NCBI RefSeq assembly: GCF_001677475.2 | Contig: NZ_CP015229.1 | Reading direction: 5' to 3' (one strand) | DNA: 64,000 bases | Source: Escherichia coli | Lineage (GTDB): Bacteria > Pseudomonadota > Gammaproteobacteria > Enterobacterales > Enterobacteriaceae | In this document: one piece after another, positions 1 to 64,000 of the stretch | Layout of the letters: each line of letters starts with the position of its first letter | How positions within the stretch are numbered: the stretch's first letter is position 1 | Made by a program: the position numbers and the translations under genes | The notes under the pieces: generated by a model | Seen by the model: only the letters and a program-made list of their open reading frames with translations | What the model was told of the DNA's origin: nothing | Database searches by the model: none

Positions 1-854
1 ATCATCGCCAAGGTCAAGATGGGTTGCCCCAGTTTTTCCCACAGTGCAAGGCGGTATTCGCTGCTGGGTTGCCCGGTTTCCTGCAAATAATGGATGTAAT
101 GATTAAGCTGACGGACAGAAAAAGTATTCCCCGGCATCGATAACTCTTCAAGATTCATACTGGTGAAGGCCGATTGGCAGGCAAGATTATCTAATGTTTC
201 CAGCGTTTCTTTGCCATTCAGCCATTTTTTATGATTCACACCATGCAGGATCCACGTTTTGTCGTCTTCAATGGTGGCACTGCGTGCATAAATGTAGGAT
301 TCGAGCGAAAGATCGTCACGATAATGAAAAATCTCCACGCCCACCGGCTGGCCCTGCTCGTTCAGCGATTTCACCGTCACAAATTCATTACCACGCCTGG
401 CCCACAGCATATTGCCGGTAATGTCATCGTCCTCCCCCAACGCAGTGGCGGTCGATTTGATTTGCAGCGCCTGTTGCTGCAATGGCGACGCCACCCACTC
501 ATCTATTGCGCCTAACGAAACAGTCCACAATATCCCAGCAACCAGCGCCACCAGTGCAATACGGAAGATAGAAAACCCAGTGCTGCGAATGGCGGTAAGC
601 TCACTGTTTTTCGATAACTGCCCCAGGCCGACAATCCCTCCCAATAAGGCGATAAACGGCGAAAGTTCGACCAGTGTGCGCGGTAAGGTCATCAGCACCA
701 CCAGCACCGCCTGAGTCCAGCGATAACCGCCCGGGCTGACATCATCCAGTTCGTTAATCAGGTTGAAGGTGGTAAAAAGCGGCAGCAATAGCCCTGCGGC
801 GGCGGCAAAACCGAGAAAGAGATGACGGATCAAATAGCGACTGAAAACATTCAT
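1..854 (-). CDS. LptG/YjgQ-family permease paralog, partial (C-terminus beyond window start)
   Basis: Hand translation of the minus strand from ATG at 854 gives MNVFSRYLIRHLFLGF... with a hydrophobic N-terminus, a conserved SELTAIRSTG segment and a long periplasmic-type middle region, open to position 1. Start overlaps the upstream stop as ATGA. Not in the ORF track because it runs off the window. Confidence 0.7.
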   Translation of the reverse strand, partial: MNVFSRYLIRHLFLGFAAAAGLLLPLFTTFNLINELDDVSPGGYRWTQAVLVVLMTLPRTLVELSPFIALLGGIVGLGQLSKNSELTAIRSTGFSIFRIALVALVAGILWTVSLGAIDEWVASPLQQQALQIKSTATALGEDDDITGNMLWARRGNEFVTVKSLNEQGQPVGVEIFHYRDDLSLESYIYARSATIEDDKTWILHGVNHKKWLNGKETLETLDNLACQSAFTSMNLEELSMPGNTFSVRQLNHYIHYLQETGQPSSEYRLALWEKLGQPILTLAM

Positions 855-1921
855 CGGGAAAATTTCTGCAGCAAAGAGAAGTCGCGTGCGACCAGCATCA
901 GCAGGCCCATTAGCATGAGTCCGGGCACTAACCACAAACCAGGAATGAGAGGAATCGCGCCGTTAGCCACCAGCGTACGGCAGACGTCGCCGCCATAAAA
1001 AATGGCAATAAACAGCAACGTCAGTGGCAATAACGTTGAAAATCGCCCCTGCCGCGGTTTTACCCGACTTAATGAAATGGCCAGCAGCGCCATCAACAAT
1101 GCTGTCAGGCCACGGCTTTGTCGCCATTGCAGTTCGGCATGATCGGCTGGAAAGACGGAGCGCGCCAGCTCCGTGACCGATTTTGCTTTGCGTTTGACGT
1201 TAGGGCTTTGATCCAGCGGATTCAGATGTAATTGCAGATTACGGTAGATCTGTTCGTTGTCGTCACGCCCCTGATGATCGAGAAGGTAGGCGGTCCCGTT
1301 ATGCAACATAACGGTCGGTTTCTCGGGTGATGGGTCAACCACATCAACCGAACGGGCGCGGAAAATGCGGGTTCGATTGGCAGTAGAAGTATAAATCAGC
1401 GCGTCAGTCAGGCGATTATTATCCTGATCAACCGTCTGCGAAAGGATCATTCGTCCGTTATCGTTAGTGTTAAATTTCTTTGCCCGCAACTGGCGAACAT
1501 CCAACTCCGACTGCGACTGTTGCTCCAGTTGATAAATCTGCGCATAAGCCCACGGACGACCATACATCGACAGAAGGGTGACAAAAATACTTAGCGGTAT
1601 CGCCAAATTAAGAACGGCTTTGTACAAGCGTCCCGGACTGCCCCCCGCCGCAGAGATAGCGGTAATTTCCGAGTCGGTATACATCTGCCCTAGCGTCACG
1701 CCAACTGACACATACAGTCCAACAGGTAACAACATCTCCAGTGCAATCAGCACTTTGTAGAAAACGATATCCAGCACAACATCAAGTGCTAATGTCCCAT
1801 TTGCCGCTTCGGTCAGATAACGCTGTGCGGAGTAGCTGGCGAAAATAAAGATCAGAAAACCGACGATAATCAGCACCAGACGGCGCGTACCACGCATGAT
1901 GTAGTGTTCAACCAGCTTCAT
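851..1921 (-). CDS. LptF/YjgP-family permease paralog (356 aa)
   Basis: ORF track 851..1921. The N-terminal TM region and the GQMYTDSEITAISAAG motif resemble LptF (GKLYTESEITVMHACG), followed by a ~150-aa hydrophilic insert and C-terminal TM helices. Start may instead be Met9. Confidence 0.75.
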   Translation of the reverse strand: MKLVEHYIMRGTRRLVLIIVGFLIFIFASYSAQRYLTEAANGTLALDVVLDIVFYKVLIALEMLLPVGLYVSVGVTLGQMYTDSEITAISAAGGSPGRLYKAVLNLAIPLSIFVTLLSMYGRPWAYAQIYQLEQQSQSELDVRQLRAKKFNTNDNGRMILSQTVDQDNNRLTDALIYTSTANRTRIFRARSVDVVDPSPEKPTVMLHNGTAYLLDHQGRDDNEQIYRNLQLHLNPLDQSPNVKRKAKSVTELARSVFPADHAELQWRQSRGLTALLMALLAISLSRVKPRQGRFSTLLPLTLLFIAIFYGGDVCRTLVANGAIPLIPGLWLVPGLMLMGLLMLVARDFSLLQKFSR

Positions 1922-1951
1922 CTCACTAACGCCCTCAATCCTTTGAGTTTT

Positions 1952-2515
1952 TTATTCATTGATCAGCTTCTGCGCCAGCGCAATGACATGATCTACCTCT
2001 TCCGGCGTCAGGCTGCCGTCCTTTGCCCACTGAATTTGCCCGGCTTTATTCAGCACCAGAATGGTTGAACTCTGCTCCGGCAAGCGCCAGGCAATGCGTC
2101 CCAGTCCATTGCCGTCAATAACGAATTGCGCCCACGGATAGCGGCGTTTATTTTTTTCGATTTTGCCAACGACAAAATAGCCGGTACCAAAAATGGCATC
2201 ATCGGTGTTCACAATGGTGGTGGGCTGAAAACGATCCTGCGGAAAGTTTGCCGCTTCAACCGCTTTAATTAACAGTGAGTTCTTTTTCTTCGCCGACTTA
2301 CGCCCAGCGATATACTGAATAATGCGAACTTTTCCCGCCAGCTGTGTGCTGTTCCACTTTTGGTAGTGAATTTCGTCGTCGCTATTCAGAAGCAGCTCGC
2401 CGCCTTCCTGGATATAAACAGGGGTAACCGTTTTGCCAGTGACGAAATTGTGTGCCTGCACACCCGGGGCTAAGAGCATGATAATCAGCGCAATAATCAA
2501 ACGAGATGACATCAT
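1952..2515 (-). CDS. YtfJ-family periplasmic protein (187 aa, signal peptide)
   Basis: N-terminal signal sequence MMSSRLIIALIIMLLAPGVQA; overall similarity to E. coli YtfJ from memory (motifs TTIVNTDDAI, QWAKDG.LTPEEV). Confidence 0.65.
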   Translation of the reverse strand: MMSSRLIIALIIMLLAPGVQAHNFVTGKTVTPVYIQEGGELLLNSDDEIHYQKWNSTQLAGKVRIIQYIAGRKSAKKKNSLLIKAVEAANFPQDRFQPTTIVNTDDAIFGTGYFVVGKIEKNKRRYPWAQFVIDGNGLGRIAWRLPEQSSTILVLNKAGQIQWAKDGSLTPEEVDHVIALAQKLINE

Positions 2516-2523
2516 TGCTCCGG

Positions 2524-3348
2524 TTATAGCGGAAAACGCGAAATCAGCAGCTCTAAGCGCTGGCGAATATCGCTATCCAGCGCCACCGGTGCATCATACG
2601 ACTGGCGGTTTTCCATATCATCCGCCACCATGTCGTCGTGTTTATCCCCCATCAGGCCATTAATGGCGGCGAGGAAACGGGAAATCTGTAACGCCTCTTT
2701 ATTTTCAGGATCAAGCGATCTTAGGGTGTCGTAATAAGAAACCTGCTGGCTGATGATTTTTCGCACATCATGAAATTCCCTGCCGGTTAGTCGCGGTTTG
2801 GCGATTATCTCTTTCAGGGTATGCATTTGCTTTTGCCGATAGGCAATAAAACCGCTTACGATTTCTAACTGGCTATGGCGTAATGAATAGTTCACCAACG
2901 ACCAGACCGGAGAGCTTAAATAAATTCGTAACAGGTTGCCGTAATACGACACAATATTTTTCTTACCGTTACGAAATCCGTCCTGAAAACGTCCCAGAAA
3001 AACGGTCGTTTTGCCGAATAAAAATCTGGCCTGATGCTTTTTTAAATACAGCCGTTGTGCAAAACGCAGATGCTTGTAGCGCGCTCGCATGTATTTAAAT
3101 TGTTTGCGCTCATCAGCAGTCAGCTCATCGCCTTTGGTCTGTTTGCGAATTAAACGCAGTAACTCCTGGCGATTAACGCCATTGAGCCAGAATTGCAGGC
3201 ATAACGCGTAATTATCATGGATGATTTCGGTGGTACAACTTAGTGCAATAGTCGGCGGCAAACTAACCTGTGCATCAACGACATCATCTTCTTCAATCGC
3301 AACAAATAGACGCTCGCTCGCCTCAAGCGGGAAATATTTTCTCATCAT
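2524..3348 (-). CDS. Hypothetical basic cytoplasmic protein (274 aa), function unknown
   Basis: Uninterrupted ORF; start overlaps the yghQ stop (ATGA); 8 bp before the next gene. No motif I recognise. Confidence 0.6.
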   Translation of the reverse strand: MMRKYFPLEASERLFVAIEEDDVVDAQVSLPPTIALSCTTEIIHDNYALCLQFWLNGVNRQELLRLIRKQTKGDELTADERKQFKYMRARYKHLRFAQRLYLKKHQARFLFGKTTVFLGRFQDGFRNGKKNIVSYYGNLLRIYLSSPVWSLVNYSLRHSQLEIVSGFIAYRQKQMHTLKEIIAKPRLTGREFHDVRKIISQQVSYYDTLRSLDPENKEALQISRFLAAINGLMGDKHDDMVADDMENRQSYDAPVALDSDIRQRLELLISRFPL

Positions 3349-4697
3349 CAGGATTTCTCTCCGGCTGCGTTATAAAGCAAGGAATGGCGCTGAAAAAATG
3401 CCTTTAAGGTTGGAATTAGCGAGAGCGCTACATCCAGACATTGCCCAGCGAAGTAAGCAAATGCAGCCCCCAGCACGCCAAACAGATGACAGAACATGAA
3501 CAGCAATACGATGTAGCCGATTGAGGCGATGGTTTGCGCCACGAGAAAAGCGCGCTGTTTTCCCGCCATCAATAGCAATGACTCCTGCGGGAAGCCCAGC
3601 ATCGAAATCACAATTGCGCCCAGCATCACCTGAATCAGGTCATACGCTTCGAGATACTTAACGCCAAACACCAGCGAAATGAGCGGCTTGCCGACGATCA
3701 ACACCGCGAGCGCCACCAGAATACCGATTCCGCCCGCCAGTAAACCGGACTTCACACCTAACAACCAAGGTCTGGTGGTGCGCGGATCTAAACGCATCAC
3801 CTCTGGGTAAAAACTTTTACCCAGCAAACCCGCTGGCGTTCCGGCGGCGTCGAAGAATGTCATGGCGATTTTAAATAACCCGGCGGCAGCGGGTCCTAAC
3901 ACGATCCCCACCAACACTGTGCTGCACGAATTACGCGCCGACCAGATGGAATGGGCAATGTTGGTTGACCAGACAAAACTCCACGAGCCTTTGATGTGTC
4001 GGGCAGACTCAAACAGATTCAATTTGAACGCGTTATGGACATTTCTGCGGCGTAATTCACGTGCGGCAAACCACCAGTACATGGTACCGCCAACAAGATT
4101 CGAGGCGTACCAGGCAATAACAAAACCCGCAAAACCAAAGTCAAAATACCAGGCAACGACGCTCCCCGCTGCACGCAGAAAAGGTTTCGTCGCCTGCTGT
4201 ACAGCAATTAAATCGAAGCGATCTACCGCACGCAGAATGCCGGTCGGCGTGGAGGAAGCCATTGAAGGAATGAGCGTGCAATAGAGCGCTGCCAGCCAAA
4301 AACTTTGGTCATCCAGACCTAATGAATGGGAAAGGAATGGCAGTAAGGCAATGCCGCCGACAATCGCCACCGCGCCGCTGACGATATCCAGCGAGAAGGA
4401 AAAAGAGACGACATTGCGAAATTGCTGCGGATTATTGTTGGTTAATGCTGGTGTTCCGTACTGAACCACCAGCTGCCATGTCTGAAACTTAATAAAATCG
4501 CTGATCGACTTGGCGTACGATTGCACAATCACCAGTACGCCAAACATGGCGGGCGTCATCCCTTTACCGGCACACGAGAGCGCCAACAGACCCAGCAAGG
4601 CGCTCACGACATTACTGGAGCCTAACCAGGCGCTATTGCGAATAATGGTGCGAAACGCGCCATCTGCAAACCAATGTTTGATGTTAAAACCCGCCAA
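3348..4697 (-). CDS. yghQ: Putative MOP/Wzx-type polysaccharide or lipid flippase, full-length 449 aa
   Basis: Polytopic membrane protein of the polysaccharide-biosynthesis (flippase) family; position immediately downstream of yghR as in K-12, where I recall YghQ as a shorter 355-aa product. Confidence 0.8.
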   Translation of the reverse strand: MAGFNIKHWFADGAFRTIIRNSAWLGSSNVVSALLGLLALSCAGKGMTPAMFGVLVIVQSYAKSISDFIKFQTWQLVVQYGTPALTNNNPQQFRNVVSFSFSLDIVSGAVAIVGGIALLPFLSHSLGLDDQSFWLAALYCTLIPSMASSTPTGILRAVDRFDLIAVQQATKPFLRAAGSVVAWYFDFGFAGFVIAWYASNLVGGTMYWWFAARELRRRNVHNAFKLNLFESARHIKGSWSFVWSTNIAHSIWSARNSCSTVLVGIVLGPAAAGLFKIAMTFFDAAGTPAGLLGKSFYPEVMRLDPRTTRPWLLGVKSGLLAGGIGILVALAVLIVGKPLISLVFGVKYLEAYDLIQVMLGAIVISMLGFPQESLLLMAGKQRAFLVAQTIASIGYIVLLFMFCHLFGVLGAAFAYFAGQCLDVALSLIPTLKAFFQRHSLLYNAAGEKS

Positions 4698-4741
4698 TTC
4701 AGCCTGAACTTATCGTTGATAGTAAAAAGTATCCGCCAGCC

Positions 4742-5500
4742 TTAAGTTAAACTTCGGCGGTCAGAAACGATGGCAACCAGAGAAACCGCCTTCTGTGCCT
4801 GTTCCAGCACTTCGCTGTAGGGCGCTCTGGAATCAATCTCAAGAATTTTTGTGCCGTTATAGCCAATCGTCGACATGACGCCGATTTTGTCCTGCAGCTC
4901 GGCATAGTCATGGTCAGGCTTGCGGGAGATGGCAGTATCAATATCAATCCCCAAACGAATGATTAATTCAGGACGGTATTGCGCCATTTGTTGGTATAAA
5001 CGCCGTTCGCGCTGCGCCAGAAACATGCTGATTTTCCCGGTCGCACGTTCGACGCCGATCCCCGGTCCGTCATAATAAAAGCCCGAAATTTCAGCCTGCG
5101 GGAAGCGATCGCTGACCACCAGAACGCCACTTTGCGCCAGTCGCTGAACCTTGCGTAGATTCGCCATTCTTCGCAGCGAGAAGCAGTACATAATCACCGC
5201 CGCCCATAGCGCTGGAGATTTGGTTTTCATGCTTTGGGTTTTCGAGGATTTGGCCGCCAGTCGCCGTTCGAGCCAGACGCCAACCAACGGCAATCGTTTG
5301 ATTTTGTCGCCGTCTTCGCCGGAGAGCAGCCCCAGATAGCGGCGCTCAGTTTGCCAGTGTTGTTGCAGCGATTTCACCAGGTCAGTGGTCAGTGTGGATT
5401 TACCGGTGCCATCACACCCGACCACCGCAATCAGCCCCGGAATGTAGTTGGGCTGCGGCGCGGTTGTACTATTAACAGTTTGTGTTTGTAGTGCATCCAT
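4742..5500 (-). CDS. yghR: P-loop NTPase / kinase-like ATP-binding protein (252 aa)
   Basis: Walker A VVGCDGTGKST, DRFPQ and ARKPDH motifs; length and position match K-12 yghR. Confidence 0.85.
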   Translation of the reverse strand: MDALQTQTVNSTTAPQPNYIPGLIAVVGCDGTGKSTLTTDLVKSLQQHWQTERRYLGLLSGEDGDKIKRLPLVGVWLERRLAAKSSKTQSMKTKSPALWAAVIMYCFSLRRMANLRKVQRLAQSGVLVVSDRFPQAEISGFYYDGPGIGVERATGKISMFLAQRERRLYQQMAQYRPELIIRLGIDIDTAISRKPDHDYAELQDKIGVMSTIGYNGTKILEIDSRAPYSEVLEQAQKAVSLVAIVSDRRSLT

Positions 5501-5529
5501 TCGTTAAATCATCCCTATCCATTTGGTGA

Positions 5530-6243
5530 TCAGGAAAGCGCGGCGTGAATTGCGCGTAGTGACGCTTGCAGAATTTCATCGGCTGGTTGCCGACCATCCA
5601 GTTCAAGGATCTTTGCGCCATTGAATGTCAGTTGCGGCGTAACGGCGATTTTTTCCTGTAACGCTGCCAGTTGGTGGTCAGGTTTACGCGCAAACGCGGT
5701 TTGTTCATCAATGCCAAGACGAATCAACAATACGGGCAAATAAGACGCCATCCATTGGTACAGCTTCAGCTCGCGCTGCCTTAACATTTTTATCCAACCG
5801 TTACCGCCCGTAGTTTTTGCCAATTGCGGGCCATCAAAGCGAAAACCCGGCACTTCAACCTGCGGGTAGCGGTCGGTGATGAGCAGATAGCCTTGCTGGC
5901 TTTTACACAACATTTTGCGAAACTTGTACGCCCGCCAGCAGGAAAGCAGATAGATAACCAGTGCAGTAATATTGCCAGGCGGTGTTGAGGGCTTTTCGTG
6001 CACATGTGCCGCTTTACTTCGCAGATAACGCCCAAAAGATGCGCCAATAATGGGCAGCTGTGAAATCCATTCGCCAATTCGCCCGGACGATTGCCCGAGA
6101 TAAATGTGTTCTGTTGGCATTCTTGCTGCCAGTTCATTTACCAGGCTTGCCGTGAGGGTCGATTTACCTGAACCATCACATCCTACAATGGCAATAACAC
6201 GCACTGGCGTGGAATTAATTATTGACATATTACGTTGATTCAC
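5530..6243 (-). CDS. yghS: P-loop NTPase / kinase-like ATP-binding protein (237 aa)
   Basis: Walker A IVGCDGSGKST, DRYPQ and ARKPDH motifs; paralog of yghR. Confidence 0.85.
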   Translation of the reverse strand: MNQRNMSIINSTPVRVIAIVGCDGSGKSTLTASLVNELAARMPTEHIYLGQSSGRIGEWISQLPIIGASFGRYLRSKAAHVHEKPSTPPGNITALVIYLLSCWRAYKFRKMLCKSQQGYLLITDRYPQVEVPGFRFDGPQLAKTTGGNGWIKMLRQRELKLYQWMASYLPVLLIRLGIDEQTAFARKPDHQLAALQEKIAVTPQLTFNGAKILELDGRQPADEILQASLRAIHAALS

Positions 6244-6416
6244 GAAAAACCCGGCAGCAAATAATGTATTGAATATTACGTGGTCCGTGCTCAGAATATC
6301 CGTTCAACCTTATTGTGACAATGGTTAATTGTGACATTGACCTGAATTACGCTTTCATAAAAACATATTAACCAAATAAATATTTTTAATGGATATTTAA
6401 ATTAAAGGATATATTC
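6244..6416. promoter_or_regulatory. Divergent yghS / yghT promoter region with direct repeat of ATTGTGACA
   Basis: AT-rich 173 bp between divergent starts; (t/a)ATTGTGACA at 6311-6320 and 6327-6336. Confidence 0.4.
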
Positions 6417-7109
6417 ATGCAGTCAATAACACCTCCATTAATTGCCGTTATTGGTAGCGATGGTTCAGGCAAGTCAACGGTGTGTGAACATCTCATTACC
6501 GTTGTCGAAAAATATGGTGCTGCCGAAAGAGTTCATTTAGGAAAACAGGCCGGAAATGTCGGTCGTGCAGTGACAAAATTACCGTTGATGGGAAAATCCT
6601 TACATAAAACAATTGAACGAAATCAGGTGAAAACAGCAAAAAAATTGCCTGGCCCTGTTCCGGCGCTGGTAATTACAGCGTTTGTCGCCCGTCGCTTACT
6701 GCGCTTTCGTCATATGCTTGCCTGTCGTCGTCGCGGGTTAATTGTTCTAACCGACCGTTATCCTCAGGACCAAATTCCTGGCGCTTACGATGGTACGGTG
6801 TTCCCACCTAACGTTGAAGGTGGTCGTTTTGTCTCATGGCTGGCAAGCCAGGAACGTAAAGCGTTTCACTGGATGGCGAGCCATAAACCTGATCTGGTCA
6901 TCAAACTCAATGTCGACCTTGAAGTTGCCTGCGCGCGTAAACCCGACCATAAACGGGAATCGCTGGCGAGGAAGATTGCCATAACGCCACAGTTAACCTT
7001 TGGTGGTGCACAACTGGTTGATATCGACGCCAATCAGCCACTGGAAAAGGTGCTGGTTGATGCAGAAAAAGCGATTACGGATTTTATGATCGCGCGTGGT
7101 TATCACTAG
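6417..7109 (+). CDS. yghT: P-loop NTPase / kinase-like ATP-binding protein (230 aa)
   Basis: Walker [17 protein letters not shown] and ARKPDH motifs; third paralog, divergently transcribed. Confidence 0.85.
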
Positions 7110-7157
7110 TCAAAAATGGAAATGCCCGATCGCCAGGACCGGGCATTTTCAGGAAGG

Positions 7158-8657
7158 TTAAATCAACTGCAATGCTATCCAGTACAACCCACCAGAAAGA
7201 AAAATCGCCGCCGGTAAAGTAAACACCCACGCCATCAGGATGCTGGTTACCGTTTTACGCTGTAACCCACCGCCGTCCACCACCATCGTCCCTGCTACCG
7301 CAGACGAGAGGACGTGTGTTGTGGAGACGGGCATCCCAATATAACTGGCAAGGCCGATAGACACTGCCGCCGTCATTTGTGCCGCCATGCCTTGCGCATA
7401 CGTCATGCCGCGCTTACCAATCTTCTCACCGATGGTCATCGCTACACGACGCCAGCCAATCATGGTGCCAATGCCGAGCGCCAGAGCTACTGCCATGATG
7501 ATCCACACCGGAGCGTACTCAATGGTGCTTAACATATCGCTGCGCAGTTTTTTCAGCAGGTTCTGGTCTTCTTTACTGACGCCTGGCAGTTTCGCCAGCT
7601 TCGCGGAGGTATCAGAGATGCACAGCATAATGCGGCGCAGCTGGCTGCGCTGACTCACGCTTAACGGCTCGTAACTTTCCATATTGCCTGGCAGCATCGT
7701 TTTAACGCGCGCAATCGCATCAAAGGTATTTGCCGGATGACAGTGAAACTCCGTCACTTGCGCGCCATCAGTCGATGCCGCAGGCAATGGAGGTTCCATC
7801 GTAATCAACTTCTGCGGCAGTTCAGGATGCTGTTGCAGGTAGTGTTCGAAGTTGGTGACGGCATCGCGGGTACGGGTAATTTCATAGCCGGACGCGTTCA
7901 TATTGACGACGAAGCCAGCAGGGGCAATCCCCACCAGTACCAGCATCACCAGGCCGATCCCTTTCTGCCCGTCGTTAGCGCCGTGCGAAAACGCCACGCC
8001 CGCAGCGGAAACAATCAGCGCAATACGCGTCCAGAATGGCGGCTTACGTTTGCCTTTTTTCTTTTTGCGATCTTCCGGAATGCGGTGAATACGGTCACGC
8101 TTTTTCGTCCCGCTCCAGAAACGGCGCAGCAGGAAAATCAGACCACCCGCAATGACCAGGCCGACGATAGGGGAAACAATCAGCGAGGAGAAAATTTTGG
8201 TCACTTCACGCAGGTTTAACGCATCCATCACCGATGAGCCGGTTAACAGCGCGTTGGTTAAACCGATGCCGATAATTGCACCAATCAAGGTGTGCGAACT
8301 GGAGGCCGGTAAACCAAAGAACCACGTTCCCAGGTTCCAGATAATCGCCGCCAGCAGCATGGAAAAGACCATCGCCAGACCGTGGGTTGACCCCATATTC
8401 AGCAACAAATCGGTTGGCAACATATGGACAATGGCATAGGCAACGCTAAGTCCGCCCAATAACACGCCAAAAAAATTAAAAAATGCCGCCATCACCACAG
8501 CAAGTTGTGGTTGCATGGCACGAGTATAAATAACGGTTGCCACCGCATTCGCCGTGTCATGAAAACCATTGATTGCTTCGTAGAACAACACAAATGCCAG
8601 AGCAAGTAATAACAAAAGCCCTGTGTATATATCAAGGCCAACAAATAAATTTAGCAT
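7158..8657 (-). CDS. pitB: Low-affinity inorganic phosphate transporter (PiT family, 499 aa)
   Basis: PiT-family membrane protein with internal K/R-rich cytoplasmic loop; adjacent to gss as in K-12. Confidence 0.9.
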
Positions 8658-8898
8658 ATATTAGATTACGCCATTTTGAATTTACGAACGGACGCATTAT
8701 CAGTGACTTTAACGGCGTGGGCAAAGTGAAATATCATTTTTTAACGATAAAAAGAGTGTTATTTCTTGTGTATCAGACAATAAGCATTCATTCAAAACCT
8801 TTAGAATTAATCAAAACATAGCTATTCCACTGGTTAATACATTCACATATGAAATAAATAAATATTGGAACATATAAATATTGAATATTTTGATTAAT

Positions 8899-8933
8899 CC
8901 CCGCACTGATTATTCTTCATAATCAGTGCGGGG
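8899..8933 (-). terminator. Perfect 15-bp-stem hairpin 16 bp downstream of gss
   Basis: ccccgcactgattat / ataatcagtgcgggg inverted repeat with 5-nt loop. Confidence 0.5.
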
Positions 8934-8948
8934 TTGCTACAACATGTA

Positions 8949-10808
8949 TTACTCTTTCACCACAATTAACGGTTCAATATCACTCTCTTTTTTAATGACC
9001 AGTGATTCATCACCGCGCAAACACGTCCCACCGTAGTTGCCGCCAACGGTGAAGGTACATACCTGAATGTATTTACCGTCCACTTTCGGCAAACACCACA
9101 GTTGCTGATAGATGTTTTTCTGCTCGGCAAATTTACCGCTGGTTTTGTCCAGCACCTCTTCATGATGGCTGACGAGGTCGATGTTACTGCCACAGCGACC
9201 GGCGATCGGTTTCACTGCGTAACCTGTTTTTACCAGTTCATCATTAACAGTGAAATCGGTATCCAGCAGGTAGCGATGGTGCGGGAACAGCGACCAGAGG
9301 ATCGGCAGAATCGCTTTGTTGCCGGGGATCACTGTCCACAGAGGTTCAAAGACCAGCACTTCCGGGCGCAGCAATACGTCGATAAGACGCACTTCATTTT
9401 GCGGATGACCGGTACGGATCGGCACCGCAGCAAACTCACGGTCGCTAACTTCACGAATCTGATCAAACGCGGTTTCCCACGCCCAGGTTTTCCACACGCA
9501 GTTAACCAGTCGCCCTTCCCCATCAATCAGTTGCCCGGCAGCATCCCAGCCCAGTTCATCCAGCCCGCGCAAGATACGCGTTTCAAAGCCCGCCTGGTGC
9601 AGCGCCTGCTCCATAAACTGCGCGTGATAGTTTTCCTCGATATCTTTGTCCTGCATGATATGGACAAACGGACGTGCACGACTGTGTTTCCAGGCACCAG
9701 CCAGTTCGTTAATCAGCCCTTCCGCCGGATTGAAGCCGTTGCCTTTATAGCCCTGCTCCGCCCAACGTTCGAGGATCAAGCCAGCTTCGGTATGACAGGA
9801 GGCGGAGTCGGCGTTGTATTCGTAGACCTTCAGGCCACGCTCATCCATGCAGAAATCCATACGACCGGTGATCATATGGTGACGGCGACGCTGCCAGGAG
9901 AGACGCAAACGTGGCCAGAGGATTTTCGGAATGTCGAACAGCGCCAGCAGGTTGTCATCTTTTAGCACCTTGTCGGTTGCGTGAAGATACATCAGGTGCA
10001 GCTCGTTGGTGGCTTTAATCAGCTCCTGCTCGGCGCTCTCGGTAATGGTGTAGTAATGATACGGATCCTGATTGATCACCTGACCGTTGGCCTGCACATA
10101 GGCGTTTTGCAGCGGATCTTTTTCATCCAGCCATTTACCGTCAAACTGGCCTTTGTTTTCCAGACGCGCTCCGCTGATTTTCAGCAGCTCGCCTGCAATT
10201 TCCGGCTGCGGTAAGCTGTATTCAGTATCTTCCGTCTGGATCATCCAGCCCAGAATGGTGGTGTCATCAAAAGTGTCTTTAAGGGTATAGCAGCCGTTTT
10301 CGACCACCATCTCCAGCTCGCGCGTCCACTGTTGTCCTTGCGGCAACGGGGAATGAATCACGTTCTGTTCCGCAATACGGACTTTGTTGCCATGCAATTG
10401 GGTAATGATGGCGACATGGCCGGTGTCTTTAAATTCACCGCCTTTATCCCAGATAAGAAGCGCACCCGCGACCGGCGCACGCGGCGAGCCGTTAGGAAAT
10501 GCCTGCAATGGCAGGATGTTGTCATTAACCACTTCACGCAGGAAGCGCAGCGAGAAAATCTCCCACGCCATACCCACGTCAGTGAAGACCACACCGTAGT
10601 TCAGAAAGAGAAAACGGCGAGCAAATTCAACGCATTGCCATTTGTGGCCCATATATTCGTCGTCGATATAGCTACGGAATACGGCGTCATCTTCGTATTC
10701 CTGCGGATCGAGAGAACTGTAATCTGAAGAGTAGATTGCTACCCCACCTGGGGCGTAGCCCAATAATGTCCCGAACGGGGCATCCTGGCTGGTCGTTCCT
10801 TTGCTCAT
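8949..10808 (-). CDS. gss: Bifunctional glutathionylspermidine synthetase/amidase (619 aa)
   Basis: Begins MSKGTTSQDAPFGTLLGYAPGGVAIYSSDYSS; N-terminal CHAP-type amidase plus C-terminal ATP-grasp synthetase. Confidence 0.95.
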   Translation of the reverse strand: MSKGTTSQDAPFGTLLGYAPGGVAIYSSDYSSLDPQEYEDDAVFRSYIDDEYMGHKWQCVEFARRFLFLNYGVVFTDVGMAWEIFSLRFLREVVNDNILPLQAFPNGSPRAPVAGALLIWDKGGEFKDTGHVAIITQLHGNKVRIAEQNVIHSPLPQGQQWTRELEMVVENGCYTLKDTFDDTTILGWMIQTEDTEYSLPQPEIAGELLKISGARLENKGQFDGKWLDEKDPLQNAYVQANGQVINQDPYHYYTITESAEQELIKATNELHLMYLHATDKVLKDDNLLALFDIPKILWPRLRLSWQRRRHHMITGRMDFCMDERGLKVYEYNADSASCHTEAGLILERWAEQGYKGNGFNPAEGLINELAGAWKHSRARPFVHIMQDKDIEENYHAQFMEQALHQAGFETRILRGLDELGWDAAGQLIDGEGRLVNCVWKTWAWETAFDQIREVSDREFAAVPIRTGHPQNEVRLIDVLLRPEVLVFEPLWTVIPGNKAILPILWSLFPHHRYLLDTDFTVNDELVKTGYAVKPIAGRCGSNIDLVSHHEEVLDKTSGKFAEQKNIYQQLWCLPKVDGKYIQVCTFTVGGNYGGTCLRGDESLVIKKESDIEPLIVVKE

Positions 10809-11012
10809 CACTTTACCTTTAACAATACAACCTAAGCAGTTGGCGTAATTGTTGTGCTCTGATTACCTGCTCAGCGACATTAACCGGACAGAGGTCAGAC
10901 TAATCATACACCTCATCGCAGCGGCTGGTGCAAAGGGTTAAAAAATTCACATTCTGTACAGCAAGTGACCTGCTACACTGCTTCAACACTACCACTCAGA
11001 AGGCAACTCACT

Positions 11013-11879
11013 ATGACAGACAATACTTATCAGCCCGCGAAAGTCTGGACGTGGGATAAATCCGCTGGCGGCGCGTTCGCCAATATCAATCGCCCGGTTT
11101 CTGGTCCGACGCATGAAAAAACGCTGCCCGTTGGCAAACATCCATTGCAACTTTATTCGCTGGGAACGCCGAACGGTCAGAAAGTAACGATTATGCTTGA
11201 GGAGCTGCTGGCGCTGGGCGTTACTGGTGCAGAGTACGATGCCTGGCTGATACGCATAGGCGATGGAGATCAATTCTCCAGCGGCTTTGTCGAAGTGAAC
11301 CCAAATTCGAAGATCCCGGCGCTGCGCGATCATACGCATAATCCGCCGATCCGCGTGTTTGAGTCTGGTTCGATCCTGCTTTATCTGGCAGAGAAATTTG
11401 GCTACTTCTTGCCGCAGGATCTGGCGAAACGTACTGAAGCAATGAACTGGCTGTTCTGGCTACAGGGGGCTGCGCCGTTCCTCGGCGGTGGTTTTGGTCA
11501 CTTTTACCATTACGCGCCGGTGAAAATTGAGTACGCCATCAATCGCTTTACCATGGAAGCCAAGCGCCTGCTCGACGTGCTGGATAAGCAACTGGCGCAG
11601 CATAAGTTTGTTGCGGGCGATGAGTACACCATTGCGGATATGGCGATTTGGCCGTGGTTTGGCAACGTGGTGTTAGGCGGCGTGTATGATGCCGCAGAGT
11701 TTCTTGATGCAGGTAGTTATAAACACGTACAACGCTGGGCGAAAGAAGTAGGCGAACGTCCGGCGGTGAAGCGTGGGCGTATTGTTAACCGCACCAACGG
11801 ACCGCTGAATGAGCAGTTGCATGAGCGCCATGACGCCAGTGATTTCGAGACAAATACAGAAGATAAGCGTCAGGGGTAA
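11013..11879 (+). CDS. yghU: Nu-class glutathione S-transferase-like disulfide reductase (288 aa)
   Basis: Starts MTDNTYQPAKVWTWDKSAGGAFANINRPVSG, matching YghU from memory. Confidence 0.93.
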   Translation: MTDNTYQPAKVWTWDKSAGGAFANINRPVSGPTHEKTLPVGKHPLQLYSLGTPNGQKVTIMLEELLALGVTGAEYDAWLIRIGDGDQFSSGFVEVNPNSKIPALRDHTHNPPIRVFESGSILLYLAEKFGYFLPQDLAKRTEAMNWLFWLQGAAPFLGGGFGHFYHYAPVKIEYAINRFTMEAKRLLDVLDKQLAQHKFVAGDEYTIADMAIWPWFGNVVLGGVYDAAEFLDAGSYKHVQRWAKEVGERPAVKRGRIVNRTNGPLNEQLHERHDASDFETNTEDKRQG

Positions 11880-11904
11880 GGGTTAGCGTTCGTCGCAGCA
11901 AGCC

Positions 11905-11990
11905 ATCCAGGCCGTATAAGACGTTCACGCCGCATCCGGCAATCGAGCACAAGCCTGATGCGACGCTGCCGCGTCTTATCAGGCCTACGA
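11905..11990. repeat. BIME: two REP (repetitive extragenic palindromic) units in inverted orientation
   Basis: gccgtataagacgttcacgccgcatccggc and gcctgatgcgacgctgccgcgtcttatcaggcctacg match the E. coli REP consensus. Confidence 0.8.
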
Positions 11991-12000
11991 AATCTAATCA

Positions 12001-12249
12001 TCACGCGCTGGTAATGTCGTAATCCATTTGGCGCAGCGCGTCTAATGTGGCTTTGGCTTCGTCTTCGTCGATGATACTCATGGCAAATCCGACGTGCACC
12101 AGCACCCACTGGCCCAGCAGATCGGCAGGGTTACCTTCACAAATCAGGGCGATATTCACGTCGCGCTTGATACCACATACTTCAACCTGCGCAAGCTGGT
12201 GAATATCTTCACCGACAGCCAGCACCTGGCCTGGAACGCCAATACACAT
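12001..12249 (-). CDS. hybG: Hydrogenase maturation chaperone, HypC family (82 aa)
   Basis: [11 protein letters not shown]-terminus typical of HypC/HybG. Confidence 0.95.
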
Positions 12250-12289
12250 TGTTAACTCCGGTTATTTCGATTGCCGGACAAACGCGAAA

Positions 12290-12350
12290 AAGAACCTTTA
12301 GCGGGTGTTTCCCCTCACCCTAACCCTCTCCCCGGAGGGGCGAGGGGACC
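12290..12350. repeat. GC-rich palindromic repeat (possibly boxC-type) in the hybF-hybG spacer
   Basis: cccctcaccctaaccctctccccggaggggcgaggggacc contains interlocking inverted repeats. Confidence 0.4.
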
Positions 12351-12382
12351 GTCCGTGCGCTTTTCAAGCGTTGTCCTCAGTC

Positions 12383-12724
12383 TTATTCAACTTCAATACT
12401 TTTGACGATCAGCGAATCGCCGGTATCGACACGCAACCGCTCGCCATGACAGAGCGGACACTGCGCATCGTGCTGATGAATATCCACCACCTGGCTGCAA
12501 TCCCAGCACCAGGCCTGGGCGGGTTTATAGACGATATGTAAATCGCACCCTTGCGCCACCGTTCCGTGGCAGACAATTTCAAAACTAAAACGGACGGCGC
12601 TCTCCTCAACGCAGGAGAGCGCGCCAATTTCCAGCCACACGGCGGTGACGCGCTTAACATCGTGCTGCTCCGCCTGCCGTTGGATAATTTCAACGGCGCT
12701 CTGGCAAAGCGACAACTCATGCAT
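12383..12724 (-). CDS. hybF: Hydrogenase nickel-insertion protein, HypA family (113 aa)
   Basis: MHELSLCQSAVEIIQ plus CxxC...CxxC zinc motif; start taken at Met19 of the track ORF. Confidence 0.93.
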   Translation of the reverse strand: MHELSLCQSAVEIIQRQAEQHDVKRVTAVWLEIGALSCVEESAVRFSFEIVCHGTVAQGCDLHIVYKPAQAWCWDCSQVVDIHQHDAQCPLCHGERLRVDTGDSLIVKSIEVE

Positions 12725-13205
12725 TTTCGCCACTCCTGCGGCCAAATAGCAGGGCACGACGCCCTGCGTGTGGTACATCCGGATTAGTGACTGGCAGCGA
12801 AAGGATCATTCGTGCGCAGTCATCCGTCAGGCGTTGGCCCTCTTCAATCGACATGCTGTGCGAAAGCGGTGACATCAGTGAACAGGAGAGATATTGAGAA
12901 ACACCGTCCAGTTCGCCAACGGTAAAGGTCATGGTGCCATACGGCAGTTGCAGACCGATTTTTTCACTCACTTTGCGCAGCGGCCAGAGTTGATCCGGGC
13001 CGGGGAAGATAACTGCACTCAGCATCCACGGGGTGATTACACACCCCGTCCACTGACCTTCGAACAGCGTAAAGTCAGAAACATACACCGGCATTGAAGG
13101 ATGCAGAAAAGAGAGATCGTGCATCGAACGCCGGGCAATTTCTTCAAACGCTTCCTGTACTTGCGCCTTCGGGGAGGTCTGGAAACCTGCTATCTCTTCA
13201 GTCAT
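12717..13205 (-). CDS. hybE: Hydrogenase-2 operon chaperone (162 aa)
   Basis: MTEEIAGFQTSPKAQVQEAFEEIARRSMHDL; internal Met of track ORF gives the 162-aa K-12 length. Confidence 0.9.
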   Translation of the reverse strand: MTEEIAGFQTSPKAQVQEAFEEIARRSMHDLSFLHPSMPVYVSDFTLFEGQWTGCVITPWMLSAVIFPGPDQLWPLRKVSEKIGLQLPYGTMTFTVGELDGVSQYLSCSLMSPLSHSMSIEEGQRLTDDCARMILSLPVTNPDVPHAGRRALLFGRRSGENA

Positions 13206-13692
13206 GAATCGCCTCCCGTGGGATGGCTTCCACGCCTGATTCGCGCAGCGCAGCCAGAACCTGCTCAAGCGCAGGTTCAATCATTGCTTCAACCGTCGGC
13301 GTTAAGCCGATGTGTGGCTCCAGCGATTCCGGGATCACGCCGACCAGGGTCAGCTTTTTCGGAAACTCACCGGTGAAGCGCAGGGCCGACAATACGTCGG
13401 CCAGGCCAAGCTGATGCGGAGAGATTTTGTTGGTAAACAACGCCGGAACTTCTTCATCCCGCAGGATCATCATCGTTCCCGGCGCGCTCTTCTTCGACAC
13501 AATGGCATCCGCAATGATCAGATGATCGCGATTTGCCATGTCGCCAAGCAGCTCCATTCCCGCCGTGCCGCCATCGAGGATCTCAACATAATCCGGCAGA
13601 ATATATCGTTGCTCTAACGCTTCGACAATCCGCACACCGATGGCTTCATCGGTCAGCAAAATATTGCCGACCCCTAAGACTAAAATACGCAT
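13198..13692 (-). CDS. hybD: Hydrogenase-2 maturation endopeptidase (164 aa)
   Basis: MRILVLGVGNILLTDEAIGVR protease N-terminus; 1-nt overlap with hybC stop. Confidence 0.93.
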   Translation of the reverse strand: MRILVLGVGNILLTDEAIGVRIVEALEQRYILPDYVEILDGGTAGMELLGDMANRDHLIIADAIVSKKSAPGTMMILRDEEVPALFTNKISPHQLGLADVLSALRFTGEFPKKLTLVGVIPESLEPHIGLTPTVEAMIEPALEQVLAALRESGVEAIPREAIHD

Positions 13693-15395
13693 TACAGAAC
13701 CTTCACTGAAACCACTTCGTTGCCGTCGGCATCCACTACGTGTACCGCACAGGCCATGCACGGGTCGAAGGAGTGAATGGTACGCACCACTTCCAGCGGT
13801 TTATTCGGATCGGCAACCGGTGTACCCACCAGCGACTGCTCGTAAGGACCGACGTCATCATTGAAGTTACGTGGGCCAGAGTTCCAGGTTGATGGAACAA
13901 CTGCCTGGTAGTTGCTGATGATACCGTCTTTAATAACCATCCAGTGAGAGAGCATACCGCGCGGTGCTTCGAGGAAACCTACGCCTTTGAACTCACCCGT
14001 TGCCGGAATGTTCGGCTTCACAAAGGTGGTGTGATCGCCTTTGCCGATATTGGTGATCAGTGCACTGTATTGATTTTGCAGGATATCCTGCAATTCGCAG
14101 CAGTGAACGGTACGACCAATAATACGGCCCAGTGTAGAGTGCAGTTGCGCCACTTCCAGCGTGTTACCAGTCAGTTTCTGATAAATCGCAACGATTTCAT
14201 TCAGTTTGTTCTGGGTAGACTCGCGACCTGTCGCCAGTTTTACCAGCATGTTAGCCAGAGGCCCCACTTCTACCGTTTTTCCGTAGAAAGTCGGTGATTT
14301 CACCCAGGAATATTTACCGTCGTCAGACCAACCATCATAAGCCGGAATGGTGGTACCTTCCCACGGTGCCTGCGGCGCTTCGTCTTTATACCAGGAGTGC
14401 TTCGCGCTCTCCTGAATGCCTTTAATCAGGTATTCATCGGAGTGGGAAGTGATCGGGCGATACGAGGACAGATCCGCATTCTCAATGTAGCCGCCCGGGA
14501 ACAGGAAGCTGCCGTTTTTGCTGTCGGTCGGGAATTCCGGCACGCTCAGGTAGTTCACCGCACCTTTACCGCGCGTCAGCCATTCCGGGTAGAACGCGGC
14601 GATAACCGCGGTATCAACCTTATAAACCTGCTCAACAAAGTCGCTCAGTTTGTCGATGAAAGACTTGATGTACATCAGGCGCTCAAGGTTCAGCACGCCC
14701 AACCCGTCGAGGTTGATTGGGTTCGCGACACCACCCACTGCCAGGTTCTGAATGTGCGGCGTTTTACCGCCCAGCAGCGCCACGACGCGGTTAGCGTCAC
14801 GCTGGCACTCCAGCGCCTGCAGGTAGTGCGCTACCGCAATCAGGTTCACTTCCGGCGGCAGTTTCATCGCCGGGTGACCCCAGTAGCCATTAGCGAAAAT
14901 ACCCAACTGACCGCTGGCAACCAGATCTTTGATCTTGTTCTGAACTTTGGTGAACTCTTCCGGGCTGTTCAGGTGCCAGGTCGAAACACCTTTCAGCATT
15001 TCGGAGGCTTTGGTTGGGTCAGCTTGCAGTGCAGAAGTGATATCCACCCAGTCCAGCGCCGAAAGTTGATAGAAATGAACGATATGGTCATGCGTGGTGT
15101 GCGCAGCCAGAATGATGTTACGGATGTATTGCGCGTTAACCGGAACGTCGATATTCAGTGCACTTTCTGCCGCACGAACGGAAGACAGCGCGTGAGTGGT
15201 AGTACATACGCCACAGATACGTTGCACAATCATCCATGCATCGCGCGGATCGCGGTTTTTCACGATCTCTTCCATGCCGCGCCACATGGTACCGGAAGCC
15301 CATGCTTTCGAAACGACGCCATTTTCGATTTCGCAATCGATGCGTAAATGCCCCTCAATACGGGTTACCGGATCAATAGTAATTCTCTGGCTCAT
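13692..15395 (-). CDS. hybC: [NiFe] hydrogenase-2 large subunit (567 aa)
   Basis: RIEGH N-terminal motif and C-terminal DPCMACAVH nickel-binding motif. Confidence 0.97.
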   Translation of the reverse strand: MSQRITIDPVTRIEGHLRIDCEIENGVVSKAWASGTMWRGMEEIVKNRDPRDAWMIVQRICGVCTTTHALSSVRAAESALNIDVPVNAQYIRNIILAAHTTHDHIVHFYQLSALDWVDITSALQADPTKASEMLKGVSTWHLNSPEEFTKVQNKIKDLVASGQLGIFANGYWGHPAMKLPPEVNLIAVAHYLQALECQRDANRVVALLGGKTPHIQNLAVGGVANPINLDGLGVLNLERLMYIKSFIDKLSDFVEQVYKVDTAVIAAFYPEWLTRGKGAVNYLSVPEFPTDSKNGSFLFPGGYIENADLSSYRPITSHSDEYLIKGIQESAKHSWYKDEAPQAPWEGTTIPAYDGWSDDGKYSWVKSPTFYGKTVEVGPLANMLVKLATGRESTQNKLNEIVAIYQKLTGNTLEVAQLHSTLGRIIGRTVHCCELQDILQNQYSALITNIGKGDHTTFVKPNIPATGEFKGVGFLEAPRGMLSHWMVIKDGIISNYQAVVPSTWNSGPRNFNDDVGPYEQSLVGTPVADPNKPLEVVRTIHSFDPCMACAVHVVDADGNEVVSVKVL

Positions 15396-16570
15396 GCTTT
15401 GCTCGCCTCATGACGATTATGATCGTTTTGTTTTAAAGGAGGAAGTATCGGCAGTAGACGAATGAGTACGATGTAAGCGCAAATCTCAATAGCCACAAAA
15501 CCAATAGAAATCAACAGTTCTTCCCAGGTCGGGAAGTAGGCGTAACCGCCGCCCGGGTTGAATGCCACCAGCGAATAGGTCAGACGCCAGGTTGCACAAC
15601 CTAACAGCGCGCTCAGTGCTGACAGGAACAGCATGCGGGAATCATTACGCAGCTTCGCCACACGCAGAACGACCAGCGGGAAGAGCATCAGCAGGACTTC
15701 AATCCAGAACATCACGGAATAGAAGTCACCGGCAAACGCTAACGACAGCTTGTCGCGATAGATAAGCTCGCCAAAGCGCAGCACGATGAAAATCGCCAGC
15801 AACACACTGATGGTGTTGGTCAGCTTAACGAACAGACTCTTTTCATCCGGACCGTTGCCACGCAGACCCGCCTGCACCAACGAACCTTCAAAGATGACAA
15901 TCGAGAAGCCCATGATGAATGCCGTCAGCAGCGAGAACAGCGGCAACATTTCATAGCTCTGCCACAACGGATGCACTTTGTAGCCCGCCGAGATCATCAG
16001 CGACCCCATTGAAGACTGGTGCATAGTTGGCAGCAGCGCACCGAGCGCGATGATGAAGAACATCACCTTGTTCAGACGCTGTAGCGACACCTTCCAGCCC
16101 AATCGTTCAAACAATGCCGGAGCAAACTCCAGTGCCATCACGCCGATGTAGATGGTCATACAGACCGCCGTCTCGAACAGTACCGAGTTCACGTTGAAGT
16201 GACCCGGAATGTAGAAGTACGGCAGGTTCCAGTAGCGACCAACGTCGATGGTGATCGACAAGCCACCCAGTGAGTAACCGAACAGACTCGCCAACAGCGC
16301 CGGACGCACCAGCGGATGGTATTGCCCACGGTTAAAGACGTATACCGCCCACGCCAGCGCCCAGCCGCCACAGGCAAAGCCGGTGCCGATCAACAGGTCA
16401 AACGCGATCCACACACCCCACGGGAAGCCGCCGTTCAGGTCAGAGACTGAGCCCAGACCGAACACCAGACGCTTCACAATCAGGAGCATACAGATGACGA
16501 TTAACGGTCCAAAAATCATGACCGGTTTACTGATGATTTTGCCGCCCAGCGGTTGTGGATCATGACTCAT
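15392..16570 (-). CDS. hybB: Hydrogenase-2 integral membrane subunit (392 aa)
   Basis: Polytopic membrane protein; operon position. Confidence 0.95.
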
Positions 16571-17546
16571 GATCGTCTCCTCCGTCGTGATGGTCGTTTT
16601 TGGTGTTGCGACGAACCAGCACGGTTAAGCCCGCCAGCACAGCCAGTGGTAGCATCATGCCTTTATACAGGGTGTGTTGAATATTTTCGGAACGCGCACC
16701 GGTAGAAAGATCGTCCAGTTTCGGCAGGTCGAGATTTTCGTAAGGCACACCGGTCAGTACCAGAACCTGAGTACCGCCGCCCTCTTTCTCGCCGTACAGA
16801 TGCGGATAATATTTCGGCACCGTATGCAGGTAAGTGTCGCCAGATTTCAGCGTCTGACGCGGATAGTGGTATTCGCTGCCTGGCTTCAGCGCCAGACGTT
16901 TTTTCGCCTCAGCCATCAGCTCTTCACGCGTACCAAAAATCACCGCGCCCGCCGGGCACACTTCTACGCAGCCAGGCAGACCGCCTTTATCAAGACGTTC
17001 CACACCTTTCTGGTTGCACAGTTCACACTTATGCAGCGCACCAAATGGGTTGTTGTAGTCGTACTTCGGCACGTTGTATGGGCAGGCGACCATGCAGTAA
17101 CGGCAGCCAGTGCACACATCTTTGTCGTAATGGACAATGCCGGTTTTCGGATCTTTTTTCAGCGCAGAGACCGGACACACGGAGACACAGTTCGGATCGA
17201 CGCAGTGCATACACTGTTTCTTAATATACGCGTAGCCGTTCTCTTCCTGGTCTTTGTTGACACCCGTGCCGCTGGTCCACACCTGAATAATGTTATTGGT
17301 ATACGGCGACAGTTTGTCGTTGTTCGACCAGGTCTGTTCCCCTTGTGGGTTACGTTCAGGGAAGTTGATATCCTGACACTTGGTGACGCAAGCCTGGCAG
17401 CCTACGCACAAGGTCGAGTCGTACAACATCCCCAGCGATCCCGGAATTGGCGGGCGGTTTTCAGCAGCCGCATGACTGACAGACGGCAGCGCGCCCGTCA
17501 GCAATGCCCCGCAGGAGGCTGCTTTAATAAAATTACGTCTGTTCAC
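16560..17546 (-). CDS. hybA: Hydrogenase-2 ferredoxin-type 4Fe-4S subunit (328 aa)
   Basis: Tat-type N-terminus (RRNFIK) and multiple CxxCxxCxxxCP clusters. Confidence 0.96.
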
Positions 17547-17548
17547 GG

Positions 17549-18667
17549 TTATTCTCCCCGTGAGTCAGCGTTATCTTTCTTTTGCTGACGACCCAGTTCA
17601 CGCACCGCCATCACGCTGACACCGGCAACCAGCCCAACCACACCGCCGAGCAAACCGATAGCGCCTGCAGAGACGTTGCCGCCCTCTTTAGCGTTAACAT
17701 CCGGTTTCTGCGAACGCGGAGTCTGGTTTTCGACGTTGGCAAGCTGATGGATGCCTTTATGGAAGCCGATACCTTCTTCGTTACAGCCATAGCACGGGTG
17801 ACCAATCGCCACCGGCCACACACCACCAACATCGCAGAATTGCAGCGTTGAGCAGTTGCCGTAAGTTTCTGGCCCTTTACAGCCGAGGTGGTACAGGCAC
17901 CAGCCTTCGCGGTGGCCTTCATCACCGAACTCTTTGGCAAAACGACCAGCATCGAAGTGCGGGCGGCGTTCGCAGTGTTCGTGAATCAGACGGCCATAGG
18001 CGAAAGTCGGACGGTTTTTGTCATCCAGTTTCGGCGGTTTGCCGTAAGTGATGATGTGCGCAACGGTCGCGAGGAAGTTGTGCGGGTTCGGTGGGCAGCC
18101 CGGAATGTTGATAACGGTTTTGCCCGGCAGAACTTCTTGCAGGCTGACAGCGCCAGTTGGGTTAACTCCAGCTGCGGCAACACCGCCCCACGCAGAGCAG
18201 GAACCGATAGCGATAATGGCTGCTGCGCCTTCCGCCGCTTTGCGGATGTGATCCACAATCGGCTCACCGGCAACCATGCAATAAATACCGTTATCTTTTA
18301 ATGGGATGGAACCATCCACCACTAACACATACTGCCCTTTGTACTTCTCGAGAGCGTTATGTTTGTTCTCTTCGACCTGATGACCGAAGGCGGCGGAAAG
18401 CACTTCGTGATACTCCAGAGAGATAGTCTCCAGTACGAGGTTTTCTACTGTTGGATGCGTTGCACGAAGCAGAGATTCCGTACAACCGGTGCACTCCTGC
18501 GCGCCAATCCAGATAACTGGCGGACGCTGCGGGTTAGTAACCGATTCGGCCATCTCTGCAGCGGCTTTGCTACTTAACCCCATGGTGGCGGCTAATGCTG
18601 CACAAAGCTTCATGAAATCACGACGGTTAATGCCGTGAGAATGGATGAGGGTGTTATCTCCAGTCAT
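17549..18667 (-). CDS. hybO: [NiFe] hydrogenase-2 small subunit (372 aa)
   Basis: Twin-arginine signal INRRDFMK and Fe-S cysteine ligands. Confidence 0.96.
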
Positions 18668-18855
18668 TTATAGTTATTCCGTTGCGAAGACCTGGCATAT
18701 ATTTTGCCTCAATCGCAAAATCAATAATGCGATCGATGCGCCATTTACCACACATTTATTATGGTTATCGATATCATGATACTGCGGCGGGGCGCTAAAA
18801 CGAAGGGAAGAAGCATTAGTGTAATTAATTAAAGCAAGATAATACGTATGTTTGA
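18668..18855 (-). promoter_or_regulatory. hyb operon promoter / 5' leader region
   Basis: Intergenic AT-rich stretch upstream of hybO and downstream of yghW. Confidence 0.4.
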
Positions 18856-19143
18856 TCAATTTTCGAGGCGATAACCGGCCATAAAAAAGCGCAACGTAGA
18901 ACAGGAATTATTCTCACGAAAGAAATCCATTACCATCTCTTTATCCAGTCCATAGCGGCGCGTCAGAATACCCGCTTCCCAGGCGCTAAGCTGGCGATCT
19001 CCGGTCTTTTCGTACATCCGGTGTGAGTAGCCTAATACAAAACCGCGTTTATAATCGGCACAGTATTTTGTCACATTAACCGCACTGTCGGCATGCGTTG
19101 CTTTTAATCCCGCCATTAAGCCTTTACCAAAATGGTTATTCAT
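18856..19143 (-). CDS. yghW: DUF2623-family protein (95 aa)
   Basis: [28 protein letters not shown]...; matches K-12 YghW from memory. Confidence 0.88.
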
Positions 19144-19261
19144 CGTTCACCTCATTCGCTATATATTATCATATATAGCGATATTTTAGGCAAAGAACGA
19201 CTTTTGCGCACGCTATTTTTTCATGCTTGTTTAAGACGTAATCCCGTAAGAGATAAACCTA

Positions 19262-20149
19262 TCAGGAGAGATATTTATCGAACCATTTCAGCGTCCTTTG
19301 CCAGGCAAGATCGGCGGCAGATTTGTCATAACGGGGCGTGGAATCATTATGGAATCCGTGATTAACCCCCGGATAGATATACGCCTCATAGACCTTATTA
19401 TTGGCTTTCAACGCCGCCTCGTAAGCAGGCCAGCCCTCGTTGATTCGGGTGTCCAGTTCCGCGTAGTGGAGTAGTAAAGGCGCTTCAATCTTCGCCACAT
19501 CGGCGGTGGGTGCCTGTCGACCATAAAACGGCACCGCGCAGGCCAGTTCCGGATACGCGACAGCCGCCGCGTTCGATACGCCACCGCCATAGCAAAATCC
19601 GGTAATACCCACTTTGCCTGTCGCTTGCGGATAGCGTTGCATAAACTCAATTGCGGCAAAGAAATCATTCATCAGTTTGGTTGGATCAACCTGCTGTTGC
19701 AGCTCACGACCTTTATCATCATTTCCCGGATAACCTCCAACGGAACTTAAGCCGTCAGGTGCCAGGGCGATATACCCCGCCTTCGCCACTCGCCGTGCCA
19801 CATCTTCGATATACGGATTCAGTCCACGATTCTCATGCACCACCACCACGGCTGGCGTTTTGCCGCTCATCTTTGCGGGCTTCACCAGATAACCCCGTAC
19901 CTCGCCGTGACCATTTGGTGAAGGATACGTGATGTACTCAGCAACAATCTCCGGGTCGGTAAACTCTACCTGAGTCGCCAGCGCATAATTTGGCTTGAGC
20001 AAATCAAACAACGCTAATGCCGTCATCCCGCCTATCGCATACTTCGCCGCAAGGTTGAGGAACTCACGTTTCGAGATTTTCCCGTGAGCGTAATAGTCAT
20101 AGTAATCCAGCAACTCTTGTGGGAAATCTTTGGCGGTTAAACGCGGCAT
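19262..20149 (-). CDS. yghX: Dienelactone hydrolase-family protein, intact (~295 aa)
   Basis: Uninterrupted ORF with nucleophile-elbow GFCYGG; start taken at MPRLTAKDF. K-12 carries this as a frameshifted pseudogene, as I recall. Confidence 0.8.
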   Translation of the reverse strand: MPRLTAKDFPQELLDYYDYYAHGKISKREFLNLAAKYAIGGMTALALFDLLKPNYALATQVEFTDPEIVAEYITYPSPNGHGEVRGYLVKPAKMSGKTPAVVVVHENRGLNPYIEDVARRVAKAGYIALAPDGLSSVGGYPGNDDKGRELQQQVDPTKLMNDFFAAIEFMQRYPQATGKVGITGFCYGGGVSNAAAVAYPELACAVPFYGRQAPTADVAKIEAPLLLHYAELDTRINEGWPAYEAALKANNKVYEAYIYPGVNHGFHNDSTPRYDKSAADLAWQRTLKWFDKYLS

Positions 20150-20305
20150 CGTTGCACTCCTCAGTTGGTGTTTTTTTAAGCAAAGCATAAGCGCGTGTTT
20201 TTGCCCAATTTTTCGTCACTCTGTGAGCCAGACTACGGGATGCGCGCTGGCGAATCGCTAAACTAGAAACATTGTTTCGAAATTGAACGGTGGAAAGGAG
20301 AGGTC

Positions 20306-21346
20306 ATGGTCTGGTTAGCGAATCCCGAACGTTACGGGCAGATGCAGTACCGCTATTGCGGAAAAAGTGGTTTACGCCTGCCCGCGTTATCGCTCGGTTT
20401 ATGGCACAATTTCGGTCACGTTAACGCGCTGGAATCACAGCGTGAGATCCTGCGTAAAGCGTTTGATTTGGGCATTACGCACTTTGATTTAGCCAATAAT
20501 TACGGGCCGCCTCCAGGAAGCGCAGAAGAGAACTTTGGTCGTCTGCTGCGCGAGGATTTTGCCGCTTATCGCGATGAACTGATTATCTCTACCAAAGCCG
20601 GATACGATATGTGGCCCGGCCCTTACGGCTCTGGCGGTTCACGTAAATATCTGCTCGCCAGCCTCGACCAAAGCCTGAACCGTATGGGGCTTGAGTATGT
20701 CGATATCTTTTACTCTCATCGCGTCGATGAAAATACGCCGATGGAAGAAACCGCCTCTGCGCTGGCTCATGCGGTACAAAGCGGTAAGGCGCTGTATGTC
20801 GGGATCTCCTCTTACTCGCCAGAGCGGACGCAAAAAATGGTCGAGTTGCTGCGCGAGTGGAAAATTCCGCTGTTAATTCATCAACCTTCTTACAATTTAC
20901 TGAACCGCTGGGTGGATAAAAGCGGCCTGCTGGATACCCTGCAACATAACGGCGTGGGCTGCATTGCCTTTACTCCTCTGGCTCAGGGATTGCTGACCGG
21001 AAAATATCTCAACGGTATTCCGCAAGATTCACGGATGCATCGTGAAGGGAATAAAGTTCGTGGTCTGACGCCGAAAATGCTCACCGAAGCCAACCTCAAC
21101 AGCCTGCGGTTATTGAATGAAATGGCACAGCAGCGTGGACAATCAATGGCGCAAATGGCGTTAAGCTGGTTGCTGAAAGATGATCGCGTGACGTCGGTAT
21201 TGATTGGTGCCAGCCGCGCGGAGCAACTTGAGGAGAACGTGCAGGCGCTGAATAATCTGACATTTAGCACCGAGGAGCTGGCGCAGATTGATCAGCATAT
21301 CGCCGATGGCGAGCTGAATCTGTGGCAGGCGTCTTCCGATAAATGA
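20306..21346 (+). CDS. gpr: L-glyceraldehyde-3-phosphate reductase, aldo-keto reductase (346 aa)
   Basis: MVWLANPERYGQMQYRYCGKSGLRLPALSLGLWHNFG AKR N-terminus. Confidence 0.93.
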   Translation: MVWLANPERYGQMQYRYCGKSGLRLPALSLGLWHNFGHVNALESQREILRKAFDLGITHFDLANNYGPPPGSAEENFGRLLREDFAAYRDELIISTKAGYDMWPGPYGSGGSRKYLLASLDQSLNRMGLEYVDIFYSHRVDENTPMEETASALAHAVQSGKALYVGISSYSPERTQKMVELLREWKIPLLIHQPSYNLLNRWVDKSGLLDTLQHNGVGCIAFTPLAQGLLTGKYLNGIPQDSRMHREGNKVRGLTPKMLTEANLNSLRLLNEMAQQRGQSMAQMALSWLLKDDRVTSVLIGASRAEQLEENVQALNNLTFSTEELAQIDQHIADGELNLWQASSDK

Positions 21347-21357
21347 CCTGTTAATAA

Positions 21358-21377
21358 CGGGCGCGAGAACCGCGCCC
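21358..21377. terminator. Bidirectional terminator hairpin between convergent gpr and yqhA
   Basis: cgggcgcg-agaa-cgcgcccg. Confidence 0.55.
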
Positions 21378-21385
21378 GAATCAGA

Positions 21386-21949
<564 letters not shown>

Positions 21950-22070
21950 TCAACATATCCGTTAAACCTTTGTCGCATAAATCCGAGGTTTAGGGATCTT
22001 CCTGGTTCCCTTATCAACGCATCGAGAGCGTCTACCCTTAAAGGACGTTGAACCTGAAGGGAGAAAAACA

Positions 22071-22955
22071 ATGTCTCATTTAAAAGACCCGACCACGCAG
22101 TATTACACTGGTGAATATCCCAAACAGAAACAACCGACGCCAGGCATCCAGGCGAAAATGACACCGGTGCCGGATTGCGGCGAGAAAACCTATGTTGGTA
22201 GCGGTCGCCTGAAAGATCGTAAAGCACTGGTGACAGGGGGCGATTCCGGAATCGGTCGCGCTGCCGCCATCGCTTACGCGCGTGAAGGGGCTGACGTGGC
22301 GATCAGTTATCTTCCCGTGGAAGAAGAAGACGCTCAGGATGTGAAAAAGATCATTGAAGAATGCGGACGCAAAGCCGTTCTGCTGCCAGGCGATTTAAGC
22401 GATGAGAAATTCGCCCGTTCGCTGGTTCACGAAGCGCACAAGGCGTTAGGCGGGCTGGATATTATGGCGCTGGTCGCCGGGAAACAGGTTGCCATTCCTG
22501 ATATTGCAGACCTCACCAGCGAACAGTTTCAAAAGACCTTTGCCATTAACGTTTTCGCGCTGTTCTGGCTAACCCAGGAAGCGATCCCCCTGCTACCGAA
22601 AGGTGCCAGTATCATCACCACTTCGTCAATCCAGGCATACCAGCCAAGCCCGCATTTACTGGACTATGCGGCTACGAAGGCGGCGATTCTGAACTACAGC
22701 CGTGGCCTGGCAAAACAGGTCGCGGAGAAAGGTATTCGGGTGAATATTGTTGCGCCAGGCCCGATCTGGACAGCACTGCAAATTTCCGGCGGACAGACGC
22801 AGGATAAGATCCCGCAGTTCGGCCAGCAAACACCAATGAAGCGTGCGGGGCAACCGGCGGAACTGGCCCCTGTATATGTTTACCTGGCAAGTCAGGAGTC
22901 GAGCTACGTCACCGCAGAAGTGCATGGCGTGTGCGGCGGCGAGCATTTAGGCTAA
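22071..22955 (+). CDS. yghA: Short-chain dehydrogenase/reductase, NAD(P)-dependent (294 aa)
   Basis: [10 protein letters not shown] cofactor motif and SDR fold. Confidence 0.92.
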
Positions 22956-22999
22956 AAAAATGCCCGGTTGTGAAAAGCAACCGGGCATCATTTTTATTT
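22956..22999. terminator. Bidirectional rho-independent terminator between convergent yghA and exbD
   Basis: atgcccggttg...caaccgggcat stem flanked by A-run upstream and T-run downstream. Confidence 0.7.
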
Positions 23000-23419
23000 C
23001 GCTTTGGCAGTTTCTTCGCCGACCAGACCTATCTTCAGGTAACCCGCCTGATGCAGCGTATCCATTACCTTCATCAACGTCTCGTAATCGACGGTTTTAT
23101 CCGCACGGAAGAAGATGGTGGTGTCTTTCTTACCTTCGGTTAACGCATTCAGCGCCGTAACCATTGTTTCATCGGTGACCGGATCGTTACCGATAAACAT
23201 CGAGTTGTCCGCCTTCACCGACAGATAAACCGGTTTTTCCGGGCGCGGCTGCGGCGTGCTGGTAGAAGCAGGCAAGTTCACCTTCACATCTACCGTCGCT
23301 AACGGTGCCGCCACCATAAAGATAATCAGCAGAACCAACATCACGTCGATAAACGGCGTCACGTTGATATCATGCATTTCGCCGTTATCGTCGAGGTTTT
23401 CGTTAAGATGCATTGCCAT
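22994..23419 (-). CDS. exbD: TonB-system energy transducer ExbD (141 aa)
   Basis: MAMHLNENLDDNGEMHDINVTPFIDVMLVLLIIFMV. Confidence 0.96.
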   Translation of the reverse strand: MAMHLNENLDDNGEMHDINVTPFIDVMLVLLIIFMVAAPLATVDVKVNLPASTSTPQPRPEKPVYLSVKADNSMFIGNDPVTDETMVTALNALTEGKKDTTIFFRADKTVDYETLMKVMDTLHQAGYLKIGLVGEETAKAK

Positions 23420-23425
23420 CGGACA

Positions 23426-24160
23426 TTATCCTGCGCGTAATTTTTGTGCGACACGAACCGGATGCGCAGCGGCGCTGGCTTCCAGATCCAGGTCACGGCT
23501 TTGCAGCAACAATACCTGCGCTGCAACATCACCTAGCATCGCTTTAAAGCCGCCAATCTGGCGTGCAAATACGTTATAGATAACGACCGCAGGAATCGCT
23601 GCCACGAGGCCGATTGCCGTTGCTAACAGAGCTTCTGCGATACCCGGCGCAACGACTGCCAGGTTAGTAGTCTGCGTTTGCGCGATACCAATAAAGCTGT
23701 TCATGATGCCCCAGACCGTACCAAACAGACCAACGAACGGCGAAATCGCGCCGATGGTTGCCAGATAGCCGTTACCGCGGCCCATTTGACGACCTACTGC
23801 GGCGACCCGACGCTCCAGACGGAAGCTGGTACGTTCTTTAATACCTTCGTTATCGTCGCTGCCCTCTGACAGTTCCAGCTCATTCTGCGCTTCATTGAGC
23901 AAATGCAGGCTTAAGCTTTTGCTACCAAAATCAGCGGCGATATCGTTGGCCTGGTTTAAGGAACGCGCTTCAGCCAGCAGTTGCTGCTCGCGCTTAAGGC
24001 GACGCTTCTGATTGAAGAACTCTACGCTCTTACTGAAGAAGATTGCCCAGGTGACTACGGAGGCCAAAATAAGCCCAATCATCACGCACTTAACGACAAT
24101 ATCGGCGTGCTGATACATACCCCAGACGGAAAGATCCGTCTGCATTAAATTATTACCCAC
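23426..24160 (-). CDS. exbB: TonB-system proton channel ExbB (244 aa)
   Basis: MotA/TolQ/ExbB family, three TM helices. Confidence 0.96.
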   Translation of the reverse strand: MGNNLMQTDLSVWGMYQHADIVVKCVMIGLILASVVTWAIFFSKSVEFFNQKRRLKREQQLLAEARSLNQANDIAADFGSKSLSLHLLNEAQNELELSEGSDDNEGIKERTSFRLERRVAAVGRQMGRGNGYLATIGAISPFVGLFGTVWGIMNSFIGIAQTQTTNLAVVAPGIAEALLATAIGLVAAIPAVVIYNVFARQIGGFKAMLGDVAAQVLLLQSRDLDLEASAAAHPVRVAQKLRAG

Positions 24161-24411
24161 TGTGTATCTCCAGGACGCAAGTCACAAAATCTGCGCATAA
24201 TAATATCAAAACGACGTCGAATTGATAGTCGTTCTCATTACTATTTGCATACTGCCGTACCTTTGCTTTCTTTTCCTTGCGTTTACGCAGTAAAAAAGTC
24301 ACCAGCACGCCATTTGCGAAAATTTTCTGCTTTATGCCAATTCTTCAGGATGCGCCCGCGAATATTCATGCTAGTTTAGACATCCAGACGTATAAAAACA
24401 GGAATCCCGAC
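24161..24411. promoter_or_regulatory. Divergent exbB / metC promoter region with Fur-box-like AT-rich motifs
   Basis: gcataataatatcaaaac and tgatagtcgttctcattac resemble Fur-box half-sites; exbBD is Fur-regulated in E. coli. Confidence 0.4.
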
Positions 24412-25599
24412 ATGGCGGACAAAAAGCTTGATACTCAACTGGTGAATGCAGGACGCAGCAAAAAATACACTCTCGGCGCGGTAAATAGCGTGATTCAGCG
24501 CGCTTCTTCGCTGGTATTTGACAGTGTGGAAGCCAAAAAGCACGCGACGCGCAATCGCGCCAATGGCGAGTTGTTCTATGGACGGCGCGGAACGTTAACC
24601 CATTTTTCCTTACAACAAGCGATGTGTGAACTGGAAGGTGGCGCAGGCTGCGTGCTATTTCCCTGCGGGGCGGCAGCGGTTGCTAATTCCATTCTTGCTT
24701 TTGTCGAACAGGGCGATCATGTGTTGATGACCAACACCGCCTATGAACCGAGTCAGGATTTCTGTAGCAAAATCCTCAGCAAACTGGGCGTAACGACATC
24801 GTGGTTTGATCCGCTGATTGGCGCAGATATCGTTAAACATGTGCAGCCAAACACTAAAATCGTGTTTCTGGAATCCCCAGGCTCCATCACCATGGAAATC
24901 CACGATGTTCCGGCGATTGTTGCCGCCGTGCGCAATGTGGTGCCAGATGCCATCATTATGATCGATAACACCTGGGCGGCCGGTGTGCTGTTTAAGGCGC
25001 TGGATTTTGGCATCGATGTTTCCATTCAGGCCGCTACCAAATATCTGGTGGGGCATTCAGATGCGATGATTGGCACTGCCGTGTGCAATGCCCGTTGCTG
25101 GGAGCAGCTGCGGGAGAATGCCTATCTGATGGGCCAGATGGTCGATGCCGATACCGCCTATATAACCAGCCGTGGCCTGCGCACTTTGGGTGTTCGCCTG
25201 CGTCAACATCATGAAAGCAGTCTGAAAGTGGCTGAATGGCTGGCAGAACATCCGCAAGTAGCGCGAGTTAACCACCCTGCTCTGCCTGGCAGTAAAGGCC
25301 ACGAATTCTGGAAACGAGACTTTACAGGTAGCAGCGGGCTATTTTCCTTTGTGCTTAAGAAAAAACTCAATGATGAAGAGCTGGCGAACTATCTGGATAA
25401 CTTCAGTTTATTCAGCATGGCCTACTCGTGGGGCGGTTATGAATCGTTGATCCTGGCAAATCAACCAGAACATATCGCCGCCATTCGCCCACAAGGCGAG
25501 ATCGATTTTAGCGGGACCTTGATTCGCCTGCATATTGGTCTGGAAGATGTCAACGATCTGATTGCCGATCTGGATGCCGGTTTTGCGCGAATTGTATAA
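24412..25599 (+). CDS. metC: Cystathionine beta-lyase, PLP-dependent (395 aa)
   Basis: [38 protein letters not shown]; start at internal Met of track ORF. Confidence 0.95.
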
Positions 25600-25738
25600 C
25601 ATTGCCACTTTTGGACAATTTTGCAGACATTTTATTGTGAAAAGTCTTAAATTGTTGCGTCCGGGATCAAGGCGTCCCGGACGATTCAGGAGTACAATAG
25701 GCAGATAAAGGCTTAAACGCTGTTCCACAGGAAAGTCC

Positions 25739-26398
25739 ATGGCTGTTATTCAAGATATCATCGCTGCGCTCTGGCAACACGACTTTGCCGCGCTGGCGGA
25801 TCCTCATATTGTTAGCGTTGTTTACTTTGTCATGTTTGCCACGCTGTTTTTAGAAAACGGCCTGCTGCCCGCCTCATTTTTGCCAGGCGACAGCTTGTTG
25901 ATATTGGCTGGCGCATTGATTGCCCAGGGGGTTATGGATTTTCTGCCTACGATTGCGATTCTGACCGCCGCAGCAAGTCTGGGCTGCTGGTTAAGTTATA
26001 TTCAGGGGCGCTGGTTAGGGAATACCAAAACGGTGAAAGGCTGGCTGGCACAGCTTCCCGCTAAATATCACCAGCGCGCCACCTGCATGTTTGACCGCCA
26101 CGGTCTGCTGGCGCTGCTGGCTGGACGTTTTCTTGCATTTGTCCGTACGTTGCTGCCAACCATGGCGGGAATTTCCGGTCTGCCAAACCGCCGCTTCCAG
26201 TTTTTCAACTGGTTAAGCGGATTGCTGTGGGTCAGCGTGGTAACCAGTTTCGGCTATGCCTTAAGTATGATTCCGTTCGTTAAACGCCATGAAGATCAGG
26301 TAATGACGTTCCTGATGATCCTGCCAATTGCCTTGTTAACCGCTGGCTTGTTAGGCACGCTGTTTGTGGTGATTAAAAAAAAATACTGTAACGCCTGA
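25739..26398 (+). CDS. yghB: DedA-family inner membrane protein (219 aa)
   Basis: DedA/SNARE-associated fold; K-12 position. Confidence 0.93.
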
Positions 26399-26407
26399 CG
26401 ATTTTCC

Positions 26408-26435
26408 CCGTTCCCGGTTGCTGTACCGGGAACGT
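26408..26435. terminator. Bidirectional terminator hairpin between convergent yghB and yqhC
   Basis: gttcccggt-tgctgt-accgggaac. Confidence 0.55.
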
Positions 26436-26437
26436 AT

Positions 26438-27394
26438 TTAATTCCCCTGCATCGCCCGCATTCTTGCCGCATCTTCCCCCGGCGTCACACCGAAGTAACG
26501 TTTAAACTCACGGCTAAATTGCGATGCGCTTTCGTAACCGACGCGCATCGCCGCCGCGCTGGCCTTCATTCCGTCGTGGATGATCATCATCCGCGCCTTA
26601 TGCAGACGGTAATTCTTCAAATACTGCAACGGCGAGGTACTGGTGACAGACTTAAAATTATGGTGGAACGCCGATACGCTCATGTTGGCTTCTGCCGCCA
26701 GTTGCTCGACGCTCAGGTTTTCGGTGTATTTATTCTCAATCCGTTTCAGCACGCGGCTAATCAGGCTGAAGTGAGTCTGGCGACTGACCAGCGCCAGTAA
26801 CGCGCCGCCGCAAGGTCCGGTCAGCACGTAATACAGAATTTCGCGGATGATCTGTTTGCCGAGAATACGCGCATCCAGTGGTCGCTCCATCACGTCGAGT
26901 AACCGCTCCGCCGCGCATAAAATCTCTTCTGATAACGTGGCGGAGTTAATCCCGCTGGCTGCCATCGACGGCTGGAAATGCTCATCTTCGCCAATGTCCA
27001 TCAACAGTTCCTGTAACTGCAAAATATCGACATTGAGACGCAACCCTGCCAGCGGCACCTCTGACGTGGCATAGGTTTCGCACTCAAACGGCAACGGCAC
27101 CGTCAGCAGCAGGTATTCATTGGCATCATAACGAAACACGCGTTCATTGATATAACCGATTTTATGTCCGGAAAAGAGAATTATGATGCCAGGCTCGTAC
27201 ATCACCGGTGTACGTGCGAAAGGCGTCTCGCCATACAACAAACGCACATCGGGCAACAGCTCTGACAAACCATTTTCTTTATTTTTCAGTTTATTAACTT
27301 TATTCGCCAGCAAGCGGCAAATCTCTTCACGTTTCATATCGCGTAATTTCTTAGGAATAATGCGGCAATTTGATTGTGCGCAATTTTGTAGCAT
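26438..27394 (-). CDS. yqhC: AraC-family transcriptional activator of yqhD-dkgA (318 aa)
   Basis: C-terminal AraC HTH; start chosen at Met58 of track ORF to give the K-12 length. Confidence 0.88.
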
Positions 27395-27530
27395 TTCTCC
27401 AGCACTCTGGAGAAATAGGCAAGACATTGGCAGAAATGAGCATTGAGAGCCAGGGCGCTGGCGATCACAATGAAAAACATCAGGCAGATCGTTCTCTGCC
27501 CTCATATTGGCCCAGCAAAGGGAGCAAGTA

Positions 27531-28694
27531 ATGAACAACTTTAATCTGCACACCCCAACTCGCATTCTGTTTGGTAAAGGCGCAATCGCTGGTTTACGCG
27601 AACAAATTCCTCACGATGCTCGCGTATTGATTACCTACGGCGGCGGCAGCGTAAAAAAAACCGGCGTTCTCGATCAAGTTCTGGATGCCCTGAAAGGCAT
27701 GGACGTGCTGGAGTTTGGCGGTATTGAGCCAAACCCGGCTTATGAAACGCTGATGAACGCCGTGAAACTGGTTCGCGAACAGAAAGTGACTTTCCTGCTG
27801 GCGGTTGGCGGCGGTTCTGTACTGGACGGTACCAAATTTATCGCCGCAGCGGCTAACTATCCGGAAAATATCGATCCGTGGCACATTCTGCAAACGGGCG
27901 GTAAAGAGATTAAAAGCGCCATCCCGATGGGCTGTGTGCTGACGCTGCCAGCAACCGGTTCAGAATCCAACGCAGGCGCGGTGATCTCCCGTAAAACCAC
28001 AGGCGACAAGCAGGCGTTCCATTCTGCCCATGTTCAGCCGGTATTTGCCGTGCTCGATCCGGTTTATACCTACACCCTGCCGCCGCGTCAGGTGGCTAAC
28101 GGCGTAGTGGACGCCTTTGTACACACCGTGGAACAGTATGTTACCAAACCGGTTGATGCCAAAATTCAGGACCGTTTCGCAGAAGGTATTTTGCTGACGC
28201 TGATCGAAGATGGTCCGAAAGCTCTGAAAGAGCCAGAAAACTACGATGTGCGCGCCAACGTCATGTGGGCGGCGACTCAGGCGCTGAACGGTTTGATTGG
28301 CGCTGGCGTACCACAGGACTGGGCAACGCATATGCTGGGCCACGAACTGACTGCGATGCACGGTCTGGATCACGCGCAAACACTGGCTATCGTCCTGCCT
28401 GCACTGTGGAATGAAAAACGCGATACCAAGCGCGCTAAGCTGCTGCAATATGCTGAACGCGTCTGGAACATCACTGAAGGTTCCGATGATGAGCGTATCG
28501 ACGCCGCGATTGCCGCAACCCGCAATTTCTTTGAGCAATTAGGCGTGCCGACCCACCTCTCCGACTACGGTCTGGACGGCAGCTCCATCCCGGCTTTGCT
28601 GAAAAAACTGGAAGAGCACGGCATGACCCAACTGGGCGAAAATCATGACATTACGCTGGATGTCAGCCGCCGTATATACGAAGCCGCCCGCTAA
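27531..28694 (+). CDS. yqhD: NADPH-dependent aldehyde reductase, iron-containing alcohol dehydrogenase family (387 aa)
   Basis: [27 protein letters not shown]; GGGS nucleotide-binding motif. Confidence 0.96.
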
Positions 28695-28798
28695 GCTTTT
28701 TACGCCTCAAACTTTCGTTTTCGGGCATTTCGTCCAGACTTAAGTTCACTACACCTCACCGGAGCCTGCTCCGGTGAGTTCATATAAAGGAGGAACGT

Positions 28799-29626
28799 AT
28801 GGCTAATCCAACCGTTATTAAGCTACAGGATGGCAATGTCATGCCCCAGTTGGGACTGGGCGTCTGGCAAGCAAGTAATGAGGAAGTAATCACCGCCATT
28901 CAAAAAGCATTAGAAGTGGGTTATCGCTCGATTGATACCGCCGCGGCCTACAAGAACGAAGAAGGTGTCGGCAAAGCCCTGAAAAATGCCTCAGTCAACA
29001 GAGAAGAACTGTTCATCACCACTAAGCTGTGGAACGACGACCACAAGCGCCCCCGCGAAGCCCTGCTCGACAGCCTGAAAAAACTCCAGCTTGATTATAT
29101 CGACCTCTACTTAATGCACTGGCCCGTTCCCGCTATCGACCATTATGTCGAAGCATGGAAAGGCATGATCGAATTGCAAAAAGAGGGATTAATCAAAAGC
29201 ATCGGCGTGTGCAACTTCCAGATCCATCACCTGCAACGCCTGATTGATGAAACTGGCGTGACGCCTGTGATAAACCAGATCGAACTTCATCCGCTGATGC
29301 AACAACGCCAGCTACACGCCTGGAACGCGACACACAAAATCCAGACCGAATCCTGGAGTCCATTAGCGCAAGGAGGAAAAGGCGTTTTCGATCAGAAAGT
29401 CATTCGCGATCTGGCAGATAAATACGGCAAAACTCCGGCGCAGATTGTTATCCGCTGGCATCTGGATAGCGGCCTGGTGGTGATCCCGAAATCGGTCACA
29501 CCTTCACGTATTGCCGAAAACTTTGATGTCTGGGATTTCCGTCTCGACAAAGACGAACTCGGCGAAATTGCAAAACTCGATCAGGGCAAGCGTCTCGGTC
29601 CCGATCCTGACCAGTTCGGCGGCTAA
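28799..29626 (+). CDS. dkgA: 2,5-diketo-D-gluconate reductase A / methylglyoxal reductase, AKR family (275 aa)
   Basis: MANPTVIKLQDGNVMPQLGLGVWQ. Confidence 0.96.
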   Translation: MANPTVIKLQDGNVMPQLGLGVWQASNEEVITAIQKALEVGYRSIDTAAAYKNEEGVGKALKNASVNREELFITTKLWNDDHKRPREALLDSLKKLQLDYIDLYLMHWPVPAIDHYVEAWKGMIELQKEGLIKSIGVCNFQIHHLQRLIDETGVTPVINQIELHPLMQQRQLHAWNATHKIQTESWSPLAQGGKGVFDQKVIRDLADKYGKTPAQIVIRWHLDSGLVVIPKSVTPSRIAENFDVWDFRLDKDELGEIAKLDQGKRLGPDPDQFGG

Positions 29627-29825
29627 CGTGCAAATTCTCCCGGTGGCGGTAATGTTCCGCTACCGGACTTTTCAGAAATCATTTATTCCCCTCGCGTCCC
29701 GCCCGTTGTTACTCTTCCTTGTTCAGGAATGCCAAATATAAGGACATCATCATGCAGAGCCGGAAGCTCTTAAAAGAACAACTCATCTATATCCGGGATA
29801 AACGCAACGGAGAGGTGAAAAACAG

Positions 29826-30752
29826 ATGAAAATAATACTTCTGTTTTTAGCAGCCCTGGCAAGTTTTACCGTACACGCACAGCCCCCCTCACAGACCGTT
29901 GAACAAACAGTCCGGCATATTTATAAGAACTATAAATCAGATGACACTGCCCCTTATTTTGGTGAAACCGGAGAGCGGGCGATAACTTCTGCGCGTATTC
30001 AACAGGCGCTTATCCTGAACGACAATCTTACGCTGCCGGGCAATATTGGCTGGCTGGATTATGATCCGGTTTGTGATTGTCAGGATTTTGGCGATCTGGT
30101 GTTAGAAAGCGTAGCGATAACCCAAACTGACGCCGATCATGCCGATGCCGTTGTGCGCTTTCGTATCTTTAAAGACGATAAAGAAAAGACCACGCAGACA
30201 CTGAAAATGGTGGCGGAAAATGGTCGTTGGGTCATTGACGATATTGTCAGCAATCATGGCAGCGTCTTACAAGCAGTTAATAGCGAGAATGAAAAAACGC
30301 TGGCCGCTTTAGCTTCGTTGCAAAAAGAACAGCCGGAAGCCTTTATTGCCGAACTCTTTGAACATATTGCCGATTATAGCTGGCCGTGGACGTGGGTGGT
30401 TTCCGACTCTTACCGCCAGGCGGTCAATGCCTTCTATAAAACCACCTTCAAGACGGCCAACAATCCCGATGAAGATATGCAAATAGAACGGCAATTTATT
30501 TACGACAATCCGATCTGTTTTGGCGAAGAGTCGCTATTTTCACGCGTTGATGAAATTCGAGTCCTGGAGAAAACCGCCGATTCCGCCCGTATTCATGTTC
30601 GTTTTACGCTGACCAATGGCAACAACGAAGAGCAAGAACTGGTTTTACAGCGGCGCGAAGGCAAGTGGGAAATCGCTGATTTTATCCGCCCGAACAGCGG
30701 CAGCCTACTTAAGCAGATTGAGGCAAAAACCGCCGCCAGATTAAAGCAATGA
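29826..30752 (+). CDS. yqhG: DUF3828 periplasmic protein (308 aa)
   Basis: Signal peptide MKIILLFLAALASFTVHA; K-12 position. Confidence 0.9.
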   Translation: MKIILLFLAALASFTVHAQPPSQTVEQTVRHIYKNYKSDDTAPYFGETGERAITSARIQQALILNDNLTLPGNIGWLDYDPVCDCQDFGDLVLESVAITQTDADHADAVVRFRIFKDDKEKTTQTLKMVAENGRWVIDDIVSNHGSVLQAVNSENEKTLAALASLQKEQPEAFIAELFEHIADYSWPWTWVVSDSYRQAVNAFYKTTFKTANNPDEDMQIERQFIYDNPICFGEESLFSRVDEIRVLEKTADSARIHVRFTLTNGNNEEQELVLQRREGKWEIADFIRPNSGSLLKQIEAKTAARLKQ

Positions 30753-30802
30753 GCTGAATTAAATAACAATTAGCCGGAACAATAAATAAAAGGGAACACT
30801 AT

Positions 30803-31060
30803 ATGAAAACGATTTTCACCGTGGGAGCTGTTGTTCTGGCAACCTACTTGCTCAGCGGCTGCGTCAATGAGCAAAAGGTCAATCCGCTGGCGAGCAATGT
30901 GCAAACATTAAATGCCAAAATCGCCCGGCTTGAGCAGGATATGAAAGCACTACGCCCACAAATCTATGCTGCCAAATCCGAAGCTAACAGAGCCAATACG
31001 CGTCTTGATGCACAGGACTATTTTGATTGCCTGCGCTGCTTGCGTATGTACGCAGAATGA
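30803..31060 (+). CDS. yqhH: Small outer membrane lipoprotein (85 aa)
   Basis: Lipobox LSGC after signal peptide; Lpp-like coiled coil. Confidence 0.88.
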
Positions 31061-31104
31061 TAAAAAATCCCCGGCAGCGTGTCAGTTGCCGGGGATATTT
31101 TTTA
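31061..31104. terminator. Bidirectional rho-independent terminator between convergent yqhH and ygiQ
   Basis: atccccggca...tgccggggat stem flanked by A-run and T-run. Confidence 0.7.
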
Positions 31105-33321
31105 ACGTCCAACCGCCGCTTTAGGGCGTTTCTTCGCACCAGCATTCACCGGACGAGATTGCGTAGACGACGCTTTTTTTGCCGTAGCAGGCGTCTGACG
31201 CTGGGTCGCCATCGGCGTATGTTTAGTCAACGCCGGACGGGTATTGCGATTCTGGCGACGAGCCTCACGCATCTCTTCAATGGTTGGCGCAGGCACTAAG
31301 CAATCGCGACGGCTGCCAATCAGATGCTTTTTGCCCATCGCTTCCAGCGCCTGACGGATTAACGGCCAGTTTGCCGGATCGTGGTAACGCAACAACGCTT
31401 TATGCAAACGACGCTGTTTGTCACCCTTCGGTACAAAGACGTCTTCACTCTTATAACCAATCTTCGCCAGCGGGTTTTTGCCGGTGTAATACATAGTGGT
31501 CGAGTTAGCCAGCGGCGACGGGTAGAAGTTCTGTACCTGGTCGAGGCGGAAGCGGTGCTTTTTCAGCCACAGCGCCAGATTCACCATATCTTCATCGCGC
31601 GTACCGGGGTGTGCCGAGATGAAATACGGGATCAAATACTGCTCTTTACCTGCCTGTTTCGAGTAGGTATCGAACAACTCTTTAAAGCGGTCATAGCTGC
31701 CCATGCCCGGCTTCATCATCTTCGACAACGGCCCTTCTTCGGTATGTTCCGGGGCAATCTTCAGATAACCGCCGACGTGATGGGTCGCCAGCTCTTTGAT
31801 ATAGCGCGGATCTTCCACGGCGATGTCATAACGTACGCCGGAAGCGATCAGGATCTTTTTAATGCCTTTCAGATCACGCGCACGGCGATAGAGGTTGATC
31901 GTCGGTTCGTGGTTAGTGTCCATATGCGGACAAATATCCGGGTAAACACACGACAAGCGGCGGCAGGTCTGTTCAGCGCGTGGCGATTTGCAGCGCAACA
32001 TATACATGTTGGCAGTTGGCCCACCGAGATCGGAAATTACGCCCGTAAAACCTGGAACGGTGTCGCGGATCGCTTCGATCTCATTGATGATCGAATCTTC
32101 CGAACGGCTCTGAATAATGCGCCCTTCATGCTCGGTAATAGAACAGAAAGAACAGCCACCAAAGCAGCCACGCATAATGTTGACCGAGAAACGGATCATT
32201 TCGTAAGCCGGAATACGAGCATTGCCATAGGCCGGATGCGGCACGCGCTTGTACGGCAGCGCAAAAACGCTGTCCATCTCTTCGGTAGAAAGCGGGATAG
32301 CAGGCGGGTTGATCCACACATAGCGGTCGCCATGTTTTTGCATCAATGCGCGGGCGCAGCCTGGGTTAGTTTCGTGGTGCAGAATACGCGAAGCATGGGC
32401 GTACAGCACTTTATCGCCCTTCACTTTCTCGAAAGAAGGCAGCAACACGTAGGTTTTTTCCCATGGTTTCGGGCGCGGCGGCTGCACAGTTACAGCTTTA
32501 GCTTCCTGCTTTTTCGGGGCCACCGGTTTGTTATCCGCGCACGGCAGATCTTCGCCATACGGATGCGGGATTGGGTCGATTTTCCCTGGGGTATCAAGAC
32601 GGGTGGAATCCACACCGCTCCAGCCAGGCAGCGCCTCTTTTACGATAATTGCGGTATTACGCACATCGCGGATTTCACTAATCGGCTCACCCATCGCCAG
32701 ACGATGCGCCACCTCCACCAACGGACGCTCACCGTTACCGAACATCAGCATGTCGGCTTTCGAATCCACCAGCACGGAACGGCGCACGGTATCGGACCAG
32801 TAATCATAATGCGCGGTACGGCGCAGACTAGCCTCAATACCGCCGAGGATCACCGGCACATCTTTCCACGCCTCTTTACAACGCTGGGTATAAACCAGTG
32901 TGGCGCGATCCGGTCGCTTACCCGCGACGTTATCCGGCGTGTAGGCATCGTCATGACGTAAACGGCGATCGGCAGTGTAACGGTTGATCATCGAATCCAT
33001 GTTGCCAGCAGTAACACCAAAAAACAGATTCGGTTTACCCAGACGCATAAAGTCGTCTTTGCTGCTCCAGTCCGGCTGGGCGATGATCCCGACGCGAAAG
33101 CCCTGCGCTTCCAGCATACGACCGCAAATCGCCATCCCAAAGCTTGGGTGATCGACATACGCGTCGCCAGTAACCAAAATGATGTCGCAGCTATCCCAGC
33201 CAAGTTGATCCATCTCTTCACGAGACATCGGCAAAAACGGTGCCGGTCCAAAACAGGCGGCCCAGTACTGCGGCCAGGAGAACAGGTCGCGATCCGGTTG
33301 GATCAGGGAGATAGAGCTCAT
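31102..33321 (-). CDS. ygiQ: UPF0313 radical SAM protein (739 aa)
   Basis: CxxxCxxC radical-SAM cysteine motif (CFGGCSFC); length matches K-12. Confidence 0.93.
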
Positions 33322-33431
33322 TTTGCTTCCAGAAATGATAAAAAAATAATCAAAGGCCGGGGATTATAAGCCGGAACGAAAGAGAAATCGAAAGGTATTC
33401 CATACTCGCCCTCCTCGGGCGAGTATGAAGA

Positions 33432-34844
33432 TTACGGTACCGGATTGACCAACAGTTGCCCAATCGAGCCACGGTCCGCCATTTCCAGCGTCTGACTGTT
33501 GAAGTAGAACGGGAAGTGCGCCCAGGAAGGCTGACCAAAATAAACAAGCAGCTCCACTTGTCCGTCAACCCAAACGGTATCTTTCCAGCCTCTGTCTTCC
33601 GGGAACGGCATCGCGCCATTCACGTTACGGATCTGGAACATCACGCCTTCAATATGGAACGCTTGCGGCTCGTCCGCGCGTACCGTCCAGCGTTCCCATG
33701 TTCCTTGCTGCGCGGTGACATCAATACGGTTGACGTCCCACAGCTGTCCATTAATACCCGGGTCATCACCCAGACTGATATCGCGACTGCGAATTGGCGA
33801 ACCAGCCATGATTTCAGTTGGCAGCAAGCGCATCGGAAGACTGTCTGTGACCAGCGGCAGAAGGCCGGTTGGGCGCAGCGTTAGCACCAGGGTAGAAACC
33901 AGAATGCTGGATGGCTCAAAGAAGCCACGAATACGATCAACAATGCTCGCCGCTTCGCCACAGGTGATCGACACTTCATCACCGTTGCTCATATCCACCA
34001 GAATCTCGCGGCGCTCGCCCGGTGCCAGCGAAAGTTGCTTCACCGATACAGGAGCAGGCAGGAATCCCTGATCGCCAGAAATCACATGTAACGGGCGACC
34101 ATCGCTCATCTGTAGTTGATAGCGACGAGAGTTCGACGCGTTCAGCAGTCGCAAGCGCACCCAGCCGCGCGAGACTTCAACGTACGGGCTTTGTACACCG
34201 TTAACCAGCAGCGTATCACCAACAAAGCCGCCGCTTCCCGGTTCGTTGTATTCTGGCGTACCAAAGTTATCCAGCCGTTTATCCTGGATAATGACCGGAA
34301 AATCATCCACACCATAATGGTTGGGGATAGGCAGCGACTTGCTGACTTCATCTTCCACCAGCCACATTCCGGCAAGGCCGTTATAGACCTGCTGAGCCGT
34401 GCGGTTGGGAGTATTGGCGTGATACCACAGAGTAGCTGCGTTCTGGCGAATAGGCAGTACGGGTGCCCAGTCAGCGTTTGGCGACATCATCCGTGCCGGA
34501 CCGCCCATCAGCGGGCCTGGTACCTGTAGCCCGGACACCGTCATTGAGACATTTTCTGTCAGGCGGTTGCTGTAAATAAGCTTAACATCGTCGCCTTTCC
34601 AGACGCGGATAGTCGGCCCCAGGTAACGACCATTGATTCCCCAAACCGACGCGCGTGTCCCTGGCGTAAATGACCAGTGCGCACGTTGTACAGTCATAAA
34701 CAGCGGTTGCCCACGGCGAGATTCAAGCAGCGGCGGAACGGGTAGCGGTTGCTGTTGCCCGGCTGCGCTGGCCTTCAGGGGAACAGCGCCTGCACAAAGT
34801 GCAATCCCCGATGCCTGAATGAACTGACGCCGACTGAGTGACAT
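33432..34844 (-). CDS. ftsP: Cell division protein FtsP (SufI), multicopper-oxidase fold, Tat substrate (470 aa)
   Basis: Tat signal MSLSRRQFIQASGIALCAGA. Confidence 0.95.
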   Translation of the reverse strand: MSLSRRQFIQASGIALCAGAVPLKASAAGQQQPLPVPPLLESRRGQPLFMTVQRAHWSFTPGTRASVWGINGRYLGPTIRVWKGDDVKLIYSNRLTENVSMTVSGLQVPGPLMGGPARMMSPNADWAPVLPIRQNAATLWYHANTPNRTAQQVYNGLAGMWLVEDEVSKSLPIPNHYGVDDFPVIIQDKRLDNFGTPEYNEPGSGGFVGDTLLVNGVQSPYVEVSRGWVRLRLLNASNSRRYQLQMSDGRPLHVISGDQGFLPAPVSVKQLSLAPGERREILVDMSNGDEVSITCGEAASIVDRIRGFFEPSSILVSTLVLTLRPTGLLPLVTDSLPMRLLPTEIMAGSPIRSRDISLGDDPGINGQLWDVNRIDVTAQQGTWERWTVRADEPQAFHIEGVMFQIRNVNGAMPFPEDRGWKDTVWVDGQVELLVYFGQPSWAHFPFYFNSQTLEMADRGSIGQLLVNPVP

Positions 34845-34918
34845 ATTTGCTCCATGTAAAACTGGCTAAAGTAATACCGTGCAGGAAAGTGTTCCCCGCA
34901 AAAATACAGATTGCCGAC

Positions 34919-35656
34919 TTAAACTTTTCCGGCGGCTTCGCGCTCTGCGACTTCTTTATCGAGCTCGGCGATTTTTTGTTCCATTATCGAACGACAATGG
35001 GCAGCCAGCTCACGAACCTGATCTTTGCCATACTGACTGACGTCAATTGGCGGCAGCATTTCGACAATCACCAGACCGTTGTGCAGTCGATTAAGATTAA
35101 TCTTATTCGAAGTTGTAGAGACACACACGGGAATAATCGGGACGCCCGCCGCAATTGCCGCGTGAAATGCCCCGGTCTTGAACGGTAGCAGGCCGCGACC
35201 ACGGCTGCGGGTACCTTCCGGGAACATCCAGATGGAAATACGGCGTTTTTTGAAGTGATTCACTACTTCCGCAATAGTGCCGTGAGCTTTAGTGCGATTA
35301 TTTCTGTCGATCAATAAGTTGCCGGTTAACCAGTACAACTGCCCGAAGAAGGGGATCCACAGCAAGCTCTTTTTACCTACCGTCACCGTCGGCGGTTGCA
35401 CAATGTTCGATGCTGTCACCATGTCATAGTTGTTCTGGTGGTTAGCGATATAGATAGCATTGCCGTAGCTTTCAGCGTCTGCAGGTTTGCGGCACTCAAC
35501 TTTCAGGCCGAACAGCGGCGCAAGACGGCCAAACATATGCCCAAAGGTGGCCACATGTTTCGGGTTACGCGGGCTGAAAAGGCAGTAAATGGAGCCGAAT
35601 ACACAGACTAAGATGCTGTAAATCACGGTAATAATAAGACGAAAGATATATAGCAT
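34919..35656 (-). CDS. plsC: 1-acyl-sn-glycerol-3-phosphate acyltransferase (245 aa)
   Basis: HxxxxD acyltransferase motif (NHQNNYD). Confidence 0.95.
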   Translation of the reverse strand: MLYIFRLIITVIYSILVCVFGSIYCLFSPRNPKHVATFGHMFGRLAPLFGLKVECRKPADAESYGNAIYIANHQNNYDMVTASNIVQPPTVTVGKKSLLWIPFFGQLYWLTGNLLIDRNNRTKAHGTIAEVVNHFKKRRISIWMFPEGTRSRGRGLLPFKTGAFHAAIAAGVPIIPVCVSTTSNKINLNRLHNGLVIVEMLPPIDVSQYGKDQVRELAAHCRSIMEQKIAELDKEVAEREAAGKV

Positions 35657-35888
35657 AACACCCTCTGAAGGTCTGAGAGACTGGCATTGTACGTCACCTG
35701 AAATCAGGTTAGGGCATTGTTAAAAGCCGCTCTCTGGAAAAGCGTATTGTTAATCGCAACGCATGAATAAACAACGGTTTCAAGGGAATTTTTATCGTTT
35801 CCGGGGGTTGAATACGCTGCCGGATGACGACTTAACGTTTCATCCGGCGTTCCTTGCAAGCGGGAGGAAACAGGCCCTCCCCGGCATA

Positions 35889-38147
35889 TTACTCTTCGCT
35901 ATCACCACTGCTGGCACGGCGAGGAGAGTCGATCTCAACACGATCGATACGCTGCAAACCGCGCATCAACGTACCGCGGCGTCCACGTTCGCCAGTGACT
36001 TTCTGTAGCTCTTCCGGACGCAGTTTAATTTTGCGTTTCCCAACATGAATGGTCAGCGTGCTTTGCGGCGGCAGAACGTACAGTTGCGCAAGACCATCTT
36101 CTCCACGCGCGGCTTCTGCCGATGGAATGTTGATAATCTTGTTGCCTTTGCCCTTCGACAGCTGCGGCAGATCGCTTACCGGGAACATCAACATACGGCC
36201 TGCCTGAGTGATTGCCAGCAGCATATCGGAAGCATCTTCAATCACCACCGGCGGCATAACATGGGCATTTTCCGGTAAGGTGATCAAAGCTTTACCTGCA
36301 CGGTTACGCGCCACCAGATCGTTAAAGGTGCAGACGAAACCGTAACCCGCATCGGAAGCCATCAGCAGTTTCTGATCGTCGCTTTCCATCAGCATATGGT
36401 CAACGGTCGCCCCAGGCGGCAACGTTAATTTGCCGGTGAGCGGTTCGCCCTGACCACGCGCCGACGGCAGCGTAATCGGGTCAATGGCATAGCTACGACC
36501 GGTGGAATCAACAAACACTACCGGTTGGTTGCTCTTACCTTTCACCGCCGCTTTGAAGCTATCACCCGCTTTATAATTCAGGCCCGGCGCGTCGATATCA
36601 TGGCCTTTAGCGCTGCGTACCCAGCCCATCTGCGACAGCACAATAGTGACAGGTTCAGACGGCAGCATGTCGTGCTCGCTCATCGCTTTCGCTTCTTCGC
36701 GTTCCTGCAACGGCGAACGACGATCGTCACCGTAGGCTTGCGCGTCTGCCTGCAGTTCTTTCTTCAGCAGGTTATTCATTTTACGCTCGGAAGCCAAAAT
36801 GCCCTGCAACTGGTCGCGCTCTTTTTCCAGCTCACTCTGCTCACCGCGAATCTTCATCTCTTCCAGTTTGGCAAGATGACGCAGTTTCAGTTCGAGGATC
36901 GCTTCCGCCTGGGTTTCCGTAAGGCCAAACCGCGACATCAGCGCCGGTTTCGGTTCATCTTCATTACGAATGATCTCAATCACTTCGTCGATATTGAGAA
37001 ACGCCACCAGCAAACCTTCGAGGATATGCAGGCGCTTGAGGACTTTCTCCAGACGATAGTTCAGTCGGCGGCGCACGGTATCGCGGCGGAACACCAGCCA
37101 TTCAGAGAGGATTTCCAGCAGGTTTTTCACCGCCGGACGACCATCCAGACCGATCATATTGAGATTAATGCGATAGCTCTTTTCCAGATCGGTGGTAGCG
37201 AAGAGGTGGTTCATCACCTGATCCATATCCACGCGGTTGGAACGCGGCACAATCACCAGACGGGTCGGGTTCTCGTGGTCAGATTCATCGCGCAGATCGT
37301 CAACCATCGGCAGCTTTTTGTTGCGCATTTGCGCAGCAATTTGCTCCAGTACGCGCGCACCTGAAACCTGATGCGGCAATGCGCTGATAACCACCGCACC
37401 ATCTTCTTTCTTCCACACCGCGCGCATACGCACTGAACCACGTCCGTTCTCGTAGATTTTACGGATCTCGGCGCGCGAAGTGATAATTTCCGCTTCAGTC
37501 GGATAATCCGGCCCCTGCACGATATCCAGCAGCTGATCGAGCGTGGTTTTCGGCTGGTCGATTAATGCGATTGCCGCCTGAGCCACTTCACGCAGGTTAT
37601 GCGGTGGAATATCGGTCGCCATGCCGACGGCAATACCGGTGGTACCGTTAAGCAAAATGTTTGGCAGACGGGCAGGTAGCATTTTCGGCTCCTGCAAAGT
37701 GCCGTCGAAGTTTGGTACCCAGTCAGCCGTCCCCTGCCCCAGCTCGCTCAATAGCAGCTCGGAATATTTCGACAACCGGGATTCGGTGTAACGCATTGCC
37801 GCGAACGATTTCGGATCGTCCGGCGCGCCCCAGTTCCCCTGACCATCAACCAGCGGATAACGGTAAGAGAACGGCTGCGCCATCAGGACCATCGCTTCAT
37901 AACAGGCGCTATCGCCGTGCGGATGGTATTTACCCAGTACGTCACCGACTGTACGGGCCGATTTTTTAAATTTGGCGCTGGCATTCAGGCCCAGCTCAGA
38001 CATCGCATACACAATGCGGCGCTGAACAGGTTTCAGACCATCACCAATAAACGGCAACGCACGGTCCATGATCACGTACATGGAGTAGTTTAAGTAGGCG
38101 TTTTCCGTAAATTCATGTAGCGCAAGGCGCTCTGCCATATCGCTCAT
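35889..38147 (-). CDS. parC: DNA topoisomerase IV subunit A (752 aa)
   Basis: GyrA/ParC N-terminal catalytic region with active-site AAMRYTE. Confidence 0.97.
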
Positions 38148-38284
38148 TAATTCTGATTCCTCAACTTATTCGCCAGCCTTCAAAGGGGCAATATTGCCGG
38201 AGATACTACATTATCTGCCGCGTCGAGTCACAGGAGATCAGCGTGAATAGCGCCGCCGGACGTGCTCCGACGGCGATAAAGGCA

Positions 38285-39892
38285 TCAATGTGCCTTGATA
38301 TACAACTCTTTGCTGTAGACATAATCCTGGGGATTATGCAGCGGAAAACCGCCAACGTAGGGTTTAAGCAGTTTGATTAACGGCTGATAGTAGATAGGAA
38401 TCAGCGGTGCCTGTTGGTTGATGATCACTTCTGCCTGCTGATACAACGCATTACGCTTTGTCGCATCAGTGATCTGCGTGGCCTGGTTTAGTAAGGCGTC
38501 ATACTGCGCATTTTTCCAGTGACCGACGTTTTCTTCACTATCGCTTTTGAGCGTGTTCAGGAAGCTGGAAGCATCATTGTACGTCGTATCCCACGACTGC
38601 CGAGACAGCATGAAATCACCGGCTCGTCGGGCATCAAGATAGGTTTTCCACTCCATTGTACGCAGCGTCACCTGTGCACCCAGCCATTTTTTCCATTCGG
38701 AAGACAACGCTATCGCGGTCTTTTCATGCAGATCGTACTTGTTGTAGAACAGCTCAAAGCGTAGCGGATGAGAGGCGTCGTATCCCGCCTGTTTCAGCAA
38801 GGCTTTTGCCATCGCGACGCGCTCACTCATTGGCTTTTGCAGTTCATCGAACGTCGTCGTGCTAAAGCCTTTTACCTCTGGCGGCGTCAGCGTGGTTGCG
38901 GGCGTTCTCAACCCCAGTACCTTTTGCGCAATAAGCTGTCGATCAACCGTAAGATATAGCGCCCGACGCACTCGCACATCGTTAAATGGCGGTTTCTCAA
39001 GGTTAAAGTTGTAATATTCGCTGTTCAGACGCGGGATAATTCGTAGCTCGCCAGGCAGTGATTTTTCAATGGCAGGAATTTGCTGCGCCGGAACCCAGGT
39101 GAGATCGACCTCTCCCGCGCGATAGCGGTTATAGCCGGTGACCGAATTATCCAGCGCCAGATACTCAACTTGTTGCAATACTGTATGTTGCGCATCGCGG
39201 TACTTTGGATTTTTGCGTGCAGTAATCTTTTCGTTAACTACCCACTGTTCAAGCACAAAGGCACCGTTGTAAACCATGTTCTCTGGCTTACTCCAGCTAT
39301 CGCCATGTTTAGCGATGACATGATGAGGAACCGGGAACAGCGTCGGCCAGGCGAGCATCGTCGTGAACCAAGGAACCGGCTGCTCAAGCGTAACTTCAAG
39401 AGTACGATCATCCGTCGCTTTGACACCCAGCGATGTAACATCTGCTTTACCCGCAACAATAGCCGCGGCATTGTTAATGTGCGCCTGTGCCAGATAGCCA
39501 GCAAAAGGGCTTGCCGTTTTCGGGTCAACCGCGCGCTGCCAGCCGAGGACAAAATCCTCTGCCGTCAAAGGCTGACCGTCTGACCACTGCAAACCGCTAC
39601 GCAGATGGAAAATATAGCGCTTGCCGCCGTCCAGTATCTCCCAGCGTTCAGCCTGAGCGGGCTGCACCTGGCCTTCACCGTCCATCCATACCAGACCTTC
39701 AAACAGATCCAGCACAATCTGCGCGGCAGTATTCTCCTCCACCTTTTGCGGGTCGAGCGTACCTGGGTCGCTATGATTGTTGTAACGAAAGACTTGTTGC
39801 GGGGCGAGCGGTGTGTTGGCGGGAACGTCAGCAGCGTAGAGAGGTGCCGCACTTACCAGGCTGACCAGCCATAATAAATTTCGCGTATACAT
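38285..39892 (-). CDS. ygiS: Periplasmic oligopeptide-type ABC substrate-binding protein (535 aa)
   Basis: Family 5 SBP with signal peptide; start at internal Met (MYTRNLLW). Confidence 0.88.
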   Translation of the reverse strand: MYTRNLLWLVSLVSAAPLYAADVPANTPLAPQQVFRYNNHSDPGTLDPQKVEENTAAQIVLDLFEGLVWMDGEGQVQPAQAERWEILDGGKRYIFHLRSGLQWSDGQPLTAEDFVLGWQRAVDPKTASPFAGYLAQAHINNAAAIVAGKADVTSLGVKATDDRTLEVTLEQPVPWFTTMLAWPTLFPVPHHVIAKHGDSWSKPENMVYNGAFVLEQWVVNEKITARKNPKYRDAQHTVLQQVEYLALDNSVTGYNRYRAGEVDLTWVPAQQIPAIEKSLPGELRIIPRLNSEYYNFNLEKPPFNDVRVRRALYLTVDRQLIAQKVLGLRTPATTLTPPEVKGFSTTTFDELQKPMSERVAMAKALLKQAGYDASHPLRFELFYNKYDLHEKTAIALSSEWKKWLGAQVTLRTMEWKTYLDARRAGDFMLSRQSWDTTYNDASSFLNTLKSDSEENVGHWKNAQYDALLNQATQITDATKRNALYQQAEVIINQQAPLIPIYYQPLIKLLKPYVGGFPLHNPQDYVYSKELYIKAH

Positions 39893-40000
39893 GGTATTCC
39901 TTACCGGAGAAATTATAAGCCCAATAACAATACGCCTGTGGCATTGTTCGCTCAAACTTATCGCGAGTGATTTGGCTCACACTCCGGTAAAGATTCCCCA

Positions 40001-40483
40001 TCACGCTAACGGTACATAAACATCCGTTTCCAGTCGCTGCTCTGTCACCCCTTCGGCAAGATTGGTGTAGTGAAACAGAATCGGTGCTTTACGCATTTTC
40101 TCGCCGCTTGCAGGCAGCCAGTGGCGAATAATGCCCCATATCGTGTGTGAAATATCGTCCAGCTCGCCAACATGGCGGGTAACAGCATAACGCCCACCGG
40201 TAAGTTCGCCATTACTCACGCCATAACGATTATCGGGGATCGGTTCGCTAACGCTGCCGCAGATATCAAAGCGAAACGCTTCCGGTGCGGTGGTGGCAGG
40301 GTCGTCCCAGGCGACGCCAAAAGTCTGGCTTTGGTTAACAGGAGAAAGCCCCGTCTCTTTACGCCACATGATAAATTTCGCCACGCTGTAGTTGAGCAAC
40401 TCAGGGCTACAGCGGTGCGGCAACATCGCCACAGGGATTGATGGGAAATCGATAATATTTACATCCAGTGTCAGGTTTGTCAT
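40001..40483 (-). CDS. ygiV: GyrI-like small-molecule-binding domain protein (160 aa)
   Basis: SbmC/GyrI-like fold; position upstream of ygiW. Confidence 0.85.
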   Translation of the reverse strand: MTNLTLDVNIIDFPSIPVAMLPHRCSPELLNYSVAKFIMWRKETGLSPVNQSQTFGVAWDDPATTAPEAFRFDICGSVSEPIPDNRYGVSNGELTGGRYAVTRHVGELDDISHTIWGIIRHWLPASGEKMRKAPILFHYTNLAEGVTEQRLETDVYVPLA

Positions 40484-40535
40484 TTTGCCTCCCTGCGAAA
40501 TTATTCCCGGGAACGCGTCCCGGGAGCGGTAACAA

Positions 40536-40928
40536 TTACGGATTTACTTTGCGGATCTGTTTGACGTCAATTTCAACAGAATTCCAGTCTTTATCGACTT
40601 CCCCCTGAATCTCAACCGTATCTTTCGGCGTCACCGTCACGCCGTTCCAGCGTTTGTGGTCGATATCAACATTGATAGTACCGCTGGCATCTTTGAACAC
40701 GTAGAGATCGTCAGAGATGCGTTCAACGATATTGCCGCGCAGGGTTACCCAGGTGTCGTCACGCAGGGATTTTGCGCTTTCTACAGTCGTTACGCTGCCA
40801 TTCGGCCCCTGGAATCCTCCGGCCTGACTTTGCGTTGCCGATGGGCCAGAAAAACCGCCCTGCTCTGCTGCCATCACCGGTGCGCTGCACAGGGCCATTA
40901 CTGCGATTACTGCTGCGAATTTTTTCAT
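40536..40928 (-). CDS. ygiW: BOF (OB-fold) periplasmic stress protein (130 aa)
   Basis: Signal peptide MKKFAAVIAVMALCSAPVMA. Confidence 0.9.
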   Translation of the reverse strand: MKKFAAVIAVMALCSAPVMAAEQGGFSGPSATQSQAGGFQGPNGSVTTVESAKSLRDDTWVTLRGNIVERISDDLYVFKDASGTINVDIDHKRWNGVTVTPKDTVEIQGEVDKDWNSVEIDVKQIRKVNP

Positions 40929-41079
40929 GTTTATTACTCCCTTTAATGTCTGTTTCCGAGCATTTAACAAGATAGTCCTTAACAACTTCTTAAGGGAAAA
41001 AAATAAAATTTAATGCTGTACAGAGCGCGTTACAACACGGTTTACTGGCAGCAAATACGGTTATCGCAGGGATGAAAAA

Positions 41080-41739
41080 ATGCGAATTTTACTGATAGAA
41101 GATGACATGCTGATTGGCGACGGCATCAAAACGGGCCTTAGTAAAATGGGTTTTAGCGTCGACTGGTTTACACAAGGTCGTCAGGGAAAAGAGGCGCTAT
41201 ACAGCGCACCTTATGATGCGGTGATCCTGGATTTAACCTTACCAGGCATGGATGGTCGCGATATTTTGCGCGAATGGCGAGAAAAAGGTCAGCGTGAGCC
41301 GGTATTGATCCTGACCGCGCGCGATGCGCTGGCGGAACGTGTAGAAGGGCTGCGTCTGGGAGCTGACGATTATCTGTGTAAACCTTTTGCGTTGATAGAA
41401 GTCGCCGCCAGGCTAGAAGCTCTGATGCGCCGAACCAACGGCCAGGCCAGCAACGAGCTGCGCCACGGCAACGTCATGCTCGACCCCGGCAAACGTATCG
41501 CCACACTGGCTGGCGAACCCTTAACGCTGAAACCAAAAGAATTTGCCCTGCTGGAATTACTGATGCGTAACGCTGGTCGGGTACTGCCGCGCAAACTGAT
41601 TGAAGAGAAACTGTATACCTGGGACGAAGAGGTCACCAGTAATGCCGTTGAAGTGCATGTGCATCATCTGCGACGCAAACTCGGCAGTGATTTTATTCGT
41701 ACCGTTCATGGTATTGGCTACACATTAGGTGAGAAATGA
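41080..41739 (+). CDS. qseB: Two-component response regulator, OmpR family (219 aa)
   Basis: [15 protein letters not shown] receiver domain plus winged helix. Confidence 0.96.
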
Positions 41740-43085
41740 AATTTACCCAACGTCTTAGTCTGCGAGTCAGGCTGACGCTAATCTTTTTAATTCTGGCCTC
41801 GGTGACCTGGCTGCTTTCCAGCTTTGTCGCCTGGAAACAAACAACGGATAACGTCGATGAGTTGTTCGACACCCAACTGATGCTGTTTGCCAAACGGTTA
41901 AGTACGCTCGATCTCAACGAAATCAACGCGGCAGATCGCATGGCACAGACGCCAAATAAATTAAAACACGGTCATGTTGATGACGATGCGCTGACCTTTG
42001 CCATCTTTACCCACGACGGCAGAATGGTCCTTAACGATGGCGATAACGGAGAAGATATTCCCTATAGCTATCAGCGGGAAGGTTTTGCTGACGGGCAACT
42101 GGTCGGTGAAGACGATCCCTGGCGTTTTGTCTGGATGACCTCACCTGATGGCAAATATCGCATCGTTGTTGGTCAGGAATGGGAATACCGCGAAGACATG
42201 GCGCTGGCGATTGTTGCCGGGCAATTGATCCCGTGGCTGGTCGCACTGCCGATTATGTTAATCATCATGATGGTACTACTGGGTCGTGAACTCGCGCCGC
42301 TGAACAAACTGGCGCTGGCACTACGTATGCGTGACCCTGACTCGGAAAAACCACTAAACGCGACGGGCGTACCTAGCGAAGTGCGTCCACTGGTTGAGTC
42401 GTTGAATCAACTGTTCGCCCGCACACATGCGATGATGGTTCGTGAACGACGCTTTACCTCCGACGCAGCTCACGAACTACGTAGCCCGTTAACGGCGCTG
42501 AAAGTGCAAACCGAAGTTGCGCAGCTCTCTGACGATGATCCGCAGGCGCGGAAAAAAGCGCTGCTTCAATTACATTCCGGAATCGATCGCGCTACTCGTC
42601 TGGTTGATCAACTGCTCACGCTATCGCGGCTGGACTCACTGGATAACCTTCAGGACGTCGCGGAGATCCCGCTTGAAGATCTCCTGCAATCGTCGGTGAT
42701 GGATATTTACCACACGGCGCAGCAGGCGAAAATTGACGTGCGACTGACACTCAATGTCCAGGGCATCAAACGCACCGGACAACCGCTATTGCTAAGTTTG
42801 TTGGTGCGAAACCTTCTGGATAACGCCGTGCGTTACAGTCCACAGGGTAGCGTGGTAGACGTCACGCTGAATGCCGATAATTTCATCGTGAGGGATAACG
42901 GCCCCGGTGTGACGCCAGAGGCACTGGCGCGAATTGGCGAACGCTTCTATCGCCCACCCGGGCAAACCGCTACCGGCAGTGGACTTGGGCTATCGATTGT
43001 CCAGCGAATCGCCAAATTGCATGGCATGAATGTTGAGTTTGGGAATGCGGAACAAGGTGGATTTGAGGCGAAGGTAAGCTGGTAA
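41736..43085 (+). CDS. qseC: Sensor histidine kinase (449 aa)
   Basis: H-box AAHELRSPL; 4-nt overlap with qseB. Confidence 0.96.
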
Positions 43086-43194
43086 GGGTAAGACTTTTGC
43101 TAAATTCGCAAAAGACTTTGCACATTTTGCTAATTTCACCGTACCGCTCTGTGACGTACTATAGTCGACAAACGTCTCACCTTGAGGTTAAAAA

Positions 43195-43776
43195 ATGAGC
43201 AACATCCTGATTATCAACGGCGCGAAAAAATTCGCCCACTCCAATGGTCAACTGAACGACACCCTGACCGAAGTCGCGGATGGCACACTGCGCGACCTCG
43301 GGCATGATGTCCGCATCGTTCGCGCCGACAGCGACTACGATGTCAAAGCGGAAGTACAAAACTTTCTCTGGGCTGATGTGGTGATCTGGCAGATGCCAGG
43401 CTGGTGGATGGGCGCGCCGTGGACAGTGAAAAAATACATTGATGATGTATTCACCGAAGGTCACGGGACTCTGTATGCCAGCGATGGTCGTACCCGCAAA
43501 GATCCGTCGAAAAAATACGGCTCCGGCGGCCTGGTACAGGGCAAAAAATATATGCTTTCTCTGACCTGGAACGCACCAATGGAAGCCTTCACCGAAAAAG
43601 ATCAGTTCTTCCACGGCGTTGGCGTTGACGGTGTGTATCTGCCGTTCCATAAAGCAAACCAATTCCTCGGTATGGAACCGCTGCCGACATTTATCGCTAA
43701 TGACGTGATAAAAATGCCTGATGTTCCCCGCTATACTGAAGAATATCGCAAGCATCTTGTGGAAATTTTTGGTTAA
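43195..43776 (+). CDS. mdaB: NADPH:quinone oxidoreductase, flavodoxin-like (193 aa)
   Basis: MSNILIINGAKKFAHSNGQLNDTL. Confidence 0.95.
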   Translation: MSNILIINGAKKFAHSNGQLNDTLTEVADGTLRDLGHDVRIVRADSDYDVKAEVQNFLWADVVIWQMPGWWMGAPWTVKKYIDDVFTEGHGTLYASDGRTRKDPSKKYGSGGLVQGKKYMLSLTWNAPMEAFTEKDQFFHGVGVDGVYLPFHKANQFLGMEPLPTFIANDVIKMPDVPRYTEEYRKHLVEIFG

Positions 43777-43806
43777 CTAGAGCTCAGGCTTTAGAAGGAG
43801 TTAACC

Positions 43807-44121
43807 ATGCTTACCGTAATCGCAGAAATCCGTACTCGTCCTGGTCAACATCACCGTCAGGCGGTATTGGATCAGTTTGCTAAAATCGTTCCAACCGTAC
43901 TGAAGGAAGAAGGTTGCCACGGCTATGCGCCGATGGTGGATTGCGCTGCTGGCGTGAGTTTCCAGTCTATGGCGCCGGACTCTATCGTGATGATTGAGCA
44001 GTGGGAAAGCATCGCGCATCTTGAAGCGCACTTGCAGACCCCGCACATGAAAGCGTACAGCGAGGCCGTAAAAGGCGATGTGCTGGAGATGAATATCCGC
44101 ATCCTGCAACCGGGGATTTAA
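43807..44121 (+). CDS. ygiN: Quinol monooxygenase, ABM domain (104 aa)
   Basis: MLTVIAEIRTRPGQHHRQAVLDQF. Confidence 0.95.
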   Translation: MLTVIAEIRTRPGQHHRQAVLDQFAKIVPTVLKEEGCHGYAPMVDCAAGVSFQSMAPDSIVMIEQWESIAHLEAHLQTPHMKAYSEAVKGDVLEMNIRILQPGI

Positions 44122-44130
44122 CATTCCTGA

Positions 44131-44158
44131 AAAGAGGCCGGTGTTGCTACCGGCCTCA
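44131..44158. terminator. Terminator hairpin at the left island junction (between ygiN and the island regulator gene)
   Basis: gaggccggt-gttgct-accggcctc; T-run on the minus strand. Confidence 0.6.
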
Positions 44159-44165
44159 GGTCAGA

Positions 44166-45053
44166 TTAGCCATTCTTTCTTCCCGTTTTCAAACCCCGAT
44201 GGAAATCGTTAATTCGCTTAATGGTTTTAACCGCACGCTGCGGCATCGCGGAAGCCACCGACCAGACAATCATTTCCAGGCACAACAATACCGTACCATG
44301 TAGTGGCGTTTTCCCCTTTTCATCCCCGCGCGGAACATGAATCACGATACTGGCGTCTTTGCTAAAACGTGAATCCAGCGCGTTTGTCAGCAAAATAACA
44401 GGGATCCCCAGCCGCCTCGCCTCACGAAGCGTTGTCAGCCCTTCCCGGTGCGCAGATTTTTGCGCCATCATGATCAGAACATCGCCACGTTGAAGCGCGA
44501 TCAGTTGCTCGGCAAGGCCAATACCCGTACGGTTTAGTGCCGTGGCAGGCAAACCTATGCGGTTGAATAGTCGTGCGGTATAGTCCGCCAGAATACCCGA
44601 AGCGCCAATGCCAAAAATTGCGACTTGCCGTGCCTGCACCAACAACGCTACCGCTTGCGCAAGCGCGTGGCGGTTTTCAGGCTCTGACAGGACATTACAA
44701 GTATACAAATGCCCTTCAAGAACAAAGTCGATTGCGGTGTTAACATCGCTCGTCAAGTTACTCACCGTCGTAGACATCTTTTCGCTGGAACTAAGGGCTG
44801 GACCAAGCCACTGTTCCAGAGTGCGTCTCAGATCACGCAGCCCGGCAAACCCCAGAGCCTGTATAGCCCTGATAACTGTGGCATCGGAAGTGTTCAACGT
44901 GGCCGCAATTTCCATCGCCGTTTGCTCGAGTACCACTTCACGATGCTCATTAATGTAGCTTGCGACAGCTCTTAACCCAGGCGTTAACTGACTCGCGCGA
45001 GTGCGAAAACGCTCACCATAAATATCAACCCGCGTTTTGTCTTTCTGGATCAT
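44166..45053 (-). CDS. RpiR/MurR-family transcriptional regulator, HTH plus SIS domain (295 aa); candidate regulator of the adjacent iron-uptake genes
   Basis: N-terminal HTH (TAMEIAATLNTSDATVIRAIQALGFAGLRDL) and C-terminal sugar-isomerase-type domain; start overlaps the upstream SBP gene stop (4 nt). Confidence 0.8.
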   Translation of the reverse strand: MIQKDKTRVDIYGERFRTRASQLTPGLRAVASYINEHREVVLEQTAMEIAATLNTSDATVIRAIQALGFAGLRDLRRTLEQWLGPALSSSEKMSTTVSNLTSDVNTAIDFVLEGHLYTCNVLSEPENRHALAQAVALLVQARQVAIFGIGASGILADYTARLFNRIGLPATALNRTGIGLAEQLIALQRGDVLIMMAQKSAHREGLTTLREARRLGIPVILLTNALDSRFSKDASIVIHVPRGDEKGKTPLHGTVLLCLEMIVWSVASAMPQRAVKTIKRINDFHRGLKTGRKNG

Positions 45054-45997
45054 TTAGCCTCCGGTAGAGGTCGTCCCGCAATTTGTGATTGTATCTGCGC
45101 AGCCATCAGCCCCAGAGATGCAAAGGAGTTAGAAATCGCCTCTTCACGAGAAATCAGCACATAGCGCCCGGAACGACAGGCCGTCAGAAACTGACACCAT
45201 CCCGGCATGACTTTTTCCATTGCTGCCAGCTCATCCTGAGGTTTACCACCGGTGTCACCGCGCCAGGTTGCAAAAACAAAATCGGCATCCAGTTCAGGTA
45301 AACGCTCTGCGCTCACATCCATTCGCCCACCTTCAGGAATGCTCTCAATCAGCGGCGGAAAGCGAAAACCAGCATCGCGTAATACCCGCCCCAGCGAATG
45401 ATAGCTATGCATCACATTAATTTTTCCCTGATTTGCCTGAATCACCGATACCGTTATTTTTTGGCTGTCCAGCGTCGCCTTCAGCGCATTGATTTGTGCC
45501 TGATAGCGGCGTTCAAGTATCGCCAGCTGCGACTGCGTTCCTGTAAGTTCTGCCAGCTTGCGGTAGATTTCTGGCGCGCCTCCTTTGAGATGATCAATGC
45601 TCACCGTGGGCGCAATTTTTTCCAGTTGTTCAATGGGCGTATTACGGGTCGGTTCTGTGATGATCAGGTCAGGCTTTGCCGCCACAATCGCTTCAATATC
45701 AATATCAGCGGTGCCAATAAAAGCGATCGATGAATTATCAAAGTCGACACCTGTCAATAACGCGCCTGATCGAATGAAATGGCTACCGTCAGGCCGGGTT
45801 CGCCCGTGGCTGGCGACAGGAGGTACACCGAGCTCAATCAGAGGAATAGTGATATCAAGATCGTGTAAAGAGACAATTCTCTTTGGATGAGCAGGAACAG
45901 TGACTTTGCGCCCTAAATCATCAGTAAAGACCTGAACAGGTTCTGTCGCGCGGGCAAAGAATGACAACAGTATCAGCAGAGAAAAAAATAAACGCAT
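45050..45997 (-). CDS. Periplasmic iron-siderophore ABC substrate-binding protein, FecB/FhuD-like
   Basis: Signal peptide MRLFFSLLILLSFFARA; cluster-8 SBP architecture. Start at Met22 of track ORF to avoid overlap with the upstream permease. Confidence 0.8.
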   Translation of the reverse strand: MRLFFSLLILLSFFARATEPVQVFTDDLGRKVTVPAHPKRIVSLHDLDITIPLIELGVPPVASHGRTRPDGSHFIRSGALLTGVDFDNSSIAFIGTADIDIEAIVAAKPDLIITEPTRNTPIEQLEKIAPTVSIDHLKGGAPEIYRKLAELTGTQSQLAILERRYQAQINALKATLDSQKITVSVIQANQGKINVMHSYHSLGRVLRDAGFRFPPLIESIPEGGRMDVSAERLPELDADFVFATWRGDTGGKPQDELAAMEKVMPGWCQFLTACRSGRYVLISREEAISNSFASLGLMAAQIQSQIAGRPLPEAK

Positions 45998-46007
45998 ATA
46001 ACTCCCA

Positions 46008-47057
46008 TTAAAAACTGTTCCTGCGCTGCCAGAGCAGTAGCAAAAAGAATGGTCCACCAATCAATGAAATAATGATTCCGGCAGGCAGTTGCAAAGGCAA
46101 AAAAGCCAAACGACCAATGCTATCCGCCAGGATGACTAACAACGCCCCCGATACGGCGCTCCCCAGCAGTAATGTCGTCTGCCCGCCACGTAGAATAAAA
46201 CGTGATATATGGGGTGCTATCAATCCGACAAAACCGATGTTACCAACACACGAAACGCAGACGGCTGTCAGGATTATTGGTGCGGCGACACGTAACAACG
46301 CCAGACGAGAACTATTCACCCCTAACCCGGTTGCAACCTGATGACCAAGCAGAGCGATATCCGCCGTCCTGGCGGTGAACAGCAATAAAAGAGCGGCTGG
46401 CAACATCCAACAGGCTGAAATACCGACTAACATCCAGTTAGCTGCATGCAGGCTTCCCGATAACCACATCAATGCAGTTTGTACATCTCGAACATCTGCA
46501 GTGGTCATAAATACACCGATACCGGCGGCGAAAAACCAGGAAACACCAATACCAATCAGAACAAATCGCGGGCGGGAAATATCGCGTGCACAAAAAATCA
46601 CGATTAAAGCCACCAACAAGCCACCAGCAAGACCAGCCACTGGACGCCAGAACATTCCCAGCATTGGAAACTGGAAGATCAGCCACAGCACCGCCACGCT
46701 ACATCCTTCTTTGACGCCGATTAAACCAGGATCGGCAAGGCCGTTACGCGCAATGGATTGCATCGCGGCCCCCGCCATACCTAACATGGCTCCGCATAGC
46801 AATGCCATGATGACTCTCGGCAAGCGAATATCCTGCACAATATAACGTGCGTCTGTGCTTACGTTTTCTGGAGCAAACAACGCTCGTCCTACTTCCGATG
46901 CCGGGACAGAAAAAGAACCATGCATCAGACCGAATATCAGTATTCCAACCGCAAACAGAAACAGCCCACCAAGCAACACCAGATTTTTAGGGCGTACCAG
47001 TGTCGAAAACTTACCAACACGTAGTGGACGTAGCCCGACGTTCATTATCCGACTCAT
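46008..47057 (-). CDS. Iron-siderophore ABC permease, FecCD family (349 aa)
   Basis: Polytopic membrane protein with FecCD-type glycine-rich helices. Confidence 0.85.
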   Translation of the reverse strand: MSRIMNVGLRPLRVGKFSTLVRPKNLVLLGGLFLFAVGILIFGLMHGSFSVPASEVGRALFAPENVSTDARYIVQDIRLPRVIMALLCGAMLGMAGAAMQSIARNGLADPGLIGVKEGCSVAVLWLIFQFPMLGMFWRPVAGLAGGLLVALIVIFCARDISRPRFVLIGIGVSWFFAAGIGVFMTTADVRDVQTALMWLSGSLHAANWMLVGISACWMLPAALLLLFTARTADIALLGHQVATGLGVNSSRLALLRVAAPIILTAVCVSCVGNIGFVGLIAPHISRFILRGGQTTLLLGSAVSGALLVILADSIGRLAFLPLQLPAGIIISLIGGPFFLLLLWQRRNSF

Positions 47058-48037
47058 TTGAACATCCTCGTCGCCATAATGACAAAAACAGGCGCACCAA
47101 CTAACGCCGTCATGACACCGGTCGCTAACTCATGGGGCGTGAAAAGCGTCCGAGCAATAATATCTGCCAGTAATAACAAAAGCGCGCCGACACAAGCTGA
47201 AAGAGGGAGCAGAACGCGCAGATCCGCTGATACCAGACGCCTGACAATCTGCGGTACTAGCAGGCCGACAAAACCAATGGGGCCAGCAATCGATACGGCT
47301 GCGCCACAGAGCAACGCGATCGCAAGCAGAGTGAATGTTCGCGTGCGGAGTACCGAGACGCCCAGCCCCTGCGCCATGCGATCACCCAGTGCCAACATGT
47401 TAAGAGAGGGCGCAAGGTAAATGGCTAACACAACCCCCCCCAGAGAAAACCAGGCGGACGTACCCAGCGTCGCCCAATCCTGCCCCGCTAAATCACCTGC
47501 TAGCCATGTCCGCATCGCCAGCAGTGTTTGTTCGTCAAGAATCAGGATTGCAGCCGTTATTGAGGACACGAACGCCGATAGCGCCACGCCGCATAAAGTA
47601 ACTTTCATTGGCGTTAACCCTGAACGCCCTGCGGAGGAAAGCAGCAATATCAACAGGAACAATAACGCGCCCCCCGTAGATGCCAGCAGTGGGCGTCCAA
47701 CCGGAAAGGCCAGTCCAAGCGCACTGGCGGCAACGACAGCAAGAGCGGCTCCGGCATTTAAGCCTAAAATATGTGGCTCCCCCAATGGGTTACGAATGAC
47801 AGCCTGCAACAAAGCACCAGCAACTCCAAGAGAAGCACCGGTAAGCAATGCTGCCGCTAAACGCGGCAAACGGAGTCTTACAATTACGTTGTGATCGAAG
47901 TTTTGCGGTTCAAAATGAAGAAATGCCTGCAACACCGTTTGTGGTGCAATAAATCGGGCACCAATCCCTGGATATACCACGCATCCCACCAGCAGTAAGG
48001 CGAGGAAAATTACAGTAACCAGCCCTGTGCGCATCAT
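47054..48037 (-). CDS. Iron-siderophore ABC permease, FecCD family (327 aa)
   Basis: Paralogous to the adjacent permease; 4-nt overlaps on both sides. Confidence 0.85.
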   Translation of the reverse strand: MMRTGLVTVIFLALLLVGCVVYPGIGARFIAPQTVLQAFLHFEPQNFDHNVIVRLRLPRLAAALLTGASLGVAGALLQAVIRNPLGEPHILGLNAGAALAVVAASALGLAFPVGRPLLASTGGALLFLLILLLSSAGRSGLTPMKVTLCGVALSAFVSSITAAILILDEQTLLAMRTWLAGDLAGQDWATLGTSAWFSLGGVVLAIYLAPSLNMLALGDRMAQGLGVSVLRTRTFTLLAIALLCGAAVSIAGPIGFVGLLVPQIVRRLVSADLRVLLPLSACVGALLLLLADIIARTLFTPHELATGVMTALVGAPVFVIMATRMFK

Positions 48038-48843
48038 ACTTTTTCTACACCACGAAACGGCATGAAGAACGGCTTTCCCGTCAGAGGATTTATTGATGCG
48101 TGAACATCAACGTCAAAGACAGCTTTTACCAGCTCAGGCGTGCAATGCTCCCCCTCATTCAACACACGCACCACTTTCCCCTGGCGTAAAAATATCAACG
48201 TATCGCCATAATTGACGGCAAAATTCAGATCATGCAACACCACGACGACTGTACGCCCGTGATGACGCGTTAAGTCATGTAATAACTCAAGAATTTCAAC
48301 CTGATAACGTAAATCAAGCCAGGTTGTGGGTTCATCCAGCAGGATATAAGGCGTCTTTTGCGCCAACACCATCGCAATCCAGCAACGCTGGCGCTGCCCA
48401 CCAGAGAGTTTTTCAACCGGTAAATGTGCAAACTCCTGCGTACCGGTTAATTTCAGGGCCTCTTCTACCGCCTGCTCGTCGGCGTCGCTCCATTGACGTA
48501 TGAAATTTTGCCAGGGAAAACGCCCACGCGACACCAGTTCATAAACGGTTAAGCCCTCCGGCAATAATGGCGACTGCGGCAAGATCCCAAGTCTACGGGA
48601 TAACGCTTTCGTTGGTTGCTCGTGAATCGCTTTACCATCCAGCAATATAGAGCCGCCCATAGGCTGCAAGATACGTGCAATGGTGCTGAGCAACGTCGAC
48701 TTTCCACAGCCGTTTGCCCCAACCAGAACGGTCATTTTTTCTGTGGGAACGGAGAAAGAAACACCATCAACAATGATCTTCTTGTGATACCCGGCAGAAA
48801 CATTGTCGAGGATCAGCCCCTGCCCTTTTGCGTTATGTGCCAC
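48034..48843 (-). CDS. Iron-siderophore ABC ATPase, FecE/FepC-like (269 aa)
   Basis: Walker A GANGCGKST, signature LSGGQRQR, Walker B ILLDEP. Confidence 0.9.
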   Translation of the reverse strand: MAHNAKGQGLILDNVSAGYHKKIIVDGVSFSVPTEKMTVLVGANGCGKSTLLSTIARILQPMGGSILLDGKAIHEQPTKALSRRLGILPQSPLLPEGLTVYELVSRGRFPWQNFIRQWSDADEQAVEEALKLTGTQEFAHLPVEKLSGGQRQRCWIAMVLAQKTPYILLDEPTTWLDLRYQVEILELLHDLTRHHGRTVVVVLHDLNFAVNYGDTLIFLRQGKVVRVLNEGEHCTPELVKAVFDVDVHASINPLTGKPFFMPFRGVEKV

Positions 48844-49216
48844 GTGTACGCCAACTTAATCAAAGACAAACAAAAATAAAACTCATTCTCTTTTGAGAGT
48901 TTGACGCCACAAAATGTAGTAGTCAAGAAGTTAAAATCCATACAAAAACAAGGTAAATAACAGGTGAAATATTTTTAAAGATAAAAATAAAATCATTAAA
49001 TATTAATAAATTACCATCAATTAAATTGCATTAACCTCTCATAAAAACACATGTAGCAATTTTTTGTTATTTCTCATTTACTACTACATTACCGCATGGT
49101 TGAATGATTCTCAATTACATATCCGATGGTGAAATAACAAACGGATAGTGCTTAGTGAGCAACAAGAAACAATTTTCACTCACGACAATCCGTGAGTTTT
49201 TGGGATAACAGACTAA
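48844..49216. promoter_or_regulatory. AT-rich divergent promoter region of the iron-uptake island with candidate Fur boxes
   Basis: 373-bp AT-rich spacer; ttgaatgattctcaattac and aaaatcattaaatattaat resemble the Fur-box consensus. Confidence 0.45.
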
Positions 49217-51358
49217 ATGGCTAAGTTCACACCTTCATTCTCAGGAATCAAAGGTCGGGCGCTCTTTTCACTGCTCTTTGCAGCACCGATGATTCATGCA
49301 ACCGACACTGCAACGACCAAAGATGGCGAAACAATCACTGTTACAGCGGATGCAAATACCGCAACTGAGGCGACCGATGGTTATCAACCTCTGAGCACCT
49401 CCACGGCGACATTAACCGATATGCCGATGCTGGATATCCCGCAAGTGGTCAATACGGTTAGCGATCAGGTTCTGGAAAATCAGAATGCGACGACGCTGGA
49501 TGAGGCACTTTATAACGTCAGTAACGTGGTACAGACCAATACATTAGGCGGAACTCAGGACGCCTTTGTACGTCGTGGGTTTGGTGCTAACCGGGATGGC
49601 TCCATCCTGACCAACGGTCTGCGAACCGTACTTCCTCGCAGCTTCAACGCTGCAACAGAACGTGTGGAAGTGCTAAAAGGCCCGGCCTCCACGCTGTATG
49701 GCATTCTTGATCCTGGCGGACTGATTAACGTCGTGACAAAGCGCCCGGAAAAAACATTCCATGGTTCTGTATCAGCCACGTCCTCCAGTTTTGGCGGAGG
49801 CACTGGGCAACTGGATATCACAGGTCCCATTGAAGGCACTCAGCTGGCATACCGCCTGACGGGGGAAGTGCAGGATGAAGATTACTGGCGGAATTTCGGT
49901 AAAGAGCGCAGCACATTTATTGCCCCATCACTCACCTGGTTTGGTGATAATGCAACAGTAACCATGCTCTATTCACATCGGGATTATAAAACGCCGTTCG
50001 ATCGTGGAACGATTTTCGACCTTACGACGAAACAGCCCGTAAACGTTGATCGAAAAATACGTTTCGACGAACCGTTTAATATTACAGATGGTCAGTCCGA
50101 TCTGGCGCAACTCAACGCAGAATATCATCTCAATAGCCAGTGGACAGCGCGCTTTGATTACAGCTACAGCCAGGATAAATACAGCGATAATCAGGCTCGT
50201 GTTACCGCGTATGATGCAACGACAGGAACGCTGACACGGCGTGTTGATGCAACTCAGGGATCTACCCAGCGTATGCATTCTACTCGTGCGGATCTACAAG
50301 GGAATGTTGATATTGCTGGATTCTATAATGAGATTCTGGGTGGGGTGTCATATGAATATTATGATCTTCTGCGGACAGATATGATCCGCTGTAAAAACGC
50401 TAAAGATTTCAATATCTACAACCCTGTTTATGGCAATACCAGCAAATGCACAACGGTCTCGGCGTCGGACAGCGATCAGACGATCAAACAAGAGAGCTAC
50501 TCAGCATATGCGCAAGATGCGCTCTATCTGACCGATAACTGGATTGCCGTCGCTGGGATCCGCTATCAGTATTACACGCAGTATGCGGGTAAAGGCCGTC
50601 CTTTTAATGTCAATACTGACAGCCGCGATGAACAATGGACGCCCAAACTGGGGTTGGTCTACAAACTGACGCCATCGGTATCCTTATTTGCCAATTATTC
50701 GCAAACATTTATGCCGCAATCGTCAATTGCCAGCTACATTGGCGATCTTCCACCGGAATCATCTAATGCTTACGAAGTCGGGGCAAAAGTCGAGCTGTTC
50801 GATGGTATAACCGCAGATATTGCGCTGTTTGATATCCATAAACGTAACGTGTTGTATACCGAAAGTATTGGTGATGAAACCATCGCCAAAACGGCAGGCC
50901 GCGTTCGTTCAAGAGGGGTAGAAGTCGACCTTGCGGGAGCATTAACTGAAAACATTAATATCATTGCCAGCTACGGCTATACCGATGCTAAGGTTCTGGA
51001 AGATCCTGATTATGCAGGGAAACCATTGCCGAATGTTCCTCGTCATACCGGTTCGCTATTCCTGACCTATAACATTCATAACATGCCAGGCAATAACACA
51101 CTGACGTTTGGCGGTGGTGGACATGGCGTAAGCCGTCGTTCGGCAACCAATGGGGCTGACTATTATCTGCCAGGCTATTTCGTTGCCGATGCCTTCGCCG
51201 CATACAAAATGAAATTGCAGTATCCGGTCACACTGCAATTAAACGTCAAAAACCTATTTGATAAAACGTATTACACCTCTTCCATCGCCACAAATAATCT
51301 GGGGAATCAGATTGGCGATCCGCGTGAAGTGCAATTCACGGTGAAAATGGAATTTTGA
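49217..51358 (+). CDS. TonB-dependent outer membrane siderophore receptor (713 aa)
   Basis: TonB box ETITVTA after the signal peptide; plug domain and C-terminal aromatic terminus (VKMEF). Confidence 0.9.
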   Translation: MAKFTPSFSGIKGRALFSLLFAAPMIHATDTATTKDGETITVTADANTATEATDGYQPLSTSTATLTDMPMLDIPQVVNTVSDQVLENQNATTLDEALYNVSNVVQTNTLGGTQDAFVRRGFGANRDGSILTNGLRTVLPRSFNAATERVEVLKGPASTLYGILDPGGLINVVTKRPEKTFHGSVSATSSSFGGGTGQLDITGPIEGTQLAYRLTGEVQDEDYWRNFGKERSTFIAPSLTWFGDNATVTMLYSHRDYKTPFDRGTIFDLTTKQPVNVDRKIRFDEPFNITDGQSDLAQLNAEYHLNSQWTARFDYSYSQDKYSDNQARVTAYDATTGTLTRRVDATQGSTQRMHSTRADLQGNVDIAGFYNEILGGVSYEYYDLLRTDMIRCKNAKDFNIYNPVYGNTSKCTTVSASDSDQTIKQESYSAYAQDALYLTDNWIAVAGIRYQYYTQYAGKGRPFNVNTDSRDEQWTPKLGLVYKLTPSVSLFANYSQTFMPQSSIASYIGDLPPESSNAYEVGAKVELFDGITADIALFDIHKRNVLYTESIGDETIAKTAGRVRSRGVEVDLAGALTENINIIASYGYTDAKVLEDPDYAGKPLPNVPRHTGSLFLTYNIHNMPGNNTLTFGGGGHGVSRRSATNGADYYLPGYFVADAFAAYKMKLQYPVTLQLNVKNLFDKTYYTSSIATNNLGNQIGDPREVQFTVKMEF

Positions 51359-51400
51359 TCAAAAAAGCCCGGTATACACTTGTATACCGGGCTATGTTTT
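51359..51400. terminator. Bidirectional rho-independent terminator at the right island junction (receptor gene / parE)
   Basis: agcccggtataca...tgtataccgggct perfect inverted repeat flanked by A-run and T-run. Confidence 0.7.
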
Positions 51401-51421
51401 ATTCTTCTGGCGGGAGGATTA

Positions 51422-53317
<1,896 letters not shown>

Positions 53318-53342
53318 TTAAGTTAGCAATTCGAGTTGATCG

Positions 53343-53924
53343 TCAGAGATGGTGCAGACCAAGAAAATCGACGATCGGGTTGAAATAATCTTCGAAGCCC
53401 GTGAATGCGTGGTTGCCGCCTTCTATGACAGTCTGGCGGCAGGAAGCGTAGTACGCCACCGCCTGGCGGTAATCCAGCACTTCATCTCCCGTCTGTTGCA
53501 GCAGCCAGATCAAATCCGGCGCTTCCAGCGGGTCAATCTGCATGACTTTGAGATCGTAAATATGGCGTGACTCTAGCACATATTGCTGCCCGGTGTAGGG
53601 GTTCTCGTTCTGACCGAGATAGTCCGTCAGCAGTTCAAACGGGCGTACCGCCGGGTTTACCACCACTGCGGGCAGCATAAAACATTGCGACAACCAGGTG
53701 GCGTAATATCCCCCCAGTGACGAACCGACAATACCCAGCGAATCGCCGCCATGTTCCAGGACAATGGATTCCAGCAGTTCTGCCGCGTCGGAAGGATACG
53801 GCGGCAACTGCGGAATGATCATCTCTACGTCAGGGTGATGTTCCGCCAACCAGTTTTTTAACAAGCTCGCTTTTGCAGAGCGCGGCGAGCTGTTGAAACC
53901 GTGTAAATAAAGAAGCGTAGACAT
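53343..53924 (-). CDS. yqiA: Alpha/beta-fold esterase (193 aa)
   Basis: [19 protein letters not shown]; GSSLGG nucleophile elbow. Confidence 0.93.
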
Positions 53925-54751
53925 CAGTAGCCTTCTGAAGCGGTATCAGGTTGGAAACGTGTGTCCGCCAGGCGATGCACCTCGGTGGTCAGCGTGCCAT
54001 CAGCATGTAACTCGAGAGTACGCCAGCCGGGCGCGATGGTGTCCAGCGTAAAGTTGGAACAGTGCGGCTTAAACTGCACACAGGTCGACGGTGTTGCCAG
54101 CAGGCGGCGACCGTTCCAGTCGAGATCCAGCTCCTGATGAATATGACCGCACAGCAAGTATTTGACGTGCGGAAACTTCGCCAGCACGGTATCCAGTTCG
54201 CCCGCATTACGCAGGCTGTGTTGGTCAAGCCAACTACAACCCGCAGGTAGCGGATGATGATGCAGCAGCAGCAACGTATGGCGTTCTGGCGCATCGGCCA
54301 GTTTACGTTCCAGCCACTCAAGCTGAAACTCGCTCAGCTCACCGTGCGGCACGCCAAACACCTGGCTATCCAGCAACAGGATTTGCCATTGCTCACCAAT
54401 AAACACCCGCTTCGCCGGGGAGATACCCGCATCCTGTAACGCGCTGTACATCGCGGGCTGGAAATCGTGGTTGCCCGGCAGCCAGACGCAGGGCGCACGA
54501 AAACTTGCGATGCCTTCAGCGAAATGCTGATAGGCCGCAGAGGATTGATCCTGCGCTAAATCACCTGTCGCGACAATCAGGTCGAATTCGTGCTGGTGTG
54601 GCCGAATCGCCTCCAGCACCGCCTGGTAGCTTTCCCAGGTGTTTACCCCTAACAGGGCTTCGTGCTTTTGCGCAAACAGGTGAGTGTCGGTAATTTGTAA
54701 AATCCTGACTCTGGCCTCACCAGCCAGAGGAAGGGTTAACAGGCTTTCCAA
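53924..54751 (-). CDS. cpdA: 3',5'-cyclic AMP phosphodiesterase (275 aa)
   Basis: Metallophosphoesterase motifs (DTH, GDL, GNHD). Confidence 0.95.
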
Positions 54752-54775
54752 ATGGTGTCCTTAGGTTTCACGACG

Positions 54776-55198
54776 CTAGTAAACCGGAATCGCCATCGCT
54801 CCATGTGCTAAACAGTATCGCAACCAGTCCGCTAGAAACTGATTAATTTGATGCTTTTCGTCGCGTTGATGCAACTTTTTATTAGGATAATCATACCGCG
54901 CTTTGAAGCGAAAAATCTGCTGGCTTGAACACACTTCAGCCACCATCGCGTCATGATACAGACGCACCGTCATTGACGGAAGGCTCCAGTAACTGATAGC
55001 GGGCGCAGTCTGTTCTATTGTCACCAGGGTAGTGTATCGGGTCGATTCCACAATCGTTAGCCGATATTGTGCGTTTGCCACCTGATAGCTTACAGTTTCG
55101 CCGGGTGCGTCATTGCGCGGCAACAAACGGCGCAATTGTGAAAAGTTCATCTCGCACAGGCGCATCATTTCAGGAAAGTCAGGTGTGTAACGCTTCAT
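54776..55198 (-). CDS. yqiB: DUF1249 protein (140 aa)
   Basis: Length and position match K-12 yqiB. Confidence 0.9.
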
Positions 55199-55828
55199 TT
55201 ATGCCCACTCATTTTTTAACGCTTGATGATGCAGCTGCAGCCATTGCAAAGCGATGACCGACGCTGCGTTGTCGATTTTCCCCTCTTCTACCCACTGGTA
55301 TGCCTGTTCCCGGCTTACCACATGAACGCGAATATCTTCGTTTTCATCAGCCAGACCGTGAATACCGCTTGCGGTCGTGGCGTCCACTTCGCCCACCATA
55401 ATTGACGAACGCTCACTGGTGCCCCCCGGGCTTGCCAGGAAACTTAACACCGGTTTGGTCCGTTTGACTATCAGTCCCGCCTCTTCAATCGCTTCGCGAC
55501 GGGCAACATCTTCCACACTTTCACCCTCTTCAATCATCCCGGCAACCATCTCCAGTAGCCAGGGGGTTTCGCTGGTGTCGTACGCGGCAATCCGAATCTG
55601 CTCAATCAGCACAACTTCATCACGCACTGGGTCAAAGGGTAGCAAGACTGCGGCGTGACCGCGCTCAAAAATTTCCCGCCGTACCTCATGACTCATTTGC
55701 CCGTTGAATAGACGATGACGAAATCTATAAAGATCTAATGAAAAAAAGCCGCGATAAAGTGTTTCTCGTGCAATAATTTCTACATCGTTTTTGCCAAATG
55801 TAACGGGCAGGTTGTCTGGCTTAAGCAT
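55199..55828 (-). CDS. nudF: ADP-ribose pyrophosphatase, Nudix hydrolase (209 aa)
   Basis: Nudix box ...REAIEEAGL.... Confidence 0.95.
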
Positions 55829-56032
55829 TGTTAATGTCCTGGCACTAATAGTGAATTAAATGTGAATTTCAGCAACGTTTGACTGCCGTTTGAGCAGTCA
55901 TGTGTTAAATTGAGGCACATTAACGCCCTATGGCACGTAACGCCAACCTTTTGCGGTAGCGGCTTCTGCTAGAATCCGCAATAATTTTACAGTTTGATCG
56001 CGCTAAATACTGCTTCACCACAAGGAATGCAA
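55829..56032. promoter_or_regulatory. Divergent nudF / tolC promoter region
   Basis: Intergenic region upstream of tolC; regulated by MarA/SoxS/Rob and EvgA/PhoP in E. coli (established knowledge, sites not mapped here). Confidence 0.4.
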
Positions 56033-57514
56033 ATGAAGAAATTGCTCCCCATTCTTATCGGCCTGAGCCTTTCTGGGTTCAGTTCGTTGAGCCAGGCCGA
56101 GAACCTGATGCAAGTTTATCAGCAAGCACGCCTTAGTAACCCGGAATTGCGTAAGTCTGCCGCCGATCGTGATGCTGCCTTTGAAAAAATTAATGAAGCG
56201 CGCAGTCCATTACTGCCACAGCTAGGTTTAGGTGCAGATTACACCTATAGCAACGGCTACCGCGACGCGAACGGCATCAACTCTAACGCGACCAGTGCGT
56301 CCCTGCAGTTAACTCAATCCATTTTTGATATGTCGAAATGGCGTGCGTTAACGCTGCAGGAAAAAGCAGCAGGGATTCAGGACGTCACGTATCAGACCGA
56401 TCAGCAAACCTTGATCCTCAACACCGCGACCGCTTATTTCAACGTGTTGAATGCTATTGACGTTCTTTCCTATACACAGGCGCAAAAAGAAGCGATCTAC
56501 CGTCAATTAGATCAAACCACCCAACGTTTTAACGTGGGCCTGGTAGCGATCACCGACGTGCAGAATGCCCGCGCACAGTACGATACCGTGCTGGCGAACG
56601 AAGTGACCGCACGTAATAACCTTGATAACGCGGTAGAGCAGCTGCGCCAGATCACCGGTAACTACTATCCGGAACTGGCGGCGCTGAATGTCGAAAACTT
56701 TAAAACCGACAAACCGCAGCCGGTTAACGCGCTGCTGAAAGAAGCCGAAAAACGCAACCTGTCGCTGTTACAGGCACGCTTGAGCCAGGACCTGGCGCGC
56801 GAGCAAATTCGCCAGGCGCAGGATGGTCACTTACCGACTCTGGATTTAACGGCTTCTACCGGGATTTCTGACACCTCTTATAGCGGTTCGAAAACCCGTG
56901 GTGCCGCTGGTACCCAGTATGACGATAGCAATATGGGCCAGAACAAAGTTGGCCTGAGCTTCTCGCTGCCGATTTATCAGGGCGGAATGGTTAACTCGCA
57001 GGTGAAACAGGCACAGTACAACTTTGTTGGTGCCAGCGAGCAACTGGAAAGCGCGCATCGTAGCGTCGTGCAAACCGTACGTTCCTCCTTCAACAACATT
57101 AATGCTTCTATCAGTAGTATTAACGCCTACAAACAAGCCGTAGTTTCCGCTCAAAGCTCATTAGACGCGATGGAAGCGGGCTACTCGGTCGGTACGCGTA
57201 CCATTGTTGATGTGTTGGATGCGACCACCACGCTGTACAACGCCAAGCAAGAGCTGGCGAATGCGCGTTATAACTACCTGATTAATCAGCTGAATATTAA
57301 GTCAGCCCTGGGTACGTTGAACGAGCAGGATCTGCTGGCACTGAACAATGCGCTGAGCAAACCGGTTTCCACTAACCCGGAAAACGTTGCCCCGCAAACG
57401 CCGGAACAGAATGCTATTGCTGATGGTTATGCACCTGATAGCCCGGCACCCGTCGTTCAGCAAACATCCGCACGCACTACCACCAGTAACGGTCATAACC
57501 CTTTCCGTAACTGA
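56033..57514 (+). CDS. tolC: Outer membrane efflux channel TolC (493 aa)
   Basis: MKKLLPILIGLSLSGFSSLSQAENLMQVYQQARLSNPELRKS. Confidence 0.97.
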   Translation: MKKLLPILIGLSLSGFSSLSQAENLMQVYQQARLSNPELRKSAADRDAAFEKINEARSPLLPQLGLGADYTYSNGYRDANGINSNATSASLQLTQSIFDMSKWRALTLQEKAAGIQDVTYQTDQQTLILNTATAYFNVLNAIDVLSYTQAQKEAIYRQLDQTTQRFNVGLVAITDVQNARAQYDTVLANEVTARNNLDNAVEQLRQITGNYYPELAALNVENFKTDKPQPVNALLKEAEKRNLSLLQARLSQDLAREQIRQAQDGHLPTLDLTASTGISDTSYSGSKTRGAAGTQYDDSNMGQNKVGLSFSLPIYQGGMVNSQVKQAQYNFVGASEQLESAHRSVVQTVRSSFNNINASISSINAYKQAVVSAQSSLDAMEAGYSVGTRTIVDVLDATTTLYNAKQELANARYNYLINQLNIKSALGTLNEQDLLALNNALSKPVSTNPENVAPQTPEQNAIADGYAPDSPAPVVQQTSARTTTSNGHNPFRN

Positions 57515-57661
57515 TGACGATGACGGGGCTTCGGCCCCGTCTGAACGTAAGGCAACGTAAAGATACGGGTTATCTGCCGCATTCTTCCCCCTTCTCGCTT
57601 CAATTTCGACCAGCCATCCTCTATTCTGATGGGTATTTACCACTGGTCCCGGAAGACAAAA

Positions 57662-58333
57662 ATGAAACGGACAAAATCCATACGCCACGCATCGTTCCGC
57701 AAAAACTGGAGCGCACGCCATCTGACACCAGTCGCTCTCGCGGTTGCCACTGTTTTTATGCTGGCTGGCTGTGAAAAGAGTGATGAAACAGTGTCTCTCT
57801 ATCAAAATGCTGACGACTGTTCAGCTGCAAACCCAGGCAAAAGCGCCGAATGTACCACTGCGTACAACAATGCGCTGAAAGAAGCCGAACGTACTGCGCC
57901 GAAATACGCCACCCGTGAAGACTGTGTTGCTGAATTTGGTGAAGGTCAGTGCCAGCAGGCACCAGCCCAGGCTGGTATGGCACCAGAAAACCAGGCGCAG
58001 GCCCAGCAATCCAGCGGAAGTTTCTGGATGCCGCTGATGGCCGGTTACATGATGGGGCGTCTGATGGGCGGCGGCGCGGGATTTGCACAGCAGCCGCTGT
58101 TCTCCTCGAAAAACCCAGCCAGCCCGGCTTACGGTAAATATACCGACGCGACGGGTAAAAACTATGGCGCAGCGCAGCCAGGCCGCACCATGACCGTACC
58201 GAAGACGGCAATGGCACCAAAACCGGCGACCACCACCACCGTTACTCGTGGCGGTTTTGGTGAATCTGTTGCCAAACAAAGCACTATGCAGCGTAGCGCA
58301 ACCGGCACCTCTTCTCGTTCAATGGGTGGCTGA
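57662..58333 (+). CDS. ygiB: DUF1190 lipoprotein-like protein (223 aa)
   Basis: Lipobox LAGC; start at internal Met ([12 protein letters not shown]). Confidence 0.88.
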
Positions 58334-58338
58334 TACCG

Positions 58339-59499
58339 ATGGAAAGAGTCAGTATTACCGAGCGCCCGGACTGGCGCGAAAAAGCCCACGAATACGGTTT
58401 CAATTTTCACACCATGTACGGCGAGCCGTACTGGTGTGAAGATGCTTACTACAAGTTGACCCTCGCCCAGGTTGAAAAGCTGGAAGAAGTCACCGCCGAA
58501 CTGCACCAGATGTGCCTGAAAGTGGTGGAAAAAGTGATCGCCAGCGATGAGCTGATGACCAAATTCCGCATTCCAAAACACACCTGGAGTTTTGTGCGCC
58601 AGTCATGGCTGACTCACCAGCCATCGCTTTATTCGCGTCTTGATCTGGCGTGGGATGGCACTGGCGAACCTAAACTTCTGGAAAATAACGCCGATACGCC
58701 AACGTCACTATACGAGGCGGCGTTCTTTCAGTGGATCTGGCTGGAAGATCAGCTTAACGCCGGTAACTTGCCGGAGGGCAGCGACCAGTTTAACAGTCTG
58801 CAAGAAAAACTGATCGATCGCTTCGTTGAGCTGCGTGAACAGTATGGCTTCCAGTTGCTGCATCTCACCTGCTGTCGCGACACGGTGGAAGATCGCGGAA
58901 CCATTCAGTATTTGCAGGACTGCGCGACAGAAGCTGAAATCGCTACTGAATTCCTCTACATCGACGATATCGGTTTAGGCGAAAAAGGTCAGTTCACGGA
59001 TTTACAGGACCAGGTGATTTCTAACCTGTTCAAGCTGTATCCGTGGGAATTTATGCTGCGTGAGATGTTCTCCACCAAGCTGGAGGATGCAGGCGTACGC
59101 TGGCTGGAACCGGCGTGGAAGAGCATTATCTCCAACAAAGCGCTTCTGCCGCTACTGTGGGAGATGTTCCCGAATCACCCGAATCTGCTGCCTGCTTATT
59201 TTGCGGAAGATGATCATCCGCAAATGGAAAAATATGTGGTTAAACCGATCTTCTCCCGTGAAGGCGCAAACGTGTCGATCATTGAGAACGGCAAAACCAT
59301 TGAAGCAGCGGAAGGTCCGTATGGCGAAGAAGGGATGATTGTTCAGCAATTCCACCCGTTACCGAAATTTGGCGACAGCTATATGCTGATTGGTAGCTGG
59401 CTGGTGAACGATCAACCTGCCGGAATTGGCATTCGTGAAGACCGTGCATTGATCACCCAGGATATGTCTCGGTTTTATCCACATATTTTTGTTGAATAA
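58339..59499 (+). CDS. ygiC: Glutathionylspermidine-synthetase-like ATP-grasp protein (386 aa)
   Basis: Paralogous to the Gss synthetase domain ([10 protein letters not shown] vs YEYNADSASC; [17 protein letters not shown] vs AILPILWSLFPHHRYLL). Confidence 0.93.
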
Positions 59500-59504
59500 G
59501 CCAT

Positions 59505-59533
59505 GATACCGGATGGCACTCGCCATCCGGTAA
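59505..59533. terminator. Bidirectional terminator hairpin between convergent ygiC and ygiD
   Basis: accggatggc-actc-gccatccggt perfect 10-bp stem. Confidence 0.6.
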
Positions 59534-59536
59534 TTA

Positions 59537-60325
59537 TTAGCCTATCAGCACCGACAACATACTTAAACTGCCCATTTCTATACCATCGACCGGAATGGTA
59601 ATTGGCTCCTGCCCATCCCACGCACCTAAGACATACAACAACGGCAGATAGTGCTCTGGCGTTGGGTTCGATAACGCGCCACCTTCATGGTCGAGATAAT
59701 TCACCAGAGGATGCTGCTCTACCGGCCCTTGCCACGTCAGATTCGCTTTCACATACTCATTAAACGACGTCGCCCACGGATACGGTGAACTATCACCGTG
59801 CCACTTCACTGTGCGCAGGTTATGCACCACGTTACCGCTGGCGACCAACATTATTCCTTCATCCCGCAGCGCTGCCAGTTTGCGCCCCATTTCGAAATGC
59901 CAGGCAGCAGGTTTGCTACTGTCGATACTCAACTGCACCATCGGGATATCGGCGTCAGGATACATCTTAATCAGCACGCCCCACGAGCCGTGGTCAAAGC
60001 CCCAGGCTTCTTTATCCAGCGTCACCGGGACCGGCGCTAACAGCTCAACCAGATGCTGTGCCAGCGCAGGCGAACCCGGAGCAGGATAATGCGTGTCGTA
60101 CAGCGCCTGCGGGAAGCCACCAAAGTCATGAATCGTGGGCGGCGTCTCCATCGCGGTCACTCCTGTTCCACGGGTAAACCAGTGAGCCGAAACCACCACA
60201 ATCGCTTGCGGGCGTGGCAATGTCATCCCCAACTTCTGCCAGCTGCGGGTATACAAATTATCTTCCAGCACGTTCATCGGACTACCGTGACCTAAAAACA
60301 ATGCTGGCATACGTGTTGAAGACAT
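59537..60325 (-). CDS. ygiD: Extradiol ring-cleavage dioxygenase family protein (262 aa)
   Basis: MSSTRMPALFLGHGSPMN; start at internal Met of track ORF. Confidence 0.9.
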   Translation of the reverse strand: MSSTRMPALFLGHGSPMNVLEDNLYTRSWQKLGMTLPRPQAIVVVSAHWFTRGTGVTAMETPPTIHDFGGFPQALYDTHYPAPGSPALAQHLVELLAPVPVTLDKEAWGFDHGSWGVLIKMYPDADIPMVQLSIDSSKPAAWHFEMGRKLAALRDEGIMLVASGNVVHNLRTVKWHGDSSPYPWATSFNEYVKANLTWQGPVEQHPLVNYLDHEGGALSNPTPEHYLPLLYVLGAWDGQEPITIPVDGIEMGSLSMLSVLIG

Positions 60326-60467
60326 GATGATATCCTTAACTAAAGGTGTCATTTTGATATCCTCACAATACGCTTGTTTGGCGGAGTAAGAACCCGGATA
60401 ACAATGATGATGATCATCAGTTATTTTGACGATCTGCCTGAAGGTGAAGATTTATAAGGAGTTGTCG

Positions 60468-61241
60468 ATGTCAGTACCTCTCATTCTGACCATACTGGCG
60501 GGGGCAGCCACGTTTATTGGCGCGTTTCTCGGCGTTCTCGGGCAAAAACCCTCGAACCGCTTACTGGCGTTTTCGCTAGGATTTGCGGCGGGGATCATGT
60601 TGCTCATCTCATTAATGGAAATGCTTCCTGCCGCACTAGCAGCTGAAGGAATGTCGCCTGTGTTGGGTTATGGAATGTTTATCTTCGGTCTGCTTGGCTA
60701 TTTTGGCCTGGACCGCATGTTGCCACATGCGCATCCGCAGGATTTAATGCAAAAATCGGTGCAGCCGTTGCCAAAATCGATCAAGCGCACAGCCATTCTG
60801 CTCACTCTCGGCATCAGTCTGCATAACTTCCCGGAAGGGATTGCCACCTTTGTCACGGCGAGCAGCAACCTGGAGCTGGGCTTTGGCATCGCACTGGCCG
60901 TTGCGTTACACAATATTCCTGAAGGTCTGGCGGTTGCAGGCCCGGTTTACGCGGCAACGGGGTCTAAACGCACCGCGATTCTTTGGGCGGGGATTTCTGG
61001 ACTGGCAGAAATTCTTGGTGGTGTGCTGGCGTGGTTAATCCTCGGTAGCATGATTTCCCCGGTGGTCATGGCGGCAATCATGGCGGCGGTTGCAGGAATT
61101 ATGGTGGCGCTCTCGGTTGATGAATTAATGCCGCTCGCCAAAGAGATTGACCCTAATAATAACCCCAGCTATGGCGTACTATGTGGAATGTCAGTGATGG
61201 GATTCAGTTTAGTGCTGCTACAAACGGCGGGAATTGGTTAA
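60468..61241 (+). CDS. zupT: ZIP-family zinc/divalent-metal transporter (257 aa)
   Basis: [25 protein letters not shown]; start at internal Met of track ORF. Confidence 0.93.
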
Positions 61242-61298
61242 AAGCAACATCAGAAGTTGTCCAGCGCATGGACAACTTCTGCCAGCTTCACTAAAGCC

Positions 61299-61493
61299 TT
61301 ATTCTACCTTTTCGGCTGTCTCTTCTCTCGTACTGTTTAAGTATTTGTTCCGCGCTTCAAGCAGTGCGTCTCTGTCCTGGCGAAACGCCCGACAATAACG
61401 TTTCAAATGCAGGAAATAACCCACAACAACAAGAGCAATCAATACAATCCAGTACCAGGCGATAAACATCCTTTTACCCTTAATATTTAACAA
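61299..61493 (-). CDS. Candidate small single-TM membrane protein (56-64 aa)
   Basis: ORF with one hydrophobic helix (FIAWYWIVLIALVVVGYFL); own AT-rich upstream region; flanked by hairpins. Confidence 0.35.
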   Translation of the reverse strand: MLNIKGKRMFIAWYWIVLIALVVVGYFLHLKRYCRAFRQDRDALLEARNKYLNSTREETAEKVE

Positions 61494-61661
61494 TACTAAA
61501 CATTTAGCGCATAAATTTCACATATCCTTTTTCGGATATATTCATATGGTCGCATAATAACGGAACAATTATATGATTTTGATCATAATGAAAAAGAATG
61601 CCTGATATTAATGAAATTTTCTCATAGAAAGAGAAGCGGAATTAACATCTTGCATAGCAGG

Positions 61662-61700
61662 GAAAAATAAAAACCGAAGCCTGCTACAACTTCGGTTTCT
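61662..61700 (-). terminator. Rho-independent terminator of ribB
   Basis: aaaccgaag...cttcggttt stem followed by T-run on the minus strand. Confidence 0.65.
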
Positions 61701-61730
61701 TGATTAAGGCAGTAAATTAAGCAGCGGTTT

Positions 61731-62384
61731 TCAGCTGGCTTTACGCTCATGTGCCTGACGATATGCCACCAGGTCTTCAATAGTCACGAGCGCCATATTG
61801 TGTTTATTGGCAAACTCAATGCACTCTGGTGCACGCGCCATCGTGCCATCGTCATTAGTCAGCTCACACAGCACACCAGCCGGTTTAAAGCCTGCCAGCG
61901 TCATTAGATCAATAGTTGCCTCAGTATGACCGCCACGCGTCAGTACACCACCAGCCTGAGCGCGGAGTGGGAAAACGTGGCCCGGGCGATTCAGATCAGA
62001 AGGTTTTGCGCCATCGGCAATCGCTGCGCGAACGGTCGTAATACGGTCAGCGGCAGAAACACCGGTAGTCACACCTTCAGCCGCTTCAATGGTCACGGTA
62101 AAACCGGTGCCATAGGCGCTGGTGTTATTTTCTACCATCATTGGCAGATCGAGTTGTTTACGGCGATCTTCAGTAATGCACAGGCAAACAATACCGCTAC
62201 CGTGGCGAATGGTCAGCGCCATCTGCTCAACGGTCATGGTTTCTGCCGGGAAGATCATATCACCTTCGTTTTCACGGTCTTCATCATCAAGCACCATCAC
62301 ACCGCGTCCTTCACGCAGTGCAGCCAGTGCATTTTCAACACGTTCGAAAGGCGTACCAAAAGAGGAAAGTAGCGTCTGATTCAT
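61731..62384 (-). CDS. ribB: 3,4-dihydroxy-2-butanone-4-phosphate synthase (217 aa)
   Basis: [42 protein letters not shown]. Confidence 0.97.
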
Positions 62385-62439
62385 GGTAAAAAAACCTCAC
62401 TAAAATTATGGTTACCAGAATCAGGGCAGTCTTAGGAGT

Positions 62440-62660
62440 GGCGGCATATAGCCAAAATAACGTGAGCGGGTCCATGCCCGACAGAATCGTTACTCTCTCC
62501 CATCCGGACTCTAACCGTCGGCCCCGGAATTACACCGGATCTGCTGTCCTTTGAGTTCGCACCCAAAGCGCTCGCGGGCTTTCAACTGAGTTGATTTACC
62601 GCCGGTGGGGAATTTCGCCCCGCCCTGAGAATAAGCGGATTCACTATAACGCTAATGATT
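62440..62660 (-). ncRNA. FMN riboswitch (RFN element) in the ribB 5' leader
   Basis: Minus-strand sequence contains the conserved RFN core (...ggcgaaattccccaccggcggtaaatcaactcagttgaaagcccgcgagcgctttgggtgcgaactcaaaggacagcagatccggtgtaattccggggccgacggttagagtccggatgggagagagtaacga). Confidence 0.85.
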
Positions 62661-62757
62661 AGCGGCAGCAACGCATAGCTTCACATAATTCTGGTTTATG
62701 ACTTACCCTTATCGCACTACAATGGCACTCAACACCTATCAGTACAGGGAAACTACA

Positions 62758-63057
62758 ATGATTGACCCGAAAAAAATTGAGCAAATCGCTCGCCAGGTTC
62801 ACGAATCAATGCCTAAAGGAATCAGGGAGTTCGGGGAAGATGTGGAGAAAAAAATCCGCCAAACCCTACAAGCACAGCTGACGCGTCTCGATCTGGTGAG
62901 CCGCGAAGAATTCGACGTACAGACGCAAGTCCTGTTACGGACTCGTGAAAAACTAGCTTTACTGGAGCAGCGCATCAGTGAACTGGAAGCGCGCAATAAT
63001 TCGGTAGCAGATCTTCAATCTCCTCCGGCTATCCCGCCTATTGATAAAGCAGAATAA
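62758..63057 (+). CDS. ubiK: Ubiquinone biosynthesis accessory factor UbiK (YqiC), BMFP family (~99 aa)
   Basis: [25 protein letters not shown]; coiled-coil C-terminus. Confidence 0.9.
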
Positions 63058-63069
63058 AGCAACACAAAA

Positions 63070-63087
63070 ACGGGCCAGACGGCCCGT
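63070..63087. terminator. Terminator hairpin between convergent ubiK and glgS
   Basis: acgggcc-agac-ggcccgt. Confidence 0.5.
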
Positions 63088-63091
63088 AATA

Positions 63092-63292
63092 TCAGTGTTC
63101 TAATTCAAGTTCTCTGGTTTGCATCATCTGTTGACAATACCAGGCATAACGTGCGCAAAACCAGGTTCTATGTTCTTCATCCATGTTACCAGTAACGGCC
63201 AAAATATCGACCGGGCGACCTTCTGCGTGCATTCTGGCAAAACTACGCGCGAGAAAATCGAAATTATTTAAAGAATTAAGACTATGATCCAT
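63092..63292 (-). CDS. glgS: Surface composition regulator GlgS (66 aa)
   Basis: [30 protein letters not shown]. Confidence 0.95.
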
Positions 63293-63560
63293 AAGCACAT
63301 CCTCCGGTTATTGCATACCTTTTAAGGCCATATGCTTTTTCTGATTTCAGTATTCCCCAATCAGTGTAGTGCCTTTAAACATAACGTGCGTAAATATATT
63401 GTCCCCGATCACACTTTTTAGTGAAAAATAAAAAACCATATTAAAAGACTTTCTCTTCCAGAACTTCTCTAACATGTGTTATTATTAACAAAGATAAATG
63501 TAAGCAAGGAAACTATCCCAAAGTAAATATTGCGTCACTAAATGGACATTGGAGTGACAT

Positions 63561-64000
63561 ATGATTTTATTCGCCGACTATAATACCCCTTATCTTTTCG
63601 CTATTTCCTTTGTACTGTTGATCGGCCTTTTAGAAATTTTAGCGCTTATCTGCGGTCACATGCTCTCCGGTGCTCTTGATGCACATCTTGACCATTATGA
63701 TTCCATAACCACAGGTCATATTAGCCAGGCACTTCATTATCTCAATATCGGAAGATTGCCAGCTCTCGTCGTTCTATGCTTGCTGGCTGGTTTTTTTGGT
63801 CTTATTGGCATCCTGTTGCAGCATGCCTGCATCATGTTCTGGCAATCACCACTGTCGAACCTGTTCGTGGTTCCTGTCAGTTTTCTGTTTACGATTATTG
63901 CGGTGCATTATACCGGTAAAATAGTTGCGCCCTGGATTCCACGCGACCATAGTTCAGCTATTACAGAAGAAGAATATATTGGTAGCATGGCGTTAATTAC
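63561..64000 (+). CDS. yqiJ: Inner membrane protein YqiJ, partial (C-terminus beyond window end)
   Basis: Hand translation from ATG 63561: [37 protein letters not shown]..., open to the window end; follows glgS as in K-12. Confidence 0.8.

Follow-up and report, generated by a model that had tools for sequence, protein, structure and literature searches.

Export of a sphingolipid by Lpt-like permeases has a precedent in Caulobacter, where LptF2 and LptG2, encoded in the sphingolipid locus, export an anionic sphingolipid by way of the housekeeping LptB (preprint 10.64898/2026.04.12.717747). The two proteins are essential only to cells that produce the anionic sphingolipid, and LptB co-purifies with them in pull-downs; the same study noted LptF2/G2 in gammaproteobacterial sphingolipid loci, and its Fig. 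2B draws the locus of Escherichia coli UTI89 (10.64898/2026.04.12.717747). Synthesis has been approached in E. coli BL21, whose Spt, AcpR and AasR are biochemically characterised and whose set of aasR, cerR (epi), acpR, spt and aca/bCerS gives 3-oxo-sphinganine upon co-expression (PMC9386255). BL21 carries the locus, and with empty vectors TLC showed no 3-oxo-sphinganine (PMC9386255), so that the locus may be silent, or active only under certain conditions. In the literature that we searched there was no report of a sphingolipid from E. coli.

We analysed a stretch of 64,000 nucleotides of E. coli DNA (contig NZ_CP015229.1), here called the window, whose first 7109 positions contain the following features:

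1-854, minus strand: lptG2, sphingolipid-locus paralog of LptG; 284 N-terminal codons of 359, frame open from the ATG at 854
851-1921, minus strand: lptF2, LptF paralog, permease/extractor subunit; 356 aa
1952-2515, minus strand: ytfJ2, periplasmic YtfJ-family protein; 187 aa, N-terminal signal-like hydrophobic segment
2524-3348, minus strand: orf274, soluble protein assigned by structure as a divergent CHAD-domain protein with two helical bundles
3348-4697, minus strand: yghQ, full-length MOP/Polysacc_synt-family flippase; 449 aa
4742-5500, minus strand: yghR, P-loop kinase of the YghR/S/T family, with the shared motifs; 252 aa
5530-6243, minus strand: yghS, P-loop kinase, first gene of the operon; 237 aa, AF2 model
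6244-6416, no strand: divergent, AT-rich control region that separates yghS from yghT and contains a candidate sigma-70-like site
6417-7109, plus strand: yghT, third paralogous P-loop kinase, divergent and outside the coordinates of the earlier annotation

The first-pass annotation had described a run of seven genes in 1-6243, and all seven open reading frames were found there, intact, tightly packed and on the minus strand, with yghQ starting at a TTG codon as in RefSeq. The junctions of 29, 44, 8 and 30 bp were also correct. Of the two ATGA overlaps, the one between lptF2 and lptG2 stands, but yghQ and orf274 meet in TGATG and share a single nucleotide. With all gaps at most 44 bp or overlapping, spacing supports the proposed co-transcription. 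The limit of seven genes does not hold, since the system comprises at least eight here when counting the divergent yghT, which travels with yghR and yghS in other genera. The operon does run off the window, but it loses only the last 75 codons of lptG2, with no further operon gene beyond.

GC content falls to 0.41 in 6001-6500, where a candidate sigma-70-like site for the operon (TTGTCA-17-TATTCT, 6321-6293, minus strand) was found, the number of such sites in the region equalling the shuffle expectation. A G+C-rich hairpin with a T tract at 7148-7120 ends yghT; none comparable was found inside the operon, although terminator-like sites are commoner than in shuffled sequence.

The permease pair matches the YjgP/YjgQ type that had been proposed, as both members pass the curated LptF and LptG models: LptF2 scores 316 bits against TIGR04407 (cut-off 230), and the full-length LptG2 ortholog of locus L001 scores 303 bits against TIGR04408 (cut-off 240). 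The YtfJ-like protein likewise exceeds its model (TIGR01626, 213 bits against 151). LptF2, with six TM-like segments, aligns over its full length with solved LptF chains, at 114 bits for Pseudomonas and about 92 bits for E. coli/Shigella. The coupling-helix motifs SEIT of LptF2 and SELTAI of LptG2 are conserved, both helices keep the LptB-docking Glu, and resemblance between the two proteins is confined to this helix. An ABC ATPase had been anticipated past position 1. None is there: in E. coli with the intact locus, the lptG paralog is followed by a GC-rich hairpin, within the 34 bp that separate it from a convergent spt, and the locus has no ATPase gene. Gene context and the figure of the preprint suggest that the E. 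coli pair is orthologous to Caulobacter LptF2/G2 rather than derived from a parallel duplication.

The neighbours past lptG2 point to the likely substrate. The lptG paralog of E. coli A10 faces, in convergent orientation, genes that RefSeq annotates as fatty acyl-AMP ligase, epimerase/dehydratase-family reductase, ACP and serine palmitoyltransferase, followed by yghO. They correspond to the BL21 genes, so that the order in intact E. coli is a convergent aasR-cerR-acpR-spt operon and then yghO, a ceramide synthase homolog, which the first-pass annotation had proposed to seek on this side. The same linkage was observed in every Enterobacterales locus examined, and all 13 locus genes are kept together in 44 Enterobacterales species, in at least four arrangements. 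ytfJ2 occurs in 44 of the 44 Enterobacterales loci and in none of 35 loci outside the order, a distribution identical to that of lptF2/G2. Within E. coli, 4095 of 5426 complete genomes contain the entire 6.3 kb (96-98% identity), while about 13% have no match and others carry partial deletions. Conservation of one gene set across 44 species and of the 6.3 kb in these genomes excludes a chance run of open reading frames, and the retention of the same 13 genes through rearrangements requires selection. K-12 has lost part of the locus, as had been proposed: a K-12-like genome matches the window only from position 3629 and has yghO separated by an IS5 from a yghQ of 355 codons, which is annotated as 'missing C-terminus'. 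The loss is real, but it has not left the locus wholly unstudied, given the published biochemistry of BL21 Spt, AcpR and AasR and the mention of LptF2/G2 in the 2026 preprint.

Our preferred reading, to which we give a probability of about 0.68, is that the seven genes are the head-group, flipping and export half of a sphingolipid locus carried by most E. coli and lost by K-12. Linkage to ceramide genes, together with the Caulobacter LptF2/G2 precedent, makes a ceramide-based lipid the most likely cargo. The Lpt-like pair was already in the literature, whereas the YghR/S/T paralogy and a recurrent core of kinases, flippase and CHAD protein are new. The idea that the downstream genes might belong to an already characterised operon is half right, as the Lpt pair is of a described kind and no such description exists for the kinases, orf274 or the YtfJ-like protein.

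The 79 loci in which this previously undescribed core was found belong to Enterobacterales, Rhodanobacteraceae, Sphingomonadales and Acetobacteraceae. The spt operon of five Rhodanobacteraceae is flanked by the kinase genes and by the yghQ-CHAD pair, all on the same strand; in Sphingomonadales and Acetobacteraceae, both sphingolipid-producing groups with spt genes known in G. oxydans and Sphingomonas, the core is present and does not adjoin spt. For Sphingomonadales, no phosphorylated ceramide of the type proposed below has been reported, and the substrate of the core module could be another lipid.

YghR, YghS and YghT are paralogous kinases with a dTMP-kinase fold, a relationship recognised here from 44% (YghR-YghS), 34% (YghR-YghT) and 37% (YghS-YghT) identity and from the common motifs GxDGSGKST, DRYPQ and RKPDH. 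An assignment of the three as dTMP kinases was rejected by the curated cut-off of 83 bits, YghR and YghS scoring 30.9 and 24.7 bits against TIGR00041. The closest structural matches to the AF2 model of YghS (pLDDT 79.5) are dTMP and deoxynucleoside kinases (TM 0.53-0.57, 15-20% identity); a segment at about residues 50-90, inserted at the place of the acceptor site, is poorly modelled. The yghT><yghS-yghR block moves as a unit in other genera. It is their gene context that would tie these kinases to a lipid: besides the five ceramide-synthesis proteins only YghR/S/T show an enzyme-like fold among the 13 conserved genes. YghQ matches PF01943 (Polysacc_synt, 9.5e-9) and PF13440 (2.1e-7) and shares InterPro family IPR002797 with Caulobacter CC_1166, a predicted sphingolipid flippase. 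In 64 of 69 loci its gene directly precedes that of the CHAD protein, the yghQ stop lying -40 to +8 nt from the CHAD start. E. coli orf274 itself has no significant Pfam match and its CHAD fold was recognised by structure; D123 and D238 are invariant alongside basic residues, and two distant relatives are fusions of an APH/choline-kinase-like and a CHAD-like domain. By its predicted fold and position, orf274 is a divergent CHAD protein and the obligate downstream partner of yghQ.

These elements can be arranged into a putative pathway. The products of aasR, cerR, acpR, spt and yghO would synthesise (dihydro)ceramide at the cytoplasmic side of the inner membrane, where YghS, YghR and YghT may phosphorylate its head group once or several times, or phosphorylate a phosphate that it already carries, giving an anionic sphingolipid. 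The CHAD-like protein, acting together with YghQ, would bind this head group once phosphorylated, or else a donor of phosphate or polyphosphate, and YghQ would flip the lipid to the periplasmic leaflet. LptF2/LptG2 and housekeeping LptB (LptB2F2G2) would then take the lipid out of the inner membrane and hand it to the Lpt bridge for transport to the outer membrane, the YtfJ-like protein possibly serving as an accessory factor on the periplasmic side. A reading that we consider unlikely takes the locus for a remnant, silent or decaying in Escherichia, functionless now and kept in order only by inertia. The IS5 event that cost K-12 half of the locus, the absent or partly deleted copies in other genomes, the lack of product from BL21 on TLC and an AT-rich control region that may be silenced all fit decay. 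Retention of the whole 6.3 kb by most complete genomes, with coding sequences annotated in the 21 full-coverage records listed, intact genes in the window and 13 genes kept despite several rearrangements in species of many genera all speak against it.

The other readings concern the cargo. The first-pass annotation had proposed an envelope export system combining flippase, Lpt-like extractor and kinase-like proteins, which our results support, and had suggested for it a phosphorylated glycolipid or polysaccharide distinct from LPS, its own ABC ATPase and a Wzx-type oligosaccharide flippase. This self-contained exporter is very unlikely: the best-known members of the family of YghQ do flip undecaprenyl-linked glycans, and an Lpt-like pair and kinases are present, but neither an ATPase nor more operon genes follow lptG2, the invariant neighbours are ceramide-synthesis genes, and no glycosyltransferase, polymerase or sugar-nucleotide gene is among the genes mapped in the conserved block of the 44 Enterobacterales loci. 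An equally slim chance attaches to a core that handles a non-sphingolipid phosphorylated molecule, polyprenyl-linked or polyphosphate-related for instance, and is co-located with sphingolipid genes in some lineages only. Separation from spt in Sphingomonadales and Acetobacteraceae, the polyphosphate binding known for CHAD domains (PDB 6qv5, 6rn5, 5a61) and the usual polyprenyl-linked cargo of MOP flippases would agree with it; however, every core-bearing taxon either produces sphingolipids or has spt within that locus, the Rhodanobacteraceae have core genes on either side of the spt operon and on its strand, and we found no polyprenyl-phosphate transferase in the conserved neighbourhood. Also very unlikely is that the permeases are, as their RefSeq annotation has it, LptF/LptG isoforms exporting LPS or modified lipid A under some conditions beside unrelated neighbours. 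Scores above the equivalog cut-offs and conserved coupling helices are what one would expect of isoforms, but the pair are old, distant paralogs, K-12 exports LPS normally without them, they accompany ytfJ2 and sphingolipid genes in every Enterobacterales locus examined, and in Caulobacter the genetic evidence connects such paralogs with sphingolipid rather than LPS.

Compared with LptB2FG(C) of E. coli, LptF2/G2 share the HMM family, length, docking Glu and tandem arrangement with an ATGA overlap, but are distant in sequence, adjoin no lptB or lptC, are linked to ceramide rather than LPS genes, and are dispensable in K-12. Known CHAD domains (Ricinus 6qv5, Chlorobium 3e0s, Streptomyces PptA 6rn5, E. 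coli YgiF 5a61) are linked to polyphosphate granules, not lipid pathways; orf274 differs in falling below Pfam significance, lacking a CYTH triphosphatase fusion and following a membrane flippase gene. With Tmk/dNK enzymes, its best structural matches, the YghR/S/T family shares the P-loop, DRYPQ as a DRY-like motif and an Arg/Lys-containing lid, RKPDH, but identity is low, scores of 25-31 bits fall short of 83, three paralogs occur per locus, the context is lipid rather than nucleotide metabolism, and the YghS model has an insertion at the acceptor site. The characterised bacterial ceramide kinase, CpgB, belongs to the LCB5/DAG kinase family, unlike YghR/S/T. The locus of Caulobacter crescentus (CC_1152-CC_1168) contains spt/acpR/aasR/cerR/bcerS, flippase CC_1166, LptF2/LptG2/LptC2 and CpgABCD. 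Like that of E. coli, it combines genes for ceramide synthesis with a flippase of the Polysacc_synt family and with paralogs of LptF and LptG that have no LptB of their own; the lipid made in Caulobacter is an anionic phosphosphingolipid destined for the outer membrane. The E. coli locus contains no homologs of CpgA, CpgB, CpgC, CpgD or LptC2, nor does it have the HIT, phosphoesterase or glycerophosphotransferase genes; their places are taken by three dTMP-kinase-fold P-loop kinases, the CHAD-like protein and the periplasmic YtfJ-family protein, so that the head group must differ from ceramide diphosphoglycerate.

The first-pass annotation had read seven genes in window positions 1-6243. All seven were found, tightly packed on the minus strand; they are listed here together with yghT, which lies beyond them:

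5530-6243, minus strand: yghS, 237 aa
4742-5500, minus strand: yghR, 252 aa
3348-4697, minus strand: yghQ, 449 aa
2524-3348, minus strand: orf274, 274 aa
1952-2515, minus strand: ytfJ-like gene (ytfJ2), 187 aa
851-1921, minus strand: lptF-like gene (lptF2), 356 aa
1-854, minus strand: lptG-like gene (lptG2), start at 854, with 284 open codons up to the window edge
6417-7109, plus strand: yghT, a third kinase paralog, divergent from the operon and followed by pitB and gss

Intergenic gaps within the operon are 29, 44, 8 and 30 bp. Two ATGA overlaps had been described: the one between lptF2 and lptG2 is as stated, whereas the yghQ/orf274 junction is a 1-base overlap, TGATG. The GC content of the operon region is about 50%, as in its surroundings. 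The 173-bp spacer between yghS and yghT is AT-rich, and the sole promoter-like match for the operon (6321-6293, minus strand) comes from a scan that yields no more sites than shuffled sequence. Terminator-like sites are commoner than in shuffles; the terminator scan found none within the operon with a long G+C-rich stem and T tract like those of the terminator ending yghT. Elsewhere in the window, three Rfam models match above the gathering score, all unrelated to the operon: an FMN riboswitch (62488-62636, minus strand), the ES173 sRNA (28697-28760, plus strand) and naRNA4, a REP-derived nucleoid-associated RNA (11910-11985, plus strand).

The sequence left of position 1 can be read in other genomes. 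In E. coli A10, 34 bp separate the end of the lptG paralog from a convergent serine palmitoyltransferase gene (spt), upstream of which, on the same strand, lie genes for an acyl carrier protein, an NAD-dependent epimerase/dehydratase-family protein and a fatty acyl-AMP ligase, then yghO and glcC. Of the two genes that the first-pass annotation proposed to look for on the left, yghO is there; the suspected ABC ATPase gene is not. The 34-bp spacer between spt and lptG2 (L001 8741-8774) forms a perfect GC-rich hairpin (GCCCGCTGTGGCGC/GCGCCACGGCGGGT), likely a bidirectional terminator common to both operons; the operon thus ends with lptG2, without an ATPase gene.

The spt side has a literature of its own. 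In E. coli BL21, its genes are ECD_02850 (yghO, an acyl-CoA N-acyltransferase/ceramide synthase homolog), ECD_02851 (aasR), ECD_02852 (a reductase), ECD_02853 (acpR) and ECD_02854 (spt); E. coli AasR, AcpR and Spt together make 3-oxo-sphinganine, and clustering of all five ceramide genes is reported only in Caulobacter and E. coli (Padilla-Gomez et al. 2022, PMC9386255). The first step of ceramide synthesis by these genes has been shown in E. coli, and all steps in Caulobacter. BL21 carrying empty vectors gives no 3-oxo-sphinganine on TLC (PMC9386255); the locus could thus be silent under laboratory conditions, which the AT-rich control region of the operon would fit. The literature searched held no report of a sphingolipid from E. 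coli. The claim that the locus is unstudied must accordingly be divided: the spt side has been studied, the E. coli locus as such is already known to sphingolipid specialists, and the Lpt-like pair belongs to a described kind; the claim stands for the head-group machinery, P-loop kinases and a CHAD-like protein, which is undescribed. The core of kinases, CHAD protein and flippase is new, as is its wide distribution.

Assignment of the two permeases to the YjgP/YjgQ (LptF/LptG) family was upheld, since both exceed curated HMM cut-offs: the LptF-like protein scores 316 bits on TIGR04407 (cut-off 230) and a full-length ortholog of the LptG-like protein 303 bits on TIGR04408 (cut-off 240). Serratia and Sodalis orthologs carry precomputed Pfam PF03739. 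Compared over its full length with solved LptF proteins, LptF2 gives 114 bits to that of Pseudomonas and about 92 bits to that of E. coli or Shigella. As judged from sequence, LptF2 and LptG2 are old paralogs of LptF and LptG. The LptB-docking coupling helix, with its conserved Glu, is recognizable in both: 'TDSEITAI' of LptF2 aligns with 'TESEITVM' of LptF, LptG2 has 'NSELTAI', and this helix is the sole segment in which BLASTP detects a resemblance between LptF2 and LptG2. Ceramide-synthesis genes lie alongside, with no lptB of the locus's own, in E. coli A10 and in 39-42 of 44 Enterobacterales loci (in the window, the spt side falls beyond position 1), a context that argues for a cargo different from lipopolysaccharide. 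In RefSeq, the paralogs (window 851-1921; L001 8775-9854) are called 'LPS export ABC transporter permease LptF/LptG' because they pass the cut-offs of equivalog models. These models fail to separate sphingolipid paralogs from LPS exporters, and the names are probably misleading.

The YtfJ-like protein, described earlier as periplasmic, retains its family assignment with 213 bits on TIGR01626 (curated cut-off 151), PF09695 on its orthologs and a hydrophobic, signal-like N-terminal segment. YghQ, likewise, is the full-length 449-aa MOP flippase it was taken for: it has multiple hydrophobic segments, as expected of a polytopic protein, and matches PF01943 (Polysacc_synt, E = 9.5e-9) and PF13440 (E = 2.1e-7). 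It falls below every NCBIfam equivalog cut-off, the best score being 34.8 bits against 273, and can therefore be placed in no named subfamily.

YghS, YghR and YghT are 34-44% identical to one another and have the motifs GxDGSGKST, DRYPQ and RKPDH in common. On the dTMP kinase model TIGR00041 (cut-off 83.25 bits) they reach only 24.7, 30.9 and 25.6 bits, respectively, and 30 family members gave only P-loop-level and weak Thymidylate_kin matches in Pfam. In the AlphaFold model of YghS (pLDDT 79.5), an insert at about residues 50-90 is poorly defined; the structures nearest to the model are those of dTMP and deoxynucleoside kinases (TM 0.53-0.57, identity 15-20%), and a family profile retrieves the same proteins from the PDB with E about 1e-5. 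Profile and model together describe kinases of the dTMP-kinase fold with a non-assigned acceptor; the RefSeq name 'dTMP kinase' for yghS (5530-6243) and yghT (6417-7109) is unsupported by these scores and probably misleading. In dTMP kinases, a DRY-type motif holds the phosphate of the acceptor, which would make a phosphate-on-phosphate step plausible here. Two other identities were discarded. The ceramide kinase characterised in bacteria, CpgB, belongs to the LCB5/DAG-kinase type (PMC10331486), whereas YghR/S/T are P-loop proteins without a DAGK match and hence not its homologs. As for anti-phage defence, PADLOC gives the kinases only P-loop-length matches at E>1e-4 and the other proteins none.

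The orf274 product has no hydrophobic segment and no match in NCBIfam, Pfam or a direct PDB search. A library-wide search found relatives in 203 clusters, down to about 21% identity. In a 63-sequence alignment R88, D123, H193, R196 and D238 are invariant, and the basic signature residues R88, K92, R95, H193, R196 and K197 are kept. The best PDB match of the family profile is the CHAD domain 6qv5 (E=0.0056), with both signature helices aligned. In single scans with Pfam CHAD (PF05235), 15 of the 63 members reach E<=0.1 and one E<=0.001 (best 2.5e-5); the E. coli protein gives no match. Its AlphaFold model (pLDDT 97) has the two-helical-bundle fold of solved CHAD structures, and 6qv5 has the top TM-score in Foldseek, where all E-values are non-significant. 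From profile and predicted structure we conclude that orf274 encodes a divergent soluble CHAD domain. The CHAD fold is a polyphosphate-binding module. In the literature searched, we found no link of CHAD domains or thymidylate-kinase-like proteins to sphingolipids. Distant CHAD-like relatives of about 980 aa on metagenome-derived contigs (L007 10001-12931; L088 1082-4033) combine an APH/choline-kinase-like domain with CHAD-like repeats, a further hint of a CHAD-like domain working with a kinase; both labels come from precomputed Pfam only, and NCBIfam gave no match on these long fusions.

The distribution of the locus was surveyed in one genome per species, using a CHAD-like alignment (18 closer sequences) and mapping by tblastn the 13 E. 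coli proteins (YghT/S/R/Q, Orf274, YtfJ2, LptF2, LptG2, AasR, CerR, AcpR, Spt and YghO). This gave 79 loci, the main groups of which are as follows:

Enterobacterales, 44 loci: all 13 genes, as far as the contigs reach
Rhodanobacteraceae, 5 loci: kinases, spt operon and yghQ-CHAD together on one strand; flank without lpt or ytfJ genes
Sphingomonadales, 20 loci: kinases in 18 (two or more in 16), then yghQ-CHAD; often beside a two-component system
Acetobacteraceae, 7 loci: in 5, CHAD gene with kinases and a more distant flippase

The Enterobacterales genera are Escherichia, Pseudocitrobacter, Hafnia, Sodalis, Pantoea, Serratia, Erwinia, Citrobacter, Mangrovibacter, Tatumella, Cedecea, Rosenbergiella, Rahnella and others. 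In their 44 loci, spt was mapped in 39, lptF2 in 40, lptG2 in 42 and ytfJ2 in all 44. At least four macro-arrangements are assembled from stable blocks (divergent yghT and yghS-yghR; yghQ-CHAD-ytfJ2; lptF2-lptG2; aasR-cerR-acpR-spt; yghO), and two of the contexts are seen also through precomputed Pfam labels. In Rhodanobacteraceae, the order is yghT, yghS, yghR, then aasR-cerR-acpR-spt, then yghQ-CHAD. The yghQ gene is immediately 5' of the CHAD gene in 64/69 loci, its stop lying -40 to +8 nt from the CHAD start; apparent flippase-CHAD fusions in two Sphingomonadales loci were ORF-calling artefacts, as a frame check found a stop before every CHAD gene. Since kinases and yghQ-CHAD occur beyond Enterobacterales, the conserved core consists of kinases, flippase and CHAD; it is present in most E. 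coli, many Enterobacterales, Rhodanobacteraceae, Sphingomonadales and Acetobacteraceae. The Lpt pair and the YtfJ-like protein are an Enterobacterales addition.

Local variants were also seen. Two tandem CHAD-like genes follow yghQ in Luteibacter, and in a gammaproteobacterial MAG two copies are interleaved with kinase genes (loci L046 10001-11760, L052 9152-10816 and L082 5501-8678). Genes for an OmpR-type response regulator and a sensor histidine kinase adjoin the kinases-flippase-CHAD module in Sphingomonadales and Carnimonas (loci L059 4912-7025, L064 4796-6834, L075 4807-6848 and L057 11172-13136), which hints at dedicated regulation.

Within E. coli, the 6.3-kb operon is present at full length with 96-98% identity in 4095 of 5426 complete genomes, and at least part of the region in 4703. 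The statement that K-12 has an IS5 and a truncated 355-aa yghQ was correct: the match of a K-12-like genome to the window starts at position 3629, and its annotation lists yghO, a transposase of IS5 and a yghQ of 355 codons marked 'missing C-terminus'. What has been published on yghQ/R/S of K-12 (chlorhexidine adaptation and silkworm virulence screens) concerns this truncated remnant and offers no functional lead. Other partial forms occur among the genome matches (H22/H25): in a mastitis strain, the match to the window begins at position 2196, which leaves it without lptF2/G2, and some genomes match only the last 51 bp of the region, the entire operon being gone. The operon has therefore been lost more than once. 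Over window 1-31000, the best identity among the 5426 genomes is about 98.2-98.3%, alike for the locus and for the core genes on its flank (pitB, gss, hyb, metC); the probable origin of the window is an Escherichia lineage that falls outside the well-sampled groups of E. coli. Among Escherichia loci (L009-L012, with window 1952-3348), the CHAD-like and YtfJ-like proteins have 86-95% amino acid identity, against 96-98% for yghR, yghQ, spt and acpR, which suggests that these two genes evolve faster or have undergone allelic exchange.

We read the operon as one for sphingolipid modification and export, with a probability of about 0.7. Apart from the ceramide-synthesis proteins, the three kinases have the only enzyme-like folds of the 13-gene locus, and no glycosyltransferase, CDP-alcohol transferase or nucleotidyltransferase is encoded among the 13 genes, so the simplest product would be a ceramide bearing one or more phosphates. 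The kinases, flippase and Lpt-like pair on which the first-pass annotation built its phosphorylated glycolipid or polysaccharide are all present; the lack of a glycosyltransferase among the 13 genes makes the glycan cargo unlikely, and the genes on either side of the operon contradict a self-contained exporter of glycan or glycolipid. Extra LPS exporters, as the RefSeq names would have it, are contradicted by sequence distance, locus context and dispensability in K-12. A decaying remnant is contradicted by the presence of the operon in 75% of E. coli genomes and by its retention, through rearrangements, in 44 species. A non-sphingolipid cargo of the core is possible, for in Sphingomonadales the core does not adjoin spt.

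If sphingolipid export is the function, ceramide from the neighbouring genes would receive its phosphate(s) from YghS/R/T. At the cytoplasmic face, the CHAD protein might act with YghQ and bind either the head group once phosphorylated or a donor of phosphate or polyphosphate, as the strict coupling of the two genes suggests. YghQ would flip the lipid, which LptF2/G2 and the housekeeping LptB would then extract, by analogy with Caulobacter. The YtfJ-like protein may assist in the periplasm, because it occurs only where LptF2/G2 occur. The specific roles given here to the kinases and CHAD are tentative. Bolder, and in our view rather doubtful, is the idea that the core (two or three dTMP-kinase-fold kinases, a CHAD-like protein and a MOP flippase) makes and flips an unseen anionic sphingolipid, a ceramide with a di-, oligo- or multi-phosphate head group, which in Enterobacterales LptB2F2G2 and the YtfJ-like factor place in the outer membrane beside LPS. 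If true, ceramide would be phosphorylated here by a system unrelated to CpgB, and a CHAD domain would have its first role in a lipid pathway.

The usual description of E. coli as lacking sphingolipids stems from K-12, where IS5 removed half of the locus. Of the complete E. coli genomes, about three quarters have a full gene set for making ceramide, decorating it and delivering it to the outer membrane, and the same holds for many Serratia, Pantoea, Erwinia, Citrobacter and Hafnia. Should the locus be expressed in the host or environment, outer-membrane charge, polymyxin and bile sensitivity, vesicle formation and host recognition of sphingolipids could change. The core is directly testable in E. 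coli, a genetically tractable organism, and solving the head-group genes would establish both a new lipid and a lipid kinase of a new kind.

The closest known system is the sphingolipid locus of Caulobacter, which has second copies of LptC, LptF and LptG and a predicted flippase, CC_1166 (InterPro family IPR002797; Olea-Ozuna et al. 2024, PMC11324152). YghQ and CC_1166 have the Polysacc_synt family in common. In Caulobacter, lptF2, lptG2 and lptC2 can be deleted only without spt or without the ceramide kinase gene cpgB, and LptF2 and LptG2 co-purify mutually and with the single LptB; LptF2/G2-type pairs occur in sphingolipid loci of alpha- and gammaproteobacteria, and the UTI89 locus of E. coli is drawn in Fig. 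2B with genes coloured as homologs (Uchendu, Isom and Klein, bioRxiv 10.64898/2026.04.12.717747). LptB binding, and essentiality only when an anionic sphingolipid is made, are thus shown for Caulobacter only; the literature searched reports no experiments on the E. coli transport genes, and the E. coli pair is likened to that of Caulobacter by that figure and by context. LptC2, reported as Caulobacter-specific (bioRxiv 10.64898/2026.04.12.717747), is absent from the E. coli operon. The main difference lies in the head-group genes: YghR/S/T are not of the CpgB type, which is defined by a DAG-kinase catalytic domain with a GGDG motif, and in place of the genes of Caulobacter, the one studied system, E. 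coli has P-loop kinases mis-annotated as dTMP kinase and a CHAD domain.

Follow-up and report, generated by a model that had tools for sequence, protein, structure and literature searches.

To our knowledge, CHAD domains have hitherto been known only as polyphosphate (polyP)-binding modules, found on polyP enzymes or granules, and the only characterised operon that joins thymidylate-kinase paralogs with a CHAD protein is that of PPK3 from Sulfolobus. The CHAD structures which we take as references are those from Ricinus (PDB ID: 6qv5) and Chlorobium (PDB ID: 3e0s, as well as 6qv7 and 6qva), PptA (PDB ID: 6rn5), and the C-terminal domain of YgiF (PDB ID: 5a61). In canonical CHAD proteins, the residues of the H-x2-R-x3-R motif line a central basic cavity and touch polyP in the crystal; the contacts involve H253, R256 and R260 in CtCHAD and H29, R32 and R36 in SsCHAD, and mutation of these residues lowers binding (Lorenzo-Orts et al. 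2019, PMC6537752). The PPK3 operon of Sulfolobus acidocaldarius (saci_2017-2021) codes for SixA, PPX, two thymidylate-kinase paralogs and a CHAD protein, the two paralogs constituting a reversible polyphosphate kinase (Höfmann et al. 2026, PMC12995831), to whose catalytic subunit ST1543 is homologous. On the lipid side, the five ceramide-synthesis genes of E. coli BL21 (aca/yghO, aasR, epi, acpR and spt) correspond to ECD_02850-02854 (PMC9386255). The LptF2/LptG2 homologues of Caulobacter have been implicated in sphingolipid transport in a 2026 preprint, which also draws the locus of E. coli UTI89 beside the sphingolipid operons of Caulobacter and Sphingomonas (bioRxiv 10.64898/2026.04.12.717747). 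Neither of the latter two reports discusses the 274-aa gene which is the subject of this study, and our literature searches returned no earlier account of its role, no link between CHAD and sphingolipids and no role for yghQRST.

The gene (ORF274) is located close to the start of the window, i.e. the whole 64,000-nucleotide stretch of E. coli DNA that was analysed. The first-pass annotation had named no strand for it; it is found on the minus strand. The features of this part of the window are:

1..854, minus strand: LptG paralog (LptG2), cut by the window start and assigned by synteny with E. coli C11
851..1921, minus strand: LptF paralog (LptF2; NCBIfam LptF, E 1.9e-94)
1952..2515, minus strand: YtfJ-family periplasmic protein with a signal peptide (Pfam YtfJ_HI0045, E 2.7e-59)
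2524..3348, minus strand: ORF274, divergent CHAD-like protein ("CHADL") of 274 aa with an ATG start, 11 modelled helices and a predicted cytoplasmic location
3346..3362, minus strand: coupling junction between yghQ and ORF274, comprising a Shine-Dalgarno sequence and a stop/start overlap
3348..4697, minus strand: yghQ-type MOP-family flippase of 449 aa (Pfam Polysacc_synt, E 7e-11; NCBIfam MOP flippase)
4742..5500, minus strand: yghR, thymidylate-kinase-superfamily P-loop paralog 1
5530..6243, minus strand: yghS, thymidylate-kinase-superfamily P-loop paralog 2
6417..7109, plus strand: yghT, thymidylate-kinase-superfamily P-loop paralog 3, divergently transcribed

The Polysacc_synt and MOP matches bear out the earlier naming of the upstream neighbour as a yghQ-type flippase. 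In E. coli C11, whose lptG overlaps the end of the preceding lptF by 4 nt, the complete order is yghT / yghS-yghR-yghQ-ORF274-ytfJ-lptF-lptG / spt-acp-epimerase/reductase-fatty acyl-AMP ligase (aasR) / yghO / glcC. The locus of this strain thus has the clustering with spt, acpR, cerR/epi, aasR and bcerS/yghO by which a sphingolipid island is recognised, and the five genes next before glcC are the ceramide-synthesis set of BL21. The window itself holds no spt because it begins inside lptG2. Part of its first 7.2 kb is matched by 4746 genomes, of which only 4107 match at least 80%, and some genomes retain a far less complete island. E. coli K-12 has lost the sphingolipid island and carries an IS5-associated deletion at this place.

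Inspection of the sequence shows that the TGA stop of yghQ (3348-3350) and the ATG of ORF274 (3346-3348) have one base in common, the junction reading ...TCC TGA TG ATG... (TGATG, in which the final A of the TGA is the first base of the ATG). The overlap between the two genes had been described previously as ATGA; the overlap is indeed there, but in the form of the 1-nt TGATG junction, ATGA being still the commonest form in the orthologous loci. A GGAGAG Shine-Dalgarno sequence is found at 3357-3362, 8 nt 5' of the ATG and within the 3' end of yghQ. At the other end of the gene, the TAA is separated from the ytfJ start by a spacer of 8 nt, the distance originally reported, with a GGAG inside. 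The encoded protein is basic (pI 9.4), with a lysine/arginine-rich middle third (K+R 16 vs. D+E 3, pI 10.7) flanked by outer thirds that are neutral to acidic, and the maximum of the Kyte-Doolittle mean over 19 residues is only 0.82, which leads us to conclude that it has neither a TM segment nor a signal peptide; in each of these respects, the description made from the sequence at first sight holds. Among 5426 complete E. coli genomes, 4165 carry ORF274, and its annotation there is always "hypothetical protein". Its reading frame is kept in Alphaproteobacteria at 34-36% identity, and the dN/dS values against other Escherichia and Pseudocitrobacter are between 0.06 and 0.11. Considering this wide occurrence, the conservation of the frame and the low dN/dS, ORF274 is a real gene and no chance ORF. 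Scans for promoters and terminators over the first 7.2 kb of the window gave 8 promoter-like sites, compared to 7.9 expected by chance; a weak -10/-35 match inside ORF274 (2593-2621, minus strand) and a terminator-like hairpin at 3311-3331 were both taken as chance.

The first-pass annotation had described the protein as unrecognisable. As far as direct scans are concerned this is correct: neither Pfam nor NCBIfam gives a family match for ORF274 itself, the Pfam CHAD model (PF05235, gathering score 25.6 bits) does not match it even at E<=1, and the sole line returned by the scans, MRP-L51 with an E of 0.16, was taken as chance. The description fails with deeper profiles and with the fold, both of which place the protein in the CHAD superfamily, so that the remote-homology search and structure prediction proposed as checks end in a known family, found by an 88-member profile and by the fold matches of an AlphaFold2 model. 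This model, built on 25 orthologs (pLDDT 92.1, pTM 0.88), contains 11 helices and is all-helical, with two four-helix bundles related by pseudo-twofold symmetry, which is the CHAD fold. The top matches of the model in Foldseek are CHAD structures, of which 6qv5 ranks first and is the sole full-length match with a TM of 0.50. The source annotation "TPR repeat protein clustered with yghQ" was rejected, since there is no TPR structure among the fold matches.

At the sequence level, a profile of close orthologs (A1) finds no match among the PDB sequences even at an E of 10, and the deeper 88-member profile (A2) has 6qv5 as its best PDB match (E 0.0018), both halves being aligned motif to motif. 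The profile search of 1.84 billion representatives led to 298 clusters, and 25 of the 88 full-length family members match Pfam CHAD at E<=0.01 (best E 1.7e-8). One homologue, P0184, is retrieved by the close-ortholog profile with an E of 2.4e-38 and scores 40.9 bits with Pfam CHAD, above the gathering score. The CHAD membership of ORF274 consequently rests on a transitive sequence link, via homologues such as P0184, together with structure. The CHAD fold family is itself already known, and at least one ortholog (P0111) is automatically named "CHAD domain-containing protein" in UniRef. Fusions occur in distant members of the family, with APH/choline-kinase-type kinases (P0233 and P0236) or with a cytidylyltransferase (P0254). 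No lipid- or polyP-related genes were seen around the distant fused or secreted relatives P0233 and P0184, and their contexts were for this reason left out of the inference.

The residues conserved among the 88 members of the family are concentrated in corresponding parts of the two bundles:

3064..3096, minus strand: basic ladder of the first four-helix bundle, K85-x2-R88-x-R90-x-K92-x2-R95, on helix 78-101 (basic in 85-100% of the 88 members)
2980..2994, minus strand: G119-x2-Q122-D123 of bundle 1, counterpart of the CHAD "LG...D" (G119 in 99%, D123 in 100% of the family)
2746..2772, minus strand: basic ladder of the second bundle, H193-x2-R196-K197-x3-(R/K201), on helix 189-212 (H193 and R196 invariant)
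2635..2661, minus strand: N230-G-x-M-G234-x2-H237-D238 of bundle 2 (93-99% conserved), aligned with the "LGrhnD" of 6qv5

R88 and D123 are, like H193 and R196, invariant in the family, and between 86 and 99% of the members keep K85, K92, R95, H105, K197, H237 and D238. The first ladder aligns in register with H-x2-R-x3-RR-x-R in the Ricinus protein 6qv5 and the second aligns with its second H-x2-R motif, so that the H-x2-R-x3-R signature of CHAD is found at the start of each bundle, with a Lys (K85) in place of the His in bundle 1. In the second ladder, K197 is basic in 97% of the family and position 201 in 77%; ORF274 itself carries S200, Q201 and V203. When one half is aligned against the other with hhalign, the motifs are paired in register, although weakly, with G119..D123 opposite G234..D238. 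Based on this combination of fold, profile and motif evidence, ORF274 was filed under the CHAD superfamily, of which it is very probably a divergent member.

The genomic context was compared for 79 loci with ORF274 relatives (one genome per species), which were searched for with a 20-sequence alignment of the family; the ORFs of all 79 loci were screened for homology with the E. coli island proteins as the only queries. A yghQ homologue is directly upstream of the CHADL gene, on the same strand, in 68 loci and is its most constant neighbour. At least one YghR/S/T paralog is nearby in 69 loci, and at least two in 66. The remaining island genes are distributed more narrowly: spt is found within 10 kb in 48 loci, all from Enterobacterales or Rhodanobacteraceae, while YtfJ (48 loci) and LptF2/G2 (47 loci) are restricted to Enterobacterales. 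The spacing at the junction was measured for 66 loci: the stop of yghQ overlaps the start of CHADL by 4 nt (ATGA or GTGA) in 34 of them and by 1 nt in 11, and a single locus falls outside the range from -26 to +14 nt. The two conservation checks put forward by the first-pass annotation, on the reading frame and on synteny with yghQ, are therefore both answered positively.

The carriers of the family are Enterobacterales, Rhodanobacteraceae, Sphingomonadales and Acetobacteraceae, all of them groups with known or predicted sphingolipids. In Enterobacterales and Rhodanobacteraceae the module is inside the spt island, and amongst the genera of Enterobacterales the lptF2G2, spt and yghRST blocks are shuffled, with yghQ-CHADL unbroken. 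In Sphingomonadales the genes are consecutive on one strand, in the order yghS-(yghR)-yghT-yghQ-CHADL, with no spt within 10 kb; five consecutive same-strand module genes are found in L053 and L057, and four in most of the Novosphingobium loci. In Acetobacter, CHADL is located between yghT and an ArnT-like (PMT_2) glycosyltransferase gene, with GT2, GT4, yghQ and yghR nearby.

The three kinase-like proteins YghR, YghS and YghT give sub-threshold scores with Pfam Thymidylate_kin, and single-sequence searches of the PDB with each of them were uninformative. A 17-sequence profile of the three has thymidylate kinases as its best PDB matches (E 1e-7), and its match with the PPK3-type structure 2plr/5h70 (E 0.05) covers the P-loop only. 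The motifs GxDGxGK[ST], DR[YF]PQ and RKPDH are kept by all three paralogs in all taxa, and in all three the P-loop helix is followed by a shared insertion, some 60 residues long, which is modelled at low confidence. They belong to the thymidylate-kinase superfamily, as paralogs of the housekeeping Tmk.

From its preserved polyP-type site, from the strictness with which it is coupled to a flippase and from the P-loop kinases that constantly accompany it, we propose that ORF274 is a cytoplasmic phosphate-chain-binding accessory of the YghRST kinase/YghQ flippase module, a reading that we consider to have a probability of roughly 45%. The gene, its fold, motifs, synteny and coupling are as described above, and a ligand, partner contacts and a lipid product can be suggested from them as follows. 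ORF274 would be made in the cytoplasm in a fixed ratio with YghQ by means of translational coupling, and would form one module with the flippase and the three thymidylate-kinase-like P-loop paralogs. Its basic face could bind a phosphoanhydride chain, which may be either cytoplasmic polyP used or made by YghRST, or an oligophosphate-type lipid head group built by them. The protein would hold this ligand at the inner membrane face, for the kinases and for flipping by YghQ, and LptF2G2 and YtfJ, where present, would then carry the anionic lipid outward. For Enterobacterales, the module could serve the sphingolipid island as its arm for head groups and flipping, acting upstream of LptF2G2. The context of ORF274 suggests an as yet unstudied step in the building or export of an anionic membrane lipid. 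A more specific version, in which YghR/S/T build an oligo- or polyphosphate head group on ceramide or another lipid, with ORF274 chaperoning the chain and handing the lipid to YghQ, and LptF2G2 bringing it to the outer membrane, is a long shot in our estimation.

The other readings differ in what they make of the same observations. ORF274 could be a structural adaptor only, in which the CHAD fold is reused as a scaffold between proteins or at the membrane surface and has no specific phosphate-chain ligand; it might, for instance, attach to the cytoplasmic side of YghQ or to anionic phospholipid head groups and thereby help to assemble or stabilise the complex of flippase and kinases. The coupled translation with yghQ seen in most genomes would fit a stoichiometric complex, ORF274 has diverged so far from canonical CHAD that Pfam fails on it, and the tandem CHADL duplicates (L045 and L051) and a fused double domain (P0122) are suggestive of a dimer. 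The residues kept throughout the family (R88, H193 and R196, as well as K92, R95 and K197) are however those that line the polyP site of canonical CHAD, and a pure scaffold is not expected to preserve them from Enterobacterales to Acetobacteraceae, which makes this explanation rather unlikely. Phosphate-chain binding is also part of the idea that ORF274 is a polyP-responsive regulator, which would bind the stress polyP made by PPK1 and switch YghQ or the kinases, thereby tying lipid export to starvation or envelope stress, with no part of its own in the chemistry. Canonical CHAD proteins do bind polyP and sit on polyP granules, and in Sphingopyxis (L053) an ECF sigma factor gene is found just upstream of the five-gene module, with an unassigned 243-aa ORF between them. 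Strict coupling to, and co-inheritance with, a transporter is nevertheless more typical of a subunit, and ORF274 has no DNA-binding or signalling domain, so we regard a regulatory role as improbable. A catalytic role, with H105, H193, H237-D238 and D123 as the active site, for example of a phosphohistidine relay or of a pyrophosphatase/phosphotransferase acting on the YghRST product, would account for H105 and H237, which are 97% conserved in the family and absent from the canonical CHAD signature. CHAD histidines were indeed first proposed by Iyer and Aravind to be phosphoacceptors or metal ligands (as quoted in PMC6537752); we judge catalysis to be distinctly improbable. A passenger gene, conserved for a function that has nothing to do with its neighbours, is hardly credible, since of the orphan copies found in unrelated neighbourhoods (Pluralibacter L020 and L029, Sphingomonas formosensis L065, Acetobacter L072 and L076) the first three are second copies in genomes that also hold a linked one, and the yghQ adjacency in the 68 loci extends over three orders despite repeated rearrangement around it.

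Returning to the phosphate-chain-binding accessory, the comparison has consequences for several uncharacterised genes. YghR, YghS and YghT are long-standing y-genes of E. coli which are now tied to a CHAD-like protein and a flippase, and the Enterobacterales island with the module is found in about three quarters of the complete E. coli genomes. The locus offers a lead on three questions, namely the head group in the E. coli-type sphingolipid pathway, the way it is flipped, and the function of YghQRST, and it points to a possible link between polyP chemistry and outer-membrane lipid biogenesis. Were the more specific version with a phosphate head group to be true, a lipid-anchored (poly)phosphate would be a bacterial surface lipid, and ORF274 would be the first member of the CHAD family for which a role in the biogenesis of membrane lipids is defined. 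As regards annotation, a widespread "hypothetical protein" can be relabelled as CHAD-like protein associated with YghQ.

Like the PPK3 operon, which is its closest precedent, the locus brings several thymidylate-kinase paralogs, other than the housekeeping Tmk, together with a protein of CHAD fold. The partners differ: the archaeal operon contains PPX and SixA, whereas the yghQ/ORF274 module goes with a membrane flippase and lipid genes. Scans of the neighbouring genes, made for some of the loci, identified no PPX, SixA or Pst gene beside the module, the partners found there being the flippase, glycosyltransferases and sphingolipid genes. PPK3 is moreover a pair of one catalytic and one regulatory subunit, while YghR/S/T are three paralogs, each of which has kept both the P-loop and the DR[YF] motif intact. 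That YghRST is PPK3 proper has no support by sequence, and with different operon partners this identification was rejected. Since the three proteins are by sequence no nearer to 2plr/5h70 than to ordinary thymidylate kinases, the analogy is an architectural one, and the absence of polyP-metabolism partners is the reason for classing the locus only as architecturally similar to the PPK3 system.

The sphingolipid locus of Caulobacter crescentus (CC_1152-CC_1168), the most thoroughly studied one in bacteria, contains the genes for ceramide synthesis, the head-group enzymes CpgABC, the flippase CC_1166 and LptF2/G2/C2. As in the E. coli island, spt, acpR, cerR, aasR and bcerS are clustered with a MOP-type flippase and with LptF/LptG paralogs. 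The Caulobacter locus has however no CHAD-like gene and no YghRST, whereas the E. coli-type island has YghRST, CHADL and YtfJ. Its head-group arm consists of the DAGK-type ceramide kinase CpgB (GGDG motif) and of enzymes adding phosphoglycerate, and YghRST are unrelated to CpgB. No gene of the Caulobacter cluster could be taken as the counterpart of ORF274, none being CHAD-like, and the ceramide kinase is of the DAGK type and not of the P-loop type. As the Caulobacter locus has a flippase and LptF2G2 and no CHAD protein, the latter is not generally needed for sphingolipid export.

With canonical CHAD proteins, ORF274 has in common the length of about 280 residues, the two four-helix bundles, and a stand-alone cytoplasmic form like that of the "long" CHADs, as well as the way in which a bundle opens, with an [H/K]-x2-R-x3-[K/R]-x2-R ladder helix followed by a G-x3-D helix. 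It differs from them in being too divergent for the Pfam model, in a first ladder that opens with Lys where the canonical one has His, in a second ladder that is shortened in the E. coli protein (S200, Q201, V203), and in the additional conserved residues H105, H237, N230 and Y251 of its family. Because of these departures, the ligand specificity of ORF274 may have changed. The neighbours are different as well: canonical CHAD proteins are accompanied by PPK1/PPK2, PPX and CYTH enzymes, and ORF274 by a MOP flippase, thymidylate-kinase-like paralogs and sphingolipid genes. A CHAD-like subfamily welded to a MOP flippase and to thymidylate-kinase-like paralogs, in or near sphingolipid loci, appears to be novel.

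The window opens with one arm of the sphingolipid (spt) island of E. coli; nucleotides 1-7109 comprise lptG2, lptF2, ytfJ, ORF274, yghQ, yghR, yghS and yghT, while spt, acp, epi, aasR and yghO lie immediately beyond the window start, outside the window. The counterpart in E. coli C11 is found at 8237-21197 of locus L001. A partial match to the region (the window's first 7 kb) is present in 4746 of 5426 complete E. coli genomes, compared with 4107 that match over at least 80% of it, and the island is therefore truncated in many strains, presumably including K-12. ORF274 (window 2524-3348), the gene for the divergent CHAD-like protein (CHADL), has a G+C content of 45.7% and a GC3 of 49.8%, below those of the flanking yghQ (52.1% and 59.6%, respectively) and below the G+C content of lptF2 (51.2%) and yghR (53.2%).

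The arm also carries three paralogs of the thymidylate-kinase superfamily, with pairwise identities of 33-36%:

4742-5500, minus strand, yghR
5530-6243, minus strand, yghS
6417-7109, plus strand, yghT

The P-loop, DR[YF]PQ and RKPDH motifs are kept in all three paralogs in every taxon, and all three also contain a conserved insertion, about 60 residues long (LG..SG..G..I..LP.IG and a hydrophobic helix), which is poorly modelled by AlphaFold. The PGAP annotation of yghS and yghT as "dTMP kinase" is probably misleading.

Two Luteibacter genomes carry tandem copies of the CHAD-like gene (L045, 9968-11757, and L051), and the metagenomic protein P0122 (564 aa) consists of two CHAD-like copies fused in one chain, which together hint that the protein acts as a dimer. 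Additional or orphan copies occur in unrelated contexts at L020, L029 (Pluralibacter), L065 (Sphingomonas formosensis), L072 and L076 (Acetobacter), in the company of genes for a BCCT transporter, an M20 peptidase, a 2OG oxygenase and GH108; for the first three of these loci the stray copy comes on top of a yghQ-linked one elsewhere in the genome. Distant members of the family (proteins P0233, P0236, P0254, P0184 and P0265; loci L081-L084) bear signal peptides or lipoprotein signals, and some are fused to an APH/choline-kinase-type kinase or a cytidylyltransferase-like domain, the fused forms frequently having two CHAD-like repeats. Nothing around their genes at L081-L084 (porin, TonB system, haem oxygenase) points to lipids or polyphosphate.

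A contig titled Martelella alba BGMRC 2031, an alphaproteobacterium, bears an Enterobacterales-type island with a gene order identical to that of Serratia and Pantoea and a CHAD-like protein 60% identical to that of the window; this assembly looks contaminated or mislabelled.

In Sphingopyxis yananensis (L053), five genes lie on one strand in the order yghS-yghR-yghT-yghQ-CHADL, immediately preceded (4705-5974) by an ECF sigma factor gene and an unassigned 243-aa ORF, possibly an anti-sigma factor, with an OEP/HlyD/ABC-2 export system further upstream. In Acetobacter cibinongensis (L077, 6433-14163), a yghT-CHADL pair sits amid GT4, GT2 (ArnC-like) and PMT_2 (ArnT-like) glycosyltransferases, and a type I-F CRISPR-Cas locus follows directly downstream. 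This glycosyltransferase setting suggests that the module may serve lipid-linked glycan pathways in addition to ceramide pathways.

Follow-up and report, generated by a model that had tools for sequence, protein, structure and literature searches.

Results

Gene content of the yghRST locus

We analyzed a window of 64,000 nucleotides of Escherichia coli DNA (the whole stretch, contig NZ_CP015229.1), in which yghR, yghS and yghT lie side by side among the following features:

1..857, minus strand: LptG paralogue (LptG2-like), 286 of 359 aa, cut by the window start
851..1921, minus strand: LptF paralogue (LptF2-like), 356 aa, named lptF in the matching E. coli record
1952..2515, minus strand: YtfJ-family protein (TIGR01626), 187 aa, with an N-terminal signal-like hydrophobic stretch
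2524..3348, minus strand: CHAD-domain-like protein 'Ybl138', 274 aa, with a 1-nt overlap with the yghQ stop
3348..4697, minus strand: yghQ, intact MOP/Wzx-type flippase, 449 aa, directly downstream of yghR
4742..5500, minus strand: yghR (R type), dTMP-kinase-superfamily paralogue, 252 aa
5530..6243, minus strand: yghS (S type), dTMP-kinase-superfamily paralogue, 237 aa, GTG start, first gene of the minus-strand operon
6244..6416, no strand: divergent yghS/yghT intergenic region, 173 nt, 30% GC, presumed to hold promoters
6417..7109, plus strand: yghT (T type), dTMP-kinase-superfamily paralogue, 230 aa, divergent
7117..7151, no strand: GC-rich hairpin between the convergent yghT and pitB, 12-bp stem, bidirectional terminator-like

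The ORF list and the gene order agree with the original prediction in placing yghS and yghR inside the flippase operon and yghT divergently from it; on the minus strand yghS, yghR and yghQ follow each other head to tail, with gaps of 29 and 44 nt. The products had been described as three adjacent P-loop paralogues of 230-252 aa, which the ORF list and pairwise blastp confirmed as full-length paralogues, with ~217-220 residues aligned at 44% identity for R/S (E 6e-63), 37% for S/T (E 6e-55) and 34% for R/T (E 4.5e-47). The likeness thus extends far beyond the Walker A motif alone, and the three-way alignment contains 57 invariant columns. The proteins are 99.2% (YghR), 98.3% (YghS) and 99.1% (YghT) identical to their K-12 counterparts.

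The motifs were located by regular expression and translated coordinates. The common Walker A sequence G(C/S)DG(S/T)GKST is present in all three proteins, as GCDGTGKST in YghR (aa 28-36, nt 5393-5419), GCDGSGKST in YghS (nt 6157-6183) and GSDGSGKST in YghT (nt 6453-6479). The central motif was also found in each of them, with the pattern [VIL][ST]DR[FY]PQ, slightly different from the one initially proposed: VVSDRFPQ in YghR (nt 5096-5119, DRF being aa 131-133), LITDRYPQ in YghS (nt 5860-5883) and VLTDRYPQ in YghT (nt 6744-6767). The C-terminal ARKPDH holds for YghS (nt 5674-5691) and YghT (nt 6933-6950), but YghR has SRKPDH (aa 192-197, nt 4910-4927). Neither LSGGQ nor LSGG was detected in YghR, YghS or YghT, and the absence of this signature together with a non-ABC fold rules out ABC ATPases, as had been anticipated.

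Within the yghS/yghT intergenic region, a tandem 11-12 nt repeat, TTGTGACA(A/T)TG, occupies positions 6312-6339, with 2 matches in the window versus 0.12 expected; it is shared with other E. coli, and Hafnia has one copy at the equivalent position. A promoter and terminator scan gave nothing above shuffled expectation except the yghT/pitB hairpin, which contains a 15-nt inverted repeat, and an Rfam scan of window positions 1-9000 returned no RNA family. The pitB gene adjoins the locus in E. coli only, as compared with Serratia, Carnimonas and the examined alpha- and gammaproteobacterial loci.

As regards the remaining genes, YghQ matches the NCBIfam MOP flippase model NF007773 with an E-value of 9e-9, under the cutoff of that model, and is annotated as 'lipopolysaccharide biosynthesis protein'; in K-12 it is cut at residue 355 by IS5. 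The 274-aa protein had no match in Pfam, NCBIfam or PDB sequence searches and is predicted to be a CHAD protein by structure prediction and fold search, which gave the pair of four-helix bundles, the conserved His and basic residues and the likeness to solved CHAD structures that mark this domain. Proteins of ~500 aa were also observed in which an unannotated ~260-aa N-terminal domain is fused to a kinase domain of the YghR/S/T family; homology of the 274-aa protein to this N-terminal domain was considered and rejected (nothing with blastp, 1% probability with hhalign). The YtfJ-family protein scores 213 bits against TIGR01626, over the cutoff, and its gene occupies an equivalent position in Serratia and was found in 16 of 73 loci of the survey described below. 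For the LptF paralogue, PF03739 was detected in the Serratia and Carnimonas loci. The 286-codon frame of the LptG paralogue runs off the window, lptG being annotated there in locus L001.

YghR, YghS and YghT belong to the dTMPK superfamily but are set apart from canonical Tmk

The fold search that had been suggested as a check recovered a TMPK-like overall fold and profile homology, the best fold matches being TMPKs. The catalytic elements are conserved: (i) the three proteins have the acidic residue at position 3 of the P-loop (GxDGxGKST), and across 55 homologues D23, G24 and G26 never vary and K27 is kept in 98%, (ii) the DRX motif at the end of strand 3, D124-R125-Y126 in YghS, is DRF in YghR and DRY in YghS and YghT, aligns with DRH of E. 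coli Tmk, and has R125 invariant and D124 98% conserved in 55 family members, and (iii) the basic LID segment following strand 4, common to the three paralogues, aligns with the KRKGE / RARARGE LID of TMPKs, with R186 invariant and K187 98% K/R in the same number of members. Judging by these motifs, YghR/S/T would constitute an uncharacterized branch of the dTMPK superfamily, predicted to be catalytically competent.

In comparison with Tmk, on the other hand, they are only ~17-26% identical and fall under the family cutoffs: the three proteins score 30.9, 24.7 and 25.6 bits with TIGR00041, whose cutoff is 83.25, and a Pfam scan of YghR gave PF02223 with i-E values of 0.18-0.29 only. In the alignment with E. 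coli Tmk, the REPGG loop is replaced by YLGxxSG and the S/TxxAYQ sequence after DRX by PQxExPGxxDGP; the latter is family-specific and invariant, as is E158. YghR/S/T also have an additional ~20-residue segment between beta2 and beta3 and a conserved basic helix ahead of DRX (R104, K/R107, R109, K110), and they are three copies within an envelope-lipid operon, whereas the housekeeping tmk is located elsewhere in the genome. The sub-cutoff scores, the replaced dTMP-binding motifs and the separate tmk led us to reject a true Tmk, and the RefSeq/PGAP name 'dTMP kinase' given to YghS and YghT is not supported by the evidence presented here.

The three copies are old and separately conserved

YghR has orthologues in Serratia (71% identity) and Carnimonas (55%), and so has YghT (68% and 56%, respectively), whose gene is divergent in both too. 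Within E. coli, Serratia and Carnimonas, orthologues are 55-71% identical to one another, but paralogues share only 32-46% identity. A neighbor-joining tree of 131 sequences, without support values, resolved the T, S and R clades, and in this tree the taxa with two kinases have one of the T type and one S/R-like. Since YghR, YghS and YghT can each be paired with a separate orthologue in Serratia and in Carnimonas, the triplication is old, with every copy retained; on these sequence comparisons, the three are ancient, separately conserved orthologous groups and not the outcome of a recent local triplication.

The kinases reside in a sphingolipid island

The E. coli sphingolipid (ceramide) island has this flippase operon as its right-hand half. 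The genes spt, acpR, aasR, cerR and yghO lie immediately outside the window, and the operon extends to the CHAD-type protein, the YtfJ-family protein and the LptF/LptG paralogues. AasR, AcpR and Spt from this E. coli island are active enzymes, and the orthologue of cerS is yghO (PMC9386255). Apart from the trio, the E. coli island encodes no candidate for a head-group enzyme, and it has no lptB paralogue. In K-12, most of the island has been lost to IS5; the K-12 knock-outs of YghR/S/T, made in this background lacking the rest of the island, have no notable phenotype. In the literature searched we found no functional assignment for yghR/S/T, which appear in strain lists, a SELEX table and a knockout screen only, nor did any paper retrieved for sphingolipid, E. 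coli and kinase assign them.

We surveyed 73 loci from GTDB species genomes, counting neighbors within 10 kb. The steadiest neighbors of the kinases in these other genomes are the CHAD protein (44 of 73) and YghQ (42), followed by Spt and CerR (25 each), AcpR (24), AasR (22) and LptF2/G2 (15), and yghO too is among the ceramide-synthesis genes that are often close by; of the 47 loci whose flanks are complete to 10 kb, 41 contain Spt, CHAD, YghQ or more than one of them. That Spt lies within 10 kb in just 25 of the 73 loci counts against the sphingolipid link. In Serratia and Carnimonas, the trio is located between the spt/acp/AMP-ligase/epimerase genes and the flippase/CHAD/YtfJ/LptF2G2 genes. 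The locus occurs in Enterobacterales, Xanthomonadales, Sphingomonadales, Acetobacteraceae, Myxococcales, Nitrosomonas and others, which are largely the groups reported to have rhodobacterial SPT or to produce sphingolipids (PMC9386255); for Sphingomonadales and Acetobacteraceae, the link to sphingolipids is made via their known scattered sphingolipid genes.

In the spt operon of Pseudomonas marginalis, two kinases of this family are encoded, flanked on one side by an ABC flippase resembling MsbA and on the other by a phosphoethanolamine transferase of the CptA type (NF007933, E 1e-242). CptA-type enzymes modify phosphates on envelope lipids. In distant bacteria, a kinase domain is fused to MOP flippases (P0270, P0215) or its gene directly follows a Wzx gene (L005), and a distant branch of the family is located in Wzx/Wzy polysaccharide clusters; therefore, the flippase, and not the sphingolipid, may be the common denominator of the family.

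Discussion

The homology, fold, intact catalytic motifs, old separate orthologous groups, synteny and taxonomic distribution of YghR, YghS and YghT are observed here, and a lipid head group is the best substrate that we can infer from them. The kinases would act as the enzymes of a conserved cytoplasmic module that combines two or three of them with YghQ, the MOP flippase, and with a polyanion/polyphosphate-binding protein of the CHAD type, and that is embedded, in E. coli and many other Proteobacteria, in the sphingolipid island (yghO/cerS, aasR, cerR, acpR, spt, lptF2, lptG2). Given that a lipid flippase and a CHAD protein accompany them inside this island, they most likely phosphorylate the head group of that lipid. 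We therefore tentatively favor, with a confidence somewhat short of even, the proposal that YghR/S/T are non-redundant, non-nucleotide kinases of the kinase/YghQ/CHAD module that phosphorylate the sphingolipid head group. Their substrate, how many phosphorylations take place and in what order, and what the CHAD protein does are suggested by context. In such a pathway, (dihydro)ceramide would be made by the island enzymes at the cytoplasmic face of the inner membrane, its head group would be phosphorylated by the kinases at the expense of ATP, probably successively, the resulting anionic phosphate head group would be bound by the CHAD protein, and the lipid would then be flipped by YghQ and extracted by LptF2G2 towards the outer membrane. 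The first phosphate might come from one of the paralogues or from a DgkA-type kinase. Because the typical acceptor of dTMPK-type enzymes is a phosphate monoester, the head group would end up with a di- or oligophosphate and not with a single phosphate.

Lipid A chemistry offers precedents: LpxK, the lipid A 4'-kinase, is a P-loop enzyme that phosphorylates a membrane lipid, LpxT gives rise to lipid-diphosphate species in the E. coli envelope, and EptA/CptA transfer phosphoethanolamine onto lipid phosphates. By analogy, the CptA-type gene adjoining the kinases in Pseudomonas would fit this kind of chemistry. Notwithstanding, we know of no precedent for a membrane lipid as the substrate of dTMPK-type chemistry.

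A sphingolipid locus of comparable composition is that of Caulobacter, which shares spt, acpR, aasR, cerR, cerS, a MOP flippase and LptF2G2, and where a kinase step yields an anionic sphingolipid (PMC10331486, PMC11324152). Sphingolipid transport in Caulobacter requires LptF2/G2, which bind the housekeeping LptB (bioRxiv 10.64898/2026.04.12.717747). However, the Caulobacter locus has CpgA-D and no dTMPK-like or CHAD gene, and the E. coli-type island shows the reverse, with the trio and CHAD. CpgB is a DAGK/GGDG-type lipid kinase with a sphingosine-kinase-like domain (PMC10331486), unrelated to P-loop kinases; YghR/S/T, as P-loop proteins, are thus ruled out as CpgB homologues, and a Pfam scan of YghR detected no DAGK domain. 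This distribution is consistent with interchangeable head-group cassettes, CpgA-D in Caulobacter and the dTMPK-like kinases plus CHAD in the E. coli-type island. Zymomonas, with CpgB/C orthologues and a CHAD orthologue, counts against the two systems being exclusive.

The main rival, which we regard as unlikely, is that the trio constitutes a heteromeric polyphosphate kinase like PPK3 of Sulfolobus, a hetero-oligomer interconverting ATP/ADP and free polyphosphate while the CHAD protein binds the polymer, the link to the flippase and sphingolipids being indirect or the polyphosphate itself being exported. In PPK3, the two subunits cPPK3 (Saci_2019) and rPPK3 (Saci_2020) are dTMPK paralogues that have been exapted, and their neighboring genes form an operon with that of a CHAD protein (PMC12995831); CHAD domains bind polyphosphate (PMC6537752). 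The likeness is evident in E. coli, where the trio and the CHAD-like gene, in one operon pair, provide the at least two dTMPK-like paralogues plus CHAD gene that mark PPK3, and in the wider family, in which at least two paralogues (T plus S/R type) nearly always occur together with a CHAD-type protein; the conserved basic helix before DRX also speaks for it. Yet the DRX arginine (R125), which rPPK3 has lost, is kept in all three paralogues along with all other residues that are invariant in the family, so that there is no DRX-less subunit, and YghR/S/T do not appear specifically closer to PPK3 in profile comparisons: the family profile matches canonical TMPKs with E-values of 1.5e-11 to 5e-9 over three aligned regions, and the cPPK3 homologue 2plr with 7e-6 over the P-loop only. 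PPX, SixA and Pst genes were absent from the E. coli, Serratia and Carnimonas loci and from the alpha- and gammaproteobacterial loci examined. In place of phosphate-storage genes, the kinases are accompanied by a lipid flippase, LptFG paralogues and genes for ceramide synthesis. E. coli, besides, has PPK1. Most PPK3 organisms lack PPK1 and PPK2 (PMC12995831). A polyphosphate kinase would also leave unexplained the placement in sphingolipid operons and the tight coupling, sometimes by fusion, to MOP flippases.

Two other explanations seem to us very improbable, and to a similar extent. Specialized nucleotide or nucleotide-sugar kinases (acting on dTMP, or another NMP or dNMP) that supply donors for envelope biosynthesis would suit the RefSeq/PGAP names and the best sequence and fold matches, which are TMPKs. 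The scores, however, are far under the curated dTMPK cutoff, and the nucleotide substrate allowed by the original prediction is unlikely because the nucleobase/dTMP-binding residues are not conserved, PQxExPGxxDGP and E158 being invariant instead; furthermore, a housekeeping tmk is already present, the island has no nucleotidyl- or glycosyl-transferase to use such a donor, and one nucleotide hardly explains three separately conserved paralogues. The proteins could alternatively be non-catalytic or regulatory NTPases serving as ATP-dependent gates, energizers or assembly factors for YghQ and/or LptF2G2, in line with the C-terminal fusions of kinase-like domains to MOP flippases in Actinobacteria-like proteins (P0270, P0215), the kinase genes directly after Wzx and the lack of an lptB paralogue for LptF2G2 in the island. 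Against this, the DRX motif, the LID and the fold are those of a phosphotransferase and not of an ABC or motor ATPase, LSGGQ is missing, and LptF2/G2 of Caulobacter bind the housekeeping LptB. Pseudomonas, moreover, keeps the kinases even though an ABC exporter that brings along an ATPase domain takes the place of the MOP flippase there. MOP flippases are, to our knowledge, not ATP-driven, which also argues against a regulatory role.

Returning to sphingolipid head-group phosphorylation, a bolder version of this proposal, to which we would give a low probability, is that the product belongs to a new class of envelope lipids, in which a phosphoanhydride chain is attached to ceramide (di-, tri- or oligophosphate, i.e. 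a lipid-anchored short polyphosphate). The T, S and R types would then assemble it step by step at the cytoplasmic face, performing one step each or acting as a hetero-oligomer, and the CHAD protein would hold it; YghQ, whose relatives handle lipid-diphosphate-linked cargo, would flip the lipid, LptF2G2 would deliver it to the outer membrane as an LPS-like polyanion, and in Pseudomonas the same lipid would receive a phosphoethanolamine cap.

YghR, YghS and YghT have long been listed as 'putative ATP-binding' among the y-genes of E. coli. The reading favored here would make them a candidate route to an anionic sphingolipid without CpgA-D for about three quarters of the E. coli strains with complete genomes, and the same route may serve many Enterobacterales, Xanthomonadales, Sphingomonadales and acetic-acid bacteria. 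If true, this would be a second independent exaptation of thymidylate kinases together with a CHAD protein, after the archaeal PPK3. Should the product prove to be a lipid-linked di- or oligophosphate, this would represent a new kind of outer-membrane lipid, and such a lipid would have a bearing on polymyxin sensitivity, envelope charge and host recognition.

Identity of YghR, YghS and YghT

The three ORFs yghR, yghS and yghT lie exactly where the original prediction had placed them, and their products are 99.2%, 98.3% and 99.1% identical, respectively, to those of K-12; many E. coli chromosomes are about 98% identical to the window DNA.

Features of the yghR-yghS-yghT region
1952-2515, minus strand: gene between lptF2 and the CHAD gene; its product belongs to the YtfJ family (TIGR01626, 213 bits) and begins with a signal-peptide-like stretch
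2524-3348, minus strand: 274-aa protein, predicted CHAD type
3348..4697, minus strand: yghQ, intact MOP flippase, 449 aa, third in the run led by yghS
4742..5500, minus strand: yghR, 252 aa
5530..6243, minus strand: yghS, 237 aa, GTG start
6312-6339: tandem repeat ATTGTGACAATG / ATTGTGACATTG, copies spaced by 16 nt, within the AT-rich region between the divergent yghS and yghT
6417..7109, plus strand: yghT, 230 aa
7117-7151: GC-rich hairpin with 15-nt arms, between the convergent yghT and pitB (7158-8657)

The same prediction held that the three products are kinase-like P-loop paralogues with a shared motif set and no ABC signature. Full-length blastp alignments bear out the kinship, with identities of 44% for R/S (E 6e-63), 37% for S/T (E 6e-55) and 34% for R/T (E 4.5e-47) and 57 invariant columns, and a motif search found LSGGQ in none of the three proteins. 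The motifs themselves are present, although the expressions proposed for them were slightly loose: the P-loop reads GCDGTGKST, GCDGSGKST and GSDGSGKST in YghR, YghS and YghT; the central DR(F/Y)PQ (VVSDRFPQ, LITDRYPQ and VLTDRYPQ) is preceded by S or T; and ARKPDH holds for YghS and YghT, whereas YghR has SRKPDH. In other respects the prediction holds, and the resemblance is one of homology, not of chance.

Matches to sequence libraries were weak and all under threshold, with 24.7-30.9 bits against the NCBIfam dTMP kinase model TIGR00041 (cutoff 83.25) and, for YghR, the paralogue covered by the Pfam scan, generic AAA matches plus Thymidylate_kin at E about 0.2. A 55-member family profile matched PDB thymidylate kinases at E 1.5e-11 to 5e-9 over three aligned blocks (P-loop, DRX and LID/C-terminus), and E. 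coli Tmk over 194 columns with 95% probability and 17% identity (hhalign). The superfamily catalytic residues (P-loop Lys, acidic P-loop residue, DRX Asp-Arg and LID Arg-Lys) are intact in YghR, YghS and YghT and invariant or near-invariant across the family. The dTMP-binding residues of Tmk are missing in all three, being replaced in the family by YLGxxSG, PQxExPGxxDGP and an invariant Glu158, and a housekeeping tmk is found elsewhere in E. coli. These features together point to members of the dTMPK superfamily that are not thymidylate kinases, an identity that we rejected (25-31 bits against a cutoff of 83). In the matching E. coli record (L001 13533-15112), PGAP names YghS and YghT "dTMP kinase" and YghR "hypothetical protein"; the RefSeq name is probably an over-annotation, propagated across thousands of records.

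Serratia marcescens and Carnimonas (Halomonadaceae) carry the same trio in the same layout, one gene divergent and two in tandem. Identities are 55-71% between each E. coli protein and its separate orthologue in these two, above the 32-46% between paralogues. Neighbour joining of 131 family members, drawn from 60 loci, gave a tree without support values that resolved T, S and R clades holding Enterobacterales, Xanthomonadales, Beta- and Deltaproteobacteria and some Sphingomonadales, and placed below the S/R split the "S/R-like" protein that accompanies one T-type protein in the two-kinase taxa (Acetobacteraceae, Novosphingobium, Pseudomonas). The triplication is thus old; given the content of the two-kinase taxa, the minimal conserved set is two distinct paralogue types, with the third paralogue stemming from a later duplication that is itself ancient. 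Such a history argues for non-redundant roles, in successive steps or in a hetero-oligomer. In three proteins (P0121, P0122 and P0124) two kinase domains of the family are fused in tandem in a single polypeptide, S-like then R-like in P0121, which is consistent with the paralogues physically cooperating.

The E. coli island and its remnants in K-12

The minus-strand genes run yghS, yghR, yghQ, the 274-aa gene, the YtfJ-family gene and the LptF and LptG paralogues, with gaps of 29, 44, -1, 8 and 30 nt as far as the gene for the LptF paralogue; the start of the window truncates the LptG gene. The 274-aa protein is, as modelled, a CHAD domain: the positions that never vary are chiefly His, Arg and Lys of the two long central helices, and UniProt names its orthologues in Sphingomonas, Acetobacter, Komagataeibacter, Zymomonas, Commensalibacter and Pseudomonas "CHAD domain-containing protein". 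CHAD domains are specific inorganic-polyphosphate-binding modules (PMC6537752). The YtfJ-family protein, whose gene keeps its place in Enterobacterales, is possibly a periplasmic component of an export route.

Beyond the window, the matching complete genome continues with spt, acpR, an epimerase/reductase gene (cerR), an acyl-AMP ligase gene (aasR) and yghO. AasR, AcpR and Spt of E. coli BL21 were shown to produce 3-oxo-sphinganine, and the ceramide synthase gene of Caulobacter has yghO as its E. coli orthologue (PMC9386255). When K-12 (NC_000913.3, 3130146-3131340) is compared with window 1-4697, an IS5 stands in for eight genes (aasR, cerR, acpR, spt, lptG2, lptF2, the YtfJ-like gene and the CHAD gene), yghQ has lost its 3' end (355/449 aa) and the edge of yghO is clipped. 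In yghR, yghS and yghT, K-12 thus retains what is left of an island that is mostly gone, and work in K-12 is accordingly uninformative on these genes; the window holds the island's intact right-hand half. Coverage of window 1-9000 reaches at least 80% in about 4097 of the 5426 complete genomes of E. coli.

The yghS-yghT repeat (two matches in the window against 0.12 expected) is kept in other E. coli, occurs as a single copy in Hafnia, and may be a candidate operator for some regulator. The hairpin is strong and resembles a bidirectional terminator. In E. coli alone the island adjoins pitB, a gene for a phosphate transporter, so that this adjacency is probably coincidental.

Gene context in other genomes

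With each GTDB species represented by one genome, the scan yielded 73 loci.

Neighbours within 10 kb of the kinase gene (loci out of 73)
274-aa protein: 44
YghQ: 42
Spt: 25
CerR: 25
AcpR: 24
AasR: 22
YtfJ-like: 16 (Enterobacterales)
LptF2/G2: 15
YghO: 12

Spt, YghQ or the 274-aa protein, singly or together, occurred in 41 of the 47 loci whose flanks were complete. For most of the taxa concerned (Enterobacterales, Xanthomonadales, Sphingomonadales, Acetobacteraceae, Myxococcales, Nitrosomonas, Rhodocyclaceae, Methylotenera and Pseudomonas), sphingolipid production is known or predicted. Sphingopyxis, Novosphingobium and Gluconobacter have the kinases, YghQ and the 274-aa protein and nothing more, which fits the scattering of sphingolipid genes reported for those genomes. 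The spt operon of Pseudomonas marginalis (L068 7933-13183) is a variant with two kinases of the family. Their neighbours are an MsbA-like ABC exporter of 677 aa on one side and, on the other, a CptA-type phosphoethanolamine transferase of 618 aa (E 1e-242), which stand in place of the YghQ and CHAD genes, both absent from this operon. A gene for a DgkA-type (PF01219) small lipid kinase adjoins the locus in Serratia (L002 2279-2644) and Carnimonas (L004 12404-12730).

A distant branch of the kinase family comprises proteins of ~500 aa (P0163, P0169, P0180) with an unannotated N-terminal domain of ~260 aa, nucleotidyltransferase-like in appearance (HWKSNxHL...GxTDxDxLV) and unrelated to the CHAD-like protein, a kinship that had been considered. 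These proteins, some of which have a MOP flippase or a GT4 glycosyltransferase as fusion partner, sit in Wzx/Wzy polysaccharide clusters; further examples are P0270 and P0215 (about 1000 aa), P0252 and the locus L005 5721-9482, where sulfotransferase and ATP-sulfurylase genes lie alongside.

Discussion

Apart from ceramide synthesis, the E. coli island has no enzyme-like genes but those of the three kinases. The Caulobacter sphingolipid locus likewise has ceramide genes, a MOP flippase and LptF2G2, but makes its anionic head group with CpgA-D and has no dTMPK-like or CHAD gene. From this comparison we infer that the kinases and the CHAD protein may form an alternative head-group cassette. The kinases would phosphorylate the ceramide head group in the cytoplasm at the expense of ATP, YghQ would flip the phosphorylated lipid and LptF2G2 would then extract it. 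E. coli DgkA phosphorylates ceramide in vitro, and the first phosphate might come from the DgkA-type gene adjoining the Serratia and Carnimonas loci. Our most specific guess for the product is a di- or oligophosphate, because dTMPK-type phosphate transfer has a phosphate monoester as acceptor, the partner fold binds polyphosphate and relatives of the YghQ-type flippase handle lipid-diphosphate cargo. While we hold the anatomy of the locus with high confidence, the mechanism as a whole, including substrate and product of the kinases, is tentative and somewhat short of an even chance.

The main rival is that the trio belongs with PPK3, the Sulfolobus polyphosphate kinase, which likewise pairs dTMPK paralogues (cPPK3 and rPPK3) with a CHAD neighbour. 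Yet all three paralogues retain the DRX arginine, which is missing from the regulatory subunit of PPK3, the profile search brought the family no nearer to cPPK3 than to ordinary TMPKs, PPX, SixA and Pst genes are absent from the neighbourhoods examined, E. coli already has PPK1, and the coupling to a flippase and sphingolipid genes would be left unexplained. Two further roles are less likely: that of nucleotide kinases, which the replaced dTMP site does not favor, and that of transport ATPases, which fits poorly with the phosphotransferase-type DRX and LID motifs and the lack of LSGGQ.

The paralogy of YghR, YghS and YghT and the E. coli sphingolipid island were already known. In the literature searched we found no description of the trio as a distinct dTMPK-superfamily branch, of its ancient T/S/R structure, of the conserved module of kinase, MOP flippase and CHAD protein, of the CHAD identity of the 274-aa protein or of a head-group role for the trio. 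The head-group and PPK3 readings would converge on a lipid-anchored short polyphosphate, which would be the novel case.

Follow-up and report, generated by a model that had tools for sequence, protein, structure and literature searches.

A repeated word in the divergent yghS/yghT spacer of Escherichia coli is best explained as an ordinary promoter element and a lineage-specific near-copy

The yghS/yghT spacer and its repeated word

The window analyzed here, a 64-kb stretch of Escherichia coli DNA, carries two divergently transcribed paralogs, yghS and yghT, that are separated by a short and AT-rich intergenic region. On the minus strand, yghS occupies positions 5530–6243 and is the first gene of its transcription unit, with a GTG start at 6243 whose position is matched by an aligned ATG in Pseudocitrobacter. 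On the plus strand, yghT occupies positions 6417–7109 and begins with the ATG at 6417. The two proteins share 37% identity (E 6e-55). The spacer between the genes (6244–6416) is 173 bp long and has a GC content of 30%, as against approximately 50% in its flanks and in the genes themselves. The order of genes at the locus is yghQ, yghR, and yghS on the minus strand, yghT on the plus strand, and then pitB and gss, again on the minus strand. The locus was found in 4,706 of 5,426 complete E. coli genomes, and the 351-bp query from this region has 99.4% identity to K-12 derivatives, whereas several human isolates match it completely (100%). A search of Rfam with this region returned RNA-family matches at chance level only.

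Within the spacer, the word ATTGTGACA occurs twice on the plus strand as an exact match, at 6312–6320 (copy 1) and at 6328–6336 (copy 2), and these are its only matches in the window. The starts of the copies are 16 bp apart, and when the comparison is extended to 12-mers (ATTGTGACAATG and ATTGTGACATTG), 11 of 12 positions agree. An earlier note on this DNA had described two identical words 16 bp apart, preceded by t or a, in a 173-bp spacer between divergent paralogs. This description and its coordinates are correct, including the preceding base, which is T for copy 1 (6311) and A for copy 2 (6327). Copy 1 lies inside a perfect 11-bp palindrome, ATTGT-G-ACAAT (6312–6322). A second repeat with a 16-bp period, unrelated to the first, is found 70 bp away.

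By itself, the repeat is no more than would be expected by chance. When the window was shuffled 100 times, 14 of the shuffled sequences had the 9-mer at least twice. Among dinucleotide-shuffled versions of the spacer, 4.4% had exact direct repeats of 9 nt or more lying within 30 bp of each other, and 15% had them at any distance. Additionally, 11 local direct repeats of 9 nt or longer, with periods of 10–30, are present in the window, most of them at a local G+C typical of coding sequence. Because several such repeats are expected per 64 kb, the case for a function must rest on conservation and position.

Conservation of the two copies and a predicted yghS promoter

Orthologous spacers were collected in two ways. 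One scan covered Escherichia species together with the cryptic clades, three Pseudocitrobacter, Shimwellia, Pluralibacter, and two Erwinia. Further spacers were obtained through protein searches and the corresponding contigs, and these came from E. albertii, two Citrobacter, Hafnia, Mangrovibacter, Serratia, a contig labeled as Klebsiella, and Sodalis. The divergent yghS/yghT pair is present in every genus collected. An anchored alignment that is gap-free around copy 1 comprises 10 spacers from five genera, that is, Escherichia, Citrobacter, Hafnia, Pseudocitrobacter, and Shimwellia. In the spacers from Pluralibacter, Erwinia, Serratia, Klebsiella, Mangrovibacter, and Sodalis, neither copy is recognizable and the -35/-10 arrangement described below is lost.

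Across the 10 aligned spacers, copy 1 retains six to nine of its nine bases with GTGACA invariant, and the block GTGACAAT (6315–6322) is unchanged in 10 of 10. Immediately left of GTGAC, three bases differ among the spacers (ATT, GTT, GTC, and GCC), so that the palindrome is not kept. All nine bases of copy 2 are found only in E. coli and Escherichia sp. E1V33. Eight of the nine remain in E. albertii and E. whittamii (with TGTGGCA), seven in Hafnia and Shimwellia, five in Citrobacter L016 and Pseudocitrobacter, and three in C. amalonaticus. When the copies are compared with each other within one species, they agree at 9/9 positions in E. coli and E1V33, at 8/9 in E. albertii and E. whittamii, and at 2–6/9 in the other genera. 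The earlier note had tied its reading to conservation of the repeat in related strains; checked over five genera, the two words are not kept as a pair outside Escherichia. Within E. coli, the 43-bp block that contains the repeat is identical in 4,512 of the 4,684 genomes having the block (96%), and flanking 43-bp control blocks are identical in 85% and 99% of genomes, so that conservation within the species does not discriminate.

The position of copy 1 points to a promoter. A consensus scan of positions 6150–6500 returned a single promoter-like site, which lies on the minus strand and consists of TTGTCA (6321..6316) and TATTCT (6298..6293) separated by a 17-bp spacer (6299–6315). The predicted -35 box of the yghS operon, TTGTCA at 6316–6321, falls within copy 1 and within the invariant GTGACAAT, and the predicted -10 box, TATTCT, falls at 6293–6298. 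With an approximate sigma-70 log-odds matrix built from hexamer frequencies, the same site scores 9.0 bits and is the top site on either strand within the spacer. It also ranks first, at the aligned position, in the three Escherichia sequences scanned, in both Pseudocitrobacter species, and in Shimwellia. TTGTCA matches TTGACA at 5/6 positions, and TATTCT matches the -10 consensus at 4/6 positions, including A2 and T6. Furthermore, Escherichia, Citrobacter, Hafnia, and Pseudocitrobacter all have CAGAATAT with the 17-bp spacing unchanged; the equivalent in Shimwellia is CAGGATAT, in which TTGTCA-16-TATCCT has a 16-bp spacer.

Based on this conservation and on the promoter scans, it seems likely that the invariant block represents a -35 hexamer plus one flanking base on each side. 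The asymmetry of the region, in which an invariant block is bordered by varying bases on its left, fits a -35 hexamer and not a symmetric operator. We propose that copy 1, read on the minus strand, would provide the -35 box (TTGTCA) of a promoter for yghS and the genes that follow it, and that this box would pair with TATTCT 17 bp downstream. The predicted -10 box would place the yghS start site near 6286, with approximately 43 nt of leader before the GTG start at 6243, and the near-palindromic shape of copy 1 (TTGT-G-ACAA) would be incidental. We therefore favor the hypothesis that copy 1 is the -35 box of a weak, H-NS-silenced yghS promoter and that copy 2 is not a second functional copy, and we assign it a probability of roughly 0.6.

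The predicted promoter resembles the sigma-70 promoters of divergent units in enterobacteria in several respects, namely the TTGTCA hexamer (5/6), the 17-bp spacing to TATTCT, the location approximately 80 bp upstream of the start codon, the conservation of hexamers and spacing across genera, and a weak occupancy by sigma-70 and RNA polymerase in vivo. It differs in having a -35 box that is embedded in an 11-bp palindrome, a near-identical word 16 bp upstream, and a -10 box that matches the consensus at only 4/6 positions, the last of which counts against the promoter model. In the accessible parts of the start-site tables of Kim 2012 and Cho 2014, no transcription start site is listed near the spacer.

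The spacer would hold ordinary sigma-70 promoters for both divergent units, although the assignment on the yghT side is tentative. The candidate yghT -10 box, TATTTT, lies at 6381–6386 on the plus strand, where it would give a start near 6393, and has no good -35 partner in E. coli. Its TATTT is invariant in the first alignment and is not clearly alignable in Citrobacter and Hafnia. Shimwellia and Pluralibacter have TTGAGG-17-TATTTT at this site and Erwinia aphidicola has TTGAAG-17-TATTTT, with the distance to the ATG unchanged. A different yghT promoter, composed of TTGACC-18-AAACAT on the plus strand (6.8 bits) with TTGACC abutting copy 2, was considered and rejected. This arrangement is unconserved within Escherichia, given that TTGACC is replaced by TTCACT in Escherichia sp. 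E1V33 and by TTGGTC in E. albertii.

Copy 2 is only partly retained among the genera. Its left part, TAATTGT (6326–6332), is semi-conserved with the consensus TaatTGT over five genera; it corresponds to positions -40 to -46 of the predicted yghS promoter and reads ACAATTA on the yghS sense strand. Judged by its position and A/T richness, TAATTGT could be a proximal UP-element-like subsite, where it may offer an A/T-rich contact for the alpha subunit of RNA polymerase, or it may simply be AT-rich promoter DNA. In Shimwellia, the TTGTGAC core of copy 2 recurs with the words again 16 bp apart, and Hafnia and Citrobacter retain ATTGTG. There is therefore some constraint at the position of copy 2 for which the -35 assignment does not account, and this counts against the promoter model. 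Only in the E. coli lineage is copy 2 exactly identical to copy 1, and this identity would reflect either coincidence or a small local duplication. Copy 2 is best explained as a near-copy that is specific to its lineage and lies in AT-rich upstream DNA, and the chance that it forms part of an operator is small.

It could also be supposed that the pair has no function at all. Copy 2 would then have arisen by a small local duplication or by slippage, or would match copy 1 by chance within AT-rich DNA, and the words would reflect base composition only. The chance rates are in line with this view (4.4% of shuffled spacers have such a repeat within 30 bp, and the window has 11 comparable ones), as are the unrelated repeat of the same period 70 bp away and the lack of conservation of copy 2 outside Escherichia. 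However, GTGACAAT is invariant over five genera whereas YghT is only 79–87% identical to the query, which argues that the block is not neutral. Furthermore, the genera show no 16-bp length difference, so that any duplication would have to be old. We consider it improbable that the words are devoid of function.

CRP and other candidate regulators

Two kinds of regulator had been proposed for the repeat: CRP, on the grounds that TGTGA is its half-site, or a dedicated regulator that would bind the direct repeats and control both transcription units. With regard to CRP, TGTGA is perfect in both copies, and the flanking AT-rich bases (AATT/TATT) are common in real sites. The known site, TGTGA-N6-TCACA, is an inverted repeat, whereas the repeat found here is direct, and the partner half-sites 6 bp away (TTAAT and CCTGA) match TCACA at 2/5 positions each. 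We scored both sites with an approximate CRP matrix derived from 15 classic sites. The copy-1 site obtained 4.6 bits and ranked 156 in the window. The copy-2 site obtained 11.5 bits and ranked 4 of approximately 64,000 positions, a score that lies at the bottom of the in-sample range of the real sites; approximately 10 positions in the window reach at least 10 bits with this matrix.

One form that CRP control could take is that copy 2 provides the strong half of a marginal CRP-like 22-mer, AATTGTGACATTGACCTGAATT (6327–6348, plus strand), through which cAMP would control one or both promoters. In its favor, AATTGTGA makes a good left half, the 22-mer ranks fourth in the 64-kb window with its 11.5 bits, and genuine sites with a poor second half exist, gal and malT being examples. 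However, its right half matches at only 2/5 positions, its score is at the lower limit for real sites in a window where some 10 positions reach at least 10 bits, and the copy-1 site, at 4.6 bits, contributes little. The TGTGA of copy 2 is moreover unconserved. It is changed to TGTGG in E. albertii, E. whittamii, and Hafnia, and it is lost in Citrobacter L016 (TGTCG), C. amalonaticus (TAGCG), and Pseudocitrobacter (TGTCA). The center of the 22-mer at 6337.5 would lie at approximately -51.5 for yghS and approximately -55.5 for yghT, which is out of phase with the known CRP positions of -41.5, -61.5, and -72.5, the start sites used here being predicted ones. A full-text literature search on yghS and yghT found no link to CRP. 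Taken together, these observations make CRP control through copy 2 very unlikely.

As for a dedicated regulator, the 16-bp spacing corresponds to approximately 1.5 helical turns and puts the copies on opposite faces of the DNA, out of phase for tandem binding, for which spacings of about 10–11 or 21 bp would be in phase. No regulator gene is annotated in a 24-kb E. coli locus (L014) that includes most of the cluster, with yghO cut at the edge, and that comes from a strain matching the window at every position of the 351-bp query. Similarly, no regulator gene is evident in the 3-kb flanks of the pairs from Pseudocitrobacter, Shimwellia, Pluralibacter, and Erwinia. Neither yghS nor yghT appears in the supplement of a 2021 ChIP-exo study of y-gene transcription factors, and a literature search for the motif words produced unrelated matches only, such as primers and viral sequences. 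The one report of binding in the spacer that we found is a weak FlhDC peak in a genomic-SELEX data set, for which the predicted site lies inside yghT (PMC9962212).

A further possibility is an operator for a factor encoded elsewhere, which would overlap the yghS -35 box and repress yghS, and would perhaps also control yghT. Such an operator might consist of the two near-palindromic words, bound by two dimers 16 bp apart, or of the inverted repeat ACAAT-N5-ATTGT (6318–6332, centered at 6325), which combines the right arm of copy 1 with the left arm of copy 2 and arises because both words are near-palindromes. The inverted repeat has one match in the window, and at least one match was obtained in 8 of 100 shuffles. 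The conserved stretch does extend past the -35 hexamer, as GTGACAATg..TaatTGT; ACAAT-N5-ATTGT is intact in E. coli, Citrobacter L016, and Hafnia, GTGAC occurs twice at the 16-bp spacing in Shimwellia, and the absence of a good -35 box from the E. coli yghT promoter could mean that this promoter depends on an activator. The conservation of the inverted repeat is asymmetric, however, with an invariant left half and a right half that is broken in C. amalonaticus and retained at 4/5 positions in Pseudocitrobacter and Shimwellia. The lack of a regulator gene in the cluster and its flanks also counts against an operator, as does the absence of both genes from the ChIP-exo supplement, and the sole genomic-SELEX match is the weak FlhDC peak with its site inside yghT.

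The pattern TTATTGTSA bears on the same question. It has three matches in the 24-kb locus, all in the two divergent spacers of the cluster, as against 0.47 expected, which would favor an operator, but the pattern was chosen after it had been seen. As a motif shared by the cluster it was rejected, the two copies in the yghO/acyl-AMP-ligase spacer being absent in Hafnia, C. farmeri, and Pseudocitrobacter. On balance, we regard an operator for a factor encoded elsewhere as unlikely. A more specific version holds that GTGACAATG..TAATTGT, including ACAAT-N5-ATTGT, is an operator that switches on the accessory half of the sphingolipid cluster, and that the E. coli repeat is a strengthened version of it; if true, this half would comprise the kinase-like proteins YghR, YghS, and YghT together with a flippase-like protein and an LptFG-like exporter. 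We offer this version as a speculation that is rather unlikely to hold.

Resemblance to known operators was also considered. Operators of the GntR/FadR type have GT-Nx-AC cores, of which the DgoR operator, TTGTA-N-TACAA, is one example, and the perfect ATTGT-G-ACAAT palindrome around copy 1 has such a GT-N-AC core. In contrast to such operators, the left arm varies here among the aligned spacers (GTTGT, GTCGT, and GCCGT), and the cluster has no GntR-family gene. The gene glcC, a known neighbor in K-12, is outside the 24-kb locus. Motifs for Fur, ArcA, PhoB, OmpR, FNR, and SlyA, compared by eye, were dismissed, with at most approximately half of their positions fitting.

There is thus no good evidence for a CRP site or for a dedicated regulator at the repeat. 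What stands from the earlier note is that the words sit in a divergent promoter region, where copy 1 coincides with a conserved -35 box. Its two regulatory proposals are not supported. The CRP scan that it suggested gave scores of 4.6 and 11.5 bits, with partner halves at 2/5 and an unconserved TGTGA in copy 2, and a dedicated regulator on direct repeats is disfavored by the loss of the pair outside Escherichia, by the phase of the 16-bp spacing, and by the lack of a nearby regulator gene.

Probable H-NS silencing and the sphingolipid cluster

We placed the spacer in K-12 with the help of the yghS A166V mutation at 3,133,461 (NC_000913.3), which puts it at 3,131,981–3,132,153 in the older version of the sequence. 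The offset between the two versions, which we take to be 1,977 bp, was checked against the position of rho. In NC_000913.3, the predicted starts would fall at about 3,134,000 for yghS and about 3,134,107 for yghT. Two ChIP-chip regions listed by Cho et al. (2014) cover the spacer in K-12, RNAP_1451 (3131963–3132313) and SigD_1244 (3131988–3132412) (PMC3923258, Tables S2 and S3). Their intensities are very low, 0–0.55 for RNA polymerase and 0–0.33 for sigma-70, where well-bound regions reach 2–3 (PMC3923258). Because the regions are 350–425 bp wide, it cannot be told from them which of the two promoters is bound. Additionally, two H-NS data sets include yghS, whose expression goes up 3.1-fold on SlyA overexpression (PMC5797941).

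Given an AT-rich spacer in a part of the genome that is repressed by H-NS, the yghS promoter is probably weak and mostly silent in laboratory K-12, and antagonists of H-NS such as SlyA would partly relieve it. We infer that H-NS acts at exactly this spacer. A weak, AT-rich, H-NS-silenced sigma-70 promoter agrees with all of the published signals. The locus shares with others that are silenced by H-NS and relieved by SlyA or LeuO a spacer of 30% GC, a listing among H-NS targets, a response to SlyA (3.1-fold), and very low RNA polymerase signal in K-12. Unlike H-NS-silenced loci of horizontally acquired or accessory nature, it has genes of approximately 50% GC. Measured against the loose SlyA motif TTA-N6-TAA, TTATTGTGACAA matches 5 of the 6 fixed bases only.

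Taken as a whole, the two words are real, and they are best explained as an ordinary promoter element and a lineage-specific near-copy that do not form a functional pair. For an uncharacterized gene pair, this analysis adds a plausible conserved sigma-70 promoter and removes a weak reading in terms of CRP or a dedicated regulator. The setting of this promoter gives it a wider meaning. In E. coli other than K-12, yghS heads a seven-gene minus-strand unit composed of yghS, yghR, yghQ, an ORF of 274 aa, a YtfJ-family gene, an lptF-like gene, and an lptG-like gene, and beside this unit are found spt (serine palmitoyltransferase), an acyl carrier protein gene, an acyl-AMP ligase gene, an epimerase gene, and yghO. 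These five neighboring genes have been described as a sphingolipid/dihydroceramide cluster in E. coli BL21 (PMC9386255). The location and weakness of the predicted promoter, together with the H-NS listing, offer a starting point for turning the cluster on and for asking about the production and export of sphingolipids by E. coli. In K-12, the cluster is broken by IS5. In Serratia, Mangrovibacter, and the Klebsiella-labeled contig, the immediate neighbors of yghT are spt and the carrier protein gene.

Gene content of the yghS unit and its neighbours

Downstream of the predicted yghS promoter lies a minus-strand unit of seven genes (window 1-7109; positions 1-12960 of L014, the annotated 24-kb E. 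coli locus that holds most of the sphingolipid cluster). It encodes the kinase-like YghS and YghR, the flippase-like YghQ, a 274-aa ORF product without a Pfam match, a YtfJ-family protein, and LptF-like and LptG-like permeases. Adjoining this unit are spt, yghO and the genes for an acyl carrier protein, an acyl-AMP ligase and an epimerase, that is, the sphingolipid/dihydroceramide cluster described in E. coli BL21 (PMC9386255). We suggest that the accessory genes of the yghS unit may phosphorylate and export the lipid product of this cluster.

In Mangrovibacter, Serratia and a Klebsiella-labelled contig (L019-L021, positions 2297-3720), spt and the gene for an 86-aa acyl carrier protein come directly after yghT, an arrangement that links yghT with the sphingolipid genes; the spt product has 390 aa and belongs to aminotransferase class I/II. 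The place after yghT is taken by a PitB-like phosphate transporter in Escherichia, Citrobacter, Hafnia and Pseudocitrobacter. In the K-12 derivative MFDpir (L001 1-1545), IS5 truncates yghQ and has removed the rest of the cluster, such that only yghR, yghS, yghT and the yghS/yghT promoter region are left in K-12. Owing to this loss, K-12 expression data may have little to tell about the intact system. The protein fragment encoded by a 262-bp low-coverage contig labelled Nocardioides malaquae (L013) shares 98% identity with E. coli YghT, and the presence of this contig in an actinobacterial assembly is almost certainly due to E. coli contamination.

Sequence words in the divergent spacers

Two words similar to copy 1, the 9-base word read as the -35 box of yghS (window 6312-6320), lie within the divergent spacer between yghO and the acyl-AMP ligase gene: TTATTGTGA (L014 1338-1346, minus strand) and TTATTGTCA (L014 1445-1453, plus strand). 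Across the 24-kb locus, the pattern TTATTGTSA has three matches, all of them inside the cluster's two divergent spacers. The TTATTGTGA and TTATTGTCA words are not kept in Hafnia, C. farmeri or Pseudocitrobacter. In Sodalis (L022, about 1400-1440), the GC-rich palindrome CCCGGCCGGGAGCCCGG is inserted between the -10-like AAGATAT and a TTGTGAC word and thus disrupts the promoter geometry of the other genera.

A weak FlhDC genomic-SELEX peak has been assigned to the yghS/yghT spacer (PMC9962212). The site predicted for that peak falls at window 6547-6590, within the yghT coding region and outside the spacer, and its printed coordinate disagrees with the position of its sequence.

Other repeats with a 16-bp period

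The yghS/yghT spacer contains a second direct repeat, TTAATGGATAT / TTAAAGGATAT (window 6386-6396 and 6402-6412), with the same 16-bp period as the first. The yghT Shine-Dalgarno (AAGGA) lies within its second copy, and GGATAT occurs inverted at window 6296-6301, within the yghS -10 region. An exact repeat of ATAAATATTG, also with a 16-bp period, is found at window 8858-8883 in a stretch of 28% GC that lies past the start of pitB and appears to be the spacer between pitB and gss.

Follow-up and report, generated by a model that had tools for sequence, protein, structure and literature searches.

REPs and BIMEs are the most abundant repeats of Escherichia coli. A REP is an imperfect palindrome of 30-40 nt that has an internal mismatch and, 5' of its foot, a conserved GTAG. 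Two kinds of BIME are told apart in the literature by their units and linkers: BIME-2 consists of a z2 and a y unit in inverse orientation with the short linker S, and is described as repeated in tandem arrays together with flanking motifs (s, l or r); BIME-1 (RIP) consists of a z1 and a y unit with a long L linker that carries an IHF site. REP325, the BIME-2 array between yjdM and yjdN, contains naRNA4 as one Y-plus-Z2 unit, and every naRNA holds a Y and a Z2 hairpin. REP325 stabilises mRNA and is also an attenuator that depends in part on Rho, the partial Rho dependence being seen only with the full array (REP325 study, a 2026 preprint). Convergent genes flank about 60% of REPs, and REPs in such positions go with higher expression of both genes; according to the same preprint, Rho dependence was undetectable in REP fragments of 2-4 hairpins, and terminal REPs are uncorrelated with longer mRNA half-lives genome-wide. 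Binding of gyrase has also been reported for BIME-2 elements, and binding of DNA polymerase I for REPs. As to their mobility, the TnpA_REP (RAYT) enzyme requires a GTAG and a stem mismatch in its substrate, and REPs also provide sites for IS621, an IS110-family element with a bridge RNA, whose natural 11-nt target is ATCAGGCCTAC (or ATCGGGCCTAC) (Durrant et al., 2024).

Here we compare with these systems an element at 11905-11990 of a 64-kb stretch of DNA (the window), where an earlier note had placed two inverted REP units between yghU and hybG.

A Y and a Z2 unit lie inverted between convergent genes

The genes and repeat units of the locus are as follows.

11013..11879, plus strand: yghU, glutathione-dependent disulfide-bond oxidoreductase (ORF; NCBIfam NF008731 equivalog, 557 bits; RefSeq annotation of matching E. 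coli loci)
11907-11941, minus strand: Y-type REP unit, degenerate, TGCCGGATGCGGCGTGAACGTCTTATACGGCCTGG (30/35 against the published Y consensus)
11942..11952, unstranded: short (S-type) linker, ATCGAGCACAA (12 nt between the stems if A11941 is counted)
11953-11989, plus strand: Z2-type REP unit, intact, GCCTGATGCGACGCTGCCGCGTCTTATCAGGCCTACG (36/37 against the published Z2 consensus)
12001..12249, minus strand: hybG, HypC-family hydrogenase-2 maturation chaperone (NCBIfam NF007721 equivalog, 173.5 bits; RefSeq annotation of matching E. coli loci)

The stop codon of yghU is a TAA at 11877-11879 (plus strand) and that of hybG, the last gene of the hyb operon, a TGA at 12003-12001 (minus strand), and the two genes converge on a stop-to-stop gap of 121 nt (11880-12000). 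Beyond hybG the minus strand continues with hybF, hybE, hybD and hybC, in the same order as in K-12. Given the identities of the genes and their convergent layout, yghU and the hyb operon share this gap as their 3' region. The position given in the earlier note, where yghU and hybG converge and the operon ends, is borne out by the ORFs and the equivalog models.

The REP consensus sequences given by Durrant et al. (2024), used as queries, aligned to both units, which confirms the two inverted REP units claimed for this interval. By blastn-short the Y unit matched its consensus over 33 nt at 90.9% (E=3e-7), and in the match to Rfam naRNA4 it corresponds to the model's Y half; the Z2 unit matched with E=2.5e-14, and its sole mismatch to the consensus sits in the loop. 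A remembered form of the Y consensus, searched with ≤3 mismatches, had given no match: the unit has 4-5 mismatches and was recovered by a looser search and by the published consensus. Dinucleotide-preserving shuffles contained no consensus match (0), and by our own calculation a 35-mer with ≤5 mismatches has an expectation of ~1e-8 in 128 kb of random sequence. Consensus, blastn-short and Rfam searches found no further REP-like match elsewhere in the 64 kb. Two shorter resemblances were discarded: (i) a 13-nt stretch at 11891-11903, 85% complementary to the Z2 head, which is probably a chance match rather than a third REP relic, being short and in an orientation unfit for an alternating BIME; (ii) a 12-nt Y-head match at 32231-32242, due to chance and inside an ORF of 739 aa. 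As an observation on the region as a whole, the window is REP-poor, with one REP locus in 64 kb against about five expected from the density in K-12 (355 annotated REP elements in 4.64 Mb, ~one per 13 kb); REPs are unevenly spread.

The units are inverted such that the GCC(G/T)GATG ends lie opposite one another across AATCGAGCACAA, with the GTAG/CTAC-side feet on the outside. The description of this arrangement as head-to-head stands if the head is the GCCGGATG end, as it reportedly is in the older PU usage of Gilson and Bachellier; if the head is the GTAG end (Nunvar, 2010), the very same arrangement is tail-to-tail. The two units differ in how well they are preserved. The Z2 unit is an imperfect palindrome that folds with an internal bulge/mismatch, and its foot, CTAC at 11985-11988 on the plus strand, reads as the conserved tetranucleotide GTAG on the minus strand. 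In the Y unit the tetranucleotide of the foot is CCAG instead of GTAG, as it is in K-12, and the unit matches its family by sequence but does not form a stable hairpin. The Y unit is thus a decayed REP member that remains recognisable by sequence. It follows that 'typical E. coli REP palindromes', the wording of the earlier note, is apt for Z2 and not for Y, which has no GTAG and carries two stem-breaking substitutions.

The element is a single unit of BIME-2 type

By its unit types, their inverse orientation and the linker of 11-12 nt, the yghU-hybG element is a single unit of BIME-2 type, with only one Y-Z2 pair where BIME-2 arrays have multiple tandem copies. BIME-1 (Y plus Z1) is likewise an inverted REP pair, but it differs from the present element in Z1 and in the linker. 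A full match to Z1 was found nowhere in the window; only the Z-type ends that are common to the Z2 match were recovered (10 nt at 11953-11962 and 15 nt at 11975-11989). The missing Z1 and the linker of 11-12 nt instead of a long L rule out a BIME-1, and with such a linker no IHF site is expected. As in the REP family at large, the position is extragenic and the copies are dispersed and high in number.

The pair as a whole was also recognised by an Rfam model.

11910..11985, plus strand: match to Rfam RF02564 (naRNA4) over the whole Y-S-Z2 pair (70.2 bits against a gathering score of 59.5; model 1-77 complete)

On the minus strand the same model scored 45.3 bits. Akin to REP325, the yghU-hybG element has a Y hairpin, a short linker (~13 nt in REP325) and a Z2 hairpin; REP325, however, repeats the unit six times in tandem (12 hairpins) and lies between genes that are themselves in tandem, while here one unit lies between convergent genes. 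A transcript of the pair might be processed to a discrete HU-binding RNA that condenses the nucleoid in trans, in the manner of naRNA4, which together with HU bridges cruciform DNA (Qian et al., 2015), and the match above the gathering score is in favour of this. RF02564, however, models a generic BIME-2 unit, so that the match denotes membership in a repeat family and not an sRNA gene; no promoter-like site was found at the element, and the nucleoid role of naRNA4 is itself disputed (REP325 study). We therefore consider an RNA of this kind very improbable, and read the Rfam 'naRNA4' match as a repeat-family label that is no evidence of an sRNA gene. Elsewhere in the window, Rfam placed an FMN riboswitch at 62488-62636 (minus strand, 120.9 bits) and an ES173 sRNA at 28697-28760 (plus strand, 95.4 bits), both above their gathering scores.

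The element also resembles REPINs, the substrates of RAYTs, which are likewise inverted REPs that pair into one long hairpin. Of the features that TnpA_REP requires, the Z2 unit keeps both on the minus strand, a 5' GTAG and the stem mismatch. Since the Y unit has no GTAG, only one strand gives a recognisable REP; a RAYT gene is absent from the locus.

The element is the K-12 repeat in a divergent E. coli lineage

At ~3139619-3139705 of NC_000913.3, K-12 MG1655 carries a BIME that agrees with the one in the window in its flanking genes, in its Y-linker-Z2 order and orientation, in the CCAG foot of Y and in its distances to the two stop codons. Alignment of the two intergenic regions gave 6 differences in ~150 nt (5 substitutions and a 1-nt linker indel): the linker of the window lacks 1 nt and carries one substitution, and 2 further substitutions lie in the left arm of Y. 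Judged by this alignment and the shared surroundings, the window element is the ortholog of the K-12 yghU-hybG BIME. Of the 5426 complete E. coli genomes, 3746 carried the Y-Z2 form at the locus; the 86-nt element, used as a query, matched at least 40 places in each of 5096 E. coli records, nearly every genome. With an ortholog in K-12 and a high-copy repeat family around it, the element is what the earlier note had called it, expected biology: the yghU-hybG BIME is an ordinary, already known element.

The same note had taken the repeat to confirm the species background. The REP type is insufficient for this, the Z2 unit at the locus being found in Escherichia sp. E1V33 too, but the assignment to E. 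coli itself holds by the identity of the window. Against complete E. coli genomes the window was 95-98.7% identical over 24 kb, with the best value (98.7%) at 30000-54000; all 5425 matching genomes fell in the 95-99% identity band, and over the 1.1 kb at 11400-12500 the best identity was 97.8%, to the soil strain VCSW7. On these identities the window is E. coli in the broad sense, from a lineage that has no close relative among the 5426 complete genomes.

Predicted folds favour one long hairpin without an intrinsic terminator

The left arm of Y carries two derived substitutions, G>T at 11915 and G>A at 11921 (plus strand), which are also found in VCSW7, the strain closest at the locus (97.8%). 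Since both break stem pairs, the Y hairpin on its own is weakened: its predicted energy is -6.9 (plus-strand RNA) or -11.9 kcal/mol (minus-strand RNA) as against -20.9/-21.3 in the K-12 copy, while the Z2 hairpin alone reaches -21.6/-22.9 kcal/mol. The 86-nt element as a whole folds at -37.8 (plus) or -43.3 kcal/mol (minus), as compared to only -28.5/-36.8 for the sum of the two hairpins. Because Y is no longer stable alone, the predicted fold of either transcript is a single long Y:Z2 hairpin; in the 127-nt intergenic RNA this one long hairpin was found at -46.0 kcal/mol on the plus strand (z=-3.7) and -48.4 on the minus strand (z=-2.3). In K-12 RNA, by contrast, two hairpins nearly equal the long hairpin in energy, which is not the case for the RNA of the window.

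Strong GC-rich hairpins on both strands, together with the report that some REPs coincide with bidirectional terminators (2026 preprint), might be taken to mean that the element ends transcription of yghU and of the hyb operon alike, as an intrinsic (Rho-independent) terminator that works in both directions. Yet an intrinsic terminator scan of 11880-12000 on both strands returned no site, and the hairpin is followed by no U-run on either strand, the plus strand continuing CGAAAUCUAAUCAUCA and the minus strand GGAUGGCUUGCUGCGA; on both grounds the element is not an intrinsic terminator. In addition, K-12 data reveal bicyclomycin-sensitive read-through beyond the element on both strands, and we regard a role as intrinsic terminator as scarcely plausible. 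The claim that the BIME marks the end of the hyb operon therefore holds by position only, an intrinsic terminator being absent from the gap.

The read-through is documented by two Rho regions of K-12 (Adams et al., 2021, supplementary file 2): 3139969(+), antisense to hybG/hybF, with a Rho score of 4.19, and 3139530(-), antisense to yghU, with a Rho score of 3.34. They lie ~264 nt (plus) and ~89 nt (minus) beyond the BIME in the direction of transcription, equivalent to ~12255 and ~11815 in the window; as these regions were called with 800-nt windows, they point to the neighbourhood and are not tied to the BIME. Past the element, the RNA of either strand of the window has more C than G. The bicyclomycin data from K-12 thus suggest that both convergent transcripts run through the element. 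The curated table of aerobic Term-seq 3' ends in the same study has no entry naming hybG or yghU, so that under those aerobic conditions no defined 3' end stabilised by the REPs was seen.

Alleles of the locus and an IS621 insertion

Beside the Y-Z2 form, a single-Y allele was found in 830 of the 5426 genomes (e.g. AF34, locus record L003, 781-849); its 69-nt spacer holds one Y-type REP with GTAG, at a distance of 8 nt from the hybG stop, and lacks Z2. Other forms differ within the pair or next to it. In A20 and FDAARGOS_1260 ten extra bases, AGACCAATGT, give the Y unit a proper GTAG; FDAARGOS_1260 in addition has 9 extra nt between Z2 and hybG, a ATCCGGCTT remnant, which hints at a formerly larger array; and in CUPS05 the left half of Y is deleted. 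As a set, the single-Y allele, the GTAG indel, the remnant and the half-Y allele suggest, by comparison of their sequences, that deletions have occurred repeatedly in a once larger array. Two things vary little: Z2 is nearly unchanged across all the BIME-bearing alleles examined, and in both main alleles a REP hairpin lies ≤15 nt from the hybG stop.

The outer foot of Z2 holds a target of IS621.

11978..11988, plus strand: 11-nt target of the IS621 bridge-RNA recombinase, ATCAGGCCTAC (unoccupied; single exact copy in the window)

The target, empty in the window, is occupied in other strains. In 2013C-3181 (locus record L004, 3578-4866), where the sequence was read, IS621 sits in the Z2 foot, at ATCAGGCCT^..^CTAC, with the junctions …ATCAGGCCT, IS621, CTACGAAAGC…, and in A35 and EPSSH018 an IS621 gene is annotated at identical locus coordinates. 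All three strains have the same YghU protein, which argues for a single event, and the three are probably one inherited insertion. Among evenly sampled genomes, ~10-13% had a break at the IS621 position, a rough estimate of which three cases were checked. A count of 1102 genomes with IS621, obtained with a junction query, was rejected, as Z2 and the IS end cover >80% of the query and the hits are thus not locus-specific.

Outside E. coli, Escherichia sp. E1V33, of a cryptic lineage of the genus (locus record L005, 3065-3270, minus strand), has kept the linker and Z2, with a TMECO-type repeat where Y would be. Among GTDB species representatives, E1V33 was the only match to the exact Z2-hybG junction, and the exact Y-linker-Z2 junction had no match, which, in a scan for exact matches, is weak evidence of absence.

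The position of Z2 relative to hybG raises the possibility that this unit tunes translation, its hairpin stalling the terminating ribosome and lowering HybG output, which would be compatible with other roles of the repeat. From sequence and fold, the GTAG of Z2 lies 12 nt and its stem 14 nt after the hybG stop, within the rule of Liang et al. (2015) for REPs ≤15 nt from a stop codon, as that rule is rendered in citing text, where the measure of distance may differ from the one applied here; the single-Y allele, with its REP 8 nt from the stop, would conform to it as well. The spacing is, however, not invariant, as the 9 extra nt of FDAARGOS_1260 demonstrate, and neither hybG nor yghU appears by name in the supplements searched for two REP papers. 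We consider translation tuning by Z2 unlikely.

A TMECO insertion between hybF and hybG

On the other side of hybG, the window contains a 121-bp insertion (12267-12387) between the hybF stop and the ribosome-binding site of hybG, where K-12 has 12 nt. A direct repeat, TTATT, brackets it (12262-12266 and 12383-12387), and the second copy gives the hybF stop. Its core, 12311-12346 on the minus strand, is identical at 36/36 positions to the intrastrand-triplex motif 'TMECO A mm', which has been tied to genomic instability and described as invariably intergenic (Holder et al., 2015). The full-length insertion was present at this site in 19 of the 5426 complete E. coli genomes, with 100% identity in strain N3, and the ~75-nt TMECO core occurred at ~14 places per genome. 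Repeats of this one family occupy the Y position in E1V33 and the hybG-hybF gap in the window. At 12306-12362 Rfam also reported 'Antizyme_FSE' (24.1 bits against 40, E=0.011), which was dismissed as a false positive on the G/C-rich triplex motif.

Discussion

We propose that the element originated as a non-autonomous repeat of REP/REPIN type that would have been spread and remodelled by TnpA_REP (RAYT), of which only Z2, read on the minus strand with its GTAG foot and stem mismatch, would now be a competent substrate. Its present effect would be that of a passive, bidirectional 3'-UTR structure: the mRNAs of yghU and of hybOABCDEFG would end in the element or cross it, the hairpin would hinder 3'->5' exonucleases and so set and stabilise both mRNA 3' ends, and Rho would halt RNA polymerase in the untranslated antisense stretch just past the element. 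Taken as a whole, this account of a BIME-2-type ortholog of the K-12 repeat, with a REP/REPIN origin, a role as 3'-UTR hairpin and Rho termination beyond it, appears highly probable to us, origin, role and termination being the parts that we infer.

Against this account speak the undetectable Rho dependence of fragments of 2-4 hairpins, the missing genome-wide correlation with mRNA half-life and the Term-seq table without hybG or yghU. Against a 3'-UTR role speaks further that the locus is dispensable in its present form, as witnessed by the single-Y allele of 830 genomes, the half-Y allele and the IS621 in Z2, and that Y is decaying in this lineage; such losses and decay fit a neutral selfish repeat equally well. 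The repeat could accordingly be a functionless, decaying relic of the REP/RAYT system, a reading that conflicts only with the 3'-UTR role and not with the identity as a BIME. A Y unit that lacks GTAG and has two stem-breaking substitutions in the lineage is what such a relic would look like, and so is the allelic series of the 10-bp GTAG indel, the half-Y of CUPS05, the single Y, the IS621 insertion and the replaced Y of E1V33. The near constancy of Z2 in the BIME-bearing alleles examined, the REP hairpin kept close to the hybG stop in both main alleles and the correlation of REPs between convergent genes with higher expression of both argue in the other direction, and we hold a purely neutral relic to be possible, if on the unlikely side. 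A bolder proposal would be that selection keeps the Z2 hairpin, nearly constant while Y decays, in place for its effect on how much HybG chaperone is made, by ribosome stalling and/or 3'-end protection, with hybG expression in this lineage further modified by the rare TMECO insertion; we judge this rather improbable.

In practical terms, the annotation of this BIME is correct and routine, and it matters little. What modest value the locus has would lie in its variation between strains, with at least 6 structural alleles that include the insertion of the bridge-RNA element IS621.
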